Source: a virus (Duplodnaviria; Heunggongvirae; Uroviricota; Caudoviricetes). Taken from it: 64,000 nucleotides of DNA. Numbering within the stretch: the stretch's first letter is position 1; every line of letters starts with the position of its first letter. Shown in pieces: positions 1 to 64,000 of the stretch. The translations under genes and the position numbers were made by a program. Location of the stretch: positions 27,446 through 91,445 of the IMG/VR virus record IMGVR_UViG_3300024246_000004; one strand, written 5' to 3'. The notes beneath the pieces are model-generated. The model searched no databases. It had not been told where the DNA came from and saw only the letters and a list, made by a program, of their open reading frames with translations.

Positions 1-1
1 A

Positions 2-298
2 GAGCAGAACCTGCCGGGTGTGCCGAGCTCCGGCATCCCGACGCTGGTGGACGGAACATCGGTCTCCAACACCTTGTGGCGTCCCGCGACGGTGTACCTC
101 AGCGGCGGCACGAACGTCACGACGGTGGCCGTCTCCCGGCTCGCTGGAGGCGTCAACACGGTCGCCGTGTCCACCGTGGTCAGCCAGGCCGCTGGCGCCC
201 TCCCCGCGAACACCCCGATCCGGCTCGGGCCGGGCCAATGGATCAAGGTCACGACGAGTACCGGGACCTTGCCGACCGCCGTGTGGGTCCTCGACTAA
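2..298 (+). CDS. C-terminal fragment of an ORF entering from upstream of the window, hypothetical (Thr/Val/Ala-rich, possibly structural)
   Basis: Open frame from nt 2 with no upstream stop; ends TAA 296-298; followed 10 nt later by the next gene. Confidence 0.45.
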   Translation, partial: EQNLPGVPSSGIPTLVDGTSVSNTLWRPATVYLSGGTNVTTVAVSRLAGGVNTVAVSTVVSQAAGALPANTPIRLGPGQWIKVTTSTGTLPTAVWVLD

Positions 299-307
299 GG
301 AGAGCGC

Positions 308-847
308 GTGGAATCGCTGCTGGGCCAGATCGAGCGTGTCGCGATCTCCTCGCTCCAGCTCTACCCCGGCAACCCGAACCAGGGCGACGTGGTGGGCATC
401 GCGGAGTCGCTACACGAGAACAAGCAGTTCCTCCCGGTGGTGGTGGACCGAGCGACGCGCAAGATCCTGTCCGGCAACCACACGGTGATCGCTGCCGCAG
501 GCCTGGGCTGGACGGAAATCGACGCGGTTCTGGTGGACGTGGACGAGGACGCCGGACGCCGGATCCTGCTGGCCGCCAACCGGTTGCGGGACCGGGCGAC
601 GACGGACACGGACGCGCTGGCCGAGTTCCTGTCCTACCTGGACGGCGACTACAGCGGCACCGGATATACAGAATATGACGTCAATGTCCTGCTGGACGTC
701 TCGGTGCTGGACCCCAAGGGTATCGTGACGATCGGCGACGACCTGGTGGACTTCGCGAATGCGCAGCCCGCGACGCAGCAGCGCGGGCACCTGTGTCCAA
801 AATGTGGGTACGACACCCGCAACGACCCCGAGGGTTTCCGGGTGTAG
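308..847 (+). CDS. ParB-like nuclease domain protein with C-terminal CxxC Zn-ribbon
   Basis: ParB N-terminal-domain-like segment (...PGNPNQGDV...LSGNHTVIAAAGLGW...LLAANRL...) plus CPKCGY motif. Confidence 0.6.
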   Translation: MESLLGQIERVAISSLQLYPGNPNQGDVVGIAESLHENKQFLPVVVDRATRKILSGNHTVIAAAGLGWTEIDAVLVDVDEDAGRRILLAANRLRDRATTDTDALAEFLSYLDGDYSGTGYTEYDVNVLLDVSVLDPKGIVTIGDDLVDFANAQPATQQRGHLCPKCGYDTRNDPEGFRV

Positions 848-1092
848 ACTGTTCCCGGCAGCCAACATCGTACCGTTCTCCAAAGTGTGGTCGCTGCCAG
901 CGTGTGGTGTGTCCTTCCGGCGGCCAGCCGTGCGGCGAACCCCATTGTATCTGCACCGTCGGTTGCGATACGTTAGTCTCGCTCGGGTAGCCGGTTCCCA
1001 CACGGCTCCGGCTACCTGGGCAGACCAACTCGCCAAAGGGAACTCGAAACCCTGGAGTTCAACGCGAGGATCTGGTAAAGTACCAAATACGA

Positions 1093-1166
1093 CGCGGGGT
1101 AGAGCAGCTCGGTAGCTCGTTGGGCTCATAACCCAAAAGTCGCAGGTTCAAATCCTGCCCCCGCTA
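1093..1166 (+). tRNA. tRNA-Met(CAT), initiator-like
   Basis: Cloverleaf with anticodon loop CTCATAA; GGG/CCC pairs closing the anticodon stem; unpaired 1:72 (C.U); T-arm GCAGG-TTCAAAT-CCTGC. Confidence 0.7.
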
Positions 1167-1215
1167 CTAACCGTCAGGTTCATAATCTGTCGGTGCGATC
1201 GAATACCTTGACCGC

Positions 1216-1566
1216 ATGCCGTACAAAGATCCAGAGGCCCGTAACGCCTATGCGCGAGCCTGGTACGCGAAGAATCAAGAAACGCATGCAGAGCTCGTGC
1301 GCCGTAACCGGGCGCGAGTAAAGGCTGAGGTGACGGAGTACCTCGGGAAGGTTAAGTCACATCCCTGCACAGATTGTGGCGGAACGTTCGACGCAGAGGT
1401 CATGGATTTCGATCATGTTTCGGGCGTGAAGTCGTTCAACATCAGCTCCGCGAAACAAGTTGGATACAGCCTGAGTCGCGTAAAAAAAGAAGTGGCGAAG
1501 TGCGAGCTAGTGTGCTCGAATTGTCATCGTCTACGCACGAAAGCCCGTAGAACGGCTACCGAATAG
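1216..1566 (+). CDS. HNH homing endonuclease
   Basis: HNH motif ...DFDHVSGVK...CELVCSNCH...; sits between tRNA genes. Confidence 0.75.
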   Translation: MPYKDPEARNAYARAWYAKNQETHAELVRRNRARVKAEVTEYLGKVKSHPCTDCGGTFDAEVMDFDHVSGVKSFNISSAKQVGYSLSRVKKEVAKCELVCSNCHRLRTKARRTATE

Positions 1567-1572
1567 CCTAAT

Positions 1573-1645
1573 TCCCCGTTGGAGTAACTGGCAACGTCAC
1601 CGCGCTCTGGACGCGGAGTTCGAGGTTCGAATCCTCGGCGGGGAG
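1573..1645 (+). tRNA. tRNA-Gln(CTG) (D-arm weak)
   Basis: Acceptor TCCCCGT/GCGGGGA, anticodon arm CCGCG-CTCTGGA-CGCGG, T-arm CGAGG-TTCGAAT-CCTCG. Confidence 0.5.
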
Positions 1646-1746
1646 CGAGTGCAGGGGCAAACGCCTGCCAGCGTGCGTCTCGGGTTCGGAGTAAGGATGG
1701 CAGTCCCCTCCGGATCAGGTGGGCGCCTCAATCAAAGCCCACCACA

Positions 1747-1821
1747 TGGCCCGGTATCCCAACGGAAGTAGGAGCTCGGCTCAGACCCGAGTAATGTGTG
1801 GGTTCGAATCCCACTCGGGCT
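1747..1821 (+). tRNA. Atypical tRNA with anticodon CAG (Leu-type anticodon, short variable arm, A73)
   Basis: Acceptor GGCCCGG/TCGGGCT, conserved D-region TATCCCAACGGAAGTAGGA, anticodon loop CTCAGAC, T-arm GTGGG-TTCGAAT-CCCAC. Confidence 0.5.
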
Positions 1822-1822
1822 A

Positions 1823-1907
1823 CGCGGTTGTGCTGGAATGGGAGACAGGCTGGCTTGAGGTGCCAGTGTCCCGCAAGGGGCGTGGGGGTTCGACTCCCCT
1901 CAACCGC
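1823..1907 (+). tRNA. tRNA-Leu(GAG), long variable arm
   Basis: Acceptor GCGGTTG/CAACCGC, anticodon loop TTGAGGT, variable-arm hairpin GTCCC-GCAA-GGGGC, T-loop TTCGACT. Confidence 0.75.
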
Positions 1908-1982
1908 ACTCCACGGCTAGATTCAGAACGAAACCCAGACACCACGCGCCGTGGCCACTGTCCGCCAACGAAAGGGGAGGTA

Positions 1983-2156
1983 ATGGCTAGGGAACATAAG
2001 GCCGACCTGACCGCCATCAAGGGCGCGCTTCAGGCGAACATCAACATCAAGCTCGCTGAAGCGGAGCTGGACGAGCGCAACGACAACCCCGTCGAGGCCA
2101 GGAACACTCGGCGTATCGCCGCCGAGTGGCAGAAGGTCCACGACGGCACCACCTGA
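1983..2156 (+). CDS. Small hypothetical protein (57 aa)
   Basis: Strong SD AAAGGGGAGG 6 nt before the ATG; the upstream part of the 145-aa track ORF overlaps tRNA genes and is discounted. Confidence 0.5.
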   Translation: MAREHKADLTAIKGALQANINIKLAEAELDERNDNPVEARNTRRIAAEWQKVHDGTT

Positions 2157-2209
2157 TCGGCTCGGCGGCCACATACAGCACGAAACCCAGATACGTGCGC
2201 CGCTGTCCG

Positions 2210-2282
2210 CCCGCATAGTCCAACCGGCAGAGGCACCCGATTTAAGTCCGGGGAGTTGTGCGTTCGAATCGCACTGCGGGCA
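2210..2282 (+). tRNA. Atypical tRNA with anticodon TAA (Leu-type, short variable arm, A73)
   Basis: Acceptor GCCCGCA/TGCGGGC perfect; D-region TAGTCCAACCGGCAGAGG; anticodon loop TTTAAGT closed by an A.C mismatch; T-arm GTGCG-TTCGAAT-CGCAC. Confidence 0.45.
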
Positions 2283-2283
2283 C

Positions 2284-2356
2284 GCCCAGGTATCCCAAGG
2301 GAAGAGGAAGCGGCTTCAAGTACCGCTAGTTGTGGGTTCGAATCCCACTCTGGGCA
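2284..2356 (+). tRNA. Atypical tRNA with anticodon CAA (Leu-type, short variable arm, A73)
   Basis: Acceptor GCCCAGG/TCTGGGC; D-region TATCCCAAGGGAAGAGGA; anticodon loop TTCAAGT closed by a C.A mismatch; T-arm identical to the 1747 element. Confidence 0.5.
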
Positions 2357-2357
2357 C

Positions 2358-2430
2358 GGCCGTGTAGCTCAGCTGGTAGAGCATCCCGCTCATAACGGGA
2401 AGGTCGCAGGATCAAGACCTGCCACGGCTA
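2358..2430 (+). tRNA. tRNA-Met(CAT) elongator-type (or Ile-lysidine)
   Basis: GGCCGTG-TA-GCTC-AGCTGGTAG-AGC; anticodon loop CTCATAA; unusual T-loop ATCAAGA. Confidence 0.65.
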
Positions 2431-2436
2431 CGGTGC

Positions 2437-2480
2437 GACAGCTAGGCTTCCCCCGGGCCCCACGCCCGCCTAGCTGTCGT
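2437..2480 (+). other. Stable hairpin (11-bp stem CGACAGCTAGG / CCTAGCTGTCG)
   Basis: Perfect inverted repeat seen directly in the sequence. Confidence 0.5.
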
Positions 2481-2550
2481 GCTACGCTAACACGGCACCG
2501 CCTGGCGGCCGAGAGTAGCTCGAAACCCGTATAAGTCCCGCCGCCAGTAC

Positions 2551-2575
2551 CGGCTTGTAGCTCAATGGCTCAACG
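2551..2575 (+). pseudogene. tRNA 5-prime-half fragment (acceptor plus D-arm, GGCTTGTAGCTCAATGG...)
   Basis: Matches the 5-prime half of tRNA-Thr-like genes in this array; no anticodon arm, T-arm or acceptor 3-prime strand follows; the HNH gene starts 19 nt downstream. Confidence 0.45.
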
Positions 2576-2593
2576 TTGTGGTAGGGTTGAGCT

Positions 2594-3178
2594 GTGAAGC
2601 AGAGCTGGAATGACGATGATCTGCGCCATGCAGTAGCTCAAGCAACTTCATGGCGTCAGGTCTCTCGTATTCTCGGCCTACAAGGGACCAATCCAACTCG
2701 GCTGCGCACAAGAGCTCAAGTTGCTGGCGTAGATTTCTCGCACTTCAAGGGGAGCAGATCCTTTTCCGATGAAGAGCTTCGGGATGCGGTCGCTGAGTCA
2801 GCAACTCCTTTCGAGGTGCAAAAGCGCCTAGGGAGGGGTGCGTGGCATTCAATTCAGAGGCGCATAAGGGAGTTGGGGCTAGAGTTTGGCCTGCCAGCAC
2901 CTGACTCGCGTCGAAAAAGTCTCAACCTAGTACTGACCCCCAACTCGACCTACCAGTCTGACAGGACACGCAAACGCCTCGTCGAAGCCGGACTAAAGGA
3001 GGAGAGGTGCGAGGGATGCGGCCTGGCGGAATGGCTAAATGGCCCGATACCCCTTCATCTCGACCACATTAATGGCGTGCACAATGATAACCGCCTAGAG
3101 AACCTTCGTATCCTCTGCCCCAACTGCCACTCCCTCACTCCCACGTGGGGAAACCGCAAGCGACCTTTGGCCTCCTAG
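2594..3178 (+). CDS. HNH homing endonuclease (paralog of 5554..6066)
   Basis: C-terminal CEGCG...HLDHINGVHNDNRLENLRILCPNCHSLT; about 50% identical to the 5554 ORF over its length. Confidence 0.75.
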   Translation: MKQSWNDDDLRHAVAQATSWRQVSRILGLQGTNPTRLRTRAQVAGVDFSHFKGSRSFSDEELRDAVAESATPFEVQKRLGRGAWHSIQRRIRELGLEFGLPAPDSRRKSLNLVLTPNSTYQSDRTRKRLVEAGLKEERCEGCGLAEWLNGPIPLHLDHINGVHNDNRLENLRILCPNCHSLTPTWGNRKRPLAS

Positions 3179-3240
3179 CTCAGTGGTAGAGCGCTTCTTT
3201 CACACAGAAGAGGTCCCGAGTCCGATTCTCGGGGAGGCTA
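3169..3240 (+). tRNA. tRNA-Val(CAC)
   Basis: Acceptor GGCCTCC/GGAGGCT; anticodon arm CTTCT-TTCACAC-AGAAG; T-arm CCGAG-TCCGATT-CTCGG; its 5-prime end overlaps the HNH stop codon TAG. Confidence 0.7.
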
Positions 3241-3348
3241 CGCGTCCGCCAACCCTAGAGAACTGCTGCAATGTGGCAGGGCACGGGAGAAGCAGCTCCC
3301 ACGCCCAGGCGGATGCCCCTGGGGCACCTAGGAAGGCCGCTGGGGTTA

Positions 3349-3423
3349 CAGCCTATGGCGCAGCTTGGCAGCGCGCCTGGTCGGGGACCAGGAGGTCGCC
3401 AGTTCAAATCTGGCTAGGCTGAC
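3349..3423 (+). tRNA. tRNA-Pro(GGG)
   Basis: C1-G72 acceptor CAGCCTA/TAGGCTG with A73 (bacterial Pro signature); D-arm GCGC-AGCTTGGCA-GCGC; anticodon loop TCGGGGA; T-arm GCCAG-TTCAAAT-CTGGC. Confidence 0.65.
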
Positions 3424-3476
3424 GTTGTGGTGGTCACGTAGCGTACGAGACCTATACCAAGCACACCGCCACGCAC

Positions 3477-3548
3477 CGCCTCGTAGCTCAGCGGCAGAGC
3501 GCCCGCCCGACACGCGGGAGGCCGGACGATCAACACGTCCCGAGGCGA
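3477..3548 (+). tRNA. tRNA-Val(GAC)
   Basis: CGCCTCG-TA-GCTC-AGCGGCA-GAGC; anticodon arm CCCGC-CCGACAC-GCGGG; unusual T-loop ATCAACA. Confidence 0.6.
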
Positions 3549-3583
3549 CGATCATCGGCAGGATGCGACAGGAGACGGACACC

Positions 3584-3760
3584 ATGGATACGGCAGCAGC
3601 CGAAACGAAGACCGCGCTTTCCACGGGGATCCTGGATGCGCGCGCCGTGCCGCTCGGGCGCCTTGCCCAGGAGGGCAACGGCTCGGAGGGAATGTCCCGC
3701 GTGCTGCCCGGCTTCGACGCCAAGAGGGTCGCGGTCGCGTCGTTCCAGTCCTCGGTCTAG
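3584..3760 (+). CDS. FxsA-like small protein with FXSXX-COOH C-terminus (...ASFQSSV)
   Basis: SD AGGAGA 7 nt upstream; C-terminal F-Q-S-S-V; paralogous to the next ORF. Confidence 0.55.
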   Translation: MDTAAAETKTALSTGILDARAVPLGRLAQEGNGSEGMSRVLPGFDAKRVAVASFQSSV

Positions 3761-3792
3761 CGGTCGCGATCCTCGACAGGAAGCAGTGGGAG

Positions 3793-3960
3793 ATGGACAG
3801 CACGGACGTGCTAGTGTCTGAGGTTCCCGACCTCAGGATGATGAGCCTCGCCGATCTTGCGCGGCTGCATTCGGGGAGGGCTCTGCAGAAGGTCGTCGCG
3901 GAGGCCCTGGAGCCCTCCGCCCGGCAGGTCTCCGTGGCGGCGTTCAACTCGTCCATCTAG
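3793..3960 (+). CDS. FxsA-like small protein with FXSXX-COOH C-terminus (...AAFNSSI)
   Basis: 55 aa; leader-like segment LPDLRMMSLADLARL...ALQKVVAEALE followed by AAFNSSI-COOH, the hallmark of the actinobacterial FXSXX-COOH (FxsA) family. Confidence 0.6.
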   Translation: MDSTDVLVSEVPDLRMMSLADLARLHSGRALQKVVAEALEPSARQVSVAAFNSSI

Positions 3961-3966
3961 TTTCAC

Positions 3967-4040
3967 GCGCCCGTAGCTCAGCGGATAGAGCGCCGCCGTC
4001 CTAAGGCGGGCCGTCGCTGGTTCGAATCCAGCCGGGCGCA
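3967..4040 (+). tRNA. tRNA-Arg(CCT)
   Basis: GCGCCCG-TA-GCTC-AGCGGATAG-AGC; anticodon loop GTCCTAA; T-arm GCTGG-TTCGAAT-CCAGC. Confidence 0.8.
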
Positions 4041-4159
4041 CCGTCTCTGGCCATTGTGGATGCGAAAACCTTGCGGTACCCGCCGGGGGCGTGATACGTT
4101 AATCGAGTCGGCAGCCGAAAAGGGTGCGGAAACCCGGATCTCATCGCCGCCGACGCACG

Positions 4160-4345
4160 ACCGATCGGATCCGCTCCAAGGTTGGACGTCTTCCTGTCTC
4201 GGCCCTTGGCGACCGACCGGCGTACCACAAGCACCACCCGGCGATCGTGGCTCGAACTCGAAGTGAGTCCCGAGTCGCCGGTAGCACGGATCGGCGGCTT
4301 CAAGGTTGGGTTTCTGGACTTCTTAGCCCTTGGCCGTCGATCATA
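4160..4345 (+). repeat. Two ~60-nt direct repeats (about 4160-4215 and 4285-4345) sharing GATCGG...CAAGGTTGG...GCCCTTGGC
   Basis: Seen by eye; each copy contains the CCAAGG/CCTTGG inverted pair; no cloverleaf could be folded. Confidence 0.4.
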
Positions 4346-4417
4346 GGTGGGTAGCTCAACTGGTAGAGCGCAGGTCTCCAAAACCTGTCGTTGGGGGTTC
4401 AAGTCCCTCCCCACCTG
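4345..4417 (+). tRNA. tRNA-Trp(CCA)
   Basis: AGGTGGG-TA-GCTC-AACTGGTAG-AGC; anticodon loop CTCCAAA; T-loop TTCAAGT. Confidence 0.8.
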
Positions 4418-4419
4418 CG

Positions 4420-4491
4420 GTGAGTATGGCCGAGCGGCTTAGGCACCGGTTTGTGGAACCGGGCAGACGGGTTCGACCCCCGTTACTCACA
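4420..4491 (+). tRNA. tRNA-His(GTG)
   Basis: Perfect acceptor GTGAGTA/TACTCAC; anticodon arm CCGGT-TTGTGGA-ACCGG; T-arm ACGGG-TTCGACC-CCCGT; a G at position -1. Confidence 0.65.
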
Positions 4492-4631
4492 CGTTCCGTA
4501 GCGTCAGCCTGGTGAGCGGCTACGGAGTTCGGCGAGCGGCACTGACCAACGTCCCAGTACCCAGAAATGGGGATAGAAACAGTCGCCGAATACACGAACG
4601 ACCTGCCCCGACGCGCACGCGGGCAGGCGGT

Positions 4632-4661
4632 CCGCCGAGCCCGATCACTCGGCGGACCGGG
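4632..4661 (+). other. Strong hairpin (11-bp stem GGTCCGCCGAG / CTCGGCGGACC)
   Basis: Perfect inverted repeat in a non-coding spacer of the tRNA array. Confidence 0.45.
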
Positions 4662-4735
4662 AAGTCTGGCGACGGAGTTGGGCCAGACCGGGCGGGCTGA
4701 CGTGGGTTAGGCCTTCCACAAAGTAAACTGAATAC

Positions 4736-4808
4736 GCGCCTGTAGCTCAGCGGAGAGAGCGCCTCACTACGGATGAGGAGGCCGGGGGTTCGAATCCCTC
4801 CAGGCGCA
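4736..4808 (+). tRNA. tRNA-Arg(ACG)
   Basis: GCGCCTG-TA-GCTC-AGCGGAGAG-AGC; anticodon arm CCTCA-CTACGGA-TGAGG; T-loop TTCGAAT. Confidence 0.85.
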
Positions 4809-4809
4809 C

Positions 4810-5545
4810 GAGCGATCGCCGTAGCTCAAAGGCCCGAGAGGACGCCTTATCGGGAGAGCCCCGCTGTACCCCATTAAGGGTGAACGACGGGAGATCCGGC
4901 CGAACCGGCGACGATCCTCCGGGTGTGCTGTACGCCCGGCCAAAAGAGGGACCATGGCCCTCGGCAGCGGCAAGGAGCGAAGGAAGCCTCATCGGGAGGT
5001 GTCTTGACGGCTGGTGATGTGAATGACGAGCCGTCACGTGGGCGAGGGAGCAGATCACACTGTAGCCCGAGCCCTGGAGGTTCGACCCCTCCCCTTTGCA
5101 CGGCAGGTGGCCGCCAGAACCCTTACCTGGCGGACGGAGAGGCCAACCCGGGACAGTGGTACGCGTAGCGGAATGCTCCCCGAGTAAGATCTCCGTACTC
5201 GTAGTAGCGGGCCCTGCGCTTTGACGGGTGGTCGGTTGAGGCAACCACACCGGAGCGTTTGGGGTCGCTCCCCCTCCGGAGATACTGGTTCGAATCCAGT
5301 CCCGTCAGCGCTCCGGCGATTGCAAGCGCCGGTGATGGACACGCGGGTGCGCACTCGTGTGGAATGGTGTACGTGGAGACGGTACGGATAGGGCCCCCTG
5401 AAGGGCCTGATTCCGGGACGGGCGGGTTCGAGTCCCGCAACACCGCGAACGACAGCCAAACAGGGCCCGGTATCCAACATGGGTGCGCTGTCGGTCATGG
5501 CGCCTTAGCTCAGTTGGAAGAGTCTGTCGGACCTGAGCTATATTG
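4810..5545 (+). ncRNA. Zone of tRNA-like elements and fragments that do not fold into standard cloverleaves
   Basis: Three canonical T-arm motifs (GGAGG-TTCGACC-CCTCC near 5085; ACTGG-TTCGAAT-CCAGT near 5295 with a perfect 7-bp acceptor TGACGGG/CCCGTCA spanning 5223-5313; GGCGGG-TTCGAGT-CCCGC near 5445), plus 5-prime fragments GGCCCGGTATCCAAC (5466) and GGCGCCTTAGCTCAGTTGGAAGAG (5499-5535). Confidence 0.35.
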
Positions 5546-5553
5546 TTTCCCGT

Positions 5554-6066
5554 ATGGCTCGATACAGCAAGAATCGGTGCAGATGGACGGATGAACAACT
5601 CAGGGAAGCGGTCGCCAGCAGTCAATCGATCCGCCAGGTCATCGGGATACTCGGCCTGTCGGTGACGGCGGCCGGGAACTGGGGTACGGTCAAAAAGCAT
5701 GTGAGTCGGCTCGGGCTGGACACCTCCCACTGGACGGGGCAATCCTGGGTGGGAACCCGCGAAAACCACCCGGCACGACTCCCTCTTGAACAGATATTGG
5801 TACCAGGTTCAACGTACAGAACTTCTGCGCTTCGAGACCGCCTCATCGGAGCTGGACTCAAAGAATGGCGATGCGAAAGGTGCTTGCGGATCGACTGGGA
5901 GGGGGATCGCATTCCCCTTGAGGTGGATCATGCGAATGGAGTGCCGGACGACCATAGGATCGAGAATCTGCGCTTGCTCTGCCCCAATTGCCATGCGTTA
6001 ACGCCGACATGGCGCGGGCGCAAGAACGCTAGATCATACCACGGCAACGTAGCTGAGAAGGATTAG
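5554..6066 (+). CDS. HNH homing endonuclease (paralog of 2594..3178)
   Basis: C-terminal CERCL...EVDHANGVPDDHRIENLRLLCPNCHALT; preceded directly by a tRNA 5-prime fragment. Confidence 0.75.
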   Translation: MARYSKNRCRWTDEQLREAVASSQSIRQVIGILGLSVTAAGNWGTVKKHVSRLGLDTSHWTGQSWVGTRENHPARLPLEQILVPGSTYRTSALRDRLIGAGLKEWRCERCLRIDWEGDRIPLEVDHANGVPDDHRIENLRLLCPNCHALTPTWRGRKNARSYHGNVAEKD

Positions 6067-6248
6067 CGAGGCTCTGAAAAAGCCTAGAGGCTGGATCGTT
6101 ACCAGTCGTTGCCACGCGGTACAAGCCTGCAAGAAGGCGAGTGCGCAGCTTCGTGTCATAGGCTGCCGAAGACCGATGGCCCTATCGGATGCCATGCTGG
6201 TCGGCTAAGCGAAGCCGCGTCCCCGGCTCGTACCCGGGGGCCGTACCT

Positions 6249-6339
6249 GGAGAGGTCGCCTAGTCCGGTCTATGGCGCCGACCTGCTAAGTCGGTGGGTT
6301 CCGCAAGGGGCCTCATGGGTTCGAATCCCATCCTCTCCG
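6249..6339 (+). tRNA. tRNA-Ser(GCT), long variable arm
   Basis: GGAGAGG/CCTCTCC; anticodon arm CCGAC-CTGCTAA-GTCGG; T-arm ATGGG-TTCGAAT-CCCAT. Confidence 0.8.
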
Positions 6340-6419
6340 CGCAAAACAGTTGGACAGCCCAGCGTGGATGAGATACGTTAGTTCTCGCAGGGGTTCGAGC
6401 CAGGGATAAGCTAGGCGGG

Positions 6420-6466
6420 CCTGTAAAGCCCTACCTTGGAGGTTCGAATCCTCCCGGGCCCACCAA
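6420..6466 (+). pseudogene. tRNA-like minihelix (acceptor GGGCCTG/CGGGCCC plus T-arm GGAGG-TTCGAAT-CCTCC) lacking D and anticodon arms
   Basis: Only 13 nt lie between the acceptor 5-prime strand and the T-arm. Confidence 0.35.
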
Positions 6467-6488
6467 ACCGAGCGAAAGGAGAGTACTG

Positions 6489-6671
6489 ATGGCCAGCAGA
6501 GAGACCAAGGAGCTCCTCGCGGCACTGGACCGGCACCGGGAGTACACGGCGGAGCAGGAACGGATCGCGCACGACAACCTGTTCCGCGTCACGGACCCCG
6601 TCGAGGGAGCCGTCTCGGTGAAGGACACCGGCAAGATCAAGAGGATCCTCAAGCGAACGCGGAACGGCTAG
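6489..6671 (+). CDS. Small hypothetical protein (60 aa)
   Basis: SD GAAAGGAGAG 7 nt upstream of the ATG. Confidence 0.55.
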   Translation: MASRETKELLAALDRHREYTAEQERIAHDNLFRVTDPVEGAVSVKDTGKIKRILKRTRNG

Positions 6672-6717
6672 CACTACCCGTAGTACGCTAATTGACAACT
6701 CCAGAGTGACGCGAAAT

Positions 6718-6788
6718 GCGGATGTAGCTCAATGGTAGAGCGCTACCTTGCCATGGTAGATACGCGAGTTCGATTCTCGTCATCCGCT
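6718..6788 (+). tRNA. tRNA-Gly(GCC)
   Basis: GCGGATG-TA-GCTC-AATGGTAG-AGC; anticodon loop TTGCCAT; U73. Confidence 0.85.
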
Positions 6789-6888
6789 CAACCCGGCGGC
6801 CAGTCTCAGCTCGAAACCCAGAGACCCAACGTCGCCGGACGAGGTGCCCAAGTACCCTCCGAGACTCAAACTCCTCGCGGCACCGCAT

Positions 6889-6963
6889 GTCCCCGTCGTC
6901 TAGCGGTTCCAGGACATCACCCTCTCAAGGTGAAAATCGCCGGTTCGAATCCGGTCGGGGATA
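6889..6963 (+). tRNA. tRNA-Glu(CTC)
   Basis: Glu-type D-arm GTCTAGCGGTTCCAGGAC; anticodon arm TCACC-CTCTCAA-GGTGA. Confidence 0.8.
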
Positions 6964-7017
6964 CTCTCCGGCAGCCAGAATGAGCAGGAAACCCAAGTAC
7001 AGTTCGCTGCCGGACAT

Positions 7018-7091
7018 GGCCCGTTCGTCTAGCGGCCGAGGATCCCACCCCTTCAAGGTGCGAGGCACGGGTTCGAATCCCGTACGGGCTA
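7018..7091 (+). tRNA. tRNA-Glu(TTC)
   Basis: Glu-type D-arm GTCTAGCGGCCGAGGAT; anticodon loop CCTTCAA; T-arm ACGGG-TTCGAAT-CCCGT. Confidence 0.75.
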
Positions 7092-7154
7092 CGGCGTCGC
7101 GGCCACGGCGACAATCGCGGTAGTGGGCGAGCAAGATGCCCGCACAGTGGCAGT

Positions 7155-7228
7155 GCTGTAGTGGCTCAATATGGCGGAGCGTCGCGCTTCCAACGCGAAG
7201 GTCGCAGGTTCGAACCCTGTCTACAGCG
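7155..7228 (+). tRNA. tRNA-Gly(TCC)
   Basis: GCTGTAG/CTACAGC; anticodon arm TCGCG-CTTCCAA-CGCGA. Confidence 0.8.
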
Positions 7229-7229
7229 C

Positions 7230-7301
7230 CGGAATGTGGGGTAATGGTCGCCCGCCTGCCTTGGGAGCAGGTCCACGCAGGTTCGATTCCTGTCATTCCG
7301 A
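7230..7301 (+). tRNA. tRNA-Pro(TGG)
   Basis: C1-G72 acceptor CGGAATG/CATTCCG with A73; anticodon arm CCTGC-CTTGGGA-GCAGG. Confidence 0.75.
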
Positions 7302-7416
7302 CGATCCAAGGGCAAGGATGAGAAGCGGGAACCCAAGGGTAGCGGACATGGTGAATGTATCTAGCCGAGCCGCTGAACTTTCCGTCGGCCAGATACGCCG
7401 GGGGAGCCGCAATCAA

Positions 7417-7490
<74 letters not shown>

Positions 7491-7500
7491 CGTACACTAT

Positions 7501-7573
7501 GCACCTGTGGCCGAGAGGCGAGGCGCTTCCCTGCAAAGGAAGAATGACCCCGGTTCAAATCCGGGCAGGTGCT
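7501..7573 (+). tRNA. tRNA-Cys(GCA)
   Basis: Perfect acceptor GCACCTG/CAGGTGC with U73; anticodon arm CTTCC-CTGCAAA-GGAAG. Confidence 0.8.
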
Positions 7574-7628
7574 CGATTCGGTGGCCATATACGGTACGAG
7601 ATCCACGCCAAGGCTCGCCACCGGACAC

Positions 7629-7699
7629 GCCCTTGTAGCTCAATGGCAGAGCACTCGTTTCGTAATCGAGGGACCGGCGTCCGATTCGTCGCAGGGGCT
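7629..7699 (+). tRNA. tRNA-Thr(CGT)
   Basis: GCCCTTG-TA-GCTC-AATGGCA-GAGC; anticodon loop TTCGTAA; T-loop TCCGATT. Confidence 0.65.
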
Positions 7700-7753
7700 C
7701 AGATCGGCAGCAATGTAGCTTTCGAAGACCATAACCGGCTCGCTGTCGGTCAT

Positions 7754-7826
7754 GGGGGTGTAGCTCAGGGGTTAGAGCGCTTCCCTGATAAGGAAGAGGT
7801 CGGAGGTTCAAATCCTCCCATCCCCA
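7754..7826 (+). tRNA. tRNA-Ile(GAT)
   Basis: GGGGGTG-TA-GCTC-AGGGGTTAG-AGC; anticodon arm CTTCC-CTGATAA-GGAAG. Confidence 0.85.
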
Positions 7827-7830
7827 CTTA

Positions 7831-7905
7831 GGGCCCGTAGCTCAGTCAGGTTAGAGCAGCTTCCTTTTAAGTAGCGGGTCGCAGGTTCGAATCCTGTCGG
7901 GCCCA
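7831..7905 (+). tRNA. tRNA-Lys(TTT)
   Basis: GGGCCCG/CGGGCCC; anticodon loop CTTTTAA; T-arm GCAGG-TTCGAAT-CCTGT. Confidence 0.75.
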
Positions 7906-7922
7906 CCCGCTAGACTCTTGCT

Positions 7923-8363
7923 GTGATCACCGGTAAGAGCTGTGGCAAGTGCGGTGAAGTGAAGAACCTTGAAGAATTCTCAAGGAACTCGCGTAGAAAA
8001 GATGGCCGCCAAACATGGTGCAAGAAATGTGCCCATGCACGCAGAAATGAATGGGCCAAAGAGAATCGCGATAAATGTCGGACTTACCGCCTCTACGACG
8101 CCCATGGAATCCGTATCGCCGACAAGCAGCGCATGTATGAAGAGCAAGGCGGCCTCTGTGCGGCCTGCCAGAAGAAGGAAGCTGTCGTAGTCGATCACGA
8201 CCATTCCTGCTGCCCCAACAACCGGGGCGGCTGTGGGAAGTGCGTGCGAGCGCTCCTTTGTAACCGCTGCAACCTCCTCGCGGGGTTCTTTGAGACCGAC
8301 CCGGAGGCTTGCGAGAGCGTCCAGGCGTATCTTTTGCGGTACAGTAAGACCAACCCTCCGTAA
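7923..8363 (+). CDS. Endonuclease VII-like (T4 gp49-type) nuclease
   Basis: N-terminal CGKCG Zn motif, central VVDHDHSCCP, then CNRCNLLAG: the signature of the Endonuclease_7 family. Confidence 0.7.
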   Translation: MITGKSCGKCGEVKNLEEFSRNSRRKDGRQTWCKKCAHARRNEWAKENRDKCRTYRLYDAHGIRIADKQRMYEEQGGLCAACQKKEAVVVDHDHSCCPNNRGGCGKCVRALLCNRCNLLAGFFETDPEACESVQAYLLRYSKTNPP

Positions 8364-8426
8364 CTCAGCGGCCAGAGTTGCGCCCTCTTAAGGCGAAGGT
8401 CGCCGGTTCGAATCCGGCCGGGGGGA
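8354..8426 (+). tRNA. tRNA-Lys(CTT)
   Basis: Acceptor CCCTCCG/CGGGGGG; D-arm ACTC-AGCGGCCA-GAGT; anticodon loop CTCTTAA; T-arm GCCGG-TTCGAAT-CCGGC; its 5-prime end overlaps the last codons of the endonuclease VII gene. Confidence 0.6.
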
Positions 8427-8529
8427 CGAGGCGTGCGGCACGCCGCGCGGAGATTAGGGCTAGCCCCCCAGGGGAGCCCCTCCAAAAAGCCAACTCCCTA
8501 TACTAGTTCGGGACGAGGCAGCCGCATAA

Positions 8530-8602
8530 GGGCCCGTAGCTCAGCTGGTAGAGCACTCGCCTCGCACGCGAGAGGTCCGGGGTTCGACTCCCCGCCGGTC
8601 CA
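8530..8602 (+). tRNA. tRNA-Ala(CGC)
   Basis: G3.U70 wobble in the acceptor (Ala identity element); anticodon arm CTCGC-CTCGCAC-GCGAG; T-loop TTCGACT. Confidence 0.75.
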
Positions 8603-8669
8603 CGATGCGTAGCGGCGCGCAACGGGCTAAGTAACCCGGAAGCCATGCTAGCCACTGGCAGCCGCGTAA

Positions 8670-8740
8670 GGGGTTGTAGCTCAACGGTGAGCACCTCGTT
8701 TGCATCGAGGCGGACGCGGGTTCGAATCCCGTCAACTCCA
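8670..8740 (+). tRNA. tRNA-Ala(TGC)
   Basis: G3.U70; anticodon arm CCTCG-TTTGCAT-CGAGG. Confidence 0.8.
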
Positions 8741-8876
8741 CTGGGCGGCATGCGGCATGCCGTGGGGAGCGCAGCTAGGAACTGCGCCGTCTGAATGAAG
8801 ACCACTCCCCGGAAGACGAAGGTAGGCAACCGCAAGGGTCCTAGCCTGAAGTGGGGAATCTGGAGTCAGCCGCATT

Positions 8877-8952
8877 GGGCCTATAGCTCAGCCCGGCAGA
8901 GCGCCCGCTCGGCAGGCGGGAGGTTTCGTCGGTTCGAATCCGACTAGGTCCA
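8877..8952 (+). tRNA. tRNA-Ala(GGC)
   Basis: G3.U70; anticodon arm CCCGC-TCGGCAG-GCGGG; T-arm GTCGG-TTCGAAT-CCGAC. Confidence 0.65.
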
Positions 8953-9160
8953 CTACCGCCGCGTGGTCGGCGGGGAGCGACGCATGTCGGAGATTGCGCG
9001 CTCGCAGGACAAGGCTTACCCGTGTTGGATTCCGACTAGGCACGGGAGGTAGCGTGTCCATCCGCACCGCCCCGCAACGGGCTGCCGGACCGGGTTGTGC
9101 CGGTTAGGCTGCAATACCGAGTGAGTCGCCCGGCACTCGTTAATCCCTACCGGCGAACCT

Positions 9161-9248
9161 GGAGAGGTCGGCCCCGCTGGCGGAGGCACTGTCCTGGAAT
9201 GGCAGCGGCCGTTGATTCGGTTCGTGGGTTCGATTCCCACTCTCTCCG
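9161..9248 (+). tRNA. tRNA-Ser(GGA), long variable arm
   Basis: GGAGAGG/TCTCTCC; anticodon arm CTGTC-CTGGAAT-GGCAG; T-loop TTCGATT. Confidence 0.7.
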
Positions 9249-9547
9249 CGAACTCGGCGACCAGTCTTGGAACGCAGCTCACTCTGCCTTCGTTGCCGAG
9301 TCTCACTGTCCGACAGCCAAGCGGTTCCGCGCACCATGTGCCGGGCGCTGTCGGGCTCCATGCGGGCCCTGGGGAGGTAACCTGACGGTCCACGGTGCAC
9401 CAGCGACCGTCAGCAGCTCCGTCCACTCGGAGCGCCCGCTCGATCGACAGCCATAGTGGCCTCGCACCCCGCGCTCCCTACGCTGTCGAGCTCAACCCGG
9501 TGGCCATAGCGAGAACCCTCCCACAGGACACTCCCGCCGCCGGTCGT

Positions 9548-9621
9548 GGTCCTGTAGAGCAGCTGGAGTGCTCGCCACCCTGTCAAGGTGGAGGTCGCGG
9601 GTTCAAGTCCCGTCAGGACCG
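9548..9621 (+). tRNA. tRNA-Asp(GTC)
   Basis: GGTCCTG/CAGGACC with G73; anticodon arm CCACC-CTGTCAA-GGTGG; T-loop TTCAAGT. Confidence 0.85.
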
Positions 9622-9625
9622 CTAA

Positions 9626-9698
9626 GGCGACGTAGCTCAGCGGATAGAGCGCTTCCCTCCGAAGGAAGAGGCCGTGGGTTCAAATCCCACCGTCGCCA
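9626..9698 (+). tRNA. tRNA-Arg(CCG)
   Basis: GGCGACG/CGTCGCC; anticodon arm CTTCC-CTCCGAA-GGAAG. Confidence 0.8.
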
Positions 9699-9699
9699 C

Positions 9700-9782
9700 G
9701 GAAGGTCCGACACTGGTGCGTCAAGCGTCTTCGAAAGGCGTGGCGGTGAAAGCCGTTAGCGGTTCGAGTCCGCTACCTTCCG
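9700..9782 (+). tRNA. tRNA-Ser(CGA), long variable arm
   Basis: GGAAGGT/ACCTTCC; anticodon loop TTCGAAA; T-arm AGCGG-TTCGAGT-CCGCT. Confidence 0.65.
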
Positions 9783-9834
9783 CTACCAGCAGCCGAGGTC
9801 AACGCGTATCCCAAAATCGTTCTGCTGCTGGTTT

Positions 9835-9918
9835 GGAGAGTTGCCGGAACGGTAACGGCGCCGCCTTGAAAGCGGACGGCAGGGAAACCTGGAGCAGGTT
9901 CGACCCCTGCACTCTCCG
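9835..9918 (+). tRNA. tRNA-Ser(TGA), long variable arm
   Basis: GGAGAGT/ACTCTCC; anticodon loop CTTGAAA; variable-arm hairpin CAGG-GAAA-CCTG; T-loop TTCGACC. Confidence 0.7.
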
Positions 9919-9923
9919 CGCGG

Positions 9924-9994
9924 TCCCCGCTAGTTCAATGGCAGAACGCTCGACTGTTAATCGAGAAGTACCTGGATCGATACCAGGGCGGGGA
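9924..9994 (+). tRNA. tRNA-Asn(GTT)
   Basis: TCCCCGC/GCGGGGA; anticodon arm CTCGA-CTGTTAA-TCGAG; unusual T-loop ATCGATA. Confidence 0.65.
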
Positions 9995-10012
9995 GCATGA
10001 AAGGGGGCGGTT

Positions 10013-10450
10013 GTGGCCCCCTCACATCTCAAGAAGATCGAGGAACTCGGCGCGGCGTGCCACCTGTGCGGCAAGACCGAGAAGCTCGTGCTCCAGGGCC
10101 GCGCTCCCGACGGCGCCCATGTGCATTGGAGTAAGCCGGGGAGCAAGTCTGCGGACGTCGCGTGGCGCGTGATCTGTTTGTTCTGCAAGAACGCTAGGCC
10201 GTCGGGGCCCGAGAAGCACAACTGGGCCGCTTACGTGCACGGTTGCCGGTGTGGTGTGTGCACGAAGGCGATGGCCGACTACGGCTACACACGGCAGCGG
10301 CACCTGAACGGTCCGCCTAAGCGGTACAGGCCGCGCCGGTTGTACGACGATACGGTTCCCCCACCTGAGGAGCGCCCGTTCTGGGGTGTTCCTTCGGACG
10401 TTATCCCGGTTCCGGCAACGGGATGGTGGACGGACCTCGGCAGGGAATGA
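10013..10450 (+). CDS. Cys/His-rich Zn-finger protein, possibly HNH-like
   Basis: GTG start preceded by AAAGGGGGCGG; CHLCGK...CLFCKNARP...HGCRCGVC motifs. Confidence 0.45.
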   Translation: MAPSHLKKIEELGAACHLCGKTEKLVLQGRAPDGAHVHWSKPGSKSADVAWRVICLFCKNARPSGPEKHNWAAYVHGCRCGVCTKAMADYGYTRQRHLNGPPKRYRPRRLYDDTVPPPEERPFWGVPSDVIPVPATGWWTDLGRE

Positions 10451-10519
10451 TACGTTAAGCTTTCGGTGCCCAGAGGACTAACGTCACCCGCTGAACACGC
10501 GGCACCGCGAGGAGCTTCC

Positions 10520-10849
10520 GTGCACGTCGTTATGGTAATGGGCGAGGGCGAGGTAGCCCTCCAGGTCTACGGGCCGTACACCACTGCGGGCGAGGCCGAG
10601 GGGGCACGCTCCACCATCGAGCAGCTGCTCGCCCCCTTCCATACTGGAGCCTCAGTGGAGGTCGTGCCGCTGCGCACGATCAACGTCTCGCCGGTGCAGG
10701 TGCCGCACATCTGCCCACCCGTGGTGGTGTTCCCGCAGTGGCAGTACCCGGCATCCCCATGGGTTTCCAACCCTTACGCCCCCTACCGCGTCACTCTGAG
10801 TGCAGGCCCAGGCAGCAGCCCAGGCCTCTACCTGGGAGACGCCGAATGA
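10520..10849 (+). CDS. Hypothetical protein
   Basis: GTG start with GAGGAG SD 8 nt upstream; stop overlaps the next start (ATGA). Confidence 0.45.
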   Translation: MHVVMVMGEGEVALQVYGPYTTAGEAEGARSTIEQLLAPFHTGASVEVVPLRTINVSPVQVPHICPPVVVFPQWQYPASPWVSNPYAPYRVTLSAGPGSSPGLYLGDAE

Positions 10850-11325
10850 TGCCGCAGGACGAGCAGGAGCGCCGCAAACTGGAGCTGGGCAACGCCGCCC
10901 TCCAGGCCCTCGCCGCCCTTCAACCGGTGCGCGACGGCTCGGCCCACTGGCTCGTCGCGGTGCGCTGCCTGAGCGAACTGGGGGACGCGGCGGCGCGCTT
11001 CATGGCCGACTACTACGACGCCATGACCGCCGAGGAGATGGACGTGGAGCTCACCGAGAGCGGGTCGGTACAGATCGAGGCGCCGCGCGGCGAGCCGAAG
11101 ATCGGTTTCTGGTGCGGCTTCACGCGGGCGGAGATGAGAGAGATCAAGGAGTGGGACAACAAGGCCTATACCGGCGACGTCGTGCATGACGCGGCGCTGC
11201 GATGGATCCGCGAGGCTGAGGGTATGCGAATTGCGCTGGCCAAACTCAAAGGTTCCGCGCCGACGCGCGCGGAGATCCTCACGGGCTTGATGCTGGACGA
11301 GACCCCTCCAGGTGCGGTGGAGTAA
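10846..11325 (+). CDS. Hypothetical protein (160 aa)
   Basis: ATGATG start coupled to the upstream stop; codon usage matches its neighbours. Confidence 0.5.
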   Translation: MMPQDEQERRKLELGNAALQALAALQPVRDGSAHWLVAVRCLSELGDAAARFMADYYDAMTAEEMDVELTESGSVQIEAPRGEPKIGFWCGFTRAEMREIKEWDNKAYTGDVVHDAALRWIREAEGMRIALAKLKGSAPTRAEILTGLMLDETPPGAVE

Positions 11326-11843
11326 TGCCGTCTTGGGCCCGCTACCGCGTATTCGCGTGGGATGAATTCCTGCGCCTGTGGTGCGAGGACTGCTACACCG
11401 AGGGCAACGAGCTGGGCTTTTGGTCGGAAGTCGAGCCGGTTCCCGTCAGCGAGATGATCGGCTTGATCGTCCAGCACGAGCTCGCCGTCCACCGGGACCC
11501 TCCTTCGTCGCCGACCAAACTGGTGCGAGACGGCGTGCCTGACGCGATCAGGGCCAACGGCCAGATTCCGATCACCCGTACCGCCGACACCGAGGAGTAC
11601 GTCAAGCTCCTGCGTGAGAAGCTGCTGGAGGAAGTCGGGGAGTTTCTGGACGCCGGGCCGGAGGGCGAGGCGGAGGAGCTGGCTGACGTACTTGAGGTGG
11701 TCTTCGCGCTTGCGCGGCTCACAGGCTTGGGTGCCGTCCTGGCGGCGCGCACTGAGAAGCGCAAGCGCCTTGGTACGTTCATGGACCGCGTGGTCTGGGA
11801 GGGCAACTTCGAAACCGCACGGAAGGAGGGTTCTGATGCTTGA
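11325..11843 (+). CDS. MazG-like nucleotide pyrophosphohydrolase domain protein
   Basis: C-terminal ...EEVGEFLDA...EELADVLEVVFALARLTGL...KRKRLG; start couples to the upstream stop (TAATG). Confidence 0.6.
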   Translation: MPSWARYRVFAWDEFLRLWCEDCYTEGNELGFWSEVEPVPVSEMIGLIVQHELAVHRDPPSSPTKLVRDGVPDAIRANGQIPITRTADTEEYVKLLREKLLEEVGEFLDAGPEGEAEELADVLEVVFALARLTGLGAVLAARTEKRKRLGTFMDRVVWEGNFETARKEGSDA

Positions 11844-11934
11844 GGGTTTGCAGGCGCTGTTCGACATGCTTGTGGAACTGTGCGCGAGCTGCCACGGATT
11901 CTGACGGTCACCCTCCTTCCCGGGCAGCTCCTTA

Positions 11935-12100
11935 AAGCTCGTCGGCCTAAGTCGTTCAAGGCTCCTTCGCGCGCGTTCGCCCATTTCATTCGAGGCTCCT
12001 TCAGTAATTCCTTGATTCAATTCAGTCGGGGCTCCTTCAGGCTCCTTCAGAATGTGTGCGTATCATTTGATTGAGGCTCCTTCTGGGCTCCTTCATGCAA
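11935..12100. repeat. Cluster of about 8 copies of GGCTCCTTC (minus-strand GAAGGAGCC) with irregular spacing
   Basis: Copies near 11957, 11991, 12032, 12041, 12075 and 12086, plus degenerate copies at 11915 and 11935; sits at the convergent junction of the rightward and leftward gene blocks. Confidence 0.6.
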
Positions 12101-12574
12101 TGTGCCCATATTATTCGCTCCGGCCCCCGTCCCTCCCGGCCGCCCCTCCATGATCGTCACGGGCTGTCGGCCGGTGCCGTCCCACGCCCATCCATGTCCG
12201 ATCATCAACCCGTTGACACGTAGGATGCTCGACGCCGCAGCAGCATGGCTGTGCGTCAACGGCAGTACATCCAGGCGGCGCGGTTCAGTGTCGTACATCC
12301 ACGCGCTCGGCCGGTAGCCCACCTGCGCCACGCGGTCTATGTAACCGAGTGGATGCGCGGTGCGTGATTCGAGCATGAGGAACCAGCGGGCCTGCCCGCC
12401 GCGACGCGTCTTGCGTACCGTGAGCCGTGGACCGTGCTCGGCGCACAAGTGCGCCACGGCAGCGTCATAGGCGCCGGAGAGCGAGCGGGAGCGTCCCCCG
12501 TGGGGGCGCGGAGCGGAGCATTTCCAGAACCACAGGACCCCGAACGGGTAGACGCGTGCGCGTTCGCGCGGCAT
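12047..12574 (-). CDS. Hypothetical protein; the C-terminus runs into the repeat cluster, so extent is uncertain
   Basis: Long open frame in the same orientation as the downstream block; no motif recognised. Confidence 0.3.
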   Translation of the reverse strand: MPRERARVYPFGVLWFWKCSAPRPHGGRSRSLSGAYDAAVAHLCAEHGPRLTVRKTRRGGQARWFLMLESRTAHPLGYIDRVAQVGYRPSAWMYDTEPRRLDVLPLTHSHAAAASSILRVNGLMIGHGWAWDGTGRQPVTIMEGRPGGTGAGANNMGTLHEGAQKEPQSNDTHTF

Positions 12575-12690
12575 GAGTTCGATCGGCGTGGGACTCCCCT
12601 TCCGTTGGACGGTTGGTTGACGGCTCGCACAGCGCCACAGAGCGCTGTTGACGGCCGGTTGGGCATCACCTTACCGGGGGACGCCCGGTA

Positions 12691-12716
12691 GCGCCGTAGG
12701 GACGTCCCTACGGCGC
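12691..12716. promoter_or_regulatory. 26-bp perfect palindrome GCGCCGTAGGGACGTCCCTACGGCGC next to a TTGACTAACGTAGCG promoter-like element
   Basis: Self-complementarity checked by hand. Confidence 0.55.
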
Positions 12717-12720
12717 TACG

Positions 12721-12954
12721 TTAGTCAAGCCTCCGGGCGAGCAGGCGCACGAACGCACGCAACTCGCCTGCTTCACGGCACCAAGTGGCATGCCGGAACA
12801 ACCCGGCCTTGCACCATGGTCCTGTATCGAACACGCATATAGCGCACATCTCGGTGTGCTCGACATAGTGTCTGCGAGACTCGGCGAGATGCGCCTTGAG
12901 AGCGGCGAGTTGCTCTAATGCTTGCTGACGCGTCATGCGCGGGGGTACGGCCAT
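12721..12954 (-). CDS. Hypothetical small protein (77 aa)
   Basis: ORF in operon orientation. Confidence 0.45.
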   Translation of the reverse strand: MAVPPRMTRQQALEQLAALKAHLAESRRHYVEHTEMCAICVFDTGPWCKAGLFRHATWCREAGELRAFVRLLARRLD

Positions 12955-13035
12955 ACACTCCCCTTCCGTTCGGTTCGGGTCCGGCGGACATGCCGCAACG
13001 CGCTCCGTGGAGCGCGCCGCAGCAAACCCGCCGGA

Positions 13036-13728
13036 CTACTGGCGGAACGCGACCCACGCGGCCCGGAAGCGCGCCGCGAGCCGCTTGTGCCACGCGGGCA
13101 CGGGGAGCGGCTCCGGCTCCGGCGGAGTCCACCCGTAGTCCATCACGCGGTACGTGCCCGGGTGCATCTCCGTGAGCGGCATGTGGGCCCACCCCATGCC
13201 GGGATAGGGCGTGTGCATGATCAGGTACGGGTCGCCTCCGTCCTCCGGCTCGATCTGCCGCACGGTGAACGCGAACGCGCCGCGCGGGTCGCCCACGCTG
13301 ATTGAAACGGTGACCGCGTCCGACTCCGCGTCGAGGTGGATACCGGCGCTGTTGACCCACGATAGGGGCGTGGACTCTGGGACGTGCACGGGCTTGACGG
13401 GCACGATGCCGTGGCACTGCAAGCTGTCGCACTCGTTCGCGGCGTTCGGGCAGTCATCGGCGCACAGGTGGACCCCGTCGCACTCTTCGCCGTCCGGGTC
13501 GCTGCCGTCCGCGTAGTCGTCCAGCGGACGGCCGCACTCGCCGCACCGGCTGTCGCACACCTCGGAGCCGTCCTCAGCCGTGCCGTCTTCGTCCACGTTC
13601 TCACGGCAGTGCACGCACTGGGACCGGTAGGTGTCGTCCGTGTCGAATTCCACGGTGACGTACTCCGGCGCTTCCGGGGAGTCGTCGTGCTCGACGCTGG
13701 TACCGTCTACGTTCACGCTTGCGTACAT
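13036..13728 (-). CDS. Cys-rich acidic hypothetical protein
   Basis: Start MYASVNVDG with SD GAGGAGAAACGATC-ATG; several CxxC motifs. Confidence 0.55.
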   Translation of the reverse strand: MYASVNVDGTSVEHDDSPEAPEYVTVEFDTDDTYRSQCVHCRENVDEDGTAEDGSEVCDSRCGECGRPLDDYADGSDPDGEECDGVHLCADDCPNAANECDSLQCHGIVPVKPVHVPESTPLSWVNSAGIHLDAESDAVTVSISVGDPRGAFAFTVRQIEPEDGGDPYLIMHTPYPGMGWAHMPLTEMHPGTYRVMDYGWTPPEPEPLPVPAWHKRLAARFRAAWVAFRQ

Positions 13729-13816
13729 GATCGTTTCTCCTCTGTTCGCCGTTCGGCTTGCCCGACCGGAGAGCGCGACCCACGGCCGTAACCGCGCGTC
13801 ACGCGAACCGTTCGGT

Positions 13817-14272
13817 TTACTTGACATCCCTGGTCTGTACGTAGTGCTGACGCTCGGCCGCGCGGCTCTTGACGCTGGCAATGAGCTTGCGGTCGGTAAA
13901 CGTCCGGCATCGTACGACGCCAACGACCCCACCTCTGTTGCCGACGTTGAACCCTGGCTCGTTACTGAATTCCCAGAGCTCGACCGTCGATTGAGCGACG
14001 CGGTATCTGCACTCGGTGCGGCTCAGAAAGCCGTACGTCTCGCTGTAAGACGTGTTCGCCCTTTCCAGGGCCACACCGTAGGTACGCTCTATCGCGCGCT
14101 TCAACGCGGATACTTCGGCTGCGCGGACGCGGCGGTTTTCGGTGCTGTCGCTACGCAGCACGACGAAATGCATGTCGCCAGCGAATGCCATATCCAGGCA
14201 ATCGGATACGGCCATGCTGCTTAGATGCGGCATGTAGGCGCAGTAATCGGTCTCGTTCAGTTCCGCCGTCAT
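13817..14272 (-). CDS. Hypothetical protein
   Basis: GAGGAG SD followed by tandem ATGs; exact start uncertain (14272-14299). Confidence 0.45.
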   Translation of the reverse strand: MTAELNETDYCAYMPHLSSMAVSDCLDMAFAGDMHFVVLRSDSTENRRVRAAEVSALKRAIERTYGVALERANTSYSETYGFLSRTECRYRVAQSTVELWEFSNEPGFNVGNRGGVVGVVRCRTFTDRKLIASVKSRAAERQHYVQTRDVK

Positions 14273-14352
14273 CGTCATCATCTCCTCGGCTTGTCTCATT
14301 CAGCGCCGTGCGCGCCACGCACGGTCAGACCGGCCGGAGCCGGTTTCGACGT

Positions 14353-15498
14353 TCAGGAGAGCTTGCAGCGGGTCAGGACGGTGGCCTTGACGCCGTTGTA
14401 CTCGTCAAGCTTCTTCACGGTGCCCGTGATCGTCACCATGACGCCCGTCTCTTCGCCGAGCGCGGGACGCGACGCAAACCACTTCACGATGTTGCCGGTC
14501 TCCGCGTTGCGCAGCATGTAGAGCGCCGTGCTGCCAAAGTCGGTGGAGATCCACCGGAGCGACTCAATCACGCCCGTGAAGGTGATCTTGTCCTTTTCCG
14601 CGCCGATCCACTCGGATGGCCGCGACCGCTCGGCGCGGCGAACCAAGTCACGCTCTTGGCTGCGGGCCCACGCCTGGGGCGCGGACGCCAGGATGCCGAT
14701 ATAGCGGGGGTTGACGGCTTGCGCACCGGCAAGCGACTTCAGGTTGAGCACGTAATCCGAATCGCCGCCAAACGCGTCAGAGAGCAGGAACGCCTGCAAT
14801 TCCCGTGCGCGCTCCGTGGCCTCCGCAGCAAGCGGCCGGATCATCGCGGCAAACTCGCGGGTCCACTTGTCGCGGCCCGGGTAGAGCGCCGTACGCACGT
14901 TCTGCGCCGTCGAATCGATCATGCGGCTAGGCCGGAAACCGTACGCCTTGACGACGGCCCACGCGACCGCGAGCACGGTTTCGGCGCTGTACTCGAAAAC
15001 GCCACCGGCTCCGCACCAATCGCCCAGTTCGGACTCTTCCGGGGCGTCCAGCCACGCGATGGAAGCCGACCAGCCCAGGAAGTCCTTAAGGCACGTGCCG
15101 CCCACCTGCAACTGACGGCCGGTGACATCGCTGCGTACCAGGTACGTGTTGTTGCGCACGCGCGCCGTCTTGCAGTGGTCGCACCATCCCTCACGCAGGG
15201 TGCTGCGGTCCACGCGGTCGATACCGGGCGCCGAGTTGACGATCAGTCCGGCGCTGGCGTCCCAGTCGAGCCGCGCGAGGAACGTCCACTCGCCGTACTT
15301 GGGCGCGTCGCCCGTGATCAGGCAGTCGAAAGCGTCGTACTCCACGGTGAAGCCGAGCGCGTTGGTCTCGACCACATGCACCGGCTCCGCCGTCAGGACG
15401 AGCCGACCGGCCAGACCGCGCTTTTCGGCCCGCGCGTTGATCTTGGCGAACTTCTCGCGTGTGGCCTCGACTTGCTCGGCGTTGAGTCGGACGGTCAT
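14353..15498 (-). CDS. Hypothetical protein (381 aa)
   Basis: SD AAAGGAACGATC-ATG; long clean frame; a leftward promoter sits just upstream. Confidence 0.55.
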   Translation of the reverse strand: MTVRLNAEQVEATREKFAKINARAEKRGLAGRLVLTAEPVHVVETNALGFTVEYDAFDCLITGDAPKYGEWTFLARLDWDASAGLIVNSAPGIDRVDRSTLREGWCDHCKTARVRNNTYLVRSDVTGRQLQVGGTCLKDFLGWSASIAWLDAPEESELGDWCGAGGVFEYSAETVLAVAWAVVKAYGFRPSRMIDSTAQNVRTALYPGRDKWTREFAAMIRPLAAEATERARELQAFLLSDAFGGDSDYVLNLKSLAGAQAVNPRYIGILASAPQAWARSQERDLVRRAERSRPSEWIGAEKDKITFTGVIESLRWISTDFGSTALYMLRNAETGNIVKWFASRPALGEETGVMVTITGTVKKLDEYNGVKATVLTRCKLS

Positions 15499-15526
15499 GA
15501 TCGTTCCTTTCGGGTAGCGGACTGAC

Positions 15527-15562
15527 ACGGGCTACGTTAGTCGCCTGCGCGTTATGCGTCAA
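15527..15562 (-). promoter_or_regulatory. Sigma70-like promoter TTGACGCATAAC-N-ACTAACGTAGC (-35 TTGACG, 17-nt spacer, -10 TAACGT)
   Basis: Member of a family of 6 near-identical elements upstream of leftward genes. Confidence 0.6.
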
Positions 15563-15936
15563 CTCCGCTTGCGCAGGCGCAGCCTGACCAGATCACCGTT
15601 GTCCGCTTGATACCGGCCGTACCAGCGCCGTCCGTCCGGAGTGACCGCGTAGACGCTGGTGAGGTGAAGCGGCAGGCCGTACGTGCTGTAACGCTTCCGG
15701 CTGGTCGCGGTGTCCGTCACGGTGGCCAGAGGTCCGCCGGTCCACGTCGTGATCCGGCCGTGCTGAACGTAACCGCCGAACACGGTGGTTTCGGGGCTGA
15801 GCACGTGCGCGAGTTCCCGCGCGTCGCAACAGGCGTAGCAGAGCCGCTCGCCCGTGGCCTCCCACGTGCCGTAGCCGGTGCCGATTCCCGCGTTGAGAGT
15901 CGGAGCGTGCCCGCAGTCCAGAATGATCTCAGTCAT
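15559..15936 (-). CDS. Hypothetical protein
   Basis: ORF; stop overlaps the downstream start. Confidence 0.45.
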   Translation of the reverse strand: MTEIILDCGHAPTLNAGIGTGYGTWEATGERLCYACCDARELAHVLSPETTVFGGYVQHGRITTWTGGPLATVTDTATSRKRYSTYGLPLHLTSVYAVTPDGRRWYGRYQADNGDLVRLRLRKRS

Positions 15937-16390
15937 TGTCGTTGCCTTCCATGCGTAGGTTGATCATGTAGTCTGTCGGGTACAGCGCTTCCCGGATGCG
16001 CTGCGGATTCGGCGTATACGGGCCATTGCAGAGTCCTGAGATCTCATCGCGGATCAGGCTGAGCGTCGCTTCCGCGCGCAGCGCGCGGGCCCGGTAGTCC
16101 TCCATGAGGCTGGTCGCTATGGACAGGTTGTCCTGCGCGCTGGCCAGCATGAGCGTGGTCGCAAGTGGCTGCACGTTCGCCGGAAGGTCCCAGATATCAA
16201 CGTCGGCCGTCCCGTCCCCGCTTTCGTTGTACGACTCCGCGCACAGTTCGCAGACGTACCCGCCGGGTACTCGGTACTTACGAGTGTTGGGAAGGTTCTG
16301 CATGCGGCACTCGGCGCACGTGAAGTGAGAAGTCGGCTCCGGCTCTGGCGCGCCATCCGGCCACGGCGGACCCACGTATTCGCTGGTCAC
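15929..16390 (-). CDS. Hypothetical Cys-containing protein
   Basis: ORF; coupled ATGACTGA junction. Confidence 0.45.
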   Translation of the reverse strand: MTSEYVGPPWPDGAPEPEPTSHFTCAECRMQNLPNTRKYRVPGGYVCELCAESYNESGDGTADVDIWDLPANVQPLATTLMLASAQDNLSIATSLMEDYRARALRAEATLSLIRDEISGLCNGPYTPNPQRIREALYPTDYMINLRMEGNDND

Positions 16391-16392
16391 GG

Positions 16393-16713
16393 TCAGTAGT
16401 CCTTTCCGTTGGCGCGGAGCCTGTCCGCGTACCGGTCAAGCACGGTGCCGAACGCCGCGAGATCTTCCACGGTGACCGTGCCGTCATCCAGCATGTCCTG
16501 AATGTCGCTGTCCGGGTAGTCAGCGCTGTTCCCGTCACATCCCGCGCCGTGGCGGAACTGCCACGCGTCCGGGACCATGTCCGGGTCGGCGTGCCAGAGC
16601 ACGTCCGCCACGCCGAACTGCCATCCCATGACGGACCCCCACGTGTCGGCGGGGTCGAACGCCATGTCGAAGTCTGCGCGCAGCGCTTGGTATCCCTCGG
16701 TGTGCATGTCCAT
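16393..16713 (-). CDS. Hypothetical acidic protein
   Basis: SD AGGAG then ATGATCATG. Confidence 0.45.
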   Translation of the reverse strand: MDMHTEGYQALRADFDMAFDPADTWGSVMGWQFGVADVLWHADPDMVPDAWQFRHGAGCDGNSADYPDSDIQDMLDDGTVTVEDLAAFGTVLDRYADRLRANGKDY

Positions 16714-16787
16714 GATCATCTCCTGTGTCAGAGCCCTGAGCGGGCACGGCCGGAGCCGGGTACGGGGCCCGGCTCCGCCGAATCGGC

Positions 16788-18041
16788 TCAGAACTCGTCG
16801 AGCGCGGACCGGTACGGCAGGCAGATACGGCACTGCTGCACGTGCTCTCCGATTTCGTCCCGGTCGGGGGTCGCGTTCACGTGCCGCGCTGTGTCGAAGA
16901 TCAAGAAGATCTCTTCGCAGTCACTCGTGGGGAGTGCATCCTCCAAACCCGCGAGGCAGAACCGCTCATATCGCGCGGTGAGAGCGTCCCACGCGAATTG
17001 CGCCGCCGCTTCGGTCCCGTACTGGTCCACGGTCACGAAACCCAGGCTGTCCGTGGCCAGAACGGCGCACTCGGCACGGAACAGCGAGTAGTGCCCGAAA
17101 CCGTCCGTGTCGCCCATGGTGTCATCCGGGAAATCGGAGTCGTGCAGCCGCTCGGCCAGGCCGTTGCTGAACTTCTCGGAGGTCGCAGGCCACTGCATCG
17201 CGTCCGCCAGCTTCCGCCACTCGTTATCTGTGACGATGATGCCCGTTCCGCCGTTCGCGCACGTCTCGGGACGGTATCCAGCCGCGTAGAGCGACAGACC
17301 GTCTTCCCATTCGACGAAATCGACTTGCGTACCGTCCGACGCGCGGTAGACAGCGCAACCGGCCGTCACTCCGTTGGAGACCTTGACCACGCGGGTATCG
17401 ACGTCGCCCCAGTAGGGATTGGGCGTGAAATCGTCCGTGACGGCCGGAGCCGGTGCGGGGGCGGCGTTGCCCGCCGGTACCTCGGAATGGGCCGCAGCGT
17501 CGCTCTGCGGCTCGCCCTGGGGCATGTGCGGGTCGGCCGGGCCGAACGGGTCACCCATCATCGCCCGGTACGCCTCGGACGCCGCCTGATCGGGCGACAG
17601 GTGACGCTGCGCATAGTGCTCGCGGGCCATGGCGTAAGCGTCGCGCGCCACGGCCGCAGCACCGATCAGCGCGCCGTTGAAGAAAGCGGCGCAACCTCCA
17701 CCGTTCACGGACTCGATCGAGTAGCGGCCGTCACCCTCGCGGGCAGACTCCCCCGTACCGACCACCGGCCGGATATCGATCCCGGTGCGGCCGTTGACGG
17801 TGACCCGGTCGGCCCGAGCGAGCAAGTACGGGCCGTCCAAGATCTTGAAATAGGCGATGCGGTTACGAACCCACCCGCCATGCTCGACGTAGCCGGACCT
17901 GATACCGGCCGTGGCGCCCATGCTCCACGTGATGACGCCGTAATCGTCCGAGATGGCGAAGCGGACGCTGTAACCGCCGCCCAGCATGCTGTAGTCATGC
18001 AGTTGCTCGCCGCGCGCGTTGAACGCGTGCAATTGGTACAT
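16788..18041 (-). CDS. Hypothetical protein (417 aa)
   Basis: SD AGGGAG 10 nt upstream of the ATG; long frame. Confidence 0.55.
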   Translation of the reverse strand: MYQLHAFNARGEQLHDYSMLGGGYSVRFAISDDYGVITWSMGATAGIRSGYVEHGGWVRNRIAYFKILDGPYLLARADRVTVNGRTGIDIRPVVGTGESAREGDGRYSIESVNGGGCAAFFNGALIGAAAVARDAYAMAREHYAQRHLSPDQAASEAYRAMMGDPFGPADPHMPQGEPQSDAAAHSEVPAGNAAPAPAPAVTDDFTPNPYWGDVDTRVVKVSNGVTAGCAVYRASDGTQVDFVEWEDGLSLYAAGYRPETCANGGTGIIVTDNEWRKLADAMQWPATSEKFSNGLAERLHDSDFPDDTMGDTDGFGHYSLFRAECAVLATDSLGFVTVDQYGTEAAAQFAWDALTARYERFCLAGLEDALPTSDCEEIFLIFDTARHVNATPDRDEIGEHVQQCRICLPYRSALDEF

Positions 18042-18122
18042 GGTGTCAACTCCCTGAGTTGTCTCGTTCAGCGCCGTGGGAATCACCCACGGACGGACGG
18101 GGGATCACTCCCCCGTTTCGAC

Positions 18123-18374
18123 CTAGCGGGAGAGATGCGCGGGGGCGGTCAGCGCGCGGTACTTGTCGAGCGCCGTCTCATACCAGCGCTCGGTGCGCTG
18201 GGTGATACCCGCGCCGTCCGCCAGTTGCGCCGCCACCTGCGCGCTGGTCTCCCACGCGCTCCCGGCCACGGCGGACACGGTGTCCTGCCACGCCTGCCGG
18301 AAGGTGCGGGTCGGGGCGCTGCTGCGGCGCGGCGCGTTGCCGCCGGTGAGGGCGTTGCCATTCCTGCGAACCAT
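18123..18374 (-). CDS. Hypothetical protein
   Basis: SD GAGGTAACGATC-ATG. Confidence 0.5.
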   Translation of the reverse strand: MVRRNGNALTGGNAPRRSSAPTRTFRQAWQDTVSAVAGSAWETSAQVAAQLADGAGITQRTERWYETALDKYRALTAPAHLSR

Positions 18375-18403
18375 GATCGTTACCTCTTTCGTGTCGGTGT
18401 GCT

Positions 18404-18441
18404 GTACGTACGCTAGTACCGGATGTGCGATGCGTCAACTA
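18404..18441 (-). promoter_or_regulatory. Sigma70-like promoter TTGACGCATCGCACATCCGGTACTAGCGTAC
   Basis: Same family; -35 TTGACG, 17-nt spacer, -10 TAGCGT. Confidence 0.6.
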
Positions 18442-18695
18442 CACCGGTCGAGCCAGTAGTTCAGCCCGAACGGCGTGGCCGTGGCGTCCGCCAGGTACTT
18501 GTGAGCCAGCTCTGACGTGTTGAACGGGCCCACGGCACCCAACCTGTCCACGGCGCCGTACCGGATTTCGATGATCTTGCGTACGGTTTCCTCGGTGTGC
18601 GGAGCGCGGTCGCCATCGGTCACGGTGACCGTTCCGGAACCCTCGGTTCCCCGGAGGAACAGAACGGCCCAGTAAGCCAACGTGTTGTCAGCCAT
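18435..18695 (-). CDS. Hypothetical protein
   Basis: ORF. Confidence 0.4.
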   Translation of the reverse strand: MADNTLAYWAVLFLRGTEGSGTVTVTDGDRAPHTEETVRKIIEIRYGAVDRLGAVGPFNTSELAHKYLADATATPFGLNYWLDRCS

Positions 18696-18912
18696 TGCGG
18701 AGCATCCTCTCCGTGTCGCCGGTGATCGCGTCCGTCCGTTCGGCTATCTCGCATACAATGCCTTCCGCGTAGAACGACGGCCCGAACCCTTCCCCGTCCC
18801 ACGCGCCGATAGCGTCAGAGGCCTGAGACTGCCAGTCCCGTAGCGCCCGTTCGATCTCGCATACGCCGTTCGCCAGACGTACCCGCGCGCGATCTTGCGG
18901 AGTGTCGCTCAC
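18688..18912 (-). CDS. Hypothetical protein
   Basis: ORF with an overlapping start/stop. Confidence 0.4.
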   Translation of the reverse strand: MSDTPQDRARVRLANGVCEIERALRDWQSQASDAIGAWDGEGFGPSFYAEGIVCEIAERTDAITGDTERMLRNG

Positions 18913-19133
18913 GACCCACCCCCGTAGGTTTCGACACGGGCCGCGTACTCATTGAGCGAGTCCGCGAGAGAGCGCGCCTGCGCGGGGGTGAACTGCGCGT
19001 GAATCCGCCGCCCCGCATTCGGCTCCGGTTGCCCGGTCACGGTGAGATCCAGATTCACGTAGTACGTACGGTCCCGCGAATCCCACCCCATGCCGCTCGC
19101 CGCGAGCACGGCCGTCCAGATCTTCCGGTACAT
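18909..19133 (-). CDS. Hypothetical protein (75 aa)
   Basis: Internal ATG chosen; upstream frame extension is Gly/Arg-rich. Confidence 0.35.
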   Translation of the reverse strand: MYRKIWTAVLAASGMGWDSRDRTYYVNLDLTVTGQPEPNAGRRIHAQFTPAQARSLADSLNEYAARVETYGGGS

Positions 19134-19135
19134 GC

Positions 19136-19567
19136 TCAGCCCTCCCGCCGGACATAGAGGGTGGTGAACTCTTCCACGGTGCGTGCGCCACGGTCGCAGG
19201 AACCGAATTCGTTGAACGTCACGCTGTAGGCCACACACGGGATGCCCGTACCGTCCAGATAGAGCGCGTCCACCCGCACACGCGTCGTATGTCCCGCGCG
19301 CTTCCATGATTCGCCCGGCAGGGGCGTACGGACCGGCTCCGGCCATTCGGGCGACGCGATCGCGAGGTACGGCGCGAACGGCGCGGTTCCCACCCGCAGA
19401 CTAGACAGGACCACCGTGTCCCGCTCGGCACTCGCAGCGCTTTGCAGTACGGGCACGCCGTCGCACGACTCGCGACGCCACACGGCGCCGTCATAGGCGC
19501 ACACGTGCGTCCCCTCGGGCAGGGCGAGCAACTCGCCGTAAGTCCACAGTTCACGCGGCTTGCTCAC
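19136..19567 (-). CDS. Hypothetical protein
   Basis: GTG start 2 nt after the upstream stop; the N-terminal part of the 244-aa track ORF is low-complexity. Confidence 0.35.
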   Translation of the reverse strand: MSKPRELWTYGELLALPEGTHVCAYDGAVWRRESCDGVPVLQSAASAERDTVVLSSLRVGTAPFAPYLAIASPEWPEPVRTPLPGESWKRAGHTTRVRVDALYLDGTGIPCVAYSVTFNEFGSCDRGARTVEEFTTLYVRREG

Positions 19568-19569
19568 GG

Positions 19570-19812
19570 TCAGGCTCCGAGCGCGGAGCGACCGGCGATC
19601 GTCAGCACGACGCGCCGACCGGCGCGGCCGTTGGACAGCCGGGTACGGGACGCGCCGTTGACCCGCACGACGCCGCGCGCCAGCAGGGACCGGAAGGTCT
19701 GCGCGGTGACCTGCGCGCCGTACACGCGTCCCGCGTTGTCCACGTAGACCTTGACGGTCCGGACGGCCGCGAGCGCGGAGGCCTGGACGGGGGACAGTTT
19801 GGTCGAGCTCAT
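19570..19812 (-). CDS. Hypothetical protein (80 aa)
   Basis: SD GGAG followed by ATGATGATCATG. Confidence 0.5.
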   Translation of the reverse strand: MSSTKLSPVQASALAAVRTVKVYVDNAGRVYGAQVTAQTFRSLLARGVVRVNGASRTRLSNGRAGRRVVLTIAGRSALGA

Positions 19813-19898
19813 GATCATCATCTCCAGGATTTAAGGGTGTTGTCCGGCTGAGTACCGGCGGGTAGAGCACGGGCTAGCCGCACTCCCCCGTCTGGCGA

Positions 19899-20600
19899 TC
19901 AGTAGGTCAGCAGGTTGCGCAAGCCGTCCAAACCGTCGTCTGCGTCGAAGGTGACGGGGTTCGCCGTGCCGTGTGCGGCCACCGTGGCGTCCGTGAGGGC
20001 ACCGGCGGCAACGTCCGCGTCCTGCGCCGCCATCTCGGCCTGGTGAGCCTCGTACGCGTCCGCGACCGCGTCGGCCGCAGTCTCATCGATCCACAGGCCG
20101 TCACGCATGATCCGGGTGACGGGGAAGGTACGCGAGCGGCGGGAAACCCACTCCTCAGCGTCCGCACGGCGGGCGAAATGCATGTCGTTGCGACCCTCGC
20201 TGCGGAACGTGCGCCACTCGCCTCCGGCCGTCCGGTACTGCGCGGTGAACGGCTTGAACGCGTTCTCGAAGGCCTCCGCCGTGTCGTACGCGTCGCCCAT
20301 GGCGTTGAACAACCGGTCGCAGGTGGCGCAGTCGTTGCCGGAGTCGAACCCCTTGCACCGCGACTGGTGGAGGTAGCGCTTGTCATCCGCCGCGCCGTGC
20401 TCGGCCCATAGCGCGGCGGACGCCTCGGCCCGGTCCACCCACACCCGGCCGGTGGTCAGGCTGCGATCGATCAGGCCACGGTCCAGCAGCGCCGTGAAGG
20501 TGGCGAACCGGATGTCGGCGGCCTTGACCCATTCGTCTGCGGCCTCGGCGCGCGCGAGCGTCATCAGGACTTTGAGCTGGGGTGCGGTGATCTTCGCCAT
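19899..20600 (-). CDS. Hypothetical protein (233 aa)
   Basis: SD GAGGAGACGGCC-ATG; a leftward promoter sits upstream. Confidence 0.55.
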   Translation of the reverse strand: MAKITAPQLKVLMTLARAEAADEWVKAADIRFATFTALLDRGLIDRSLTTGRVWVDRAEASAALWAEHGAADDKRYLHQSRCKGFDSGNDCATCDRLFNAMGDAYDTAEAFENAFKPFTAQYRTAGGEWRTFRSEGRNDMHFARRADAEEWVSRRSRTFPVTRIMRDGLWIDETAADAVADAYEAHQAEMAAQDADVAAGALTDATVAAHGTANPVTFDADDGLDGLRNLLTY

Positions 20601-20627
20601 GGCCGTCTCCTCGGTGGGTCGGTGCGT

Positions 20628-20668
20628 GGGGGATACGTTAGTCCCCGGGATGTGATGCGTCAACCCTG
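20628..20668 (-). promoter_or_regulatory. Sigma70-like promoter TTGACGCATCACATCCCGGGGACTAACGTATCC
   Basis: Same family. Confidence 0.6.
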
Positions 20669-20857
20669 GGAGTCGTGCTCTCCCATGGCCCAGCCGAGCG
20701 CGACCACGGCGAGCACGGTGAGCGCCGCGACCAGGACGCCCGCGCCGACGCAGAGCAGATAGAGCCAGTCCGCGCCGGTGAGCGGCGCGTGCGGGCACGG
20801 CGCGTGGCAGTAACCGCCGCCGCCCCCTTTGATCACAGGTCCGCGCGGGTTGGGCAT
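20660..20857 (-). CDS. Small membrane protein
   Basis: Hydrophobic C-terminal half; start uncertain. Confidence 0.35.
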   Translation of the reverse strand: MPNPRGPVIKGGGGGYCHAPCPHAPLTGADWLYLLCVGAGVLVAALTVLAVVALGWAMGEHDSQG

Positions 20858-21099
20858 CAGGACACCCGCCCGGTCTCGCGGTACGTCTCCCACGCGTCCG
20901 ACAGGGTCGGGCGGGTACGCAGGTCGCCTGCGTAGTACGCCGTGACCGCGTCCACGTAGGACTGCGCGAACTCGGTGGGCACCGGCGCGTCCATACGCGT
21001 CAGCTCCGGCATCGCGTCGCGCCGTCCGGACGCGTAGCCCAGCGCGAGCATGCGGGAACGGAATTCGTCGGGGGTGTCGGCAGGGTAGGCCTGGGCCAT
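20857..21099 (-). CDS. Hypothetical protein
   Basis: SD GAAAGGCCGTGACC-ATG. Confidence 0.45.
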   Translation of the reverse strand: MAQAYPADTPDEFRSRMLALGYASGRRDAMPELTRMDAPVPTEFAQSYVDAVTAYYAGDLRTRPTLSDAWETYRETGRVS

Positions 21100-21101
21100 G
21101 G

Positions 21102-21338
21102 TCACGGCCTTTCGATCAGCGATGCGGGAGCGTCCGCGCGCCATGCCCGGCAGGCCAGGCACGCACACGTCTCGGGGGTGTGGTCGCGTTCCACCGTGTC
21201 AATCAGGGTGTCCCACGCGGTTTGCTCGGCGCGGTCGAACCGGGCCCATTGCGCGGTGTCGCTCATGCGCTGTTGCGTGCGGTAGGCCACGGCCCACGCG
21301 TCGAACAGCGCGCGGCCTTCGGCGATCTTGCTCGGCAT
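21102..21338 (-). CDS. Hypothetical protein
   Basis: SD AAGGACACAGCC-ATG. Confidence 0.5.
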   Translation of the reverse strand: MPSKIAEGRALFDAWAVAYRTQQRMSDTAQWARFDRAEQTAWDTLIDTVERDHTPETCACLACRAWRADAPASLIERP

Positions 21339-21348
21339 GGCTGTGTCC

Positions 21349-21744
21349 TTAGATGTAGCGGGCGTGGGACGGGCGGCGGGCGGGCATCCGCAGGCGCGGC
21401 ATGCTCGGGCGGCTCGCCACCGGCAGGCGGCGGTACCAGCGCACGCCCAGGAACAGGTACACGGGCACGGAGAAGTAGAACGCGGGGAGGATCAGGAACA
21501 GCAGCGAGACTTTCAGCCGCTTCGCTGCGACCGCGTGGCGCTGATTGAACGTCGGGCGCGGCGGGGCCACGGCGAACAGTCCGCGCCCGCCGACCGCGTT
21601 CACCTGGTACCCGGCGGAGGCGAGCAGCATGTGCGCCTGCCCGCTGACCACCGTGTTGGGGAACGCGAGCACGTATCCGCCGTTGGGGGACAGGCTCGCC
21701 TGGTGTGCGATGCCGAGTTCCGCGAGGATCCTCATCTGGGCCAT
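21349..21744 (-). CDS. Membrane protein
   Basis: SD GGAAGGCAACGATC-ATG; hydrophobic segments. Confidence 0.5.
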   Translation of the reverse strand: MAQMRILAELGIAHQASLSPNGGYVLAFPNTVVSGQAHMLLASAGYQVNAVGGRGLFAVAPPRPTFNQRHAVAAKRLKVSLLFLILPAFYFSVPVYLFLGVRWYRRLPVASRPSMPRLRMPARRPSHARYI

Positions 21745-21774
21745 GATCGTTGCCTTCCGTGTGAGCGGTGCGTG

Positions 21775-21815
21775 AGCGCTACGTTAGTACCAGGTGTGTG
21801 ATGCGTCAAGCGTCA
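21775..21815 (-). promoter_or_regulatory. Sigma70-like promoter TTGACGCATCACACACCTGGTACTAACGTAGCG
   Basis: Same family. Confidence 0.6.
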
Positions 21816-22115
21816 GTTGGAGCCGGTGAACCATCCGGGGGTGCCGTACACCTCGTAGCCGAACGTCCAGTTCTCCGGCGTGAGCGGGGTGTGCCAGAAG
21901 TAGCCGCCGTTCAAGGCGGAGCCGTAGCCGTAGCGGTGCACCGACAGGGCGACCACGGCCAGAGCGACCGCCAGCGCGGCCCACAGCGCCACCGTGACGG
22001 CCTTGCGGTAGTCGCGCGCCGCACGGTGCCTGGGCTCGGCGGACGGGCGCCACACGGCGCTGTGCGCGGTCGCCGTGGTCGCGGCGTCGTTCAGGATCAT
22101 CTCGTCGCTCGGCAT
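21813..22115 (-). CDS. Membrane protein
   Basis: ORF with a hydrophobic core. Confidence 0.4.
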   Translation of the reverse strand: MPSDEMILNDAATTATAHSAVWRPSAEPRHRAARDYRKAVTVALWAALAVALAVVALSVHRYGYGSALNGGYFWHTPLTPENWTFGYEVYGTPGWFTGSN

Positions 22116-22210
22116 GGGGAAACCTCCAGGATCGGTAGGGACCGGCTGAGTACCGGACGCTGCGGCCCGTGCGAGACGGACCGCGCGCTCTGGCGATCAG
22201 AGATGGACGC

Positions 22211-22408
22211 CTACACCCGTGAGCGCGAGCCTTGAACGATGGCGACCAGGGACGCGGCGAACGCGAACAGCGCCATACCGAAGATCACACCGGCCCACAC
22301 GTCGGCCTGAGCGAGCACGGCCATTGCGGCGACCAGCGCCACGCCGGTGCACAGGAACAGCACGGCGACCAACATCATTTCAACCATCTGGACGACTGCG
22401 GCGACCAT
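22211..22408 (-). CDS. Small membrane protein (65 aa)
   Basis: SD GGAAGGTTTGGATC-ATG; two hydrophobic helices. Confidence 0.5.
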   Translation of the reverse strand: MVAAVVQMVEMMLVAVLFLCTGVALVAAMAVLAQADVWAGVIFGMALFAFAASLVAIVQGSRSRV

Positions 22409-22482
22409 GATCCAAACCTTCCGGTAGAGGGGTGTTGCCGAGTAGCCGCGCGCCGATCCGCGAGCGCACGCGCGGCCGGGTG

Positions 22483-22725
22483 CTACCGGACGGGAACGGT
22501 GAGCGCGATGCGGGGCAGGCGCGCCGCCACGTCCGCGTCGATCTCGGACTGCGGGCGCACGCGGTGCACGTCGAAACGCGCCATCCCGAGGCTCGCGGCC
22601 AGACGCCGCACCTCGCGCAGCGCTTCGGCGTCATCGGCCGCTTCGAACGGGATGTGCCGCACGGGGGCGTTGGACGGCATCAGGATGGCGACATAGTCCA
22701 CGGTGGGCCCGTATGCGTCGTTCAT
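22483..22725 (-). CDS. Hypothetical protein
   Basis: SD GAGAGGACCGACC-ATG. Confidence 0.5.
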   Translation of the reverse strand: MNDAYGPTVDYVAILMPSNAPVRHIPFEAADDAEALREVRRLAASLGMARFDVHRVRPQSEIDADVAARLPRIALTVPVR

Positions 22726-22754
22726 GGTCGGTCCTCTCGGTCGGGGGTGCGGGG

Positions 22755-22795
22755 GATACGCTAGCGCGGTACGTGTGATGCGTCAAGCTCACCAG
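22755..22795 (-). promoter_or_regulatory. Sigma70-like promoter TTGACGCATCACACGTACCGCGCTAGCGTATCC
   Basis: Same family. Confidence 0.6.
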
Positions 22796-23427
22796 CCCTG
22801 CCGAATCTCCTCATCCGTGGCGTAGTGCGCGGGGCCCATGCACAGCGCAAGCGACATGCCGTGCTCGCACTGCGGATACAGCCGCTTGACCAGCCGCCCG
22901 CAGGCGTCCGGAACCGGCTCCGATTCCACCTCGGCGAAGTAGCGCCCCGGGTGGGCATCCATGTACGCGAGCACCTGGTCTTGCGTGGCGAACCGGACAC
23001 GGTAGGACATCCACGGGCCGGAGCCGGAACCCCGAACGTCAAGGACGATCGGCGTAGCGGCATCCGAGGCGTCCAGCGCAGCGCGCTCGGCGGCGAGCCG
23101 GACGTCAAGCAAGCGGAAGTACTCGGCCCACAGGTGAGCGGCCGTGTCTTCCAAGATCTCGTCGTGCGGGAAAGCGTTCGCCGCGTCCTGCGCGTCCTGC
23201 GCTGCCACGTAAGCCGCGTGAGACGCATCGTAAGCCGCGACGTGCGCCGTGCGCAGTTCGGCCAGCACGGCGGCTTTGCCGGGCGTGTAAAGCCGGGAGA
23301 GAGCGTCGGTGCCGTTGCGCTCGGCCGTGCGGCGGCAGTTCAAGCACACGGGCACGTTGTAGTCGTACGCAGGCTGTCCGCAGTGCTTGCACGGGCCGCC
23401 GTAGCGGTGCGCGATGTCGCTTGCCAT
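22789..23427 (-). CDS. Cys-rich hypothetical protein (212 aa)
   Basis: SD GAAAGGCTGATC-ATG; CKHCGQ...CLNCRR motifs. Confidence 0.55.
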   Translation of the reverse strand: MASDIAHRYGGPCKHCGQPAYDYNVPVCLNCRRTAERNGTDALSRLYTPGKAAVLAELRTAHVAAYDASHAAYVAAQDAQDAANAFPHDEILEDTAAHLWAEYFRLLDVRLAAERAALDASDAATPIVLDVRGSGSGPWMSYRVRFATQDQVLAYMDAHPGRYFAEVESEPVPDACGRLVKRLYPQCEHGMSLALCMGPAHYATDEEIRQGW

Positions 23428-23451
23428 GATCAGCCTTTCGGTCGGAAGCGG

Positions 23452-23492
23452 AACAAGGGCGAGACTAGTACTCGGCGCGTGATGCGTCAACC
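23452..23492 (-). promoter_or_regulatory. Sigma70-like promoter TTGACGCATCACGCGCCGAGTACTAGTC
   Basis: Same family; first promoter of the leftward block, divergent from the terminase operon. Confidence 0.55.
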
Positions 23493-23512
23493 GTGCAGGT
23501 GGAAGGGAAGAA

Positions 23513-24031
23513 ATGGCAGCACTACCCGCCGACGCCAAAGCCATGACACAGGTCGAGCGGCGCCACAAAGCCATCGAGATGCGCCGCGTCGGCATCCCCT
23601 GGGAGAAAATCGCCGAAGAATGCGGCTACTCCACCCCCGCCGTCGCAGCGGCCGACATCTACAAAGTACTCAGCGACCGCGTCCGGGAAATGGGCGACGC
23701 CGTCTCCGCGCTGCGCTCTTTGGAAGCCGACAAACTCGACGCCATGGAACGCGTCATCATCAACGTGATGCGCAAACCCCATATCCTTGCGCAGCAAGGC
23801 CGCATCATCATCGACCCCGCCACCGGGAAACCGGCAGAGGATCCGGGCCCCGTCTTCCAATGCGTAGACCGGCTCCTGCGCATCGCCGAACGCAGAGCGA
23901 AACTCCTCGGAATCGACAACCCCGTCAAAACGCAAGTCGAAATCAAGGCGGTGGGCGTTGACGCCGAAATTGCCGGAATCCTGGCAGGAATGGTCACCGG
24001 AAGAGAAGAAGAAACTCCTCGCGACGCTTAA
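23513..24031 (+). CDS. Terminase small subunit (putative)
   Basis: Position directly upstream of the large terminase; HTH-like N-terminus, oligomerisation-like C-terminus. Confidence 0.55.
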   Translation: MAALPADAKAMTQVERRHKAIEMRRVGIPWEKIAEECGYSTPAVAAADIYKVLSDRVREMGDAVSALRSLEADKLDAMERVIINVMRKPHILAQQGRIIIDPATGKPAEDPGPVFQCVDRLLRIAERRAKLLGIDNPVKTQVEIKAVGVDAEIAGILAGMVTGREEETPRDA

Positions 24032-25379
24032 ATTCGCCCAATGGCGTCAAGCCGCCCGCACCGACCAGCTACCCCCGCGCGGCCCGTGGGTCACCCTCTA
24101 CCTGCGCGGCGGACGCGGAAGCGGCAAAACATGGTCCGGAGGCCATATCCTCCTGGAGCGCGTCCTAGCCGACCCCGAACCGGGAGAATGGGCGGTCGTC
24201 GCACCGACGTACGAAGATGCGTGGGCCACCTGCTGCGAAGGCCCCAGCGGCATCCTCGCGGCACTGGGAACCAACGCCGTGCAGGTCAAACAGCACGACT
24301 CGCCCCTCGTACGGTACTGGAACCGCACCATGGGCGAACTACGCATGCGCAACGGACACCTCATCCGGTTCGCCTCCGCCGACGACGGAGCGCTGAGGAT
24401 CCAGGGCAAGAACCTCAAAGGCGTATGGGCCGACGAAATCGGCCTCTGGGACAAATGGCAGACCGCCTGGGACGAATCCATCCAATACGCGGTACGCATG
24501 GGCGACGCGATCCGCATCGTCACCGGCACACCCAAATCGAGCCGCAAAGCCCGCGAACTGATCAAACGGCTCATGCTCGACCCCGCCGTACACGTGCAAG
24601 TCCTGCGCACCGTAGACAACGCCGCCAACCTGAGCCCCGCGTTCATGGCCTCCGTCGTCGCCGCCGCGAAAGGCACCCGGCTAGAGCGGCAAGAACTCGA
24701 AGGAGAACTCCTCGAAGATGTAGACGGCGCACTGTGGACCCTGGAGATGATCGAACGCGGACGCGTAGACGAACACCCCGAACTGAGCCGCATCGTCGTC
24801 GCCGTAGACCCCGCCGTCACCGGCAGCGAAACCAGCGACGAATCGGGAATCGTCGTCGTCGGAGAACACCAAGGCCACGGCTACGTACTCGCCGACTACT
24901 CCATGGTCGGCTCACCCCAAGAAGTCATGGAGAAAGTCGTCTGGGCCTACCACGAACACCAAGCGGATAGGGTGCTCGCCGAAGTCAACAACGGCGGCGA
25001 CTACATCGGCACCCTGCTGCGCGTCGTCGATTCCTCCGTGCCCTACCAGGCCGTGAGGGCGACCAGAGGCAAACTGCTGCGCGCCGAACCGGTAGCGGCG
25101 CTCTACGAACAAGGCCGCATGCACCACGTCGGACGGTACCTCGATCTTGAAGAACAGATGATCGTCTGGCACCCCGACAGCTCGAAAAGCCCCGACCGCC
25201 TAGACGCATTGGCATGGGCCGTAGCAGGACTACGCACCCTCACCGCAGGATCATGGGCACAAGCCCACGGCATCGTCTACTGCGACGAATGCCAACAGCC
25301 ATTCATGATCAAACTACACCCGCTGAACTGCCCCAACTGCCGCACAACACACGGAAAAGGCACCGAAATAGGGAGCTGA
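23958..25379 (+). CDS. Terminase large subunit
   Basis: Walker A-like GGRGSGKT near the N-terminus and a nuclease-type C-terminal half; TTG start overlaps terS by 74 nt. Confidence 0.7.
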   Translation: MTPKLPESWQEWSPEEKKKLLATLKFAQWRQAARTDQLPPRGPWVTLYLRGGRGSGKTWSGGHILLERVLADPEPGEWAVVAPTYEDAWATCCEGPSGILAALGTNAVQVKQHDSPLVRYWNRTMGELRMRNGHLIRFASADDGALRIQGKNLKGVWADEIGLWDKWQTAWDESIQYAVRMGDAIRIVTGTPKSSRKARELIKRLMLDPAVHVQVLRTVDNAANLSPAFMASVVAAAKGTRLERQELEGELLEDVDGALWTLEMIERGRVDEHPELSRIVVAVDPAVTGSETSDESGIVVVGEHQGHGYVLADYSMVGSPQEVMEKVVWAYHEHQADRVLAEVNNGGDYIGTLLRVVDSSVPYQAVRATRGKLLRAEPVAALYEQGRMHHVGRYLDLEEQMIVWHPDSSKSPDRLDALAWAVAGLRTLTAGSWAQAHGIVYCDECQQPFMIKLHPLNCPNCRTTHGKGTEIGS

Positions 25380-25640
25380 ATGGCCACCCTCACCTACAAC
25401 GGCGGACCCGCCCACGGCACCCAACACACCGTGCCCGGGAAACCACCCAACACCCGGTACTACGCACCCCCAGGCGACCGAGCACAAGCCGGGCAATGGT
25501 TACAACTAGGGCGTTATAGCCTGAAATGGAAACAAGCAGACGGAACGTATACGTATACGTTCAGCGGATATTCGGACGTCCTAGGACCCAAACCGGCCGT
25601 CGGAGCGAACGGGGGAGAGCCGATCGAGGGGTGGTCATAG
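25380..25640 (+). CDS. Hypothetical protein
   Basis: ATG abuts the terL stop (TGAATG). Confidence 0.45.
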   Translation: MATLTYNGGPAHGTQHTVPGKPPNTRYYAPPGDRAQAGQWLQLGRYSLKWKQADGTYTYTFSGYSDVLGPKPAVGANGGEPIEGWS

Positions 25641-26640
25641 TCGCACGTTTATGCAGGTGGCACTACATAAAGGCCTGTTTGGCAGTGTGTTGACTCACTG
25701 GGAAGTACGTCTATTCCGGGCATTGCGGGCGCGAATCAGGGTTCAACTACATGCGCCGACGGGGGGCGCGACGTCACGACCTGCGCAAAGTCACCTTCGC
25801 TCACCGGCGGGTAAGCAACGGAGGCGTGAGCGACTGGAGTAGGCCGGTGGCGGGCATCCCCTCAGTACCGCGTACGCGTGCCTGCGTTCCGCGCGTACGA
25901 ACGCAGGCACGCGAGACTGGGGTACTCCAGTAGGCGCCCCCCAAGGGCCCTCCCTGCGCTTGTGCTGCATAAGAGTGATTATGCATGAGATGGAATGCCC
26001 ACATAGGGCGCAATACGGGCATCACGTTCCATGATTCGCTCACATGTGCGACTGGCGCACTCCAGTGGAAGCCCCCTACGGGCCGCTGTGCCACTGGCAC
26101 ACCCCAGTAGGCGCTGTGTACCGAGGCACGGGTGTACGGCGCTCCACGGTGCCCTACAGGGCCAGGAATCGCACTCCACTGGGCTACTCCACTGGCACAC
26201 TCCAGTGGAAACACCCCCCACCCCACTGGAGTATTCCAGTATTGAGGTACTCCACTTGGGCACATACATGCAGGTGGGGCCACTGGTGTACCCCAGTAGG
26301 GGGCCTACATATAGGCATGCATACACACTGGGGTACCACAGTAGGGCCACCTGTGTACGTACGGGTGTGTGCACTGTGGGTGTACACACATAGGCCCCCA
26401 TGGGACAGGCACACGGGGGTCCTACGTACATCCATGCATGGGCATGCCGCCTAGGTGCGTGCACGTTCACGTGTGGGCATGCGGGGGTGGCACCGGCTCT
26501 CACCTGCATGTGCCCGTGCGTGTGTCAACCTGTGAGTTCGCGCACGTCAAGGGGATGATAACTCAACCTCAAGGGGCTGATGTGGGCACCGCGCGGCGTC
26601 CCCCCGTTCTACGTGGTTCCCCCATCCGCCCTTCAGCTTA
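25641..26640. repeat. About 1 kb non-coding, lower-GC, repeat-dense region (CCACTGG/CCAGTGG, CCCAGTAGG, TTATGCA motifs; 14-bp-stem hairpin at 25871-25908)
   Basis: More than 12 copies of (A/C)CTCCAGTGG / CCACTGG within 26040-26350; no credible ORF. Confidence 0.55.
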
Positions 26641-26664
26641 ACGTATCCGTGTTACACTTCCCCC

Positions 26665-26919
26665 GTGCCCGACTCCCAGATCCGCAGCGAGCTCATCACC
26701 CGCCTCGCGTACGCCATCCGCAACCGGATGCCCGACGCCCCGGATCCGGAGCTGCTGGCACGGGTGTCCCTGGATGCGTTGCCGGACGGCACGCAGTGGC
26801 TGATGCGCATGGCGGAGCACTACCAGGCGCGGGCGGATGCGGCGGAGGCGCTGCTGGTGGCGAGGGTTGAGCCTGTGAGGCACAATCCGCTGTGTCGGCT
26901 GTTGTTGCGGCGCCGCTAG
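26665..26919 (+). CDS. Hypothetical protein
   Basis: GTG start 17 nt downstream of a TTAACGTATCC motif. Confidence 0.4.
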   Translation: MPDSQIRSELITRLAYAIRNRMPDAPDPELLARVSLDALPDGTQWLMRMAEHYQARADAAEALLVARVEPVRHNPLCRLLLRRR

Positions 26920-26922
26920 GGC

Positions 26923-27123
26923 TTACCACCCTTGGGGCGTGCTGTGCCTGCGTGCACGCCTGCACACCGTGCATTCTACGGGCGCCAGCCCTCCGTAGGC
27001 CGCTGGCCGGTTCTCGTGCCCCCCGGTGCACTTCCACGCGGCTTTGGGGCAGTCGGGCAGGTGGTCGGCTTCCCCTTCGGCGAACCATTCCTCGCAGATG
27101 CAGTCGTTCCCCCAGATTCTCAC
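26923..27123 (-). CDS. Cys-rich small protein
   Basis: GTG directly after a GATACGTTAAGC motif (leaderless-like); CICEEW...CPKAAWKC...CTVC. Confidence 0.35.
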   Translation of the reverse strand: MRIWGNDCICEEWFAEGEADHLPDCPKAAWKCTGGHENRPAAYGGLAPVECTVCRRARRHSTPQGW

Positions 27124-27137
27124 GCTTAACGTATCCC

Positions 27138-27455
27138 CTACCCCAGTCTGCGGATCCCGGTGACGATGTCCACGGCGACGAGGTAGGTGATGCTGCCGTC
27201 TTCGCGTTCGCAGGTGTAGTACTCGGTGTCGCCTTCTTGGGCGGTCGTCACGTCGAGTTGGAAGCTTTTCGGGGAGTCCTCGGTGGCGTGTGCGTGCACG
27301 GTGACGCCCCTGGTCCAGGTGTGTCCGTGGACGCGCTGGGTGGAGGCGAGCAGTTCCCCTGTGGCGGCGTGTGTGGTGTGCAGGTAGACGTCGTACGCGG
27401 TGAGTTCCTGGTCGTCGTCGCGCCGGGGGTACCACAGGGATTGTACGGTGGGCAT
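27138..27455 (-). CDS. Hypothetical protein
   Basis: SD TAAGGAC-ATG preceded by GATACGTTAAAC. Confidence 0.5.
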   Translation of the reverse strand: MPTVQSLWYPRRDDDQELTAYDVYLHTTHAATGELLASTQRVHGHTWTRGVTVHAHATEDSPKSFQLDVTTAQEGDTEYYTCEREDGSITYLVAVDIVTGIRRLG

Positions 27456-27464
27456 GTCCTTAGT

Positions 27465-27632
27465 TTAACGTATCCGGTCTTCCGGCAGCACTGTCCAGCT
27501 CATCCCGTCGGGCACTTCGAGGACGTCCCGGTAGTCGCACCGGTGGCACCACCAGCTCCATACGGTGAACGCGAAACGCTTGTGGTTCGCGGTGAAGTGG
27601 GAGCGGTGCCCTGTGACTTTGACTTTGCTCAC
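27465..27632 (-). CDS. Hypothetical small protein
   Basis: SD GGAGAGGG then GTG; coupled GTGA with the upstream gene. Confidence 0.4.
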   Translation of the reverse strand: MSKVKVTGHRSHFTANHKRFAFTVWSWWCHRCDYRDVLEVPDGMSWTVLPEDRIR

Positions 27633-27823
27633 GCGTCCCTCTCCGGTTCCTCGCTGCGCGTCGAGGGCCCCAAGCACCAGGTGGTCTCCACCTTCGCCCA
27701 CAGCTGCCGCGTGTTCTCGCCTTCGGCGTCGGGCCAGCCGCAGGTGCAGGCTAGTTCGCCGCCGTCGCGGTACATGATCCCGACGGTGCCGTCCAGGTGC
27801 AGGGCGAGGGCTTCAAGGTCCAC
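27629..27823 (-). CDS. Hypothetical small protein
   Basis: ORF. Confidence 0.4.
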   Translation of the reverse strand: MDLEALALHLDGTVGIMYRDGGELACTCGWPDAEGENTRQLWAKVETTWCLGPSTRSEEPERDA

Positions 27824-28016
27824 GGCCGATCCATTCGTCCAGGATGATCATGACGAGCGAGTAGTCGTCGCAGGGCTGCGCCATGCAGTGCCACTGCCAG
27901 TTGCGTTCCCAGTCGATGCCCCCGGCGGGGTCGTCGCGGAACGCCAGCCGCCCGCCGATCTTGTGGACGCAGGCGTCCCAGCCGTGGCAGGGGCAGGTGG
28001 GCCGCTCGTTTTCCAT
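27813..28016 (-). CDS. Cys/His-rich small protein
   Basis: ORF; first gene of the leftward unit that starts at the 28.05-28.30 kb control region. Confidence 0.4.
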   Translation of the reverse strand: MENERPTCPCHGWDACVHKIGGRLAFRDDPAGGIDWERNWQWHCMAQPCDDYSLVMIILDEWIGRGP

Positions 28017-28089
28017 GGCTCCAGGGTAGCGCTCCGCGCCCGCTTAACGTAGCCGCCTGAAAGGCCCTTCGGGTTCGGCTCGGACAGGG

Positions 28090-28300
28090 GCCCTCTTTAT
28101 ATATAAGGAATTTGCCCGGAACGTGCCGTTGACCTGGGAACTTACGGTACCGTAAGTTACGACGTGGCGTAACAAATACTGCAACGGATCGTATATGCGG
28201 GCCTCGGTGGTTTAGGCCAGTATACACGGTGCCGCCCTCGCGCAGACATGCTCTAGACTGTATGCCAGTTTACGAATCCTCGTAAGTTGACGGCGGCGCG
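28090..28300. promoter_or_regulatory. Divergent AT-richer control region: 20-bp perfect palindrome AACTTACGGTACCGTAAGTT (28139-28158), a further CGTAAGTT copy at 28281, TTGACC at 28128, and CTTTATATATAAGG
   Basis: Palindrome checked by hand; leftward genes start at 28016 and the winged-helix gene at 28306. Confidence 0.6.
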
Positions 28301-28305
28301 GAGCG

Positions 28306-28779
28306 GTGATGGCGGAAGTCAACGAGAAGGACTACTATGTCGTCCTCAACCCACGCACCGGCGAACTGGCGAAGCCCAAGAAGAAGAAGCCGGGAAGGTA
28401 TGGTTATCGCATGGGCCAGTACGTCACGGTCGGCCAGTTGGACGCGGAGGCGCTGGCGGACCTGAACCTCACCGCGATGGAGTGGCGCACTTTCTGGCTG
28501 ATCGTCGCGAAGTGCGAGGTGCACGGCTGGACCCCCTTCGTGGCCACGAAGCTAGCCGAACGGCTGGGGACCACGCAGCCCTACATGTCCCGCGTCCTGA
28601 AGAGGCTTGTGGATGTCGGGCTGCTGCTGCGCGCGGAGTACGGGGACGGCCATTCGCACCGCTACCGCCTCAACCCCGCGCACGTCTTCAAGGGCGACAC
28701 CCAGCAGCACCAAGATGCCCTGCGCGAGACCGACGCACGCCCCGTCTCCGCACCGCGCCCGGCGGCCCCACCGGCTTAA
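28306..28779 (+). CDS. Winged-helix / HTH DNA-binding protein (candidate early regulator or replication-control protein)
   Basis: ...TKLAERLGTTQPYMSRVLKRLVDVGLLLR... has an HTH-like pattern; first gene after the palindromic control region. Confidence 0.5.
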   Translation: MMAEVNEKDYYVVLNPRTGELAKPKKKKPGRYGYRMGQYVTVGQLDAEALADLNLTAMEWRTFWLIVAKCEVHGWTPFVATKLAERLGTTQPYMSRVLKRLVDVGLLLRAEYGDGHSHRYRLNPAHVFKGDTQQHQDALRETDARPVSAPRPAAPPA

Positions 28780-28800
28780 CGTATCTGCTACACTCTCCCC

Positions 28801-28908
28801 ATGAAAACTCCCCGCACTCCCCTCGGCGCGTGGATGGCGTCCATCGCGGTCGCCGTCGTCGCCGCAGCGGTCGGCGCCGCCCTCCAGCTGACGGTCCTGA
28901 GCCGGTGA
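28801..28908 (+). CDS. Small membrane peptide (35 aa)
   Basis: TTAACGTATC motif 16 nt upstream; hydrophobic helix; stop overlaps the next GTG. Confidence 0.4.
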   Translation: MKTPRTPLGAWMASIAVAVVAAAVGAALQLTVLSR

Positions 28909-29768
28909 GCCGCCTCACCCGCTCCCAGATCGCGCAGATCGAGCAGCACCTTCAGGCCGCGATCAACGACTACCCCGTGGCCGCCGAGCACTACGCCTAC
29001 GTCTCCACCCTGCTGGCGCACATCCAGGCCGACTTCTCCCAGCTACTCGCGGAGTTCCCCTTCGACGCTCCGGCCGAGGCACAGATCCATTCCAGTTACT
29101 CCTTGATCGTCGCCGCCGTCCTGCGCACGCAGAACCCGTTCGAGCAGACCCCGGAGGAGCGCGCCGCGCAGATCGTCGAGGCTTTGCCCCGTGCCGAGGC
29201 GCAGGAGATCGCGCGCCTGAAGGCGGAGCTGAAGAAGGCCGGGAAGGCGTACGGCAGGGCCTCTGCCGCGATCGGGAGCCTGCGCCGCGATCTGGCGATG
29301 GCGCGCCTCTACAGCGTCTACTGGAGGCAGTGCCAGGAGTCCGAGTGCGTGCGCTGCCGCACCGTCTTCGCCGAGACCCCCTTCTACGAACGCCTGCCCA
29401 GCGCCGAGGAGATCGCCAACGCCCCCCGCCGGAAGATCAAGCTCCCGGACGCTCCGGTGGTCGGCAAGGGCCAGTTCGAGGACCCCGGCAGCCTGGAGGC
29501 CCTCCAGCGTGAACGCTCCCGCACGCGTCCATGGAGCACCTTCGCCGCCGCGATCGAGGATGACGCCGAGGCGGACGCGGTGATGGCGCAGGAGCTGGCC
29601 GACGACGGGGTGCGCATCTGCGCCGCCGCGTACACCGACTCCGGCCGCGACACCGGCCACGCCCTGTGCGGCTCTGCCGAGGGCCCGCTCGCGGTGGACA
29701 ACAACACGGTCAGCTGCCTGGACTGCGTGCGCCTGCTGGAGGACGGCTGGGCCGTGGAGGAGGACTGA
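28905..29768 (+). CDS. Hypothetical protein with C-terminal Cys cluster
   Basis: GTG coupled to the upstream stop; CVRCR...C...C...CLDC. Confidence 0.45.
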   Translation: MSRLTRSQIAQIEQHLQAAINDYPVAAEHYAYVSTLLAHIQADFSQLLAEFPFDAPAEAQIHSSYSLIVAAVLRTQNPFEQTPEERAAQIVEALPRAEAQEIARLKAELKKAGKAYGRASAAIGSLRRDLAMARLYSVYWRQCQESECVRCRTVFAETPFYERLPSAEEIANAPRRKIKLPDAPVVGKGQFEDPGSLEALQRERSRTRPWSTFAAAIEDDAEADAVMAQELADDGVRICAAAYTDSGRDTGHALCGSAEGPLAVDNNTVSCLDCVRLLEDGWAVEED

Positions 29769-29962
29769 TGCGCAACTGGCGTACGGGTACTTTGGGCTAC
29801 TGGGACAGGATGCCGAACGGCAACCATGTCTTTGAGCCGAACCTGAACGGCGCCGTGCAGATGGTCGAGGTGATGGATGACACGGGCAACGAGGCGACGG
29901 TCGTGCAGGAAGTAGACGAAGAGGGCTTCACGGTCCTCGTGTGGCGCGTCCAGATCGACTAG
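29768..29962 (+). CDS. Hypothetical small protein
   Basis: ATG overlaps the upstream stop (TGATG). Confidence 0.45.
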   Translation: MRNWRTGTLGYWDRMPNGNHVFEPNLNGAVQMVEVMDDTGNEATVVQEVDEEGFTVLVWRVQID

Positions 29963-30245
29963 CGTACCCCAAACCAGCCGTCCGCCATGGTGTCCGGGGA
30001 GAACCCGGAACGGGGTTCCTGGTGTACTGCCCCTCATGAAACAGCGGGCGGCGTTCTCATCTCCACGATGCGACAGCAACGGTTGCATGTACGCGCCTCG
30101 ACGACCCGCGCCCAGTTGAGGCTTCGCCAGTCGCCGGGGTCATGCCTGCGCGGGCACGGGTCAAGGCAGAGCCTGATCGCATGCATCCGCATCCGGTGCC
30201 AGCGGTTGTGCACCTGCTTGCGGCTGCCGCCCGTGAAGTACCTGA

Positions 30246-30755
30246 TCACCACTGCGCCAGCTCCTGGAGTGCCGTGTGGTCGTCGATCGCGTACTGCGGT
30301 TCGACCTCGCAGAGGTCTCCGTGGAAGCTCCAGCCGACCTCGAACAGCTCGATGCACTGCGCGCCAGGCCACTCGTCCGCCCGGAACCAGGGCATGATCA
30401 CGCGCGGGAGCCTGCCGCCGACCACCTTCCACGGGTTCTTCTCCTGCGGCGGCATGTTCGCCGGATCCTGGACGACGCTGACCTCGGTGACCTCCATGCG
30501 CCCACCCCGCTCGACGCCCCCCATGCTCAGTGACGGACAGACCATGAGCGTGAGCAGGCCGTTCCGGCTCACGACGATCTCCGTCGCGACCCCCAGCGCG
30601 CCGCCCGGCTCGTGGACCAGGGTGACGACCTTCCCGATGGGATACAGGCGTGGGCTGTGGTTGACGCGCAGCGTCGTGTCCGGCCAGAACATGGTCGAGA
30701 ATTCGCGCCCCCCGGGCGGTCGCACGCTCCCGAAGATGGTCAGCTCCCCGAACAT
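30246..30755 (-). CDS. Hypothetical protein (169 aa)
   Basis: SD GGGGGGTGG then ATG; protein-like composition. Confidence 0.45.
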   Translation of the reverse strand: MFGELTIFGSVRPPGGREFSTMFWPDTTLRVNHSPRLYPIGKVVTLVHEPGGALGVATEIVVSRNGLLTLMVCPSLSMGGVERGGRMEVTEVSVVQDPANMPPQEKNPWKVVGGRLPRVIMPWFRADEWPGAQCIELFEVGWSFHGDLCEVEPQYAIDDHTALQELAQW

Positions 30756-31068
30756 CAGCCCACCACCCCCCGGTGGATGCGTCGCCACGCGTACTGCCCG
30801 CACGCGAAACACGTCGAGCCGAGGATTCCCGGGCTTACCGGGGGGACCGTCCCGTGTCTCCACAGGTGCCGGTCCGACACGACGCTGTGCCGTCTGCGCC
30901 GCACGCAGTTGCCGTCGGTGCAGTGTTCGCGCACCGCGCGGCCGATCTCCTCCAGGATGACGTCCGCGCAGCAGTCGAACTCGTCGCGCGGCAACCCCTG
31001 CGGGTCAATGTGTGTAGGCGGCTGGTGCTCACGCAGCACTCTCGCCAGCCGCACTCTCAGATCCTGCA

Positions 31069-31464
31069 TCAGTCCTCTTCCACCCATTGCCCGTTACGGC
31101 GTATCTCGACCTTGATGTCTGTGGCCTGTGCGGGCTTGTCGTTGCGCACCCACCGGCCGCCCTCAAACTTCCAGGCGTATCCCCGGTTCGCGCCCTCGCC
31201 GCCCTCATGCAGTTGGCGGTTCAACCACAGCTTGAACTTCGGGTGCGCCGCCATCCGCTTGAACGCGGCCCTCCGGTTTTGCAGCTGGCTGCGTTCCTCC
31301 CGACTTTCGCCGACCGCACCAGAGGGCTCATGCACGATCCTGATGCCGGTGTTGCGCTTGTTCTGGTTCTGGCCGCCGGGACCGCCGGAGCGGAACTCGT
31401 CCACCCGGCAGTCGCTGATCTTGACACTGAGTACCAGTTTACGTTCGTTCACGCCGCCCATCAT
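31069..31464 (-). CDS. ArfB-like peptidyl-tRNA hydrolase (RF-1 domain, GGQ motif)
   Basis: FRSGGPGGQNQNKRNTGIRIVHEPSG matches the class-I release-factor / ArfB catalytic GGQ region; about 130 aa with a basic C-terminal tail, as in ArfB. Confidence 0.7.
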   Translation of the reverse strand: MMGGVNERKLVLSVKISDCRVDEFRSGGPGGQNQNKRNTGIRIVHEPSGAVGESREERSQLQNRRAAFKRMAAHPKFKLWLNRQLHEGGEGANRGYAWKFEGGRWVRNDKPAQATDIKVEIRRNGQWVEED

Positions 31465-31888
31465 CGCACGGGTGGTGGCCGTAGGCGAAGAACCACTTGT
31501 TGGCCTTGCGGAACTTCCCGTTCAGCCAGAAACCCCAGGAGCGCCTCGGGCGGCCGGTGACCAGGACCGTCCACGCCCCGCCCGCGTCCGGCACGACCGT
31601 GTGGCGGTGCAGTGCCGGGCGATACCGCACTGAGCCCGCCCGCAGGTGCTCGTCGCCGTCAGGGTTCTTATCTACGTACCCCCCGCGCAGCACTAGCGTA
31701 ACAAACCACCACGGGTGATCATGGAAGGCCCGGTCGTCGTCGGGACCCAGCCAGTGGTGGACGCGCAGCGAGCCGAGCGGCGTTTCCAGGCGCCAGCGGA
31801 TGACGTACGGGCATTCCGGCAGGCCGAGCTTCTCGGCCCACCTCACCAGTCCCAGGGGATGATTTCGAGTCACCGACCTCTGCTTCAT
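31439..31888 (-). CDS. Hypothetical protein
   Basis: ORF (HDHPWWF...); overlaps the ArfB start. Confidence 0.4.
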   Translation of the reverse strand: MKQRSVTRNHPLGLVRWAEKLGLPECPYVIRWRLETPLGSLRVHHWLGPDDDRAFHDHPWWFVTLVLRGGYVDKNPDGDEHLRAGSVRYRPALHRHTVVPDAGGAWTVLVTGRPRRSWGFWLNGKFRKANKWFFAYGHHPCDDGRRERT

Positions 31889-31956
31889 CTGAGCAGCGCT
31901 CTGCCTCTGAGCTACCCTGAGTCGCCGCACACCTCCGTGGCGCGTCGGCTCCCACC

Positions 31957-32319
31957 CTAGCACGGCTTGGCTGCCGCACGCCGCGAAGCCCAGTGCGCCA
32001 GGCAGTTCGGCCGTGCGCACACCACCGCGAGCAGCAGGTTGCCGTGGCTGGACGGCACCCATTGCACGATCGCGACGCTCGGGATGTCCGTGCCCAGCAC
32101 CTCGGACCCACAGGTCGCGCACTTCGTGTCGTCCACGGGCGCGGGCCAGCGCGTCCCCTCGTGCCGTGAGAGCCGGTGGGCGCGGCGTTCCTTCATTCGC
32201 TCCAGCCGCTGCTCGTCGGTGGGCTCGACGTACTGGTGCCAGCCGAGCCCCTGACTCCACAGGCCGGGATGGCTGCGCTTGAGCACCCCGCAGTGCCTGC
32301 ACCCGTTCGGCTCAGTCAC
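31957..32319 (-). CDS. Zn-finger-like hypothetical protein
   Basis: CRHCG...CATCG...CARPNC. Confidence 0.4.
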   Translation of the reverse strand: MTEPNGCRHCGVLKRSHPGLWSQGLGWHQYVEPTDEQRLERMKERRAHRLSRHEGTRWPAPVDDTKCATCGSEVLGTDIPSVAIVQWVPSSHGNLLLAVVCARPNCLAHWASRRAAAKPC

Positions 32320-32578
32320 CGTCCACCACCGCCCACCGCTTCATCCCCGCGAACCACTCGACTCCGGTGACGTGCCAGCGGTTGCCGCGCAGCCATGTCA
32401 GTTCGTAGCCGCCCTCGGGATCCACCTCGCTGGGGGTGATCTGGACGCCCAGCTCGTACGCCCTGTTCAGTAGGGCTGCGAAGTCGCGGGCGATCCCTTC
32501 TGCGGCCCTATCCACGAAGGCCTGGAACCGTGCTTCGAGTTCGAGTGCGGACGGCGCTGGTTTCACTGGCTTCTGCAT
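32312..32578 (-). CDS. Hypothetical protein
   Basis: GATCTACGTTAGG motif 13 nt upstream of the ATG on the coding strand. Confidence 0.45.
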   Translation of the reverse strand: MQKPVKPAPSALELEARFQAFVDRAAEGIARDFAALLNRAYELGVQITPSEVDPEGGYELTWLRGNRWHVTGVEWFAGMKRWAVVDGD

Positions 32579-32668
32579 GCGCCCAGCCTAACGTAGATCG
32601 TGCTACGCTGCCACAGCGCCCACGATGACACCGAAACCCATAATGCGTACGGCGCCCAAGGAGAACCT

Positions 32669-32983
32669 GTGGACCTCTTCGCGGACATCGCCGCAATCAA
32701 CGCCTGGCTGGACCGCAGCAACCCGCACGACGAGCACGAGGACTCGATGCGCGTCATGAAACTCGCGGAGGAATGCGGCGAGGCTATCGGCGCCTACATC
32801 GGCATGGTCGGCCAGAACCCCCGCAAGGGCAAGACACACACCATGGAGGACCTGCTGGGCGAGCTGGCGGACGTTGCGGTGACCGCGCTGTGCGCCATCC
32901 AGCACTTCACTCTCGACGCGGAGCTCGCCGAGCGCCTCGTGACGCACAAGGCGACCATGATCAAGGCGCGCGCAGGCCTCTAG
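32669..32983 (+). CDS. MazG-like nucleotide pyrophosphohydrolase (second copy)
   Basis: SD AAGGAGAACC then GTG; ...KLAEECGEA...DLLGELADVAVTAL... Confidence 0.55.
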   Translation: MDLFADIAAINAWLDRSNPHDEHEDSMRVMKLAEECGEAIGAYIGMVGQNPRKGKTHTMEDLLGELADVAVTALCAIQHFTLDAELAERLVTHKATMIKARAGL

Positions 32984-33230
32984 GCCTCCTCGCCGATCTG
33001 GCGCAGGTATTCCCGCGCCGTCGGCACGGTGCTGCGATGGTTCATGATGTCGCCCAGCACCGTGCCGCAGCGGTGCTCGCACGGGGCCTGTGGGTCGGCG
33101 CCCACGAACGCGTGGTACTGGCCGCGCGGGCACCGCACCGGGTCCAGTTCGTTCAGCCGCCGCATCCTGGTCGCCTGCCAGCAGTCGTACGGCTGCGTGT
33201 GCGCACCTGCGCACCATTCCTCGTGCCCCG

Positions 33231-33620
33231 TCACAGCAGCTCCTTGACTACCCGGAACGTCCCGCACGGCCACTCCACGGTCCCTTCGCCATAGTAGTCG
33301 CAGGCACAGCACTCGTTGCAGGTGATGGCGGTGCCGTTGTCCAGCACCGGCGCATGCAGGCCGAGGACGGCGAACGCCACGGTCTCCAGCTGCCGCTCGG
33401 CCTTGGCTCGCTGCTCGCGCCAGTCGGATTCGGCCGTCTCCAGGGCGTCCAGCATCGCCCGCTCGCGCCTTTCCCGCTCCAGCTGCCGGTCAGTGCGCGC
33501 CATGCGCTGGGCGTGCGTCTCCGGCGTTCCCGGCAGCGGCGCCGCGAAGGGCTGAAGGGCCGGGTACACCAGCTGTGCGGGCACTTCGAGGTCGAAAGGT
33601 GCAAAACCCTTGTCATCCAT
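33231..33620 (-). CDS. Hypothetical protein
   Basis: ORF. Confidence 0.45.
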   Translation of the reverse strand: MDDKGFAPFDLEVPAQLVYPALQPFAAPLPGTPETHAQRMARTDRQLERERRERAMLDALETAESDWREQRAKAERQLETVAFAVLGLHAPVLDNGTAITCNECCACDYYGEGTVEWPCGTFRVVKELL

Positions 33621-33885
33621 CGCACACCAACTCGTAGGTCTCGGCGAACACGCCCTCGTCGCAGGGGTAGAACTCGCCCCGCACGCCCTTGAGCACCCAG
33701 TCCCCGAGCTTCACCCTGATCCAGGTTCCGTGCAGCTCGTCGTAGATCCCTGCGACGCATCGGGGGTACTCAAGGAAGTGCTCCGGATAGAAGCACTTGT
33801 CAGCAAACCGCCAGACGTCCTCGGCGTTGTCGCCGGTCCACTGCACGGCTTCCACGTCCACGGGCTTCTTGCGGTAGAGGGCCAT
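33613..33885 (-). CDS. Hypothetical protein
   Basis: ORF; motif plus about 45-nt leader upstream. Confidence 0.45.
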   Translation of the reverse strand: MALYRKKPVDVEAVQWTGDNAEDVWRFADKCFYPEHFLEYPRCVAGIYDELHGTWIRVKLGDWVLKGVRGEFYPCDEGVFAETYELVCDG

Positions 33886-34002
33886 TCCCGGATTCTAGCG
33901 CGCCGCTGGACATCCCCACGAGACTAACGTATATTGTCCCCGGAGCCCATCGCACTCGCGGAACCCATGCGCGACCCGGCTCCCTCATCCGAAGGAGGCT
34001 TC

Positions 34003-34089
34003 ATGCGCAGTCGAGTTCTGTTGTGGATCGCCCGTACTTGCGAGGCGGGCGCCGGTGTGATTCTCGCCAACTGGCTGGTGCACCGATGA
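34003..34089 (+). CDS. Leader micro-ORF (28 aa, hydrophobic), translationally coupled to the next gene
   Basis: Strong SD GAAGGAGG 5 nt upstream; stop TGA overlaps the next ATG (ATGA). Confidence 0.45.
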   Translation: MRSRVLLWIARTCEAGAGVILANWLVHR

Positions 34090-34463
34090 CCGAGTGGTCC
34101 AAGTACGGTGCCCGGTCGGGCAACCATGCGCCCGACGTCATCCTGGTGGCCCGCGCCGACAGCGGCGCCATCACCTCCGCCGACCACGACGACCTGAAGA
34201 TGCGCTTGAACGCCGACGTCCCCGCCACGCTGGAGGTCGCGTCCCGGTTCGCCGGAATCGACGGGGACCACCACAAGCAGTGGGTCATCGACCAGATGGT
34301 CCGGCGCCTGACCGGCTGCCCCACCATCCTGGGCACCGCGATCCACGTCAACGGCCAGCCGTACACCTTCACCCGCCTCGGCGAATCCCCCGAGTACCTC
34401 GCCTGGATCGCCGAGTACAACCAGCCTGGCTACGACGACTGGGACGAAGGGATCGCTCCGTAG
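34086..34463 (+). CDS. Hypothetical protein
   Basis: ORF coupled to the leader peptide. Confidence 0.5.
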   Translation: MTEWSKYGARSGNHAPDVILVARADSGAITSADHDDLKMRLNADVPATLEVASRFAGIDGDHHKQWVIDQMVRRLTGCPTILGTAIHVNGQPYTFTRLGESPEYLAWIAEYNQPGYDDWDEGIAP

Positions 34464-34465
34464 TT

Positions 34466-34897
34466 TCACGGTGGCGGCGGAATTTCCTGTCGGGTGGTGA
34501 TCACCGGTGGCCGCACCGTCCAGCGTGGGTAGGCACCTCGGCCCTCCCACATCGCCTTGGACCGCTCGTTCTCGCGGTGCATCGGTGTGTCCTGCGGCAC
34601 CTTCGTGAGCGTGTACGCCAAACGCCACGTTGGCGGCCGTTCGGTACGCGAACGCCTCCAGCCGACGCCGTCCACCTCGTCCCAGAGGATCAGAACCCTG
34701 TTCCGGTGGGGGAGCTGCGCGGGCTCCACCTCTAGAACGGTCGCCAAGTCCCACGCCGCCTTCACCCGGTCGCCCGGCTGGAAGCTGTAGCGCTCCTGGC
34801 TCTGCCGCATACCGTCGGCCATCGCCTGTGGCATCCCCTCGGCGGCTTTGAGCAGCCTCTTCGATGGCGAACGCCACGGTAGCCAGTTCATCAGCAC
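34466..34897 (-). CDS. Hypothetical protein
   Basis: ORF. Confidence 0.45.
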   Translation of the reverse strand: MLMNWLPWRSPSKRLLKAAEGMPQAMADGMRQSQERYSFQPGDRVKAAWDLATVLEVEPAQLPHRNRVLILWDEVDGVGWRRSRTERPPTWRLAYTLTKVPQDTPMHRENERSKAMWEGRGAYPRWTVRPPVITTRQEIPPPP

Positions 34898-35370
34898 ACC
34901 GGGTACTTGAATGCGCGCGGTGAGCGCCGGAAGAACGGATGGCCTTCGTTCGGCATCTGCACGTCCACGGGTTTGATGTCGGCGAGCTCCCCGAAGAGGC
35001 TCGGGTTGACGTGCCGGTCGGTGAAGTCGCGCCGGTCCTCGTGCAGCCTCTTAGTCACGGCCCGCAGCCTCTCCCGGGCCAGCGCCGCCTCGGCACGCGC
35101 CTGCCCGATCTTCGCGGACATCTCGCCGTACATCTTGTTGTGCCGCTTGCCCGCGCCCTTCCAATACTCCAGCTCTTTGCGCAGCGTGGCGATACCGACC
35201 TCGTGCCACGCCAGAGCGTTCGCGGCGCCGGTGAGCTCCGCAGCGAGCCACGCCAGGTCGTCTTGTGCCTGCACCATCTCCTCGGCGCTCCACGGCCCGT
35301 CGTGCGCCGCCGCGACGCGTGCTTTGACCGCGTCGAAGCGCTCTTTGCGCATGGCTTCCGGGGTCGTCAT
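34891..35370 (-). CDS. Hypothetical protein
   Basis: GGTATACGTTAAGC motif 14 nt upstream. Confidence 0.5.
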   Translation of the reverse strand: MTTPEAMRKERFDAVKARVAAAHDGPWSAEEMVQAQDDLAWLAAELTGAANALAWHEVGIATLRKELEYWKGAGKRHNKMYGEMSAKIGQARAEAALARERLRAVTKRLHEDRRDFTDRHVNPSLFGELADIKPVDVQMPNEGHPFFRRSPRAFKYPVC

Positions 35371-35399
35371 GCCCCAAGCTTAACGTATACCCTCTGTGC

Positions 35400-35846
35400 A
35401 TGGATATCTTCGGCCGCGAGAACCTCGGCCTGAACTACACGGTTCAGACCAACCCCCACGGCTACCCGATGAGCTACTCGACGGCCACCGGTGAGTTCAC
35501 GATCCACGACGGCAAGACTCCGCTGGAGCCACGACCCGACTTCGGATTCTTCTACCTGCTGCCCTGGCTCGCCGGGTACGCGGGTCAGGGCTGGGAGAAG
35601 GTCATCCTGGTCGCCACCGACCACATCTACAGCAACCTGATCGAGCGGTTCGGCTTCTACGGCGACCTCACCGTGATCGCGATGCCCGTGATCGATGCGA
35701 CGTTCCTGTTCTACGCAATCCCCTTCCCTCGCGAGGAGCCGAAGCCCGAGCGGAAGCCTCGGCCCGCCCCCGGCTTCGTGGGCATCGCAAGGGAGAGCAC
35801 GTTCAGCACCCCGGTCGTGCCGACGACCTTCCTGCCGATGGACTAG
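35400..35846 (+). CDS. Hypothetical protein
   Basis: Divergent from 35370; shares the single motif at 35377-35390 (TAACGT is 16 nt upstream of the ATG). Confidence 0.5.
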   Translation: MDIFGRENLGLNYTVQTNPHGYPMSYSTATGEFTIHDGKTPLEPRPDFGFFYLLPWLAGYAGQGWEKVILVATDHIYSNLIERFGFYGDLTVIAMPVIDATFLFYAIPFPREEPKPERKPRPAPGFVGIARESTFSTPVVPTTFLPMD

Positions 35847-36040
35847 CCGCCGCAGTCGATCAGCATGCCGTCGCCGGTACCACATACGAAGCACCACCGG
35901 ATCTTGGTGCACAGCAGGTGGTTGTTCTCGGTATCGTGCCGGAGGGTGACGTTGAGCGGTTCGTCGCGTCCATGCCGCGCACACTCGGCGCACTTGTCGT
36001 CGTCGGGCGCTGCCAGGGCCGTCTTTTTCTTCACCGCCAT
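35843..36040 (-). CDS. Zn-ribbon small protein
   Basis: CAEC...C..C pattern; start uncertain. Confidence 0.35.
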   Translation of the reverse strand: MAVKKKTALAAPDDDKCAECARHGRDEPLNVTLRHDTENNHLLCTKIRWCFVCGTGDGMLIDCGG

Positions 36041-36076
36041 CGTACTAACATAACGTAGCTGTAGTATCATGTCCAC

Positions 36077-36160
36077 ATGACAGATACTCATAAGATCGCC
36101 GTCTTCTGCGCCGCCGTGGTGGCCTGCGCGACCGCCTTCGCGGAACTGATGGGCCGCTGA
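36077..36160 (+). CDS. Leader micro-ORF (27 aa, hydrophobic), coupled to the next gene
   Basis: Stop TGA overlaps the ATG of 36160 (TGATG). Confidence 0.35.
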   Translation: MTDTHKIAVFCAAVVACATAFAELMGR

Positions 36161-36630
36161 TGGATCTCACTGTGACCCTCGACGACGGCACCACCCTCCC
36201 CCTGGCCGAATGCGACTGGGCGTTGCTGCGGCCCTGCGGATGCGCCGAAGCGATCAGCCTGGCAGTGGTGGACGACGACGAGGTGCTCGCCACCGCGCAG
36301 ATGGCCTTCGCCGGGTTCGAGCCGACCGCCCGCAAGCGCGAGAGCATGATCGGGAACGGCTACACGGTCAAGCTCATGCGCCGCCACGAGGCATCAGACC
36401 TCTTCCTGGCGAAGTGCGTACACGAAAGCATCTTCCGCTCCGTCGTCACCTGCACGGGGCCCGACGGCAGCAGCTGGACGAACGTCTACGGCCCCTATCG
36501 TACCCGCAACACGGCCCGGGGCGTGGCGACGCTGAAAAACCGATCGCGCAATCGCTGGGGGATTGAGGACCCGGTGAAGCGCGAGACTGTGATCCAGCGT
36601 GCCACGGTCTCCTGGGAAGACCTTCCGTGA
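36160..36630 (+). CDS. Hypothetical protein
   Basis: ORF; followed by three translationally coupled genes. Confidence 0.5.
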   Translation: MDLTVTLDDGTTLPLAECDWALLRPCGCAEAISLAVVDDDEVLATAQMAFAGFEPTARKRESMIGNGYTVKLMRRHEASDLFLAKCVHESIFRSVVTCTGPDGSSWTNVYGPYRTRNTARGVATLKNRSRNRWGIEDPVKRETVIQRATVSWEDLP

Positions 36631-36833
36631 CGGAGATCAAAGCGCGGTTCGCAGTCGGCGACCGTGTGGCGCTTACCGAGTGCCCCTCGGTCGGCACGAT
36701 CGTGGACGCCGAGCTGGAGGACCGCCCGGTGCGCCCCGGCGTCCGTGCGCAGCGATGGTTCTACCTGATCGACTGGCCCGAGTTCACCAACGACCACGGC
36801 TGGCATCCCGAAGACGAGCTGGTGACGCCGTGA
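36627..36833 (+). CDS. Hypothetical protein
   Basis: GTG overlaps the upstream stop (GTGA). Confidence 0.45.
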   Translation: MTEIKARFAVGDRVALTECPSVGTIVDAELEDRPVRPGVRAQRWFYLIDWPEFTNDHGWHPEDELVTP

Positions 36834-37171
36834 CCGACGAGGACTTCGAGGAGCGCGTCCAGCGCAACATCGAGCGCGTGCGTCCAGCTTTGGAGCGCAT
36901 GGCACGCGGCCCGTATCCGCTGGAGCAGCAGTGCCCGCACTGGCTGACGCGCCAGCCGAGGAAAGGGCTGGTGACGCGGTACCTGTGCCGCCGTTGCGAG
37001 GGCTACCACGATCAGTGGTGGGATCCAGCCTTCAAGACCATGGAGGGTATGGACGTGCACGTGGAGGCCGTCACCGGCGGCGAGGTGCTGTCCATGCGGG
37101 TACGGCCCCTGGGGGAGGGTGAGATCGACCCGACGTGGGATCAGGGGCCCGGAAAAGAACCCTTGGCATAA
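36830..37171 (+). CDS. Hypothetical Cys-containing protein
   Basis: GTG overlaps the upstream stop. Confidence 0.45.
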   Translation: MTDEDFEERVQRNIERVRPALERMARGPYPLEQQCPHWLTRQPRKGLVTRYLCRRCEGYHDQWWDPAFKTMEGMDVHVEAVTGGEVLSMRVRPLGEGEIDPTWDQGPGKEPLA

Positions 37172-37222
37172 CGTATCCTGCACGCTATGCTGACCCCACG
37201 AACCTAGCGAAAGGGGTCAGCC

Positions 37223-37372
37223 ATGCAGATCTTCATCTCCGGCGTAGTGATCGTCGTGTCCTACCTGGGCGCCGACGCCCTGCACGACCGCTTCCCGCGC
37301 CCCGCACCCTACGACTGGCCGGTGTGGGTCTACCGCCTGCGGCTCGCGGTGCGCTCCCGGCTCTCGCGCTAA
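37223..37372 (+). CDS. Small membrane peptide (49 aa)
   Basis: SD GAAAGGGG 7 nt upstream of the ATG. Confidence 0.4.
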   Translation: MQIFISGVVIVVSYLGADALHDRFPRPAPYDWPVWVYRLRLAVRSRLSR

Positions 37373-37659
37373 CCCTCGCTCTTGTCGTCGTGCCCGCACG
37401 GCTGGTTGAAGAACCACACGAACCCGCCGACCAGCGGCACGACCACCAGCTTCGAAGCGCGCTCGCCGTCGCAGGCGTCCATCCAGGCGAACTTCCAGGG
37501 ACTGCTACACGCCCACGGCGGCCAGTACTGCCAGCGCTCCATGTAGACCGTCATCCAGCCACCCCAGCTGTACGGCCTACACCACTCGTAGTTCTCGTAG
37601 TCATGGTTCGGCCGCTTCCACATCACCGCGCGCCGGAACGGCTCCTCGTCCCCGATCAT
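37369..37659 (-). CDS. Trp-rich hypothetical protein
   Basis: SD GGAGGGAAGA then ATG. Confidence 0.4.
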   Translation of the reverse strand: MIGDEEPFRRAVMWKRPNHDYENYEWCRPYSWGGWMTVYMERWQYWPPWACSSPWKFAWMDACDGERASKLVVVPLVGGFVWFFNQPCGHDDKSEG

Positions 37660-38102
37660 TCTTCCCTCCATTTGATCCGGCAGCGTTTGCGGCCCTTCGC
37701 GTGCGCGAGCCACAGGTGCCGGGGGAAGACCGCCCACGTGGCCGAAACTGTTTCGTGGTACTTGCCATGCACCGCAGTGCACCCCTCTACGTCGTGCAGG
37801 CACACCACGCAGTACGCCGTGCGTGGAGGGCGGTAGAGCCCGCGAGCCTCCCAGGATCCCTGGACGGATGTCCAGATCCTCGGATTCTCGTCGTCCAGGA
37901 GCCACTTGGCCGAACGCTCATAGTCGTGGAAGTCGGTCATGCCCCGAGTGTTGCCGCCTTGGGCGAAACTGGAGAACGGCCGCACCATCAGGCCCCAGGT
38001 CGGGGTGTGGAGGGTGATCTGGATCGGGCAGCCGTACATGTGGTGGTCCACGTCCCACCAGGGGATCCAGAAGATGTGCGCTTGAACGAAGGGGATCTTC
38101 AC
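37656..38102 (-). CDS. Hypothetical protein
   Basis: GTG coupled to the upstream stop. Confidence 0.4.
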   Translation of the reverse strand: MKIPFVQAHIFWIPWWDVDHHMYGCPIQITLHTPTWGLMVRPFSSFAQGGNTRGMTDFHDYERSAKWLLDDENPRIWTSVQGSWEARGLYRPPRTAYCVVCLHDVEGCTAVHGKYHETVSATWAVFPRHLWLAHAKGRKRCRIKWREE

Positions 38103-38509
38103 TCGTCGTGGTTCTCCGGGTGGCAGCAGTTCGCGCCGTCGCAGGTGCATGTCTCCATGTGGTTGCCGAACACGCAGCACTGGCAGGTGGCTGCGTCGAG
38201 TTCTCCGCTCAGCCGCTGGACCTCCTCCAGCTCCTCGGTAGCGCCCTCGTGGTCGTCGATCCATTGCTCCAGGCCGGTGGACTCGATGAGACGCTCGTAG
38301 GCCACGATCAGGCGCATCTGGAGCTCGCCGAGCGCCCGCTCGTGCCGGTGCAGAGCCCGAACACCCTCCACTACCTCCGTCCACGTCCCCCCGTAGACCG
38401 TGAGAACCTCTGCGAGCGCGGTCATCACCGAGCCGGTCGCCGAGTGCTCTTTCCCGGCGGCGCGGTCGATGATCTCTTTGATCTCCGCCGGGATCATCTC
38501 GGGCTTCAC
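38099..38509 (-). CDS. Hypothetical acidic, Cys-containing protein
   Basis: ORF. Confidence 0.4.
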   Translation of the reverse strand: MKPEMIPAEIKEIIDRAAGKEHSATGSVMTALAEVLTVYGGTWTEVVEGVRALHRHERALGELQMRLIVAYERLIESTGLEQWIDDHEGATEELEEVQRLSGELDAATCQCCVFGNHMETCTCDGANCCHPENHDE

Positions 38510-38871
38510 AGGTCGAGAGCCTTCCGTGCCCGCTCCACACGCTTCCCGGCCTCCTGGTAGCGATGAGCCCATTCGACGTCACCACTCGGGATCATCCCGG
38601 TGGCGTATGCCAGCTGCGCCCACGCCTCGTCGAGTTCCTCGATCAAGCTGCTGGGATAGCACTTCTCGCCGTTGATCCAGACTTCGCCGTCGCTGATCAC
38701 AGTGCCGGAGTTGCTGCTGATCGAAATACTGCGCGCCGCCTGGATGTTGGTGCCGCCGCCACTGGCACGCTGGCTGGTCCCCACCCCGCCGAGCGCCACC
38801 CGCACGGAGTCCAGTGCCCGCAGCCCCGCCGCCAGCGCCGCGCTGGCGTCGCCACCGTGCTTCTCTTTCAC
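38506..38871 (-). CDS. Hypothetical protein
   Basis: SD GGAGGA then GTG. Confidence 0.4.
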   Translation of the reverse strand: MKEKHGGDASAALAAGLRALDSVRVALGGVGTSQRASGGGTNIQAARSISISSNSGTVISDGEVWINGEKCYPSSLIEELDEAWAQLAYATGMIPSGDVEWAHRYQEAGKRVERARKALDL

Positions 38872-39191
38872 TCGCCGTCCTCCGGCTCGTAGGGCGCCCA
38901 TACCTGGTAGTCCGTGGGCACGCGCAGCGCCCGCCGAGGATGCGCGTGGGCGATGACGGCCGCCTGGGCCTTCGCGCGCATGCAGCGGTCGCAGACGTTA
39001 ATCATCAGGTATTGACCGCTCATCTCGTCGAATACCGTGGAGCCGTACTGTCCGTGGGACGTGAAAGCCGTGGCACCGTAAGGCTGCCAGTTCATGTCGT
39101 CTTCGGGAAAGCCGGTGGGGAAGACCAGCTCCGGCTTGTGGCCGCAGACGATGCAGGGCAGCGGGAACTCCGGCTCTGCGGGTTCACTCAC
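38868..39191 (-). CDS. Zn-finger-like hypothetical protein
   Basis: CIVCGH...CDRC. Confidence 0.45.
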   Translation of the reverse strand: MSEPAEPEFPLPCIVCGHKPELVFPTGFPEDDMNWQPYGATAFTSHGQYGSTVFDEMSGQYLMINVCDRCMRAKAQAAVIAHAHPRRALRVPTDYQVWAPYEPEDGE

Positions 39192-39420
39192 AGTCGAGTT
39201 CCCCTTCCCCGTCCAGCCACCGGTCCAGGTTGTCCACGGACTTCTTGGCAGTGTCGAAGTCCAGGACCCACACCCACGGCCCGTTCTCGTGGAACTTGTC
39301 GGGTTTGGCCTTCGTGACGCGGTAGATGTCGTCCAGGGGGCCGTCCAGGCGCGGGTCCCAGGCGACGACTTCGCGCTCGGGGTCGCGCTTCAGGATCTCG
39401 ATCAGTTCAGACGCTTTCAC
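39184..39420 (-). CDS. Hypothetical protein
   Basis: SD GGAGGCACC then GTG. Confidence 0.45.
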   Translation of the reverse strand: MKASELIEILKRDPEREVVAWDPRLDGPLDDIYRVTKAKPDKFHENGPWVWVLDFDTAKKSVDNLDRWLDGEGELDCE

Positions 39421-39442
39421 GGTGCCTCCGGCTTGGCGTTGG

Positions 39443-39892
39443 TTAGCGCTTACTGTACTGCGGGGCCTTGCGCGCCTTCTTGAGACCGGCCTTCTTGCGC
39501 TCGATGACGCGCGAGTCGCGGGTCAGCAGCCCCGCCGCCTTGAGCGCGGGCCGGTTCGCGTCACGGTCCGCCGCGTTCAGCGCGCGGGCGATGCCGAGGC
39601 GCAGGGCGTCCGCCTGGCCGGAGATGCCGCCGCCGTCGATCCGGGCGACGACGTGGCATGTGCCGTCCAGCCCGAGCAGGCGCAGCGCGGTGCGGGCGCT
39701 CTGCTGGTGCACCTTGTTCGGGAAGTACTCCTCCAGGGAGCGCCCGTTGATCTTCCAGGTGCCGTAGCCGGGCATCACCCAGACGCGGGCCACGGCCTCC
39801 TTGCGGCGGCCCGTGCCGTACGACGCGGTGAGCAGCGAGCCGGTCGGCGTCGCGGCGTCCTCGACGGGGGTTTCAGTGACGTAAGTTTCCAT
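39443..39892 (-). CDS. rpsI: Ribosomal protein uS9 homolog
   Basis: ...[18 protein letters not shown]...C-terminal ...[18 protein letters not shown] is the canonical S9 pattern; SD AGTAAGGATGATC-ATG. Confidence 0.8.
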
Positions 39893-39900
39893 GATCATCC

Positions 39901-40320
39901 TTACTGCGCGACCTGGGACAGCTGGTACGGCTCGGGGCGCTGTGCGGCGTGCGGGTGCTCCGGGCCGCCGTAGACCTTGAGCTTCTTCAGCACCTGGCGG
40001 CCGAGGGTGTTCTTGGGGAGCATGCCGCGCACGGCCTTCTCGACGGCCTTGCGGGAGTCCTTGTCGATCAGCTCGCCGTACTTGACCGAGCGCAGACCGC
40101 CCGGGTAGCCGGAGTGCCGGTAGGCCAGCTTGTCCTCGCGCTTGTTGCCGGACAGGTAGACCTTGTCGGCGTTGATGATGACCACGAAGTCGCCGGTGTC
40201 CACGTGCGGGGCGAACTGCGGCTTGTGCTTTCCGCGCAGCAGGATGGCAGTCTGGCTGGCCAAGCGGCCGAGCGGGATGTCGGCGGCGTCGATGACGCGC
40301 CAGGTCTGTTCGGCAGACAT
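39901..40320 (-). CDS. rplM: Ribosomal protein uL13 homolog
   Basis: [54 protein letters not shown]... is the canonical L13 pattern; SD GGAAGGAAGATC-ATG; stop abuts the rpsI start, as in the bacterial rplM-rpsI operon. Confidence 0.8.
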
Positions 40321-40354
40321 GATCTTCCTTCCGGATTGTCGGACTAACGTATCA

Positions 40355-40525
40355 CTAGTCGTGGAAGATCGCAGCCAGCAGGACCATGGCGAAGATCCAG
40401 GTGACGAAGAGTCCGACGGCCAGGCCACCGAGGACCGCGAGCGCCATCGCGGGCGCCGACAGGTGGAACAGCACCAGCGGCAGCATCGTGCACACCCCGA
40501 TGAACACCCCGGCCAATACGATCAT
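40355..40525 (-). CDS. Small membrane protein (56 aa)
   Basis: SD AAAGGAG; two hydrophobic helices. Confidence 0.5.
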
Positions 40526-40586
40526 GGGCCTACTCCTTTCGAGTCCCGACTTGCCAAGCGGCTGACGTCTATGTCTACATGGTTAT

Positions 40587-41099
40587 ATGAACGAGACACG
40601 GGAGACCGCACTGAACGCCGCGATCGGCGTCTGGGCGATCGAGCGCGGCCCGGCCGACGCTTCGCGTGCCGACGTCCGGCGCATCCTGCGTATCGCGGAC
40701 CGGTTCGCCGCATGGCTGGACTGGCCCAACCCCGCAGTGGCTCTCGCCTTCGCCGTCGGCGAGGTTCGGCCCATCACTGAAAGGCACTCCAGCATGGCAC
40801 TCCAGGTTCCCGTCGGCTACGAGTTCGACATCGTGGTCTCGCCGACCGACATCGAGGGCAACGCGGTCCCGGACGCCCTCACGTGGACGATCTCCGACAC
40901 GACCAACACGACCCTCGCGGTGGACGACGCCACCACGCTGAAGGTCACCATCCAGGTTCTCGCGCCGTCCACCGGCGTCGTGGTCACCGCCACCGACGCG
41001 ACCGGCCTGACGGGCACGCTCGACTTCGACGCAGTGCCGGACGTCGTCACGGCGCTGGCGCTCGCCCCCTCCACGCCGGTCAAGATCCCGGCCGCCTGA
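40587..41099 (+). CDS. Hypothetical protein with Ig-like (Thr/Val-rich beta) C-terminal half
   Basis: ORF; the opposite-strand frame is Gly/Arg-rich junk. Confidence 0.45.
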   Translation: MNETRETALNAAIGVWAIERGPADASRADVRRILRIADRFAAWLDWPNPAVALAFAVGEVRPITERHSSMALQVPVGYEFDIVVSPTDIEGNAVPDALTWTISDTTNTTLAVDDATTLKVTIQVLAPSTGVVVTATDATGLTGTLDFDAVPDVVTALALAPSTPVKIPAA

Positions 41100-41143
41100 T
41101 GCGCAGCCGCCCCGGAGGCCGGGCAACCTCCGGGGCGGCCCGC

Positions 41144-41392
41144 TCATTCGCCGTTCCAGTCCAGCCCGGGGGACCCCACGCCCGCGCACTCATAGGGCTT
41201 GCCACTTCCGTCGGCCTTCACGGTCTCGTGCCAGAGGACGACGCGTTCCGCAGTCGCGCAGCGCGGCGTGCCGCAGGTTTCGCACAGCAGCGTAAGCGGG
41301 GCGTGACGGGCGATGGGCGGCGCGAGGGGTGTGGTTTCCCAGACGCGCCGGGTGCGCCGTGCGGAACCCTCGATGTTGGATAGTGCTGCCAC
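41144..41392 (-). CDS. Cys-containing hypothetical protein
   Basis: SD AAAGGAGGAG then GTG, preceded by GATACGTTAATC. Confidence 0.5.
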   Translation of the reverse strand: MAALSNIEGSARRTRRVWETTPLAPPIARHAPLTLLCETCGTPRCATAERVVLWHETVKADGSGKPYECAGVGSPGLDWNGE

Positions 41393-41420
41393 CGCTCCTC
41401 CTTTTGTTGCGATTAACGTA

Positions 41421-41831
41421 TCATATCTTGGTGCAGTTCTGGAGCGCCAGAGTCCCCAGGACCTCCCTCAAGTCGGCGCGGTCGTACCACGTGCCCACCA
41501 GGACGTACTTCTGGCCACGGAAGCCGCGCACCCGCCACACGTCGCTCACGTACACCGCGTCGTGGTAACGGTTCAAGCCGAGCTCGGCGCAATACTGCTC
41601 GTATTGGCGGTACGTGCCCGCCACCACCAGGAGCTTGAACCTCGGCTCCTGGTACTTCGGGATGCGTTCGGTGACCTGTTCGTCGGGGAGTCTCCTGCGT
41701 GGCCGCCAGCCGAAGATCATACGCCAGCTGCCCCATAAGGCCGTGACGCCACCCAGGCCCCCGAAGATCAGCGCGCCCAACTGCTCCGTGTTCGCATTCA
41801 CCGGCGCTCCAGCCCGCAGTAGCCCCAGCAC
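41421..41831 (-). CDS. Hypothetical protein
   Basis: ORF. Confidence 0.45.
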   Translation of the reverse strand: MLGLLRAGAPVNANTEQLGALIFGGLGGVTALWGSWRMIFGWRPRRRLPDEQVTERIPKYQEPRFKLLVVAGTYRQYEQYCAELGLNRYHDAVYVSDVWRVRGFRGQKYVLVGTWYDRADLREVLGTLALQNCTKI

Positions 41832-41986
41832 ATGCGGTTATGCTTCTGGCAGTAGCCGTCGTAGGCCATGCCGCGCAAGCAGCTGCGCCGGTGCGTCCAG
41901 TGTCCACGGTGGCGGCAGCGCCGCCAGTACCCGCGCCGCAGGAGCATGTCGATGAGGTTCACGGCGACCTCGTGGGTACCGTGCAT
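41798..41986 (-). CDS. Cys/His-rich small protein
   Basis: ORF. Confidence 0.35.
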   Translation of the reverse strand: MHGTHEVAVNLIDMLLRRGYWRRCRHRGHWTHRRSCLRGMAYDGYCQKHNRMCWGYCGLERR

Positions 41987-42153
41987 ACGTTCGCCTTACG
42001 GGCTGCGCTATAGGACCAGGTACCCCCCTTGGCGTTGCAGGCGTGCTTCTGCGAGTTCTCCTCGCTACCTAGCCAAATGAGGAACGCGGCGAATCCGGCG
42101 GCAAACGCCACCAGCACGGCAGCGGCTCCAAAATCGAGCAGCTTTTCCCTCAC
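41959..42153 (-). CDS. Small membrane protein
   Basis: ORF with a hydrophobic helix. Confidence 0.4.
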   Translation of the reverse strand: MREKLLDFGAAAVLVAFAAGFAAFLIWLGSEENSQKHACNAKGGTWSYSAARKANVCTVPTRSP

Positions 42154-42572
42154 ACCGCCCTGCCGATCCCCGCCAGCGCCGCAGGGGGCGCTTCTCCGCG
42201 TGTCGCGGCCACCGGGTACCAGCCCTGCTGGCGGGCATCAAGCCCCACCTGGCCCAGGAACGCGTACTTCCTCGGCGGCAGGTACACGACCAGCGACCGT
42301 GCGTAGCGCAGGCTCTCCAACCATACGCAGCTAGGATCCCCGACGTAATCGCCCGGCGATTTCGCGGTGCACAGCAATGGCGTATTGGCGCGGATCCAGA
42401 GCAATCCCCAGGGGTCGGCCGCGAGGTTGTAGTCGGCGACTCCGTGCCCGTCGGACCAGAACCAGCCCCAGCTGTCCTCGAAGGAGACACCGCCCAGGCC
42501 GTACTGGAGCTGCGCCACCGTAGGGGCTTTCTTCCACTCCGGAAGATTCCACATGTATGCTTGATCGCTCAT
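42150..42572 (-). CDS. Trp-rich hypothetical protein
   Basis: ORF. Confidence 0.45.
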   Translation of the reverse strand: MSDQAYMWNLPEWKKAPTVAQLQYGLGGVSFEDSWGWFWSDGHGVADYNLAADPWGLLWIRANTPLLCTAKSPGDYVGDPSCVWLESLRYARSLVVYLPPRKYAFLGQVGLDARQQGWYPVAATRGEAPPAALAGIGRAV

Positions 42573-42575
42573 CGT

Positions 42576-42788
42576 TCAACCTCCGTAGCTGTTGGCGACC
42601 CCCCAATACATGCGGTGGAGGAGCGCGACGATCGTCTTTTCGGGTATTCCGGATTGCACTAACAAAAGGGCGGTTTGTTCGAATACCGCATGGCCGTCTT
42701 GTGTGAGCCAGCCGTTTTCGCCGGGGATTTCTTCGATTTTCCACTGCAACCCCGGGCTGATGCGCTGAGGGGCGCTTCCCTGTTCCAT
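42576..42788 (-). CDS. Hypothetical protein
   Basis: ORF. Confidence 0.4.
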   Translation of the reverse strand: MEQGSAPQRISPGLQWKIEEIPGENGWLTQDGHAVFEQTALLLVQSGIPEKTIVALLHRMYWGVANSYGG

Positions 42789-42822
42789 GACTCTCCCTAC
42801 GAACCGAAGGGGGTCTAAAGTA

Positions 42823-43158
42823 TCACGGAACGCGGGGTTTCCGGTCCCTGCCTACGGGGTTGCGCCGATTCTTGACCACCGATTCGGGGTCGTATCCGAG
42901 AGCCGCGATCTCTCCCAGATAAATCTGCTCGTACTCCTCGTAATGGCGCCGCCGCAGGATACCCAGCGCCCGGTCGCGCGCCTGGCACAGCGCTTGCGTC
43001 CGCGCCATGCGGGCTTGGACGACTGCGGCGCCTGGGCCCTTGCGTTCCTTGAGGCGGCACTCGTAGCAGAGGGTCTGGTCCCCCTGGTACTCGCGCAGCG
43101 GCCGGTCGGCGAAGCACCTGCTGCACGACTGGGTCTGCGGCTCCCCGCGCCCCTGCAT
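42823..43158 (-). CDS. Zn-finger-like hypothetical protein
   Basis: CSRCF...CYEC; start uncertain. Confidence 0.35.
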   Translation of the reverse strand: MQGRGEPQTQSCSRCFADRPLREYQGDQTLCYECRLKERKGPGAAVVQARMARTQALCQARDRALGILRRRHYEEYEQIYLGEIAALGYDPESVVKNRRNPVGRDRKPRVP

Positions 43159-43838
43159 CACGCCGCCCCCCAGTAGTGCCTGCGCACCCGCAGCAGCCAC
43201 GCCTGAGCCGCCAGCGCGTCCGGCTCAGGCGGCAGCGCCGGTGTAGCGCTGTCGAACAGCATGCTGTAGGCCTCGACCATCTTGCGCGCCTTCTCGATGT
43301 CGCCCCCCGCCACGGCATCGCCGAACGCGTGATAGTCCTGCGGGTTCTCCAGCCTGATCGGCAGGCTGCCGGTCGTGTACAGGTGGAGGCCCTGGTGGCA
43401 CAGCCGCATCAGGTGCCGGGCGTGCTTCGCGACCCGGCGCTCCGGGATGTCCGCGTCGAGAGACGTGCCGCCGCGCTGCTCCAGCCGGTGGAACTGCGCT
43501 CTGGCGTACCCGAGGTACCGGTAGCGCACCTGCCCGGCGCTCAGGAACGCCTCCCGAATGTCCACCAGATCGGCGCCCAGCGGGTTGATGATCTCGTACT
43601 CCCCGAGGAACATCAGCTCCAGGACGGTGGGGTTGCACTCCAGGGCGAGCCGCACGTACTTCGCGGCCTCGTGGAACGCGACGTCCGGGTTATGGCCGTC
43701 CAGCGTCTCCTTGGGCCTGCCCAGACCGAGGATCAGCTGGGTGGGGTAGGCGAACACCCCGAGCCGGTCCACATCCGAACCCGGTCCGGCCAGGCCGTAT
43801 GCGGTCGAGCCCACGACCCCCGAGAGCAGGACCTTCAT
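43158..43838 (-). CDS. Pol-beta-superfamily nucleotidyltransferase
   Basis: N-terminal GSTAYGLAGPGSDVDRLGVF fits the hG[GS]...[DE]h[DE] minimal NTase motif; the upstream 120 codons of the track ORF are low-complexity and excluded. Confidence 0.5.
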   Translation of the reverse strand: MKVLLSGVVGSTAYGLAGPGSDVDRLGVFAYPTQLILGLGRPKETLDGHNPDVAFHEAAKYVRLALECNPTVLELMFLGEYEIINPLGADLVDIREAFLSAGQVRYRYLGYARAQFHRLEQRGGTSLDADIPERRVAKHARHLMRLCHQGLHLYTTGSLPIRLENPQDYHAFGDAVAGGDIEKARKMVEAYSMLFDSATPALPPEPDALAAQAWLLRVRRHYWGAA

Positions 43839-43840
43839 GT

Positions 43841-44383
43841 CTAGTTCGTTGGACACCCGGTCACCCCCACCTCGGTCCCGATCACGGGGTAGTCGATGCT
43901 GCGGCCGTCGGACGTGAGGCCGGTGATCAGGTAGTCCAGTTCGTACGTTCCGTTCGTGCAGGTCGGGGCGTTCACGATGTACTGCCACGCGGCGCCCGGA
44001 CCCACGCCCGGCGGGTACTCGACCGTGGAACTGGCGATTTCCGTCAGCTTCTTGCCCTCGATCTTGGCCAGGGTCAGTTCGGTCGTCTGCTGGCCCGGGA
44101 TCTGGGCCGGGGTGTCGCAGTAGATGTCCACGCGCCCTTGGATCTGCGGGTACACGTCCGTGGTGACGGAGATCCCCGAAGGGAACGGAACGGGTTTGTC
44201 GTGGCACTCGTAGTGCGGGTCCGGTCCGGGCGCGGCGTCTGCTTTGGTCACCGGCGCGGGAGCGGCCCCGCCGACGGTGGCGTGCGCACTGGCGCTAGCC
44301 CCGGAGTGGTTGACGAGTTGGCTGGTGCAGCCGGTCAGCGCCAGAGCCAACGCGACCGCCATGATCTTGGTCCTGATCTTCAT
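43841..44383 (-). CDS. Lipoprotein (signal peptide plus lipobox LTGC)
   Basis: SD AAGGAGGACC then ATG; MKIRTKIMAVALALALTGCTS... Confidence 0.6.
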   Translation of the reverse strand: MKIRTKIMAVALALALTGCTSQLVNHSGASASAHATVGGAAPAPVTKADAAPGPDPHYECHDKPVPFPSGISVTTDVYPQIQGRVDIYCDTPAQIPGQQTTELTLAKIEGKKLTEIASSTVEYPPGVGPGAAWQYIVNAPTCTNGTYELDYLITGLTSDGRSIDYPVIGTEVGVTGCPTN

Positions 44384-44391
44384 GGTCCTCC

Positions 44392-44772
44392 TTAGTCCCA
44401 CCAGCGTGGGAAGTGTTCGGCGAAGCGCATCATCGCGTCCTTCGCCTCCTCGCGGACCCGCAACTGGGTCTCCACGTCGCGCTTGAACTTGTCCTGGGCG
44501 TATTCCATGAGCGGCCGGGCGATGCCGATGAAGTATTCCCGGGTGCCCTCCTCGCCCATCTCCTCGAAGTAGCCGGAGCCCTCGTGGGCGAACTTGAGAG
44601 CCGCCCGCGCGACGACCTCGGCGATGTACTGGTCGAAGGCCCACCAGTCGAAGACGGAGAACCCGTCCTCGGCCCGCTGGGTGCGATGTTTCGCCACGTC
44701 GGCCGCAGTCCAGTCTTCGGGCTGCTCGCGGTCGCCGTGGAAGTCGGGCACGCCGTACAGGGTGTCGGTCAC
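44392..44772 (-). CDS. Hypothetical protein
   Basis: SD AAGGAGAACGAGAGGCC then GTG. Confidence 0.45.
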   Translation of the reverse strand: MTDTLYGVPDFHGDREQPEDWTAADVAKHRTQRAEDGFSVFDWWAFDQYIAEVVARAALKFAHEGSGYFEEMGEEGTREYFIGIARPLMEYAQDKFKRDVETQLRVREEAKDAMMRFAEHFPRWWD

Positions 44773-45209
44773 GGCCTCTCGTTCTCCTTGGCCATCTCGC
44801 CCAGCTGCTTCTCCAGGTCCGCGACGTACGCGGCGTCGGCAGCGGCTTTCTTCTTGCGGGCTGCTTCGACCTCGGCCGGAGCTAGCGGCGGATCGTCGGT
44901 GACGAACACGTAGATGCCGTAGCCGACCAGCGCGACCGGCCAGAAGAACCCGTGGAAGATGGCGATCCTCGTCAGGGCGTCGTTGCTGTAAACGCGGCCC
45001 GATTCGACGCCGTCCTTCTCCTCCCACCACAGGACGTTGTAGCGGCACTTCGTGCAGTTGCCGTTGTGGTTGCGCATGGTCTGGCGCTTCGGGCAGGCCG
45101 ACTTCTTGGCTTCGTGGAGTCGGTAGCGGCGGTAGAGCAGCCGGGACGCGTAGGCCCAGAGCACCAGGTCGAGCAGCGGGATTGCGACCCCCAGTACGGC
45201 TGCGACCAT
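44769..45209 (-). CDS. Membrane protein with Cys cluster
   Basis: ORF; hydrophobic segments. Confidence 0.45.
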   Translation of the reverse strand: MVAAVLGVAIPLLDLVLWAYASRLLYRRYRLHEAKKSACPKRQTMRNHNGNCTKCRYNVLWWEEKDGVESGRVYSNDALTRIAIFHGFFWPVALVGYGIYVFVTDDPPLAPAEVEAARKKKAAADAAYVADLEKQLGEMAKENERP

Positions 45210-45424
45210 TATCGCACCCCCTTTTCTTCCAGTTCGCGGATATTGCGCCTGATCGATGAGAGCGTGTTCAAGCTGCTGCGCACGTCGGAGGGTGACGTGG
45301 ATATAGGCCCCACGTAGACCCCCTTGAAGGTTACGCGCAGGTGCTTGCCGCGTTTGTGGTGCGTGATCTCGCAGCCCATCTCTCTGATGGTTGCAACGAG
45401 GTCGCGATCGATGTGACGGGACAT
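45209..45424 (-). CDS. Small basic protein, possibly HicA-like
   Basis: ...GCEITHHKRGKHLRVTFKG... loosely resembles HicA/YcfA mRNA-interferase folds. Confidence 0.3.
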   Translation of the reverse strand: MSRHIDRDLVATIREMGCEITHHKRGKHLRVTFKGVYVGPISTSPSDVRSSLNTLSSIRRNIRELEEKGVR

Positions 45425-45436
45425 GGGCCTGCCCTT

Positions 45437-45478
45437 CTCGGGTGGGGTGTACGGGACTAACGTATCACGTACACCCCA
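45437..45478 (-). terminator. 13-bp-stem hairpin GGTGGGGTGTACG / CGTACACCCCACC enclosing the ACTAACGTATCAC motif in its loop
   Basis: Seen directly; lies between the pnkp stop and the next leftward gene. Confidence 0.5.
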
Positions 45479-45490
45479 CCAGCGCCAGGC

Positions 45491-46390
45491 CTAGAAGGCT
45501 CCGAAAGCCACCTGCGGACAGAAGATGCCCATGCCGCGCCACAGCCTGACCAGTCGGTTGCGGTCGTCCAGCATCGCCTGGAAGTTGTAGCGGTGCCGCA
45601 CGAACTTGTCAAACATCTCCAACTTCACCACGTCGTCAGGTCGGTCGTCGCCCGGCTCGCGTGTGTGGAACTCGCGGTAGAACAGGCCGTTTTTCGCCAA
45701 CCAGCGTTCGCGCTGCTCCTTGAACTCGCCCTTGCCGCCCGACAGGAGCAATACGTCGAAACCCGCGTCGCGGTACAGCCCCAGCAGGTGCGCCACCGGC
45801 ACGTTGACCGCGTCCGTCTCGATCTTGTCGAACTCGAAAGGCCCGCGCGCCACATGTAGCGCCAGCGTCCCGTCGAGGTCGCAGCCGACCGCCTTGGGCA
45901 GCGACTCGTCGGGCACGTACGGCAGCGCCACCGGCCGGTCGTTCATCCACTCGGTGGTCAGCCGCCAGCCGCCCTTGCGAGCGCCTTCCATATCCTTGGC
46001 GAGCTTATGGATCACATCCCTGCCGACGGTGCCGGTCCGACGCATCATGTCGCGTCGGACGCACTCCTCGACCGGCACATCCGTCAAGTCGTGCACCTCG
46101 AAGCGCGCCTCGGGCAGCAGGATGAAGTTGTCCTTGTAGAGCCGGGGCAGCTTGCGGTTCAGGTGCGTATTGTCGAGCACGATGTCGCTTCCCGCGCGGG
46201 CGACCGCCAGCGCGCCCTCCAGCATCGCTGTGACGGCCAGGCGCTCCCGGTCCCTCGACCAGTTTTCGCCGGTGAAACCGAGCATCGCCCTGTACTCGTC
46301 CAGGTTGAAACGCGGCACGCCCAGCGACCGCGCTAGAGTGGTCTTCCCGGACGCCGGGAGCCCTGTCGTCACATGCAGAGTTTGTGCCAT
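45491..46390 (-). CDS. Polynucleotide kinase-phosphatase (Pnkp: P-loop 5-prime kinase plus HAD 3-prime phosphatase)
   Basis: N-terminal Walker A GLPASGKTT; C-terminal HAD motif I DLDGTLA; SD GAAGGAGAGTG-ATG. Confidence 0.75.
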   Translation of the reverse strand: MAQTLHVTTGLPASGKTTLARSLGVPRFNLDEYRAMLGFTGENWSRDRERLAVTAMLEGALAVARAGSDIVLDNTHLNRKLPRLYKDNFILLPEARFEVHDLTDVPVEECVRRDMMRRTGTVGRDVIHKLAKDMEGARKGGWRLTTEWMNDRPVALPYVPDESLPKAVGCDLDGTLALHVARGPFEFDKIETDAVNVPVAHLLGLYRDAGFDVLLLSGGKGEFKEQRERWLAKNGLFYREFHTREPGDDRPDDVVKLEMFDKFVRHRYNFQAMLDDRNRLVRLWRGMGIFCPQVAFGAF

Positions 46391-47517
46391 CACTCTCCTT
46401 CGGTGGACGAGAACGTCGCGGTGCCGCTCGGCTTGACCATCTTCCACGCCATCTCCTCGATACTCTTGCCGTCGTACAGCCGGAACAGCATGGAGCTCAG
46501 GCCGGTCGGAATCGCCTCCTGCGCGAACTCCTTGCGCAGCGCCTTGTTCGTGATCGCCGCGTAGGCCACGTTCGCGGCCAGCACCTTCTCGGCGTGCGCC
46601 TGCCGCAGCCGGTCCGCGACGTCCTGCACCCAGCGCATGAACTCGTCCGGCACGTTGGCGAGCAGGTCGTCCAGCGAACCGCCGTTGGCGAGCACCTCCC
46701 AGATGGTGCGCTCGTTCATGCCGGTCAAGATCGCATGCATGCGGATGTACTCCGTGAGTTTGATCTTCACTCGCCGACCCGAGCGGTATCGCAGGACGTA
46801 GCCCTCCATGTCCGTGCCGGTGCGTACCATGCCGTGGATGTCGGCGCTGCGACCCGCGAGCTCGACCAGGACATCCAGCGGCATCTGCGGCCAGCTGCGC
46901 ACCACGGAGCCGATCGACATCCAGTCCACCATCAGGGCGTCCAGCGGGAGCTCGTCGCCCAGCCTGCCGTACACGCCGAGCAGGACCAGGTCGCGCCTGT
47001 TGCCGTGGTTGACGACGATCCGGTTTTCCGGGTAGACAATCTCGGCGAGGTAGGTGCTGCCCACACACAGGCGACTGGAGACCGGACGCCCGAACTCGTC
47101 GGCCCGGTCGATCCACGCCTGCGCCCACTGGGCCTGCTCGGAGGCGAACGAGCCGCGCGAAGCGGCGCGCCAGCGCTCCTGGCGGCGGTCCCAGAAGACG
47201 ATGCCCAGCGACCCGTCCACCTTGTCGTAGACCGTGAACGGCTCGTCCGGCAGGTCCGGCGCCCACGGGTTGCCGTGGCCGTGCTCCGAATGGTTGAAGA
47301 ACTTCGGGAACGGCCACGCGAGGATCTCGCCAGTCACGTCGTCCGCGATCAGGCCCCGGCAGCGCAGCGTCACCTCGTTCCAGTGGTGGCCGTACTGGCA
47401 GGTCTCCGTGTAGTTGAAGATCGACAGGCCGTCGCCGGAGCGTCCGCGCCGGACGCGGCCCGCGTCGATCTCCTCCTGGAGCCGTCCAGGGCCGAACAGC
47501 TCGTCGAGCGTGGTCAT
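46390..47517 (-). CDS. RNA ligase (Rnl1-like, KxDG nucleotidyltransferase)
   Basis: Motif I YDKVDGSLG; SD GAAGGGGGCAGTC-ATG; stop overlaps the pnkp start (TGATG). Confidence 0.6.
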   Translation of the reverse strand: MTTLDELFGPGRLQEEIDAGRVRRGRSGDGLSIFNYTETCQYGHHWNEVTLRCRGLIADDVTGEILAWPFPKFFNHSEHGHGNPWAPDLPDEPFTVYDKVDGSLGIVFWDRRQERWRAASRGSFASEQAQWAQAWIDRADEFGRPVSSRLCVGSTYLAEIVYPENRIVVNHGNRRDLVLLGVYGRLGDELPLDALMVDWMSIGSVVRSWPQMPLDVLVELAGRSADIHGMVRTGTDMEGYVLRYRSGRRVKIKLTEYIRMHAILTGMNERTIWEVLANGGSLDDLLANVPDEFMRWVQDVADRLRQAHAEKVLAANVAYAAITNKALRKEFAQEAIPTGLSSMLFRLYDGKSIEEMAWKMVKPSGTATFSSTEGE

Positions 47518-47597
47518 GACTGCCCCCTTCATGGATTGCGGCGTGAGGATCATGGGTTTCGAGAGTACTGTGGCCGCAATGGGGACTAACGTATACC

Positions 47598-47632
47598 AGA
47601 AAGGAGCTGGACGCTACACGATATCGTCCAGC
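47598..47632 (-). terminator. 11-bp-stem hairpin GGAGCTGGACG / CGTCCAGCTCC, followed on the coding strand by GGTATACGTTAGTCC
   Basis: Seen directly; a terminator-then-promoter arrangement between the HTH gene and the rnl-pnkp operon. Confidence 0.5.
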
Positions 47633-47814
47633 TCCTCGCCCCGCGCCATGCCCTTCACGAGAAGACCCATGATCATTGAGCGGGCGAAGCGGTACTGGCC
47701 GCCTGGAGTCAAACACGTCGGCTCAAGCTGGCCGCGCTTCACCCACGCGCACACGGTCTTCGTGCTCACGCCGAACAGCTCCGCCACCTCGCCGGAGCGC
47801 ATGAGCTTATCCAC
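47614..47814 (-). CDS. MerR/Xis-family HTH DNA-binding protein
   Basis: GEVAELFGVSTKTVCAWVKRGQL helix-turn-helix. Confidence 0.6.
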   Translation of the reverse strand: MDKLMRSGEVAELFGVSTKTVCAWVKRGQLEPTCLTPGGQYRFARSMIMGLLVKGMARGEELDDIV

Positions 47815-47820
47815 CGTCGC

Positions 47821-48129
47821 CTACTCTCCAGGGTGGATGGCCGCAGCAGCATCCCTCAGCTTGCGCGCCAGACCGCTGCGCACCGCCGTCAGGTCGCTCG
47901 CCAGCTGCTCCTTGACCAGGCGCCCCTGCTCGCGCAGGTCGTCCATGGCGGACGGCGCGGCGTCCTGGGGCTGGATCTCCGCCAACCGCCTCTCCAGCTC
48001 CTCGACCTCGGGGATCAAGGTCTTGAGGGACACGGCGATGGCCCTGAGGGTGCTGGCGGGCGCGGTGCTCGGTCCATCGGCCAGTTCCAGGACGATCTCA
48101 AGCTTCGCGCTTGTCGTAACGAGTCCCAC
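47821..48129 (-). CDS. Hypothetical protein
   Basis: ORF. Confidence 0.45.
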   Translation of the reverse strand: MGLVTTSAKLEIVLELADGPSTAPASTLRAIAVSLKTLIPEVEELERRLAEIQPQDAAPSAMDDLREQGRLVKEQLASDLTAVRSGLARKLRDAAAAIHPGE

Positions 48130-48147
48130 GACAACTCCTTTCGATAG

Positions 48148-48199
48148 GGCCCGGCGGCGGGGCGAGGTAGGTCGTCGAGTCCTCCTTGGCCGCCGGGCC
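48148..48199 (-). terminator. 11-bp GC-rich hairpin GGCCCGGCGGC / GCCGCCGGGCC adjacent to a CTTCTAACGTACTAC motif
   Basis: Seen directly. Confidence 0.45.
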
Positions 48200-48211
48200 G
48201 CTTCTAACGTA

Positions 48212-48523
48212 CTACGAGACGTTCAAGTGGGCCGCTTCCACGGCCGCGTCCGACTTCGCCTGGAGGAGGTCTTCCTCCCAGGCGAATGTCGGTCTGTGCG
48301 CCGTGGAGACGAACCGGAAGTTCTGGCGGCCGACACGGCTGCCCTGCACATCACGGTACAGGTACACCATGACGCCGCCCTCCACCGGCTCGCTGGCCGC
48401 CTTCCATAGCGCGCGGTCGGTTTCCTTGCGCATCCTGTCTTGGCGTGAACCCCGGATGACCAGCATCATGGCGAACACCACGATGCCGATCACCGGGACC
48501 GCCACGATGACGGCGTCGCCCAT
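48212..48523 (-). CDS. Membrane protein
   Basis: N-terminal hydrophobic helix. Confidence 0.45.
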   Translation of the reverse strand: MGDAVIVAVPVIGIVVFAMMLVIRGSRQDRMRKETDRALWKAASEPVEGGVMVYLYRDVQGSRVGRQNFRFVSTAHRPTFAWEEDLLQAKSDAAVEAAHLNVS

Positions 48524-48526
48524 GGC

Positions 48527-49570
48527 TTACTGAGTCGCCAGATTCAGGCCGCTGCCGCTACCGAGAGATAGCAGCCCCTTCGGGAGCGCGCCCAGTTCGT
48601 CGATCGTCTGGCACGCCGGGCAGTTCTTGTAGCCCGCCTCCTTGGCCGCGTTCGCCTCGGCCTGGAGCTGCGCCTGCTTGACCAGGGCCTGCTGCTTCGA
48701 GACCTCCGCGTACGCCGCCTGTGCGTCGTTGACCGCGCCCTGCACGTTGCTCGGCAGCGAGACGCGCACGATCGTGAACCGCACGCCGGTCAGGAACTGG
48801 AACGGCTTGCCGCCGTGCTTGGCGAGGTCCGAAGCGTCCACCGCCGTGTTCAGCTGAGTGTCCAAGTCCTGCTGCAACGTGGCGTTGATCTTGTCCTGCA
48901 CGGCCGCGATGTTGCCGTTGTTGTTCACGCCGCCGGTGACCACGGCCGCCTGCTGCGTCGAGTTCTGCACCAGCGCACACGCGCTGTCCAGCTCGGCGCA
49001 GGACGTCTGCGCCACGAGCTCGCGCAGGTCGTTGTTCAGGATCGGCCGTACCGCCACGTCGATGAACGCGCCCCACCCCTGGTCACCGTCGTAGGCGTGG
49101 AACGCGTTGCCGTTGTCGGTGTAGGTGCGGGTGCCGTACAGATTGTCGAACACGCCGAGGGTCTGGTGGTCGAGGTTCAGGCTGTAGTACAGAGTGCCCT
49201 CGATGCCCATCTCCACGCCGTCGGAGCTCGGCGTCTGCACGACGTCCACGCCCACCTTGTCGCCCTGGTTCGGGTCGGCCGAGATCGTGTACGTACGCTG
49301 CTGCGCCGGGTACGTGTGGATCGTGGAGTAGATGCCCGTGTTGGTCATGCTGCTCTGCGGATCCAGGAAGCCGCGCTCGTTGGAGTTCGAGAACCAGCCT
49401 CCGTTGCGCTCCACGCCGATGTGTCCCGCGTCCATGCTCTGGAACGCACCGATCCACGGGAACAGGAAGATCATCCCGACGGTGACGCCGACGACGCCCA
49501 GCAGGCCGCAGCCGACGAGCTTCGCCGAAACCTCCGGCACGCCGGACGTGTTGCGCGAGTAACCGCTCAT
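48527..49570 (-). CDS. Membrane-anchored protein, possibly SPFH/band-7-like, with C-terminal coiled coil
   Basis: N-terminal TM helix, beta-rich middle, Ala/Gln-rich C-terminus; SD GGAGGGGTGT-ATG. Confidence 0.4.
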   Translation of the reverse strand: MSGYSRNTSGVPEVSAKLVGCGLLGVVGVTVGMIFLFPWIGAFQSMDAGHIGVERNGGWFSNSNERGFLDPQSSMTNTGIYSTIHTYPAQQRTYTISADPNQGDKVGVDVVQTPSSDGVEMGIEGTLYYSLNLDHQTLGVFDNLYGTRTYTDNGNAFHAYDGDQGWGAFIDVAVRPILNNDLRELVAQTSCAELDSACALVQNSTQQAAVVTGGVNNNGNIAAVQDKINATLQQDLDTQLNTAVDASDLAKHGGKPFQFLTGVRFTIVRVSLPSNVQGAVNDAQAAYAEVSKQQALVKQAQLQAEANAAKEAGYKNCPACQTIDELGALPKGLLSLGSGSGLNLATQ

Positions 49571-49598
49571 ACACCCCTCCATTCATTCGATGCTTCTC

Positions 49599-50498
49599 TT
49601 ATCCCCCGGGCGCGTTCACCGTGACTTTCGCGCTGAATAAGGCCCGGAAGTTCAATCGCGGCGGCTGGATGATGGGTTCCGGTTCACCTTTGGCCGCGAA
49701 GCCTGTGTGCCAGCCGTGGAACTCGCTGGGGCGCGGCTCCTGCACGGCTGGGGCCTCCTCGAACGAGGGCAGCGGCGGAATGTGCCTCGCCAGCCACGCA
49801 TCCGGAGCGGCGGTCATCGAGGGAGCGTCCTGCATGAGCCACCGGACATCGACGCTGCCGAGTTCCTGGCGTACACAGACCCGGCCGTAGCGGAACGCCT
49901 TCGGCTCGTCGATCCAGTAGACGCCCTTCTCCTGCTCCAGTTTGTCCTCCAGTTCGACCCCGCCGAGGCCCTGGATCTCGCCGTGGGGGAAGTGTGCCCG
50001 TGCCAACATGATCTTGGAGTTGCGCTCCGTGTCGCGCTGCCGCCACGCGAAGTAGTTTGCGACTTCGACGGCGTTCGGAAGCGGGAAGACCCGTGCGTCG
50101 AACATGCCGGGGCGGCGCAGGATGACGCCGGGTTCGCGCGAGTAGCCGAGGAACGCCAGGGTGGCGATGGCGGAGCTGATGGACGCGATCTTCTGGACGC
50201 GTCCGCCGAACCACGGCTGGGTGCGGTAGTCCTCGTACCCACATACCAGGACACTGACTTCGTCGGACTGCTGGTAGGCGAATACCGCGCCGCCGATCTC
50301 GGCGCACAGCGCCTGGGCGACGTATCCCATGTACCGGGCCACGACCGTGTCGAACGGCTTGTCGGCACCGCGCAGCAGGGTGTGGAACGCCCGGCCGTCC
50401 ACGCGGATGATCGCAGGCAGGTAGCGGGGCAGGATGCTGCCGGTTGCGGCCTCGTAGGCCTTCATCCGGTCACCGAGACCAGTTCCGTCGCTCGCCAT
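49599..50498 (-). CDS. Thg1-like protein (tRNA-His guanylyltransferase family; 3-prime-5-prime polymerase for tRNA 5-prime end repair)
   Basis: MKAYEAATGSILPRYLPAIIRVDGRAFHTLLRG...FAYQQSDEVSVLV matches the Thg1/TLP N-terminal catalytic core; SD GAATGGAGGCGCT-ATG. Confidence 0.65.
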   Translation of the reverse strand: MASDGTGLGDRMKAYEAATGSILPRYLPAIIRVDGRAFHTLLRGADKPFDTVVARYMGYVAQALCAEIGGAVFAYQQSDEVSVLVCGYEDYRTQPWFGGRVQKIASISSAIATLAFLGYSREPGVILRRPGMFDARVFPLPNAVEVANYFAWRQRDTERNSKIMLARAHFPHGEIQGLGGVELEDKLEQEKGVYWIDEPKAFRYGRVCVRQELGSVDVRWLMQDAPSMTAAPDAWLARHIPPLPSFEEAPAVQEPRPSEFHGWHTGFAAKGEPEPIIQPPRLNFRALFSAKVTVNAPGG

Positions 50499-50569
50499 AG
50501 CGCCTCCATTCGTGAGCCGGGGACCGACGGCGGTCCGATCATGGGAATCGCAGTTCCTTGGGCCGTCGG

Positions 50570-50725
50570 TGTGCATAACGTATCACGTTCACTTCAGTTC
50601 TCGCAACCGCCCCCGGACGCACAGTGCACTGGGCTTCGGGTCGTCGATGGTCCGGGAGCGGCCGGTCGCGGAGGAGGGCTGGGTCTCGCTTGACCTCTGG
50701 TGACCGGCATAACGTATCACGCCTG
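50570..50725 (+). promoter_or_regulatory. Two direct copies of GGCATAACGTATCACG (50575 and 50708) in the divergent region between the Thg1-like gene and a rightward 4-gene unit
   Basis: Seen directly; 133 bp apart. Confidence 0.5.
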
Positions 50726-50834
50726 TACGCCCAAAGGAATGAACCTCCTACTATCCACACACGAAAGAGCGTATGTTGGTCGCGTAACGACGACAGGAGG
50801 CACGGTGGAGCGGGAAGAACCCGAACAGGAAGAC

Positions 50835-50972
50835 ATGATCACTCCGGCGATGCAGACCGCCATCTCGACCCACGAGATGTTCACGGCGCTGCGCCAGGCC
50901 GGGTTCTCGCGCAGCGAGGCGCTCACCATCGTCATCGGCATGCTCTCCGCGAACAGCGGATCAGGCGATTGA
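50835..50972 (+). CDS. Small hypothetical protein (45 aa)
   Basis: SD GAACAGGAAGAC-ATG. Confidence 0.4.
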   Translation: MITPAMQTAISTHEMFTALRQAGFSRSEALTIVIGMLSANSGSGD

Positions 50973-50973
50973 C

Positions 50974-51210
50974 ATGTGGCCCAACGACCTCGCCGAGGCG
51001 CAGAACCCGATCACCCGCAGCCTGGTGCGCTTCCATCCGTCAGTGCACATCGAGAACGCCGCGCAGTTCGACTACTTCTACGCCGCCTTCAAGGAATACT
51101 GCGAGGTCGCCTACCGCCTCGCGCACCTCGATCCCGGTCATATCGACGCACCTTACGGCTGGGTGCTGCCTCGTGAACCCCACATGCTTCCGGAGGAAAC
51201 CCGTGGATGA
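50974..51210 (+). CDS. Hypothetical protein
   Basis: ATG overlaps the upstream stop. Confidence 0.45.
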   Translation: MWPNDLAEAQNPITRSLVRFHPSVHIENAAQFDYFYAAFKEYCEVAYRLAHLDPGHIDAPYGWVLPREPHMLPEETRG

Positions 51211-51391
51211 GCCGATCTCCGCTTTCGGACGCCCCTATCACGCCGACGACACCCGCGTGCTGTTCTGCGGTGCCGCCGGTCCCTGGTGCGGCTGGCTGCG
51301 CACGAGCAACAACGAAGCGCAGCACACGCGGTTCGTCGCCGAGCGCGAGGAGCACCAGGACGGCTGCAAGAGCGGCCTGGTACGCCTGTGA
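51203..51391 (+). CDS. Cys-containing small protein
   Basis: SD GGAGGAAACCC then GTG. Confidence 0.45.
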   Translation: MDEPISAFGRPYHADDTRVLFCGAAGPWCGWLRTSNNEAQHTRFVAEREEHQDGCKSGLVRL

Positions 51392-51855
51392 CGACTTGGA
51401 GCAATCTGGCGCGGGTCGTCGAGGCCCGCGCTACACTCCCCAGTCCGGCCGAGCGCAGGCGGTTGCGCATCGACGCGGGCATCACGGTCAAGTCGCTGGC
51501 CCAGGTCCTCGGCATTTCCGTGAGCGCCATGAACTCGCTGGAGCGCGCGGAGAACCCCGGCGAGAAGTACCTGGTGGACTATGTTAACGCGCTCAATACG
51601 ATGCGCCGCCCCGCGCCGGAACCCGCACTCACCACGCAAGAGGCCGCTGAACTGCGCGAGCAGTGGGAGAAGTCCCCCTGCGGGGCCTGCGGAGGCCTAC
51701 ACGTCACGGCCCTGAAAACTCCCGGGGCGTGCCCGCGCATCAAGCGGATCGCCTACGACGCCCAGGGCCGTATGCTCGAAGTCGAATACTGGCCGGACGG
51801 CAAATGGCCGAAAGACGGCATCATCTGGCCGGACGGGATCATGGCGGAAGAGTAG
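51388..51855 (+). CDS. XRE-family HTH transcriptional regulator
   Basis: LRIDAGITVKSLAQVLGISVSAMNSLERAEN HTH; GTG coupled to the upstream stop. Confidence 0.6.
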   Translation: MTTWSNLARVVEARATLPSPAERRRLRIDAGITVKSLAQVLGISVSAMNSLERAENPGEKYLVDYVNALNTMRRPAPEPALTTQEAAELREQWEKSPCGACGGLHVTALKTPGACPRIKRIAYDAQGRMLEVEYWPDGKWPKDGIIWPDGIMAEE

Positions 51856-51861
51856 CCCCGG

Positions 51862-51911
51862 CGCCGCGAGCGCCCTGGTTATCGTTTTTGTCTCGGGCGC
51901 CGGGACGACTA
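51862..51911 (+). terminator. Hairpin CCCGGCGCC...GGCGCCGGG with an internal CGTTTTTGTC
   Basis: Seen directly, after the XRE gene. Confidence 0.4.
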
Positions 51912-51977
51912 AAGTAGCAGGGTCACGTGACATTGACGAGTTCTGGCGCTACGATAACCACGATGGGAGCACTGGCG

Positions 51978-52166
51978 ATGGAAATCCCCCTGCGCCGCAA
52001 GTACAAGTCCGCGAGCGCCAAGAACACGCGTTCGACCAGTAGCACCTCCGGCTCCTCGAAGCAGAAGCGCAAGGGTCAGAGCGTGAAGAACGCGCCGACC
52101 CGTATCCGCGTGCTCGTCTTGGTGGATGGACGCCGCCGCTCCTGGACTTGGCGGGACGTAAACTGA
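51978..52166 (+). CDS. Small basic Lys/Ser/Arg-rich protein (62 aa)
   Basis: SD GGGAGCACTGGCG-ATG. Confidence 0.45.
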   Translation: MEIPLRRKYKSASAKNTRSTSSTSGSSKQKRKGQSVKNAPTRIRVLVLVDGRRRSWTWRDVN

Positions 52167-52168
52167 GC

Positions 52169-52212
52169 GAACCGGCCGCCGCGCTGACCCCCGGCGGCCG
52201 GTTCTATTCTGC
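52169..52212. terminator. Strong bidirectional rho-independent terminator (12-bp stem GAACCGGCCGCC / GGCGGCCGGTTC followed by TATTCT)
   Basis: Seen directly, between convergent genes. Confidence 0.7.
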
Positions 52213-52262
52213 GGCGGATCTTGATATGGGCTACGCGCCTGTTATGGCCGCCAGGCCGCTGC

Positions 52263-53390
52263 TCACTCGTACTCCGTGCCGCCCTTGCGCTCCAGGTAGG
52301 CGTCACTCACGAACTTCAGGATGGCCCGGCCGCCGAGGATGCCCGAACGCCGCTCCGCCATCGAACGGACCACGACCCCCTCGCGCAGGGTGTCCGGGTC
52401 GAGCATGCTCTGCTTGACCTCGGCGAACGCGGCGAGCAGCCCGTAGTCGTACGGCCCCTGATACACCAAGGGTGCGCGGGGAACGCCGGTGCGGTTGGCG
52501 AACGCCCCCAGGTATCCCTCGGAAAGCCAGAACGGCTCGCCCTCCACCGGCACGAGGTACGCGTCGAACAGGGCGTAACCGAGCGTCTCGTTCCGGCTGG
52601 CGTCCGCGCCGTAATGCAAGTCCTGCACGCCTTTGCCGTACACCTCCCCGAACAAGCCGACCGCGCGCACGCCGTAGAACTCTTTGGCCGCCAGCGCGGC
52701 CTCGCGCAGCCGGTACTGGCGCGCGGCGCGCCAGTAGAGGTTGGTCTCCGACTCCTTGAGCGCCAGGCTCTTGCCGCCGAAACCCTTCGAGGAGACGTAC
52801 TCGCGGCCATCCTCGGCCAGCGTGTACAGGCAGCACGTACCGTGGATCTTCTCCGTGGCGACCACCATCTCGCCGGGCGTGAAGACCTCCGGGTAGCGCT
52901 TGACGTTCTCGATCTCGATCCAGCGGATCAAATCCGGTGCCGACTCCACTTCACCAGCCATGCCGACGGGGATTGGCGGAATCCACTTGGTGATGCCGAG
53001 GGCTTCAGCGAAGTCGCTCTCGGGCGTCCAGGGCCCCTCCGATTCCGGCATGGCGTTGGCGGCCCACTCCCACACCTCCCGCATCGCACCCCACTCGAAG
53101 GGGACGCCTTTCGGGCGGCAGACGATGCCCTGGGATAGCTCGCCGCGCAGTCGCACCGCCTTGACGCGGTTCTTCGCCGGGCCCGCGAGCCTGCCGGTCA
53201 GGCCGAGCTCCTCGATGAGCGCATCCGGCAGAACCGCCTGCTCCGGGATGTACAACGCAAGCTCGCCGTCCTTATAGACGCCCTTCGGTACGACGGCGCG
53301 GAACAGGCCCACCTGGGCGAGTTCCAGCAGATCGGCGTTGGGGTGCGGGAAGATCCGCAGCTTCTCGACTTTGACCTCGAACCCTGACAT
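52263..53390 (-). CDS. Rnl2-family RNA ligase with an N-terminal extension
   Basis: Motif I ATEKIHGTCC (KIHGT, as in T4 Rnl2-type ligases); the N-terminal 160 aa are an additional domain. Confidence 0.5.
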   Translation of the reverse strand: MSGFEVKVEKLRIFPHPNADLLELAQVGLFRAVVPKGVYKDGELALYIPEQAVLPDALIEELGLTGRLAGPAKNRVKAVRLRGELSQGIVCRPKGVPFEWGAMREVWEWAANAMPESEGPWTPESDFAEALGITKWIPPIPVGMAGEVESAPDLIRWIEIENVKRYPEVFTPGEMVVATEKIHGTCCLYTLAEDGREYVSSKGFGGKSLALKESETNLYWRAARQYRLREAALAAKEFYGVRAVGLFGEVYGKGVQDLHYGADASRNETLGYALFDAYLVPVEGEPFWLSEGYLGAFANRTGVPRAPLVYQGPYDYGLLAAFAEVKQSMLDPDTLREGVVVRSMAERRSGILGGRAILKFVSDAYLERKGGTEYE

Positions 53391-53400
53391 AAACCCCTAC

Positions 53401-54231
53401 TTACTCGTCGGTGAACGGCAGGTCCACCACCGTCCACGAGCCTTCCTTCGTGTAGCCCGCCCACTGCGCGCCGCTCGGATCGCAGTCCAGGCCGAACACC
53501 CAAGCGTGCCCACCGTCATAGGTGGGAATGCGGTCGGTGTACGGGAAGTGCAGGTGCCCGTGATACAGGCGCTTGGCCTGGAGTTCCGCCAGCGCGTGCT
53601 GGATGCGGCGCTGATTCGGCAGGCAATCGGCCAGGGCCTTGCGGTTCCACGGCGGGTTGGACCCGAACGGTTTGTCGTGACTGAAGATCACGTCCACCGG
53701 CGACGAGTCGGCGTCCATGATCGCCATGAACTGCTCGTCGGTCATCTCCTCCTCGGGGAACCACAGGGTGCCTGAGAAGTCTTTCGGGACGCCCGCCCAC
53801 TGAGCGGCGCGCTTCTCCGACTTCAGCGTGTTGACGTACTCCTCGGTGACGCGCCAGTCCTTGTCCACCGAATACGCCCCGCCGAGGGCGATGAACCGGG
53901 TGTCGGCCCACGTCCACCGGTGCCCGCGCGGCGCATAGCGGACATGCTTGCGGCAGACGAGGAAGCCCTCGTCGTCGCGGTTGTCCCCGTACTTCTCCAG
54001 CACCAGCGATGTCTTGTCGTGGTTGCCGTCGAGAAAGTACAGGATGACGCCGCTGTGCGCGGCGTGCCGCTCCACGTCGTCGAAGAACTTCACGCCGTCG
54101 GCGGTGTGTTCCCAGGCCCCGAAGTCGCCGAGCTGGAAGATCCGGTCGGCGCCAGCTTTCTTGGCCCGGCCCAGCAGGGTGATCACGTGTGTGCAATTGC
54201 CATGAACATCGCCAGCTATCAACAACTTCAC
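53401..54231 (-). CDS. Calcineurin-like metallophosphoesterase
   Basis: GDVHGN, GNHD and GHLH metal-binding motifs; SD GAAAGGGTTGCT then GTG. Confidence 0.7.
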   Translation of the reverse strand: MKLLIAGDVHGNCTHVITLLGRAKKAGADRIFQLGDFGAWEHTADGVKFFDDVERHAAHSGVILYFLDGNHDKTSLVLEKYGDNRDDEGFLVCRKHVRYAPRGHRWTWADTRFIALGGAYSVDKDWRVTEEYVNTLKSEKRAAQWAGVPKDFSGTLWFPEEEMTDEQFMAIMDADSSPVDVIFSHDKPFGSNPPWNRKALADCLPNQRRIQHALAELQAKRLYHGHLHFPYTDRIPTYDGGHAWVFGLDCDPSGAQWAGYTKEGSWTVVDLPFTDE

Positions 54232-54335
54232 AGCAACCCTTTCGTGTCGATGCCCAATGACGTTTTCTGCGTGTGCCTTGCACGGATTGTGGTCATCGAG
54301 CCGGACTAACGTATCACACGAGAAGCGGGGTGTCC

Positions 54336-57300
54336 ATGTCGAACTCCGCGCGCCGCGTACTCCAGTCGGTCAAGGCCGTGAAGCCGTCACCGGCGGTTCC
54401 GGGCTCCGGCTACGGCGTGCCCGGCGGTTCGTACGGATCCGGCATGTCCCCGCTCGTGGCCTCCTACGCCATGCCCGGCATGCCCTACGGCGAGCGGACC
54501 TACGGCACCGCGCTGCCCCGCGACCCGATGGAATTCCTGTCGGGTATGTTCTCGCCGCTCTCCCCGATCCAGCCAGTCGCCATCGACCAGCCGAAGCCCG
54601 GGTTCGATCGGCCCGAGCCGCGCCAGTTCGAGTATCCCGTCAGCTGGAACATGCCGATAGGAGTTCCCGGCTCCGAAGGCCTCAAGCTCGCTAGTTTCGC
54701 CAACCTGCGCTCCATCGCGGACATCTACTCCGTGGCGCGCGCCTGCATCAAACTGCGCATCCAGGAAATCCTCGGCCTGGAGTGGGACATCATCCCCACG
54801 AAAGACGCCGAGAAGAACATGCGCGGCGACGACAAGAAGCACTCGAATTTCCAGAAGCGCCGCAACGAGGCCATGGAATTCTGGCGCAACCCGGACCCGA
54901 ACTACGGCTCGTTCGAGTCCTGGCTCAGCGCCGTCCTTGAGGACATCCTCGTCGTCGATGCGCTCTCGCTCTACGTCCACCCGACGCGGATGCGCGGCAA
55001 GGGCCTGCTCGGCTCCGACGTGGCGTCCCTCGAAGTGATCGCGGGCGAAACCATCAGGCCCCTGCTGGACGTGTCCGGCGGACGGCCCAAGCCACCCAAC
55101 CCCGCGTTCCAGCAGTATATGTACGGGGTTCCGCGCACCGACCTGATGACGGTCATCAACGAAGAGGACCTCGACGGCCTCTCGGACGCGATGGTGGCCG
55201 AATACCGGGGCGACCAGCTGCTTTACCTGCCATATTTCCGCCGTTCTTGGACGCCGTACGGCTTCTCCCCCGTGGAGCAGGCCCTTATTCCGGCCATGAT
55301 GGGAATCCAGCGGCAGAGCTGGCAGCTGGACACCTACTCCGAGGGCACCGTCCCTGCGGTATTCATTTCCGCCGGTGACACGAATTCCACGCCGAACCAG
55401 CTGCGCGAATTGCAGGATGCACTCAACGCCATGGCCGGGGACCCGGCCTGGAAGCACAAGATCATTGTCCTGCCGGGCGGCTCGAAGATCGACCCGATGA
55501 AGCCGCAGGCCCTGGCCGACGCCTTCGATGAGATCATGATGACCCAGATGTGCATGGCGTTCGACGTCATGCCGATGGAGCTGGGCATCGCGCCGAAAGT
55601 CTCGACGACGCAGAGCCCCGGCGCCGCCAACCAGATGGCTAAGGCGAGCGAGCAGGTCAACCAGCGCAAGGCCCTGCGTCCCATGCTCAAGTGGTTGAAG
55701 GCAAGCGTCTTCGACTTCCTCTTGCAGAAGGTATGCAAGCAGGACGACATGCAGTGGATGTGGGAGGGCCTGGAGGAGGGCGTTGACGAGGAGTCCCAGG
55801 TCGGCCTCCTGATCCAGGAGATCAGCTTCGGCCTGCGCTCGATCGACGAAGCGCGCATCTCTCGCGGCGAACAGCCGTGGGGCCTGCCGCTGACCTCCGA
55901 CCCGGTCTACGCCACCCCCAACGGCCTGATGCCCATCGGTTCCATCGATCCCGCCACCGGCATGCCCGCCGCCCTCCAGCCCGAAGTCGCCCCCGGCTCC
56001 GCGCTGCCCGGCGCGAACATGCCCAACGGCGCGTTGGCCGGTACGACGCCGAGCGGCAACCAGTCCTCGACGCGCACCGTCAAGCCGGGCAAGCCGGTGC
56101 GGCTGCCGACCGCCTCCGTGCCGGGCCCCAAGGCCAAGCCGAAGCCGACCAAGCCGTCCGCCGGACCGCGCGTCTCCCCGTCGCACACCGCCCGGGGGTC
56201 CGCGTCGAAAGGTATCGACGGGAAGGCGGCCCTCAAAGAGCTCGACCTGATCCGCAGGCAGCTCAAGAGGGACCGCTCGATCGAGGACTGGCAGCCCAAG
56301 GACGTGCCGCAGCAGGTCATGGACATGCTGCGCGCCGACCTGTGGCGGATGGACGCCGCTGAGGCGATCATGAAGGCCCGCGATGGCGTGTACAAGCTGC
56401 TCAAGGAGCGCGCCGGACAGGGCACCGCCGACCGCGAGAGCGCGATCATGCACGTGCAGTCCCGCGTCGCCACCGACCTGCGCACCCTCGCAGACCAGGT
56501 GGAGAACGGGAAACTGTCCACGGCCGACTTCCTCCAGCGGGCCACCGACACGATGCGAGCCGGAATCCGCGCCGGTCTCCAGGCCGGTGCATACGCCGCT
56601 ATAGATCAGGGCCGCACCGAGAAGCACACCCAGCTGCGCATCCAGGGCGAGACGTGGTCCAACATCGTCAAGGACGACGGCGACGAGGGCGACGGCTACG
56701 ACGAGGCGCTGCACGGCGACTCGCCCTACAACGCCTACCTCGACCAGCTGGCCAGCACGGAAGCCGACCGGCAGTCCGGCTACCTCAGCGGCCTGCTGCG
56801 CGACATCCTTGGCGCGCTGGGCATGAAGGACTGGCTGGACAAGCTCGGCTCGCGCCTGGACCTGTACGCCGCCCAGGTGCGCTCCGCGTACGAACAGGGC
56901 TACGGCTACACGTACGCGGCGATGAACCCGTCCGGCTCGGTGGTCTACACCTGGTTCACCACGTCCGCCAAGCCGTGCGCACTGTGCTCGGCGAAGGACG
57001 GCCAGCAGTTCAGCGAAGACCAGCTGCCCGGTTTCCCGGGTCAGGGCGGCTTCGGCGACCCCGGCGACATCGCGGGGGCCGAACTCGCCATCTGCATGGG
57101 CGGCGTGAACTGCAAATGCTACCTCAGTGCCACCACCATCCCCGACGGAACCGGGGGCGGTGGGTTCTTCAGCGCGGCCCGCAACGCCTGGAACGCCGCG
57201 CTCAGCAGCATCCTGGGCAAATCCGCCCAGGAGATCACCAGCCACGACCACATCAGCCATTCCCACGCGGATGAGACGCACGAGGTCTATGCATACCTCG

Positions 57301-57695
57301 CGCGCCACTACCCGGCGGGTTCGCTGGAGTGGGTCAAGGCAGCGCGTTGGCATGGACCGGTGGAGATCAAGCTGGACCGGATCAACATGGGCCGCCGCGC
57401 TGGCGGGGCGAGGGATCCGAACAAGGTCAGGATGATCTCCTTCGCGATCGAGGACGGCCACAAGATCGACCCGATCGTGGTCGTGCGGGTGCCCGGGAAG
57501 AACAAGTACCAGGTCGCCGACGGCTGGCACCGCACGCTCGCCGTCAAGGACAGCGGGCGCAAGTCGATCATGGCCTGGGTCGGCGACGTGGACAGCGACT
57601 CCACCTTCTCCCCCGAGGAGATGGGCTCCGAGAAGCTGAACACCGACAAGAAGTCTCCGGGCCTTGAGAACAACCGCAAGGACTCCGGTGGCTAA
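54336..57695 (+). CDS. Portal protein fused to a MuF-like head-morphogenesis region and a C-terminal ParB-like nuclease domain (1119 aa)
   Basis: About 500-aa portal-like N-terminus first in the structural unit; Pro/Ala-rich linker; Cys-containing MuF-like segment (CALCSAKDG); C-terminal ...IVVVRVPGKNKYQVADGWHRTLAV... is ParB-N-like. Confidence 0.6.
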   Translation: MSNSARRVLQSVKAVKPSPAVPGSGYGVPGGSYGSGMSPLVASYAMPGMPYGERTYGTALPRDPMEFLSGMFSPLSPIQPVAIDQPKPGFDRPEPRQFEYPVSWNMPIGVPGSEGLKLASFANLRSIADIYSVARACIKLRIQEILGLEWDIIPTKDAEKNMRGDDKKHSNFQKRRNEAMEFWRNPDPNYGSFESWLSAVLEDILVVDALSLYVHPTRMRGKGLLGSDVASLEVIAGETIRPLLDVSGGRPKPPNPAFQQYMYGVPRTDLMTVINEEDLDGLSDAMVAEYRGDQLLYLPYFRRSWTPYGFSPVEQALIPAMMGIQRQSWQLDTYSEGTVPAVFISAGDTNSTPNQLRELQDALNAMAGDPAWKHKIIVLPGGSKIDPMKPQALADAFDEIMMTQMCMAFDVMPMELGIAPKVSTTQSPGAANQMAKASEQVNQRKALRPMLKWLKASVFDFLLQKVCKQDDMQWMWEGLEEGVDEESQVGLLIQEISFGLRSIDEARISRGEQPWGLPLTSDPVYATPNGLMPIGSIDPATGMPAALQPEVAPGSALPGANMPNGALAGTTPSGNQSSTRTVKPGKPVRLPTASVPGPKAKPKPTKPSAGPRVSPSHTARGSASKGIDGKAALKELDLIRRQLKRDRSIEDWQPKDVPQQVMDMLRADLWRMDAAEAIMKARDGVYKLLKERAGQGTADRESAIMHVQSRVATDLRTLADQVENGKLSTADFLQRATDTMRAGIRAGLQAGAYAAIDQGRTEKHTQLRIQGETWSNIVKDDGDEGDGYDEALHGDSPYNAYLDQLASTEADRQSGYLSGLLRDILGALGMKDWLDKLGSRLDLYAAQVRSAYEQGYGYTYAAMNPSGSVVYTWFTTSAKPCALCSAKDGQQFSEDQLPGFPGQGGFGDPGDIAGAELAICMGGVNCKCYLSATTIPDGTGGGGFFSAARNAWNAALSSILGKSAQEITSHDHISHSHADETHEVYAYLARHYPAGSLEWVKAARWHGPVEIKLDRINMGRRAGGARDPNKVRMISFAIEDGHKIDPIVVVRVPGKNKYQVADGWHRTLAVKDSGRKSIMAWVGDVDSDSTFSPEEMGSEKLNTDKKSPGLENNRKDSGG

Positions 57696-57702
57696 GAAGT
57701 GG

Positions 57703-57927
57703 ATGCGCCCTGCCCCGTGGCAGGCGACAGCGGAGCTGATCGAGAGGATCGGCCGCTGCGCGAGCTGCGGGGCCACCGCCGTCTGGTGCCTGGTCTCGGA
57801 GGACACCGCGTTCGCGTTCTGCGGCCCGTGCTGCTGCCGCTGGTCGCACCCCTCCTCGCCGTCCATGGACGAGGACGACCCCTACCAGTCATGCCCCGAG
57901 TGCTCCAAAGCCGAGGTCACTGCATGA
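57703..57927 (+). CDS. Cys-rich Zn-ribbon small protein
   Basis: CASCG...CGPCCC...CPEC. Confidence 0.45.
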   Translation: MRPAPWQATAELIERIGRCASCGATAVWCLVSEDTAFAFCGPCCCRWSHPSSPSMDEDDPYQSCPECSKAEVTA

Positions 57928-58133
57928 ACGTATTCAAGGTCACCTATGTCGAGAAGGACGCCTCCACGACGTCCGACCAGCAGATGGCCGTCGATTCCAT
58001 CGCAGCCCTCGACTACGAGGTGGGCACGGACTTCGTGGCCTTCCTCGGCGACAACCACCAGGTCGTTGCGGCGTACGCGGTCCACCGCGTCGTCTCCATC
58101 CTCACTGAAACCTCCGGCGCGCAGGCGTCGTAA
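57924..58133 (+). CDS. Hypothetical small protein
   Basis: ATG overlaps the upstream stop. Confidence 0.45.
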   Translation: MNVFKVTYVEKDASTTSDQQMAVDSIAALDYEVGTDFVAFLGDNHQVVAAYAVHRVVSILTETSGAQAS

Positions 58134-58163
58134 CCCATTCCCGACAGCCACCGGAGGAGATGT

Positions 58164-60875
58164 GTGGCAGTAACCGACAAGATTTACGCCTCGTTCCCCA
58201 TTGTGAAGTCCGAGACCGACGCCGACGGCAACCTGGTCGTCTACGGCAAGGCCACCAGCGGACTGGTCGATTCCGACCGCCAGATCATCGACCCCGCGTG
58301 GTCGGCCAGTGCCCTCCAGAAGTGGATGTCCAGCGGCGCGAACCTGCGGGTTCAGCACCAGGCGCGGCGGGACCCTGCGGGTAAAGGCCTGGTGGTCGAG
58401 CCGGACCGCGACGGCGACGGCGGCCACTGGCTCAAGGCCCTCGTGGTCGAGCCGGTTGCCCAGAAGCTCGTCCAGCACGGTGTGCTGCGCGCGTTCAGCG
58501 TCGGCATCTCGAACCCGGTGATCAACCGGGACATGACCGGCAAGGCCGCTGGCGGCATCATCACCGGCAACGACGAGACCGAGATCTTCGAGGTCTCCCT
58601 CGTGGACCGGCCCGCCAACAAGGAGTGCGGCTTCACGCTGGCCAAGTCGGCGGGCGACGAAGGCGACTGGGGCGACGTCGGCGACTTCGACAAGCTCCTG
58701 TTCGACGCCCAGGCCGCCAAGCTGGCCAAGAGCGAGTCGGGCGCGGCGCCGGATTCCGAGGACGACTCCACGGGCACCGACACGGACGACGGCAGCATCG
58801 CGGACGACGAGAAGGACGACGAGGAGACTCAGAAGGCTTACCAGGCCGCTCACCGCACCTGGAAGTCCGTCGAGCCGTCGCTGGCGAAGGCCGCCGGGCC
58901 CACCGAGTACCTCCAGGCCCGCGCCGCGTACCAGCGGTGGCTAGCCGAGGGTGAAGGCGAAGGCCTGGTCGAGGGCACGTACGGCACCCAGGCCGGTCTC
59001 GCGCAGTTCGTGGCGAAGCGCAACTTCGACATGGGTGTGGGCGGCGGCGTGGACCGCGACAAGATCCCGGCCGAGGACTTCGGCGACCCGGCGAACCGCA
59101 AGTACCCGATCGTTACACCAGGCGACGTGAAGGACGCGGGTGGGCTGATCGGCCACGCCGCCGACCCGGACGCCGTCAAGGCCCGGATCATCGCCATCGC
59201 CAAGCGCAAGGGCGCCGCGTTCGTCGCCCAGCTCCCGAAGGCCTGGAACGTGAAGACCGAGGAGCACGAGGACGCGCTAGAGAAGGCCAAGGGCAAGGGC
59301 AAGAAGAAGCCAGCCTTCAACGGAGCCGCCAAGCCGTTCGACGGCCAGGACGACGACGGCGACGGCAAGGACGCCGACAAGCCTGCCGAGAAGTCCGTGG
59401 ATACCGCCGAGAAGGCGGGCGGCAAGACGTGCCCGAAGTGCGGCAAGGTCTTCCACATGGACACGAAGGTCAAGGCCTGTACTTCGTGTGGCACCAAGCT
59501 GCCCAAGGGCAAGGCGATCAAGGCCGCCGAGATCGCGAACCTGATCGTGGACCTTAAGGGGCAGTCGTTCATGTCCGAGGCCGAGATGACCGACCTGGTC
59601 AAGCAGATCGGCGAACAGCTCGGCAAGAAGAAGCGCCCGCTTCCCGCCGACACCAAGCCCGCTGGCACGCACCGCGAGCCCGACGGCACCCTCGTGGAAG
59701 GACTGGAGCACATGGCGGGCATGCCCACGACGCCGGACTCCACGGCCGACCACACCCCGGCCTCCGTCAAGGACGCCGAGCCGGTCTCGTACTCGGTCAA
59801 GCGCATGCACGACGTGTTCTGTGCCGCTTACCACGAGGACGACGTGCGCGCCGAGTACCCATCCCTCAAGGGCCTGGGCGATGCGGCGGACGAGGCGTAC
59901 TGGTCGCGCGAGCTGGCCAAGGCCAACGCCGCCGGGGACGCCGAAGCCACAGCTGAACTGTCCTACATGGTGCAGGCCGCGCAGCACCTCAAGGGCGCCG
60001 ACCCGTTGGCCGTGGCCGACGGCCGCGCGCTGCTGCACAAGGCGTTCGCGGACCTCTACCCGAACACCGCCAAGCCGACGCCGACCGACATGTCCCCGGG
60101 CAAGTTCCAGCGCCCGTACCTGTCCGCCGGACGTGCGCCGCTCACCGCGACGGGCGCTTCGCCCCGAGTTCCCCCGAGCACGCACACCCCGGAGCCGCAG
60201 GACTTCCAGCGCGGCCTGATCACCTCGGGCCACCAGGCGACTCCTCCGGCCGCCAAGGGCGGCAACAACCCGAACGGCTACAACGCCCGGGACTACTACG
60301 GCCCGGCAGCCCGCGAGGCCGCGAAGAACGCCATGCAGTCGCAGCACGACCGCCTGGTGGGCTCGCAGCCGGACCTGTGCCCGATGTCCCCCAGCCGTTC
60401 CGTCATGCCGCCGGACCTGTCCGCCGGTTCCGTCCCGACGCCCGTCACGCCTCCCGCGACCAACACCGCCCCCGGCGAGAAGTCGGTGGACGGCGGCGGC
60501 GAAGTCGTCACCTTGCTCAAGGCTCTGCTCACGCAGACCGAGAAGCAGAACAAGAAGATCACCAAGGCCCTCGACGCTCAGCTCGCCGAGGCCAACGAGA
60601 AGATCGTCGAACTGTCCAAGCAGATCGATCAGCTGGGAAGCCAGCCAGATCCAGCCCAGGCCCCAGTGCGGGGAGTGGTTCGGAAGTCGGCTGTCCACGG
60701 CGAGCCCGCTCCGGTGGAGCGTCGCAGCCTCGTGGACGAGGCACAGCAGCACGTCGAGCAGGAGCGCCAGGAGCGTCTGGCCTACCTCACGCGCCTGACC
60801 AAGTCGGGAGACCCGGCCATGCGCCAGAAGGCCGAAGACGCCATCGAGCGTCTCGTGCTCGAAAAGGCCGAATAA
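58164..60875 (+). CDS. Prohead protease (HK97/S78-like) fused to a scaffold-like coiled-coil region (903 aa)
   Basis: The N-terminal 170 aa resemble caudoviral prohead proteases; the middle is acidic and Lys-rich; the C-terminal coiled coil ...LLKALLTQTEKQNKKITKALDAQLAEANEKIVELSKQIDQL is scaffold-like. Confidence 0.55.
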   Translation: MAVTDKIYASFPIVKSETDADGNLVVYGKATSGLVDSDRQIIDPAWSASALQKWMSSGANLRVQHQARRDPAGKGLVVEPDRDGDGGHWLKALVVEPVAQKLVQHGVLRAFSVGISNPVINRDMTGKAAGGIITGNDETEIFEVSLVDRPANKECGFTLAKSAGDEGDWGDVGDFDKLLFDAQAAKLAKSESGAAPDSEDDSTGTDTDDGSIADDEKDDEETQKAYQAAHRTWKSVEPSLAKAAGPTEYLQARAAYQRWLAEGEGEGLVEGTYGTQAGLAQFVAKRNFDMGVGGGVDRDKIPAEDFGDPANRKYPIVTPGDVKDAGGLIGHAADPDAVKARIIAIAKRKGAAFVAQLPKAWNVKTEEHEDALEKAKGKGKKKPAFNGAAKPFDGQDDDGDGKDADKPAEKSVDTAEKAGGKTCPKCGKVFHMDTKVKACTSCGTKLPKGKAIKAAEIANLIVDLKGQSFMSEAEMTDLVKQIGEQLGKKKRPLPADTKPAGTHREPDGTLVEGLEHMAGMPTTPDSTADHTPASVKDAEPVSYSVKRMHDVFCAAYHEDDVRAEYPSLKGLGDAADEAYWSRELAKANAAGDAEATAELSYMVQAAQHLKGADPLAVADGRALLHKAFADLYPNTAKPTPTDMSPGKFQRPYLSAGRAPLTATGASPRVPPSTHTPEPQDFQRGLITSGHQATPPAAKGGNNPNGYNARDYYGPAAREAAKNAMQSQHDRLVGSQPDLCPMSPSRSVMPPDLSAGSVPTPVTPPATNTAPGEKSVDGGGEVVTLLKALLTQTEKQNKKITKALDAQLAEANEKIVELSKQIDQLGSQPDPAQAPVRGVVRKSAVHGEPAPVERRSLVDEAQQHVEQERQERLAYLTRLTKSGDPAMRQKAEDAIERLVLEKAE

Positions 60876-60902
60876 CGAATCCCTCGGGGCCGCCACCTGA
60901 CC

Positions 60903-62774
60903 GTGGCGGCCCCTCACCCCGTAAGGAGGGGTATGGCAGTCAACGAAGTCGTCAGGGCGCTCGGAGCAGCCCCCGACGAGCGCTGGGTCGCGTCGGACAC
61001 CGACGCCACGCGCTACAGCTACGCCGCCGAGATGCTCGGCGAGAAGATGCCCACCCTGGTCAAGGGCGCCGGTTACGCCCGTCCCGGCGGCAACAAGCCG
61101 CTGAGCGACGACGACCAGATCTTCAAGGCGTCGATGAAGGCTGAGACGGCCTTCATGAAGTCGATGAAGAACGGCATCGACAACCCCGAGGGCGTCATCA
61201 AGTCGTTCTCCCCCGAGTTCGCCGGACACTTCGGCGCGTTCATGGCGGCCTCGCCGCAGAACCAGCAGATGGCCCGCATGGTGGACTCCCTGTCCGCCCA
61301 GCTGTCCACCATCCTGGACAAGTCCGTCACGCTGACAAGCCCTCTGGGCTCGGGTTTCGTGCCGTTCAACCTGGTCAGCCCCTCCCGGCTGATCTACCCG
61401 GTCTACTCGCCGATCCGCAACAAGATGCCCCGCACCCAGGGCCAGGGCACCTCGTACCGCGCGAAGGTGATCACGGGTGTCAGCGGCTCGCAGACCGGCC
61501 CGTCCGGCGGCAAGTTCCTCGACCTCGCCATCCCGGAGCTCGTGCAGGGCGGCGGCTCGTTCTCCAACTGGCCCCTGAACCTGCCCGGTGCGGGCACTCA
61601 GGACGCTGTTGACCTCAACATCCCGTACAAGTTCTTCGGCCAGTCCGAGAACCTGTCCTGGCTGGCCCAGTTCTCGGGCCAGGGCTTCGAGGACATCAGC
61701 GCGCTGGCGAACCTCCTGCTGCTCCAGGAGTTCATGCTCAACGAGGAGGCGATGTTCCTCGAAGGAACGTCCGTCGCCTACGTCGCGCCGACCAACCCGA
61801 CGCTGACGGCCCGCGCCGCGAACGCCGGTGAGACCGCCCTGACCGGCGTGACCACCAACGTGTTCGTCAAGGTCACCGGCGTCAACTACTTCGGCGAGAC
61901 GGTCGCGCAGGCCTCCGGCGCTTCCGTCGCCTGGTCCGCTGGCCAGGTCGTGGACGTCAGCCTGGTGCCGGAGTCCGGCGTCGTGTCCTACAACATCTAT
62001 GTGACCACCGGTGCGTCTGCGGGCACGTACTTCATCATGGCCTCCGGCGTCGGCGGCCTGAACTTCACCCTCCAGGGCGCGCTGCCGACCTCCGGCGCGA
62101 ACCCGCCGTCCTCGGACACCACGTCCTCGACGACGTACCGCCTCGAAGGCATCATCCCGACGCTGACCGGCCACTCCGCCGGTTCGTCCAACCCGTACCC
62201 GAGCAACTGGCAGGGCGGCTACGTCAACCAGTCGGTCGGCGACACCCTCAAGACGTCGGTCATCAACAACGCCCTCCAGGCGATGTGGGACGGCACCGGC
62301 GCGGGCATCAGCACCTACGGTTCGTTCCGCGCGGACCCGGCCGAGCTGATCGCCGAGGGCGGCGACGTCATGCGCCTGTCCAACGACATCGTGCAGACCG
62401 GCGCCAACACGAACTACCGCCTGTTCATCGACCAGGGCGAGGTCCCGGGCACGCGCCTCGGCGCGGCGGTGAGCGAGTTCCAGAACCCGATCACCCGCTC
62501 CGTCGTGCGCATCGTCGTGCACCCGTGGCTCACGCAGGGCACCGCCCTGCTCATGAGCTACACCCTGCCGATGGCGTGGTCGAACGTCAGCAACTGCTGG
62601 GAGTTCAACACCGTTCAGGACTACCTGAGCATCTCCTGGCCCGTGATCGACGCGACCTTCCGGTACTCGCTGTTCACGTACGGCGCCATGATCGCCAACG
62701 CGCCGCAGTACTCCGGTCTGCTGTCCGGCATCCAGAAGACCGACCGTTCCGGCTCTACCGGAACCTGGTCGTAA
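60903..62774 (+). CDS. Major capsid protein (putative, 623 aa)
   Basis: Sits directly after the protease-scaffold gene; large Gly/Ser/Thr-rich beta protein. Confidence 0.5.
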   Translation: MAAPHPVRRGMAVNEVVRALGAAPDERWVASDTDATRYSYAAEMLGEKMPTLVKGAGYARPGGNKPLSDDDQIFKASMKAETAFMKSMKNGIDNPEGVIKSFSPEFAGHFGAFMAASPQNQQMARMVDSLSAQLSTILDKSVTLTSPLGSGFVPFNLVSPSRLIYPVYSPIRNKMPRTQGQGTSYRAKVITGVSGSQTGPSGGKFLDLAIPELVQGGGSFSNWPLNLPGAGTQDAVDLNIPYKFFGQSENLSWLAQFSGQGFEDISALANLLLLQEFMLNEEAMFLEGTSVAYVAPTNPTLTARAANAGETALTGVTTNVFVKVTGVNYFGETVAQASGASVAWSAGQVVDVSLVPESGVVSYNIYVTTGASAGTYFIMASGVGGLNFTLQGALPTSGANPPSSDTTSSTTYRLEGIIPTLTGHSAGSSNPYPSNWQGGYVNQSVGDTLKTSVINNALQAMWDGTGAGISTYGSFRADPAELIAEGGDVMRLSNDIVQTGANTNYRLFIDQGEVPGTRLGAAVSEFQNPITRSVVRIVVHPWLTQGTALLMSYTLPMAWSNVSNCWEFNTVQDYLSISWPVIDATFRYSLFTYGAMIANAPQYSGLLSGIQKTDRSGSTGTWS

Positions 62775-62862
62775 TAAGGGCACGGGGCCGCGTCGGCGCA
62801 AGTCGATCGACGCGGCCCTTCCCTGTTCACACCTCAAAGAAAGGTCCTGAAAGGGAACCCTT

Positions 62863-63396
62863 ATGCCTACCAACACGAACTTCAACCCGCAGGGCGCCAG
62901 CACGGTACCCGGCGGTTTCGCCCAGCCGTCCCCCGGCGTCACCGAGCAGATCGAGACTCCGGCCGACCCGTCCGGCAACGCCTACGCCACGGTGCTCGCG
63001 GCGAGCGGCACCGCGATCCTGGAGACCGCGAACTACCGCGACTCCGGTGTCACGGTCCAGGTCGCCACGGCGACCACCGGCCCAGCGGCGGCGGCGGTGC
63101 TCGCGACGGTCACCCCTGGCACGGCGGGTCTCTGGGAGGTCACCGGCGAGATCTCGATCACCGGCACCAGCGTGGTGGCCGTCGAGTCGAACAACGCCGC
63201 GCTGTATCAGACCAGCACCGCGAAGCTCAACCCGATCCCGATGCCCGCGACGACCGCCGGTGTCAACCCGCCGGTCGCCATCGGTCCGGTCGTGCTGAAC
63301 CTGTCCGCTGCGGACACCGTGAACATCAAGGCCCTGGCGAACGCGACCGGCACCGCGATCTACGCGGCGTCGATCATCGCCCGCCGGGTCGGCTGA
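62863..63396 (+). CDS. Structural protein (head decoration or auxiliary capsid, putative)
   Basis: SD AAAGGGAACCCTT-ATG; Ala/Thr/Gly-rich. Confidence 0.45.
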   Translation: MPTNTNFNPQGASTVPGGFAQPSPGVTEQIETPADPSGNAYATVLAASGTAILETANYRDSGVTVQVATATTGPAAAAVLATVTPGTAGLWEVTGEISITGTSVVAVESNNAALYQTSTAKLNPIPMPATTAGVNPPVAIGPVVLNLSAADTVNIKALANATGTAIYAASIIARRVG

Positions 63397-63400
63397 TCCC

Positions 63401-63676
63401 ATGGCCGTTGGCTCACAGCAGTACACCGTGGCCACCGGCCCCACGCTGATCGCCTCTGCCCCCGGGGACGCGCTTCCCGGGGGCACGCCGTCGCCGTCGG
63501 CGTGGGTGACCGTCAACAACACCGGCGCGACTGCTTACCTCGGCGGCTCGAACGTGTCGGCTTCCAACGGGATGCCGATGCTCACCGCCACCACGCAGTC
63601 TTTCGCCCTGTTCCCCGGCGACCAGCTGTACGCGTTCTGCGCGACCAGCTCAGTGGTCTCCGTCCTCCAGACGTAG
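63401..63676 (+). CDS. Hypothetical structural protein
   Basis: ORF in the structural unit. Confidence 0.45.
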   Translation: MAVGSQQYTVATGPTLIASAPGDALPGGTPSPSAWVTVNNTGATAYLGGSNVSASNGMPMLTATTQSFALFPGDQLYAFCATSSVVSVLQT

Positions 63677-63685
63677 GAGTCGCTT

Positions 63686-63982
63686 GTGACGCGAGTTCAG
63701 CTGCCGCCCGGTTGTTACGGCGTCGAAGGAGTCAACGGCCAGAAGTACTCGGCGAGGCCCGGCGGGACGCTCGACGTCCCGCAGCACGTCGCCGACCGCA
63801 TCAGCAAGTCAACCGCTGGCGCAACCGGTGTCCTTCGCGGCGGCGAGCTGCTCTCGCTGGGCACCAAGCGCGGGCGGCTGTGCCGCGACTGCCGCCGCAT
63901 GTGGCAGGCGTGGAGCACTACCTGTCCGCGCTGCGGTGAACCCACCGAGGCGGACCACGAATCCGAAGAGGTGGAAGTATGA
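63686..63982 (+). CDS. Hypothetical protein with C-terminal Zn-ribbon
   Basis: SD AGGAGTCGCTT then GTG; CRDCRR...CPRCG. Confidence 0.45.
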   Translation: MTRVQLPPGCYGVEGVNGQKYSARPGGTLDVPQHVADRISKSTAGATGVLRGGELLSLGTKRGRLCRDCRRMWQAWSTTCPRCGEPTEADHESEEVEV

Positions 63983-64000
63983 CTATTTACGCCCCCACGG
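63979..64000 (+). CDS. 5-prime end of an ORF running out of the window
   Basis: ATG overlaps the upstream stop (ATGA). Confidence 0.3.

What the first reader, a model, noticed from the sequence alone, without database searches (positions are those of the whole stretch)
43158..54231. Leftward RNA repair island: Pnkp, two RNA ligases of different families, Thg1-like 3-prime-5-prime polymerase, NTase and metallophosphoesterase
Within about 11 kb the window encodes: a bifunctional polynucleotide kinase-phosphatase (Walker A plus DxDGT); a KxDG RNA ligase that is translationally coupled to it; a Thg1-like protein (the enzyme family that rebuilds tRNA 5-prime ends by 3-prime-5-prime addition); a KIHGT Rnl2-family ligase with an extra N-terminal domain; a calcineurin-type phosphoesterase; and a pol-beta nucleotidyltransferase. 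Pnkp plus Rnl is the classic phage answer to host anticodon nucleases (the T4 Pnk/Rnl1 versus PrrC paradigm). A Thg1-like enzyme and a second ligase family suggest a broader capacity to heal both anticodon-loop and acceptor-end lesions. Together with the 35-tRNA array this looks like a layered counter-defence aimed at tRNA-targeting host immunity.
Basis: partly seen in the sequence, partly recalled or inferred. Interest (0 to 1): 0.85.

Follow-up and report, generated by a model that had tools for sequence, protein, structure and literature searches.

The report
Phage tRNA and RNA repair island
A roughly 91-kb uncultivated phage of soil actinobacteria carries a cluster of six enzymes that mend broken RNA ends; the toolkit is unusually complete, but it is of a kind already described in T4 and in giant phages.

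Summary
Profile searches place all six ORFs in RNA-end-processing families:
- a T4-type Pnkp (kinase plus HAD phosphatase);
- an Rnl1-type ligase whose stop overlaps the Pnkp start (TGATG);
- a bacterial-type Thg1-like protein (TLP) with its carboxylate triad intact;
- an RlaP nucleotidyltransferase;
- a metallophosphoesterase (MPE);
- a second ligase.

One label is wrong. The second ligase is Rnl5/DraRnl-type, with an N-terminal OB domain, not Rnl2.

The "island" is really two or three leftward transcription units. A 1.4-kb rightward cassette with an XRE regulator and a bidirectional terminator split them. An SPFH protein and orphan genes are embedded in them.

Three related phages keep the backbone Rnl5 | cassette | MerR-Rnl1-Pnkp | RlaP. 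MPE, TLP and a cargo slot between Pnkp and RlaP vary among them.

The MPE fold is phosphodiesterase-like (nearest Dbr1/CWF19L1), so its role in repair rests on association only. The Pnkp phosphatase carries a clade-specific Arg-to-Gly change at the T4 Arg213 position.

The same toolkit logic is already published for T4 and jumbo phages: tRNAs, Rnl1, PNK-HAD, RlaP and Thg1. This is therefore a new member of a known kind. The counter-defence purpose is plausible but inferred.

The parts
53401..54231 (-). Metallophosphoesterase (MPE), 276 aa from the GTG at 54231. Motifs GDVHG, GDFG, GNHD, SHD and GHLH are present.
52263..53390 (-). Rnl5 (DraRnl/NgrRnl)-type ATP-dependent RNA ligase with an N-terminal OB domain. 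Motif I is KIHGT.
   Evidence: PF21189 plus PF09414. TIGR02306 scores 302.7 bits against a cutoff of 151; the Rnl2 model scores 19 against 197. NgrRnl 5cot at 3e-12, with KIHGT aligned to KLDGS. 63-70% identical in L002, L166 and L168.
52168..52203 (.). GC-rich hairpin between convergent genes: the rightward 62-aa gene and the leftward Rnl5. Candidate bidirectional terminator.
   Evidence: The fold gives -31.7 kcal/mol, z = -2.85, and 0 of 200 shuffles fold as well. Sequence.
50739..52166 (+). Rightward cassette that interrupts the island. It holds three small orphan ORFs, an XRE-type HTH protein (about 51391/51463-51855) and a very basic 62-aa protein (51978-52166).
   Evidence: Frame plot. 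HTH_3 and HTH_31 hits. Conserved in L002, L166 and L168 at 59-85% identity.
50573..50720 (-). Two exact copies of the motif CGTGATACGTTATGC (50573-50587 and 50707-50721) in the divergent gap upstream of the TLP. Candidate promoter or operator.
   Evidence: The motif family has 14 sites against 0.19 expected. L168 also has two copies upstream of its TLP.
49599..50498 (-). Thg1-like protein (TLP), 299 aa, of the bacterial template-dependent type, with a roughly 60-aa low-complexity C-terminal tail.
   Evidence: PF04446 at 6e-23. PHROG 4717 at 3e-64. BtTLP 4kgk at 4e-48. RVDGRAFH and QSDE align to the catalytic Asp and Asp-Glu of BtTLP and human THG1. There is no HINNLYN motif.
47821..49582 (-). 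SPFH/Band-7 membrane protein (48527-49582), a 103-aa transmembrane protein (48212-48523) and a 102-aa orphan (47821-48129), embedded between the TLP and the ligase.
   Evidence: PF01145 at 2e-11. The small proteins have no family. Conserved in L002 and L168. In L166 only a C-terminal SPFH remnant is left.
47614..47814 (-). 66-aa MerR/HTH_17 DNA-binding protein directly upstream of the Rnl1 gene.
   Evidence: PF12728 at 4e-9 and MerR at 3e-7. Found in the same position in L002, L166 and L168.
46390..47553 (-). Rnl1-type RNA ligase (motif I KVDGS) with a homolog of the T4 Rnl1 C-terminal domain.
   Evidence: PF09511 at 1e-14. PHROG 562 at 6e-64, covering residues 37-376. The alignment to T4 Rnl1 2c5u keeps the equivalents of R54, K75/F77, K99, E159, E227/G228 and K240/K242.
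45491..46390 (-). T4-type polynucleotide kinase-phosphatase (Pnkp). It has the P-loop GLPASGKT, the kinase Asp and Arg, DLDGT, and Gly219 at the T4 Arg213 position. Its start overlaps the ligase stop.
   Evidence: In 120 homologs the Arg213 column is R in 114 and G in 6. The six are this protein and its five closest relatives. All other catalytic columns are invariant.
43841..45424 (-). Cargo slot between Pnkp and RlaP. It holds four orphan genes of 71, 146 (membrane), 126 and 180 aa (lipoprotein signal), preceded by the promoter-like motif at 45455-45468.
   Evidence: No significant family matches. The slot is empty in L002, holds two genes in L168, and holds infC-rpmI-rplT in L166.
43158..43856 (-). 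RlaP-family Pol-beta nucleotidyltransferase (GS...DVD motif).
   Evidence: PF10127 at 3e-22. PHROG 388 at 3e-31. 62-81% identical in the relatives. RlaP lies immediately downstream of a TLP in four other phage lineages.

Best explanation
This is an RNA, chiefly tRNA, repair and maintenance gene set of an uncultivated phage of about 91 kb. The host is probably a Catenulisporales actinobacterium.

The inferred working order is as follows.
1. A host ribonuclease cuts a tRNA and leaves a 2',3'-cyclic phosphate (or 3'-phosphate) end and a 5'-OH end.
2. The T4-type Pnkp phosphorylates the 5' end and dephosphorylates the 3' end.
3. The Rnl1-type ligase is translated from the same message and carries a T4-like C-terminal tRNA-specificity domain. 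It reseals breaks in loops.
4. RlaP can add back one or two nucleotides to a 3'-OH when the nuclease has also excised a base.
5. The TLP refills 5'-truncated acceptor stems by templated 3'-5' addition.
6. The Rnl5 ligase seals nicks inside base-paired RNA.
7. The MPE may open cyclic or unusual phosphodiester ends, but this step is the least certain.

The genes sit in at least two leftward transcription units that share one promoter-like motif, so they are probably expressed together.

Shown here: family membership, catalytic residues, gene order, and conservation and variation among relatives. Inferred: the substrates, the order of the steps, and the counter-defence purpose.
For: - Family and motif evidence for each enzyme.
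- Stop/start overlap of the ligase and Pnkp.
- Three related phages keep the backbone Rnl5 | cassette | MerR-Rnl1-Pnkp | RlaP at 60-86% amino-acid identity: L002, L166 and L168.
- Of 63 viral TLP loci, about 22 carry RlaP, Rnl5, Rnl1, Pnkp or this MPE within 10 kb, always on the TLP strand. RlaP lies immediately after the TLP in four lineages, and Rnl5 plus MPE occur beside the TLP in L042 and L061.
- The cultured Omegavirus phage Pound has a TLP two genes away from Pnkp.
- The motif GTGATACGTTAGTC occurs at 14 sites against 0.19 expected. It lies upstream of and co-oriented with MPE, TLP (two copies), Rnl1, the gene after Pnkp, p70 and the L13 gene. The relatives keep it at the equivalent places.
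- The same phage carries 36 tRNAs, an RF-1/ArfB-like peptidyl-tRNA hydrolase domain protein, and ribosomal proteins L13 and S9.
- Published biochemistry supports the assigned activities. RlaP adds 1-2 NMP to RNA 3'-OH ends and restores tRNA function after excision damage (PMC12776372). BtTLP repairs 5'-truncated tRNAs (PMC3061083). Jumbo-phage genomics describes the same toolkit (PMC7824862).
Against: - No host nuclease, RNA substrate or expression data are available.
- The Pnkp phosphatase lacks the arginine equivalent to T4 Arg213, so 3'-end healing may be weakened or altered.
- MPE and TLP are each missing from at least one close relative, so they are dispensable.
- In cultured actinophages the MPE family is not linked to ligases.
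- An SPFH membrane protein and many orphan genes are interleaved, so part of the clustering may reflect an accessory-gene hot spot.
- Three copies of the motif elsewhere in the window are antisense to the local genes, so calling it a promoter is tentative.
Confidence: 0.7

Rival explanations
1. The enzymes mainly mature the phage's own tRNAs rather than repair damaged ones. All 36 phage tRNA genes stop at N73-C74, and several abut with no spacer. RlaP, which adds one or two nucleotides, or the host CCA enzyme would finish the 3' ends. The TLP would add or restore G-1 on the phage tRNA-His, which unusually has A73.
For: - Every tRNA ends N73-C74 without CA, both here and in the related phage.
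- tRNA-His has A73 and a single G between tRNA-Trp C74 and His +1. The relative conserves this arrangement despite compensatory changes in the acceptor stem.
- No CCA-adding enzyme was seen in the roughly 74 kb examined.
- BtTLP can add G-1 opposite A73 weakly, and it complements yeast thg1 deletion (PMC3061083).
Against: - The TLP is of the templated type, lacks HINNLYN, and its nearest characterised relative prefers C73 by about 50-fold.
- G-1 is already encoded in the genome.
- The TLP lies 40 kb from the tRNA array and next to ligases and kinases, which maturation does not need.
- A close relative has deleted the TLP.
- CCA-less tRNA genes are, from general knowledge, usual in actinobacteria, whose own CCA enzyme completes them.
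Confidence: 0.12
2. The clustering is largely incidental. This stretch next to the portal gene is an accessory-gene hot spot where unrelated cargo accumulates under a common phage promoter. The enzymes would then act independently rather than as one pathway.
For: - Content varies among four related phages. MPE is present or absent, TLP and SPFH are deleted in one, and the slot between Pnkp and RlaP holds none, two or four orphan genes, or the host infC-rpmI-rplT operon.
- Orphan and membrane proteins are interleaved.
- Many genes have their own copy of the motif.
Against: - Rnl1 and Pnkp are overlapped and always adjacent.
- The same enzyme combinations recur next to each other in unrelated phage lineages.
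- Even the swapped cargo is translation-related.
Confidence: 0.1
3. Some members serve other anti-defence or structural roles. The MPE could be a phosphodiesterase for nucleotide second messengers or 2'-5' linked nucleic acids. The Rnl1 homolog could be a tail-fibre attachment factor like T4 gp63. Rnl5 could seal RNA-DNA hybrid nicks in replication.
For: - The MPE fold is nearest to Dbr1/CWF19L1 and other phosphodiesterases such as Rv0805, not to protein or RNA 3'-phosphatases of the PPP type.
- PHROG 562 carries the T4 dual annotation "RNA ligase and tail fiber protein attachment catalyst".
- The MPE family stands alone in many actinophages.
Against: - The ligase active-site residues are all intact.
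- Rnl5 and MPE recur beside TLP and RlaP in other phages.
Confidence: 0.08

Closest known systems
Bacteriophage T4 tRNA repair (Pnkp plus Rnl1 against PrrC; also Rnl2 and the RlaP homolog NrdC.11)
   Same: - The bifunctional kinase/HAD-phosphatase has the same architecture, matching T4 Pnkp over its full length at 2e-28.
- The Rnl1-type ligase has conserved catalytic residues and a T4-like C-terminal domain.
- An RlaP-family nucleotidyltransferase is present in the same genome (PMC12776372).
   Different: - The second ligase is Rnl5, not Rnl2.
- A TLP and an MPE are added.
- Rnl1 and Pnkp are adjacent and overlapped here.
- The Pnkp has Gly at the Arg213 position.
- The host is a high-GC actinobacterium.
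- Amino-acid identity to the T4 proteins is low.
RNA repair toolkits of jumbo phages (Iyer, Anantharaman, Krishnan, Burroughs and Aravind 2021, PMC7824862)
   Same: The same set of parts and the same rationale are described there: many tRNAs, Rnl1/Rnl2-family ATP-grasp ligases, PNK-HAD, RlaP, sporadic Thg1, and peptidyl-tRNA hydrolases.
   Different: - This genome is about 91 kb, not jumbo.
- The parts are physically clustered within 11 kb.
- A CCA-adding enzyme, RtcB, 2H and KptA were not seen.
- An ArfB/RF-1-type domain stands in for PTH2.
- Ribosomal proteins L13 and S9 sit nearby.
Omegavirus (cluster J) mycobacteriophages, for example Pound and Omega
   Same: These are cultured actinophages with a TLP (annotated as tRNA nucleotidyltransferase, 42% identical) two genes upstream of a T4-type polynucleotide kinase.
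   Different: - No RNA ligase, RlaP or MPE lies within the 18 kb inspected.
- No large tRNA array lies in that stretch.
- They are temperate phages with a different genome plan.
Deinococcus radiodurans DraRnl and Naegleria NgrRnl (Rnl5 clade)
   Same: They share the N-terminal OB module plus adenylyltransferase domain. The TIGR02306 equivalog model is passed at twice its cutoff.
   Different: The protein is phage-encoded, has about 35 extra residues between the domains, and its substrate has not been tested.
Bacillus thuringiensis TLP (BtTLP, PDB 4kgk)
   Same: It is the best solved relative at 4e-48. The catalytic carboxylates are the same, and the eukaryotic tRNA-His recognition motif is absent. 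Its known activity is templated repair of 5'-truncated tRNAs (PMC3061083).
   Different: The protein is phage-encoded and has a roughly 60-residue proline-rich C-terminal tail. It is co-located with ligases, a kinase and RlaP.
Bacterial Pnkp1-Rnl-Hen1 repair complex (Capnocytophaga gingivalis, PDB 4xrp)
   Same: Pnkp1 is the best solved match to the phage Pnkp, at 6e-34 over the full length.
   Different: No Hen1 methyltransferase is present, and the partner ligase is Rnl1-type.

Membership tests
T4-type polynucleotide kinase-phosphatase (Pnkp) | N-terminal P-loop kinase with GxxxxGK[ST] plus the catalytic Asp and Arg (T4 K15, S16, D35, R38, R126) | tested here: met
   GLPASGKTT, LDEYR and the arginines at 113 and 117 align with the T4 and Cg Pnkp1 residues. 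K16, D31, R34, R113 and R117 are invariant in 120 homologs.
T4-type polynucleotide kinase-phosphatase (Pnkp) | C-terminal DxDxT acylphosphatase domain with Asp165, Asp167, Ser211, Lys258 and Asp278 (named in PMC3592404), plus Arg176, Arg213 and Asp254 (recalled from Wang and Shuman 2002; paper not held) | tested here: inconclusive
   D171, D173, T175, R182, S217, D252, K256, D275 and D276 are all present and invariant. The Arg213 position is Gly219. This change is shared by the six closest homologs only; the other 114 of 120 have Arg. PF25109 is passed at 128 bits against a cutoff of 27.6.
Rnl1 (T4 RNA ligase 1) family | Nucleotidyltransferase motifs I (KxDGS), III, IV (EGYV) and V (KxK), plus Rnl1-specific N-terminal residues (R54, K75, F77) | tested here: met
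   KVDGS, AEIVYP, MEGYVL, RVKIKL, LRCRGL and PFPKFFN align with the T4 residues. PF09511 scores 55 bits against a cutoff of 28.3.
Rnl1 (T4 RNA ligase 1) family | All-helical C-terminal domain that gives tRNA specificity in T4 Rnl1 | tested here: inconclusive
   The PHROG 562 match covers residues 37-376 of 387, and the TIGR02308 match covers 43-346. The NCBIfam equivalog cutoff is not reached (63 bits against 242), and no structure was modelled.
Rnl2 (T4 RNA ligase 2 / editing ligase) family | Match to the Rnl2 equivalog profile, with a C-terminal rather than N-terminal accessory domain | tested here: not met
   TIGR02307 scores 19.4 bits against a cutoff of 197. The accessory domain is an N-terminal OB fold, PF21189.
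Rnl5 (DraRnl/NgrRnl) family | N-terminal OB module fused to a minimal adenylyltransferase domain, and a match to the DRB0094 equivalog profile | tested here: met
   TIGR02306 scores 302.7 bits against a cutoff of 151, covering model positions 6-341 of 341. PF21189 plus PF09414. NgrRnl at 3e-12, with motif I aligned.
Thg1/TLP 3'-5' polymerase family | Palm domain with three catalytic carboxylates (human D29, D76, E77) | tested here: met
   RVDGRAFH and QQSDEVS align to those residues in 3otb and 4kgk. PF04446 scores 81.7 bits against a cutoff of 29.2.
Eukaryotic-type Thg1 (non-templated G-1 addition to A73 tRNA-His) | HINNLYN motif and closest similarity to eukaryotic Thg1 | tested here: not met
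   The motif region reads WRQRDTERNSKIML, like BtTLP's WRQQDASKNSISMV. BtTLP scores 4e-48 against 5e-10 for human THG1.
RlaP (PF10127) nucleotidyltransferases | Pol-beta fold motif G[SG]...DxD and a match to PF10127 above its gathering score | tested here: met
   79.9 bits against a cutoff of 23. GSTAYGLAGPGSDVD is present. PHROG 388 at 3e-31. PDB sequence search (phmmer, E up to 1) found no match.
Calcineurin-like metallophosphoesterase superfamily | Five motifs: DxH, GD, GNH[DE], H, GHxH | tested here: met
   All five are present and invariant in 66 homologs. The Pfam scores for this protein are below the gathering cutoff (25.6 against 27), but its homologs carry PF00149. The model has the MPE fold.
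Lambda-phosphatase/CthPnkp-type RNA end-healing phosphoesterase | Closest structural or sequence similarity to the PPP/lambda-phosphatase clade | tested here: not met
Phage RNA repair system (healing plus sealing) | Demonstrated repair of nuclease-cleaved tRNA and protection from a host anticodon nuclease | not testable with these tools
   This needs biochemistry and infection assays. The host is known only by inference: the phage L13 is 89-91% identical to Actinocrinis and Actinospica L13.

The most novel reading that the evidence does not exclude
The island would be a maturation kit for the phage's own tRNAs, not only a repair kit. The phage tRNA-His has a eukaryote-like A73, with one G squeezed between tRNA-Trp and tRNA-His. 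All 36 tRNAs end at C74. The TLP would then supply or restore G-1 after RNase P cleavage, and RlaP would complete the 3' ends. That would make the phage tRNA pool independent of, or resistant to, host enzymes that attack acceptor ends.

In the wider view, the region would be a "translation-maintenance" hot spot. It captures host translation operons under the same promoter-like motif as the repair enzymes: uL13-uS9 here, and IF3-bL35-bL20 in a sister phage.
Probability: 0.12. Interest if true: 0.7.

Novelty: new member of a known kind. Interest (0 to 1): 0.4.

Why it matters
Phage RNA repair is understood mechanistically almost only from T4. Phage-encoded TLPs, Rnl5 ligases and RlaP enzymes have no demonstrated role in infection.

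This phage clade offers a compact natural experiment. Four related genomes share the Rnl1-Pnkp-RlaP-Rnl5 backbone. They differ in TLP and MPE, and in whether host translation operons are inserted.

That makes the contribution of each part testable once a host, probably Catenulisporales, is found. It also points to acceptor-end damage as a likely target of actinobacterial defences. It does not reveal a new principle.

Tried and rejected
1. A megablast search of the 11 kb against 50,697 phage records found nothing. The phage is known only from metagenomes.
2. I looked for ncRNAs in the island, such as Y-RNA-like or tRNA-like partners. Rfam finds only the tRNA array.
3. I tested whether the MPE compensates for the Arg213-to-Gly change in Pnkp. 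This is rejected as a rule: L166 has the Gly form but no MPE within its 20 kb, whereas L168 has both.
4. I tested whether TLP and SPFH form a functional pair. L166 shows a single deletion that removed the TLP and the N-terminal two-thirds of SPFH. SPFH lies next to a TLP only in this clade. The pairing is therefore probably just neighbourhood.
5. I tried to link TLP presence to the tRNA-His discriminator across phages.
   - No tRNA-His lies within 10 kb of any of the 63 viral TLP loci.
   - Pattern scans for the tRNA-His found only the one known relative.
   - The tRNA array of the TLP-less relative could not be reached.
6. The small minus-strand ORF at 51923-52072 is rejected in favour of the plus-strand 62-aa ORF, which is 85% conserved and ends at the hairpin.
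7. The Burroughs and Aravind 2016 paper and the T4 Pnkp mutagenesis papers are not in the library. Statements about Arg213 rest on memory.

Full report
**Source and context.** The window is the first 64 kb, reversed, of a 91.4-kb metagenomic contig (ENA ERZ27256701 k141_554652). It was also assembled from SRR7687014. G+C content is 65.8%.

It is a phage. It has a portal, a terminase and large structural genes. No known phage is close: megablast finds nothing, and the portal is at most 30% identical to any deposited phage.

The phage-encoded ribosomal protein L13 is 89-91% identical to L13 of Actinocrinis and Actinospica, and 83% identical to that of Catenulispora. This points to a Catenulisporales host.

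**Checking the observation.** Codon-position G+C profiles show continuous minus-strand coding across 43.1-50.5 kb and 52.2-54.2 kb. Profile searches confirm each reported enzyme.

- **RlaP, 43158-43856.** It matches PF10127 at 3e-22.
- **Pnkp, 45491-46390.** It matches PF25109 plus a P-loop kinase domain. It aligns end to end with C. gingivalis Pnkp1 (6e-34) and T4 Pnkp (2e-28).
- **Rnl1-type ligase, 46390-47553.** It matches PF09511 and PHROG 562 (6e-64). It aligns with T4 Rnl1 and keeps the equivalents of R54, K75/F77, K99, E159, E227/G228 and K240/K242.
- **TLP, 49599-50498.** It matches PF04446 and the B. thuringiensis TLP at 4e-48. The catalytic Asp and Asp-Glu are aligned, and the eukaryotic HINNLYN motif is absent.
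- **Second ligase, 52263-53390.** It has an N-terminal PF21189 OB domain plus PF09414.
- **MPE, 53401-54231.** It has all five metallophosphoesterase motifs.

The ligase stop and the Pnkp start overlap as TGATG behind a GGAG. Translational coupling is therefore plausible.

**Corrections.** The KIHGT ligase is not Rnl2. It passes the DRB0094/Rnl5 equivalog model at 302.7 bits against a cutoff of 151, and it fails the Rnl2 model at 19 bits against 197. Its best solved relative is Naegleria Rnl5.

The island is not one leftward operon. A rightward cassette at 50739-52166 holds three orphans, an XRE-type HTH protein and a basic 62-aa protein. It ends at a strong hairpin at 52168-52203 that faces the end of the Rnl5 gene.

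An SPFH membrane protein, a MerR-like protein and about ten orphan genes are interleaved.

**Regulatory motif.** The motif GTGATACGTTAGTC occurs 14 times with at most 2 mismatches, against 0.19 expected.

Between 40 and 55 kb all eight copies are on the minus strand, 20-90 nt upstream of leftward genes. These genes are MPE, TLP (two exact copies), Rnl1, the gene after Pnkp, p70, the gene left of 41411, and the L13 gene.

The related phages have the motif at the equivalent places. It looks like an extended -10 promoter (TGn-TACGTT).

Three weaker copies at 12.7-20.6 kb are antisense to the local genes, so this assignment is tentative.

**Relatives.** Four genomes of this clade can be compared.

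| Genome | Identity to window proteins | MPE | TLP and SPFH | Slot between Pnkp and RlaP |
|---|---|---|---|---|
| Window phage | - | present | present | four orphan genes |
| L168 (SRR28522418_160995) | 70-86% for the enzymes | present | present | two genes |
| L002/L073 (IMG/VR 3300044706_000074, 119 kb) | 50-72% | absent | present | empty |
| L166 (JGI 3300086416, 121 kb) | 65-84% | absent | TLP gone, only a C-terminal SPFH remnant left | host-type infC-rpmI-rplT operon (IF3, L35, L20), preceded by the same motif |

The backbone is therefore Rnl5 | cassette | MerR-Rnl1-Pnkp | RlaP. MPE, TLP and the Pnkp-RlaP slot are accessory.

**Wider association.** I examined 63 viral contigs that encode a TLP, using iterated profile searches and a Pfam check.

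- RlaP lies directly downstream of the TLP in four lineages: L005/6, L016, L043 and L061.
- Rnl5 lies within 10 kb in ten loci.
- An MPE with the same signature motifs lies beside TLP and Rnl5 in L028-30, L042 and L061.
- These genes are always on the TLP strand.

The cultured Omegavirus phage Pound has a TLP two genes away from Pnkp. In contrast, MPE homologs in LeBron and BillNye are not near any ligase.

The gradient is shallow. I conclude only that this enzyme is phosphodiesterase-like and not a PPP-type phosphatase. Its link to RNA repair rests on recurrent neighbourhood alone.

**The Pnkp variant.** The residue aligned with T4 Arg213 is Gly219 (S217-G218-G219). From memory of Wang and Shuman 2002, Arg213 is essential for the 3'-phosphatase activity.

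Among 120 homologs this column is Arg in 114 and Gly in 6. The six are this protein and its five closest relatives. Every other catalytic column is invariant.

This is an inherited, clade-level change and not an assembly error. Its effect is unknown.

**Mechanism.** The best-supported reading is a heal-and-seal system with two add-back enzymes.

1. Pnkp heals the broken ends.
2. Rnl1 seals loop breaks.
3. RlaP restores an excised 3' nucleotide. This activity is shown for Pseudomonas RlaP in PMC12776372.
4. The TLP refills 5'-truncated acceptor stems. This activity is shown for BtTLP in PMC3061083.
5. Rnl5 seals nicks in duplex RNA.

The rest of the genome fits a translation-protection theme. 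It carries 36 tRNAs, an RF-1/ArfB-like domain protein that in the relative sits inside the tRNA array, and L13 plus S9. A Tad2-like gene just outside the window shows investment in counter-defence. Substrates, the order of steps and the purpose are all inferred.

**Rival reading that remains open.** All phage tRNA genes end at N73-C74 with no CA. tRNA-His has A73, with a single G as the only spacer after tRNA-Trp. The relative conserves this arrangement through compensatory stem changes.

A role for the TLP and RlaP in maturing these tRNAs is therefore possible. Four points argue against it:

- the TLP is of the templated type, and its characterised relative prefers C73 by about 50-fold;
- G-1 is already encoded;
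- the TLP lies 40 kb from the tRNA array;
- a sister phage has lost the TLP.

**Comparison and novelty.** The same toolkit and rationale are already published for T4 and for jumbo phages (PMC7824862). Omega-like mycobacteriophages already pair a TLP with Pnkp. This is a new, unusually complete and compact member of a known kind.

Its value lies in the natural variation among sister phages, and in the side observations (uL13-uS9, IF3-bL35-bL20, the A73 tRNA-His and the Gly219 Pnkp). It does not show a new mechanism.

Noticed in passing
window 1093-9996 (+): All 36 plus-strand tRNA genes end at the discriminator plus a single C (three have CC), and none has CCA. Several abut with no spacer (1823/1824, 2283/2284, 2357/2358, 9699/9700), and Gly-tcc and Pro-tgg share base 7230. 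The related phage (L073) shows the same pattern in most of its tRNAs (three there carry a full CCA).
   Followed up: partly
window 4419-4492 (+); L073 13085-13158: tRNA-His has A73 instead of the usual bacterial C73. A single G at -1 is the only base between tRNA-Trp C74 and His +1. The relative conserves this with compensatory acceptor-stem changes. For contrast, tRNA-His of Streptomyces phage WRightOn has C73, CCA, and T at -1.
   Followed up: partly
window 39443-40320 (-): The phage encodes full-length ribosomal proteins uL13 (TIGR01066 186.7 bits, cutoff 93) and uS9 (NF001099 173 bits, cutoff 112) in host operon order, preceded by the promoter-like motif. L13 is 89-91% identical to Actinocrinis and Actinospica L13, so the capture is recent. 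The genes are absent at the syntenic spot in relative L002. uS9 is named among the 14 virus-encoded ribosomal proteins of PMC6375957; the terms uL13/L13 do not occur in that paper's text.
   Followed up: partly
L166 10954-12095 (JGI 3300086416 Ga0683620_0000008): A sister phage carries IF3 (infC), bL35 (rpmI) and bL20 (rplT) between Pnkp and RlaP. This is the slot where the window has four orphan genes. Its portal gene also carries intein-like Hint/LAGLIDADG hits.
   Followed up: no
window 31069-31464 (-); L073 18554-18910: A 131-aa RF-1 domain protein (release-factor/ArfB-like peptidyl-tRNA hydrolase domain; PF00472 at 4e-17). In the relative it is embedded inside the tRNA array.
   Followed up: partly
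window 965, 4091, 6370, 12713, 15529, 20630 (+); 40342, 41411, 42813, 45455, 47584, 50573, 50707, 54304 (-): The 14-nt motif GTGATACGTTAGTC occurs at 14 sites against 0.19 expected, in short intergenic gaps. All copies point toward the middle of the window. They are co-oriented with the genes at 40-55 kb and in the tRNA array, but antisense to the genes at 12-21 kb. The motif is conserved in three relatives.
   Followed up: partly
window 45491-46390 (-), codon for residue 219: The Pnkp phosphatase domain has Gly where T4 has Arg213. The change is shared only with its five closest homologs out of 120. All other catalytic residues are invariant.
   Followed up: yes
window 53401-54231 (-): The public gene call (261 aa, start at 54186) removes the invariant GDxH metal-binding motif. 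The GTG at 54231 gives the complete enzyme.
   Followed up: yes
window 21554-21655 (-) and 31849-31921 (-): Two extra ARAGORN tRNA calls on the minus strand (a 102-nt Gly-tcc and an Ile-gat) do not reach the Rfam gathering score and may be false.
   Followed up: no
window 54330-57695 (+): The portal ORF is very long, at about 1120 aa. Only the first 600 aa or so resemble portals. The C-terminal part has a faint ParB_N hit and may be a fused MuF-like or other head-internal domain.
   Followed up: no
L068 4110-4394 (contig region just left of window position 1): A Tad2-like (anti-Thoeris) gene and a 1104-aa orphan lie upstream of the tRNA array, outside the window.
   Followed up: no
Proteins P0014-P0120, P0137-P0237: T4-type Pnkp homologs at 47-52% identity are common in Streptomyces and Embleya genomes (found on contigs up to 8.7 Mb), and homologs of this MPE at about 50-55% identity are common in Nocardia genomes (contigs up to 9 Mb). 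I did not check whether these are prophage genes or cellular genes.
   Followed up: no

Follow-up and report, generated by a model that had tools for sequence, protein, structure and literature searches.

Host defences first encounter a virus through the proteins that are packaged in the phage head and injected with the DNA. Few such proteins have been characterised, among them T4 Alt and the T4 internal proteins, P1 Dar, and SPP1 gp7. Portals are dodecamers, and in all solved portals known to us the C-terminus faces the capsid lumen. Prohead proteases and scaffolds occur as fusions or as nested genes in P2 (gpO), lambda (C/Nu3), and Mu (gpI/Z). SPP1 gp7 binds the portal (summarised in PMC5576092), and portal-MuF fusions are known from Microbacterium phage clusters EA3/EA5/EA8 and EB (PMC7302621). 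Late or virion genes encoding ParB/Srx-superfamily domains, predicted to be injected, have been reported in a study that also noted MuF and portal fusions with effector domains and proposed NTP-sensing or DNase roles (PMC5512222). The published lists of MuF cargoes do not include ParB; the word "ParB" appears nowhere in PMC5576092, and MuF is absent from the Tox-ParB trafficking list of PMC3482391. Since portal-MuF, MuF-effector, and protease-scaffold fusions have already been described, in actinophages and by comparative genomics (PMC7302621, PMC5576092, PMC5512222), the original prediction for the locus analysed here overstated the case in calling its two structural-protein fusions unusual. 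The theme, enzymes packaged in the phage head, is known, but no description of a portal acting as carrier of a ParB/Srx cargo was found in the literature searched, and a fusion of a portal with a "ParB-like nuclease" was not the topic of any title or abstract retrieved.

The locus lies within a window of 64,000 nucleotides, the whole stretch of DNA that was analysed. It opens the head-morphogenesis operon of an uncultured phage with a high GC content and a large genome (contig of at least 91 kb), whose host is probably a member of the Actinomycetota. Homologues of the two big genes are present in Streptomyces, Amycolatopsis, and Actinoallomurus genomes, as given by source names. Two pattern scans of genome contigs for related loci yielded pattern matches that were not confirmed by tblastn, and the host range is therefore drawn from the source names of the homologues. 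Megablast retrieved nothing for the 6.5-kb region from a set of 50,697 phage records. The head module runs from the portal fusion gene through the protease fusion gene to a gene resembling those of major capsid proteins (MCPs), the same portal/protease/capsid order as in phage THSA-485A:

54336 to 57695, plus strand: gene 1, portal/MuF-like/ParB-Srx fusion gene, 1119 aa from ATG (from the ORF and homologues)
57703 to 58133, plus strand: two small genes, of 74 and 69 aa, that separate the portal and protease genes (from gene calls on an identical Logan contig)
58164 to 60875, plus strand: gene 2, prohead protease joined to a multi-module internal or scaffold-like protein, 903 aa from GTG
60933 to 62774, plus strand: probable MCP, 613 aa by gene call (623 aa from GTG 60903)

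Both large ORFs had been predicted correctly, in coordinates and in length. An upstream GTG at 54273 is an alternative start for gene 1, with a product of 1140 aa, and the GTG start of gene 2 is preceded, at a distance of 4 nt, by a GGAGGAG ribosome-binding site. The 74-aa and 69-aa genes have no PHROG match, and a gap of similar size separates the two big genes in a related locus (L002). The MCP candidate, which follows the protease gene as in THSA-485A, matched phrog_13692 (E 1.9e-63) and, weakly, Pfam SU10_MCP (E 2.6e-4). No terminase gene is found directly upstream of the portal gene, where the neighbours are on the opposite strand, and almost all of the ten context ORFs compared with PHROGs were without a match. 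The second ParB-like protein that had been placed at positions 308 to 847 was borne out by a match to phrog_723 (E 8e-34).

Portal, MuF, and ParB functions, like protease and scaffold functions, are usually encoded by separate genes, and only this raised the alternative that sequencing or assembly frameshifts had joined such genes here; no support for it was found. The gene 1 product is identical to a database protein (P0001) from a metagenome contig of 91,445 nt; JGI, Logan, and ENA sources all contain this protein, which was found on two contigs. Homologues numbered 710 for gene 1 and 697 for gene 2. Dozens of full-length collinear relatives of both fusions were present in JGI, ENA, Logan, and NCBI assemblies from unrelated samples and in isolate genomes, those of gene 1 sharing 45-75% identity across independent assemblies. 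In addition, in-frame GC3 is 0.85-0.94 throughout both ORFs, every linker included. Because the continuous frames are conserved, the artefact is refuted and has virtually no probability left. Both big ORFs are real fusions, and the frameshift-joined pair that the original prediction had itself considered is excluded by the GC3 values and the collinear homologues.

The gene 1 product was divided as follows:

54696 to 56015, plus strand: portal core, residues ~121-560 (from Pfam, PHROG, and tblastn)
56016 to 56270, plus strand: basic Pro/Lys/Gly-rich tether, residues 561-645
56271 to 57170, plus strand: helical module with a Cys-cluster core, MuF-like, residues 646-945
57258 to 57644, plus strand: ParB/Srx-fold domain, residues ~975-1103, with DGWHR at residues 1062-1066

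Judged by its sequence matches, the N-terminal part is a true portal, in agreement with the portal-like N-terminus proposed originally. Pfam PF04860 (Phage_portal) matched residues 133-507 with an E value of 5.9e-13 and 49.1 bits, above the curated cut-off of 39.1; phrog_2662 "portal" matched with E 1.8e-47; and tblastn of gene 1 retrieved the annotated portals of THSA-485A and of Brevundimonas and Arthrobacter phages. Single-sequence phmmer searches of the PDB with both big proteins returned only a marginal portal match and chance matches to ribosomal zinc ribbons. The segment that follows the portal core had been called a Pro/Ala-rich linker. It does contain 14% Pro and 11% Ala, but it contains 11% Gly as well and is above all basic, with a net charge of +14 and a pI of 11.9. 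Among the best 120 of the 710 homologues, this tether was matched only in the closest ones (P0002-P0005) and in three further weak matches.

Residues 646-945 appear to be MuF-like (SPP1 gp7/Mu gpF class), although homology to canonical MuF is marginal. The Cys cluster noted in the original prediction stands: C881, C884, C920, C926, and C928 are invariant in the homologues, and the core has the invariant motif W..T..C..C..G..PG.PG..C.GG..C.C, which was compared with the canonical MuF core motif W.T..C..C...G...P..H..CRC. The module has no Pfam or PDB match of its own, and PF04233 (MuF) did not match residues 639-980 even at E<=1. An hhalign comparison of the mid-core family (84 sequences) with 13 canonical MuF segments gave an E value of 1.7e-4 and a probability of ~50%, in an alignment that spans 51 columns over the Cys motif. 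The position also agrees with that of MuF, which is fused to the portal, as here, or encoded by the next gene. In related loci, the module alternates with a canonical PF04233 MuF that is fused after ParB (L008 and L014) or encoded by the next gene (L006, L009, and L011).

The C-terminal domain was confirmed by sequence profiles and structural modelling as having a ParB/Srx fold with an intact DGxHR motif, which is part of the YQVADGWHRTLAV motif at residues 1058-1070. The domain profile matched SerK (7.9e-7), SbnI (5.7e-6), Noc (5.8e-6), ParB (9.4e-6), and Srx (5.8e-3) in the PDB, and the ParB similarity on which the original prediction depended was hence present. The best 50 PDB matches of the AF2 model in Foldseek were all ParB/Srx folds, with a TM-score of 0.70, normalised to the target, for Srx; the AF2 models have moderate overall confidence (mean pLDDT ~73). 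Pfam ParB_N matched 9 of 38 family members (best 7e-6), and the gene 1 query alone scored below the Pfam cut-off (E 0.033). The 38 sequences share D, G, H, R, two W, a second G, and P without exception, and D-G-x-H-R is invariant in both this set and the set of 72 described below. Partition ParB, a CTPase clamp, has as its hallmarks a GERRxRA box II, an ENLxR box III, and a helix-turn-helix (HTH) DNA-binding domain. In the family alignment (A1), DGxHR stands where partition ParB has GERR, box III is not conserved across the family, and the domain ends ~40 aa after the DGxHR motif without an HTH. We do not think that this domain is a partition protein.

The original prediction went further and called the domain a nuclease, a legacy of "ParB-like nuclease domain", which we take to be the older Pfam name of PF02195 and which persists in JGI annotations. 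A C-terminal nuclease that is ejected and degrades the DNA of the host or of a defence system would suit the capsid-cargo pattern described below, and some ParB/Srx proteins (Osa, a ParB-methylase, and GmrS) have non-specific DNase or nicking activity (reviewed in PMC5512222). However, the best relatives by PDB sequence profile, given above, are kinases and NTP-binding proteins, and no nuclease-specific motif or feature was found in the domain. An hhalign comparison of the A1 profile with DdrB, the virion-associated ParB-type protein of phage P1, detected no similarity (E 0.12 over 13 columns in the wrong region, with the limited power of a single-sequence target), and neither the ParB/Srx nor the MuF-like part was matched by PADLOC. 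Moreover, 12 active non-specific DNases beside the phage's own genome would need to be inhibited, and no inhibition is evident. Nuclease members of the superfamily are not set apart from kinases or NTPases by any sequence feature, and the sequence neither favours nor argues against nuclease activity; we consider an ejected nuclease highly improbable. The locus warns against a literal reading of "ParB-like nuclease" annotations.

A search of 1.84 billion representatives with the subfamily profile retrieved 222 clusters at E<=1e-30 and 774 representatives at E<=1e-10. Of the best 120 of the 710 portal homologues, 98 contain the ParB/Srx domain, and in each of 21 IMG/VR loci examined it shares one ORF with the portal, unlike the flanking NUDIX, ADP-ribosyltransferase (ART), and 2H domains, which vary among relatives. 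Minimal proteins that consist only of portal, tether, and ParB/Srx domain also occur (P0028, P0029, L006, L009, and L010). Fusion partners were counted on 72 subfamily members outside the gene 1 portal clade. MuF and portal partners were Phage_Mu_F (8), Phage_portal (7), Phage_portal_3 (2), Portal_Mu (2), and the P23-45 portal barrel (1), protease partners were Peptidase_S78_2 (2) and Mu-like_Pro (2), and DUF6582 was also found (4). Besides PF04860, the subfamily hence has fusion partners in three other Pfam portal families, in MuF, and in two families of prohead proteases, and the domain also stands alone, sometimes in tandem. NUDIX, ART, 2H/Acb1-like, or zeta-toxin-like domains are often found on the same polypeptide (on the 72 members, ART 4, NUDIX 4, 2H 4, and Zeta_toxin 1), and the sole recurring non-effector partners are proteins of the procapsid interior, namely portals, MuF, and prohead proteases. 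Fusion to several unrelated head-interior proteins marks the subfamily as capsid-lumen cargo. This pattern shows a distinct subfamily that is attached repeatedly to whichever protein enters the procapsid, with delivery into the capsid lumen as the common denominator. Carriage of a ParB-type domain in the capsid, as originally proposed, is supported by the fusions, whereas its designation as a nuclease is not.

The same distribution bears on a structural alternative, in which a ring of ParB/Srx domains stays on the portal crown, no effector is delivered, and the ring acts in head assembly, DNA packaging, headful sensing, or the holding of the last-packaged DNA end as an NTP-gated clamp or plug. 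The vertical conservation with the portal beside variable NUDIX, ART, and 2H domains, the minimal proteins, the strongly basic tether, and the presence of the NTP-dependent DNA clamps ParB, Noc, and KorB among the best structural matches all agree with such a ring. Conservation of the domain within the portal clade, where it is not polymorphic, suits a structural or packaging role as much as an effector role. However, the subfamily is also found on MuF alone, on prohead proteases, standalone, and in tandem, and these non-portal fusions and standalone copies are hard to reconcile with a portal-specific mechanical role. The domain also lacks the HTH DNA-binding domain and the conserved box III expected of such clamps (alignment A1), and its frequent company of effector enzymes suits cargo better. 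We regard a purely structural ring as rather unlikely.

The explanation that we favour, with moderate confidence, is packaged cargo as a whole, comprising MuF-like and ParB/Srx parts tethered to the portal together with the protease fusion. Given a dodecameric portal with lumen-facing C-termini, as many as 12 copies of the MuF-like and ParB/Srx parts should be tethered at the portal vertex of each virion, beside the DNA end. From the fusion pattern, which points to capsid-lumen delivery, we infer that the ParB/Srx domain is packaged as an enzyme that depends on nucleotides or as a factor associated with DNA. Its site of action would be on the phage genome or next to it, during ejection or early in infection; the handling of DNA ends and the countering of host defence are possible roles. 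The gene 2 protease probably digests its own extension and may cut the tether, which would free the portal-borne cargo. As a counterpoint, 12 extensions of ~560 aa each amount to much protein at one vertex. More broadly, the subfamily might be a general, nucleotide-gated "capsid-lumen" module, widespread among uncultured phages, that, placed at the portal or by way of MuF or a protease, grips or processes the genome end, enters the cell with the DNA, and protects that DNA or disarms nucleotide-based defences. This generalisation is speculative and, in our view, distinctly unlikely; if true, it would give the ParB/Srx fold a new role and define a new class of portal accessory.

The gene 2 product contains the following parts:

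58206 to 58643, plus strand: HK97/S78-type prohead serine protease domain, residues ~15-160, with His65 and Ser112
59064 to 59249, plus strand: DUF6582-like small alpha/beta module, residues ~301-362 (pLDDT >90)
59418 to 59507, plus strand: zinc ribbon CPKCG...CTSCG, residues ~419-448 (Pfam Zn_ribbon_3, E 4.9e-4)
59769 to 60083, plus strand: conserved helical domain, residues ~536-640, with invariant H549-D550-C553 (pLDDT >90)
60498 to 60872, plus strand: long helices at the C-terminus, residues 779-902, a candidate for the scaffold end that binds the capsid

The N-terminus was confirmed as an HK97/S78-type prohead protease by its predicted fold and an invariant His/Ser pair, as the original prediction had it. 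TIGR01543 (proheadase_HK97) matched over profile positions 19-139 of 142 with E 2.9e-4, at 21 bits against a cut-off of 59. PF04586 (Peptidase_S78) matched the query at E 0.037, below the cut-off, and 13 of 24 homologous N-domains (best 4e-4), and S78_2 matched 4 of the 24 (best 7e-5). A BFVD fold search returned 97 matches at E<=1e-3, the named ones being nearly all prohead proteases, and the N-domain shares 30-35% identity with annotated prohead proteases. The domain was modelled with pLDDT >90, and H65 and S112, invariant in 88 sequences, are by analogy the putative catalytic pair. A Foldseek search of the PDB with the whole 903-aa model, which is multi-domain, gave nothing significant and no S78-type match, and the family profile of the 903-aa protein found no protease in the PDB, only a weak match to the crAss-like phage cargo protein gp45 (7qog_M, E 0.002).

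The remainder of gene 2 had been described as a long acidic coiled-coil scaffold. It is acidic at residues 161-235 and helical at residues 779-902, but the ~540 aa between them form several conserved folded modules. The N-domain and the mid-domain were matched in all of the best 120 of the 697 gene 2 homologues, and the remaining modules in 92-117 of these 120. Pfam DUF6582 matched its module with E 0.0085, the module to which the weak gp45 match also relates, and fusions of ParB with a Mu-like protease (P0242 and P0244) have clear DUF6582 matches. The zinc ribbon, with four nearly invariant Cys, is present in 97 of the 120. The helical domain, best conserved outside the protease, has no match in Pfam or the PDB; a second MHD...C motif of the protein lies at H728-D729-C739. 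The C-terminal helices (779-826, 856-878, and 884-902 in the AF2 model) are conserved in 117 of the 120 and weakly match the C-terminus of phrog_9427 "head maturation protease". By its position, its fusion to a protease, and these modelled long helices, the extension is a candidate scaffold; no homology to a characterised scaffold was found. For a nested in-frame start with a Shine-Dalgarno sequence in the style of lambda C/Nu3, there was one weak candidate, GTG 59844 (residue 561), with GAGGA upstream.

The locus points to a large, uncultured, mostly soil and actinobacterial phage clade, with hundreds of cluster representatives, in which the portal itself carries enzymes. The location of the ParB/Srx domain is a testable prediction, DGxHR provides defined residues for mutation, and prophage relatives in culturable Streptomyces and Amycolatopsis strains make such testing feasible; they include the prophages with P0006 and P0009 (Streptomyces sp. 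NPDC054933 and NPDC001404) and with P0100 (Amycolatopsis cynarae).

As in the portal-MuF fusions of actinobacteriophages, whose hosts are high-GC Gram-positive bacteria (PMC7302621), the portal is extended at its C-terminus, here by a MuF-like module, and its gene comes first in the structural operon; Arthrobacter phage Sonali has an annotated "portal and MuF-like fusion protein". However, portal identity to these fusions is just 27-28%, the MuF-like part here lacks a Pfam MuF match, and the ParB/Srx domain is absent from INPHARED phages (tblastn, E<=0.01). The gene 1 product also resembles the MuF polymorphic toxins (PMC5576092) and MuF "phage-capsid-like" delivery proteins (PMC3482391) in joining an interior carrier to a presumably delivered enzymatic C-terminus, and its relatives carry ART, NUDIX, and 2H domains in one polypeptide. 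Unlike in those toxins, the carrier is the portal itself, and the ParB/Srx domain is constant across the clade in place of a variable C-terminal toxin. The two small ORFs downstream have no PHROG match, and no candidate immunity gene was recognised there.

The protease-scaffold fusions share with gene 2 a location between the portal and major capsid genes, and THSA-485A I3VYW8 and other "prohead protease" proteins of 600-700 aa in BFVD likewise have an N-terminal HK97/S78 fold and a long extension. At 903 aa, the protein described here is much longer, and its extra modules (DUF6582-like, zinc ribbon, and HD..C helical domain) have no match in cultured phages, as was found by tblastn with residues 172-903.

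Precedents for the cargo are the effectors that are packaged in heads as fusions to MuF or portal, and the virion-associated polyvalent proteins that contain ParB/Srx domains (PMC5512222, PMC5576092, PMC3482391). Whereas polyvalent and DdrB-like ParB proteins are giant proteins centred on a metallopeptidase, the subfamily described here is fused to portal, MuF, and protease, and the gene 1 product has a single enzymatic cargo domain. SerK, SbnI, sulfiredoxin, the ParB/Noc/KorB CTPases, and PadC have the same fold and the same DGxHR or GxxR phosphate-binding helix N-terminus. In contrast to these solved members, the domain has no HTH or dimerisation domain and no conserved CTPase box III, Trp takes the place of the catalytic Cys of Srx, and the domain has an N-terminal two-helix extension of its own with invariant Trp residues.

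ORF calling returned both fusion genes on the + strand where the original prediction had placed them.

54336-57695, + strand: gene 1, portal/MuF-like/ParB-Srx fusion, 1,119 aa from ATG (1,140 aa from an alternative upstream GTG at 54273)
58164-60875, + strand: gene 2, prohead protease fusion, 903 aa from a GTG 4 nt downstream of a GGAGGAG ribosome-binding site

The alternative raised with that prediction, that the fusions are frameshift artefacts, is excluded because a database protein identical to the gene 1 product (P0001) occurs on two contigs (a 91,445-nt metagenome contig and a 42.8-kb Logan contig), the in-frame GC3 is 0.85 to 0.94 in each 300-nt block of both genes, linkers included, and full-length collinear homologues are present in unrelated assemblies. 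The latter include homologues P0003 to P0005 of gene 1, at 71% to 75% identity, and P0007, P0010, P0015 to P0017, and P0022 share 45% to 52% identity with its product at 97% to 99% coverage. The gene 2 product has ten relatives at 66% to 100% identity and about 100% coverage, and dozens more at about 40% to 47% identity across about 99% of its length.

Residues 133 to 507 of the gene 1 product match Pfam Phage_portal above the curated cut-off (E value, 5.9e-13), and the portal also matches phrog_2662 "portal" (E value, 1.8e-47). The nearest cultured phages by the portal part, which are only 24% to 30% identical, are Thermoanaerobacterium THSA-485A, Brevundimonas phages, Arthrobacter Mufasa8 and Sonali, and Thermus phages. 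Inteins (Hint/LAGLIDADG_3) split the portal core at portal residues ~400 to 410 in several relatives (homologues P0002, P0021, P0039, P0059, P0106, P0113, P0259, P0276, and P0290 and IMG/VR loci L011:4746-8408 and L013:3696-8447); the window's own portal is intein-free. The portal is followed by a tether (residues 561 to 645) that is rich in Pro, Gly, and Lys and strongly basic (net charge, +14; pI 11.9), and that among the best 120 portal homologues was matched only in the 4 closest, with 3 further weak matches.

Residues 646 to 945 are predicted to form a long helical bundle and then a small beta structure, which carries the invariant Cys cluster W-x-T-x(4)-C-x2-C ... P-G-x-P-G ... C-x-G-G-x2-C-x-C (Cys residues 881, 884, 920, 926, and 928). 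This segment matched neither MuF in a Pfam scan nor any structure in a PDB search. Compared profile to profile with the canonical PF04233 MuF segments of related portals, it aligned over the Cys motif with an E value of 1.7e-4. This module and the canonical MuF behave as alternatives in related loci: the latter follows the ParB domain in the same polypeptide or is the product of the very next gene, the classical position of MuF. The segment is described here as MuF-like, a putative member of the MuF family.

A domain of the ParB/sulfiredoxin (ParB/Srx) fold occupies residues ~975 to 1103, in which D-G-x-H-R, two Trp, one more Gly, and one Pro are invariant among 38 aligned homologous segments. 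Its profile matched SerK, SbnI, Noc, ParB, sulfiredoxin, and KorB in the PDB (best E value, 8e-7), the top 50 Foldseek PDB matches of the AlphaFold model were all ParB/Srx proteins, and NCBIfam gave SerK (2.7e-5) and parB_part (1.8e-3). The sequence rejects a partition ParB, since it has DGxHR, not GERRxRA, and lacks both a conserved box III and an HTH domain. Nothing marks the domain as a nuclease, the label it had first been given, and nuclease activity is possible with nothing specific in its favor. The stand-alone ParB-like protein at 308-847 (+ strand; 179 aa) matches phrog_723 (E value, 8e-34) and, in PADLOC, the N-terminal portion of a type II methyltransferase model (E value, 2.4e-8). 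It is related to the portal-borne domain only distantly (hhalign E value, 6e-5; 26% identity over 66 columns), with G-N-H-T where that domain has D-G-W-H-R.

Of the 120 best portal homologues, 98 contain the ParB/Srx segment. The minimal homologues (~830 aa) consist of portal, tether, and ParB, and in long ones ParB is internal, flanked by NUDIX, ADP-ribosyltransferase, 2H/Acb1-like, MuF, or intein domains whose order varies. A ParB-domain pattern recovered 21 IMG/VR loci, and in every one of them ParB/Srx and portal share a single ORF; the longer contigs among these loci are 85 to 160 kb. Searching 1.84 billion cluster representatives with the ParB/Srx profile retrieved 4,812 proteins at an E value of ≤1e-3, 774 at ≤1e-10, and 222 at ≤1e-30. 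Many of the best 150 matches lack the portal clade of gene 1, and partner domains were counted by a Pfam scan of 72 of these 150, all without that clade. Head-interior partners were Phage_Mu_F (8), Phage_portal (7), Phage_portal_3 (2), Portal_Mu (2), the P23-45 portal barrel (1), Peptidase_S78_2/XkdF (2), Mu-like prophage protease I (2), and DUF6582 (4); effector-type enzymes were ART (4), NUDIX (4), 2H (4), zeta toxin (1), and an anthrax-LF-like peptidase (1). The remainder were inteins (LAGLIDADG_3, 2; Hint_2, 2), RyR (2), and AAA_33 (1). Homologues P0242 and P0244 combine tandem ParB/Srx domains, DUF6582, and a Mu-like protease in that order. All noneffector structural partners that could be identified are built into the interior of the procapsid, and of all the evidence this fusion-partner pattern speaks most strongly for residence in the lumen of the capsid as the defining property of the ParB/Srx domain. 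The main rival explanation casts the domain as a structural or packaging accessory fixed to the portal; its vertical conservation with the portal supports this view, and the existence of MuF-borne, protease-borne, and free-standing forms argues against it. In the portal relative P0119, a fused 2H phosphoesterase domain (residues 634 to 749) also matches Pfam Acb1 (anti-CBASS; E value, 8e-6), which hints that some portal-borne cargo of the clade may degrade cyclic-nucleotide defense signals.

Portals are dodecameric, with the C-terminal crown turned toward the lumen of the capsid. Residence in the lumen would bring as many as twelve tethered MuF-like/ParB-Srx units to the portal vertex, next to the DNA end. 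The protease of gene 2 may cleave the tether. The ParB/Srx domain would act in a nucleotide-dependent manner on the genome or next to it, during ejection or early in infection. The MuF protein gp7 of SPP1 binds the portal, with one or two copies in each capsid, and efficient infection depends on it (summarized in PMC5576092), and packaging and injection have been predicted for effector enzymes fused to MuF or portal (PMC3482391, PMC5512222, PMC5576092).

The N-terminal 160 aa of the gene 2 product are an HK97/S78-type prohead protease. They match TIGR01543 over almost the whole profile length (E value, 2.9e-4) and share 30% to 35% identity with annotated prohead proteases of THSA-485A, Alicyclobacillus MMB025, and T5-like phages; among 24 homologous N-domains, 13 matched Peptidase_S78 and 4 matched S78_2. 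BFVD gave 97 fold matches at an E value of ≤1e-3, the named ones being nearly all prohead proteases, and His65 and Ser112 are invariant in 88 homologous sequences. The rest of the protein goes beyond the acidic coiled-coil scaffold originally proposed: it holds an acidic stretch (residues 161 to 235; net charge, -14), helices, and further modules, as follows.

59064-59249, + strand: DUF6582-like module (residues ~301 to 362), confidently folded in the model, with the motif D-F-x-x-P-x-x-R-x-Y/F-P-I-x-T-P-G-D-V-x-D-A
Residues 423 to 443: Cys4 zinc ribbon
Residues ~536 to 640: highly conserved helical domain, with invariant H549-D550-C553 (59808-59822, + strand)
Residues 728 to 739: second MHD...C motif, H728-D729-C739 (60345-60380, + strand), also invariant and likewise within a conserved helical stretch
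Residues 779 to 902: long C-terminal helices

These modules are joined by Pro-rich linkers; the N-domain and mid-domain were matched in all 120 gene 2 homologues listed and the other modules in 92 to 117. A tblastn search of cultured phage records with residues 172 to 903 gave no match. By family profile, the DUF6582-like module weakly resembles residues 282 to 404 of the crAss-like phage cargo protein gp45 (7qog_M; E value, 0.002), and DUF6582 lies between the ParB/Srx and protease domains of P0242 and P0244 (E value, 2e-10); the module may be a general one of the capsid interior. A simple scaffold role leaves the M-H-D...C motifs and the zinc ribbon unexplained, and these could be metal sites or cleavage/recognition elements.

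The surrounding genes are listed below.

1093-9996, + strand: tRNA array, 36 genes for 19 amino acids; Tyr is the one left without a tRNA
45491-46390, - strand: PNKP (AAA_33 plus HAD_PNKP)
46390-47553, - strand: T4 Rnl1-type RNA ligase
48527-49570, - strand: Band_7/SPFH protein
49599-50498, - strand: Thg1-like enzyme (tRNA-His guanylyltransferase family)
52263-53390, - strand: second RNA ligase (PF09414/PHA02142)
53401-54186, - strand: metallophosphoesterase-like protein (motifs read by eye; weak LpxH-type matches only)
57703-57927, + strand: small gene between portal and protease, 74 aa, six Cys with C-x2-C/CC-type spacing read by eye
57924-58133, + strand: second small gene between portal and protease, 69 aa
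60933-62774, + strand: probable major capsid protein, matching phrog_13692 and, weakly, SU10_MCP

The tRNA array coincides with the first 10 kb of lower GC content (0.60 to 0.635, versus ~0.65 to 0.70 elsewhere), and ARAGORN reported two more tRNAs on the - strand (21554-21655, 102 nt; 31849-31921), both rated doubtful. The RNA-repair/tRNA-maturation block (45491-54186) lies directly upstream of the portal gene and is divergent from it. Together, the array and this block suggest a heavy investment in countering tRNA-targeting host defenses. The two small genes (57703-58133) and most other window ORFs tested had no match in PHROG, and no DNA-level similarity to cultured phages was found; the phage represents a poorly sampled lineage. 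The gene order is the same in THSA-485A, where TerS and TerL are followed by a portal of 789 aa, a protease-plus-extension protein of 661 aa, and then a protein of 470 aa.

A literature search found a portal-ParB fusion described in no title or abstract; "ParB" is absent from the main text of PMC5576092, and MuF is absent from the Tox-ParB trafficking list in PMC3482391. Automated annotations of such fusions exist, e.g., the JGI "Phage portal protein/ParB-like nuclease domain". Virion-associated DdrB-like ParB domains have been described together with effector fusions to MuF and portal (PMC5512222), but no similarity was found between P1 DdrB and the ParB/Srx subfamily of gene 1. MuF-toxin fusions are also known (PMC5576092), and portal-MuF fusions, one protease-MuF fusion, and protease-capsid fusions have already been described in Microbacterium phages (PMC7302621).
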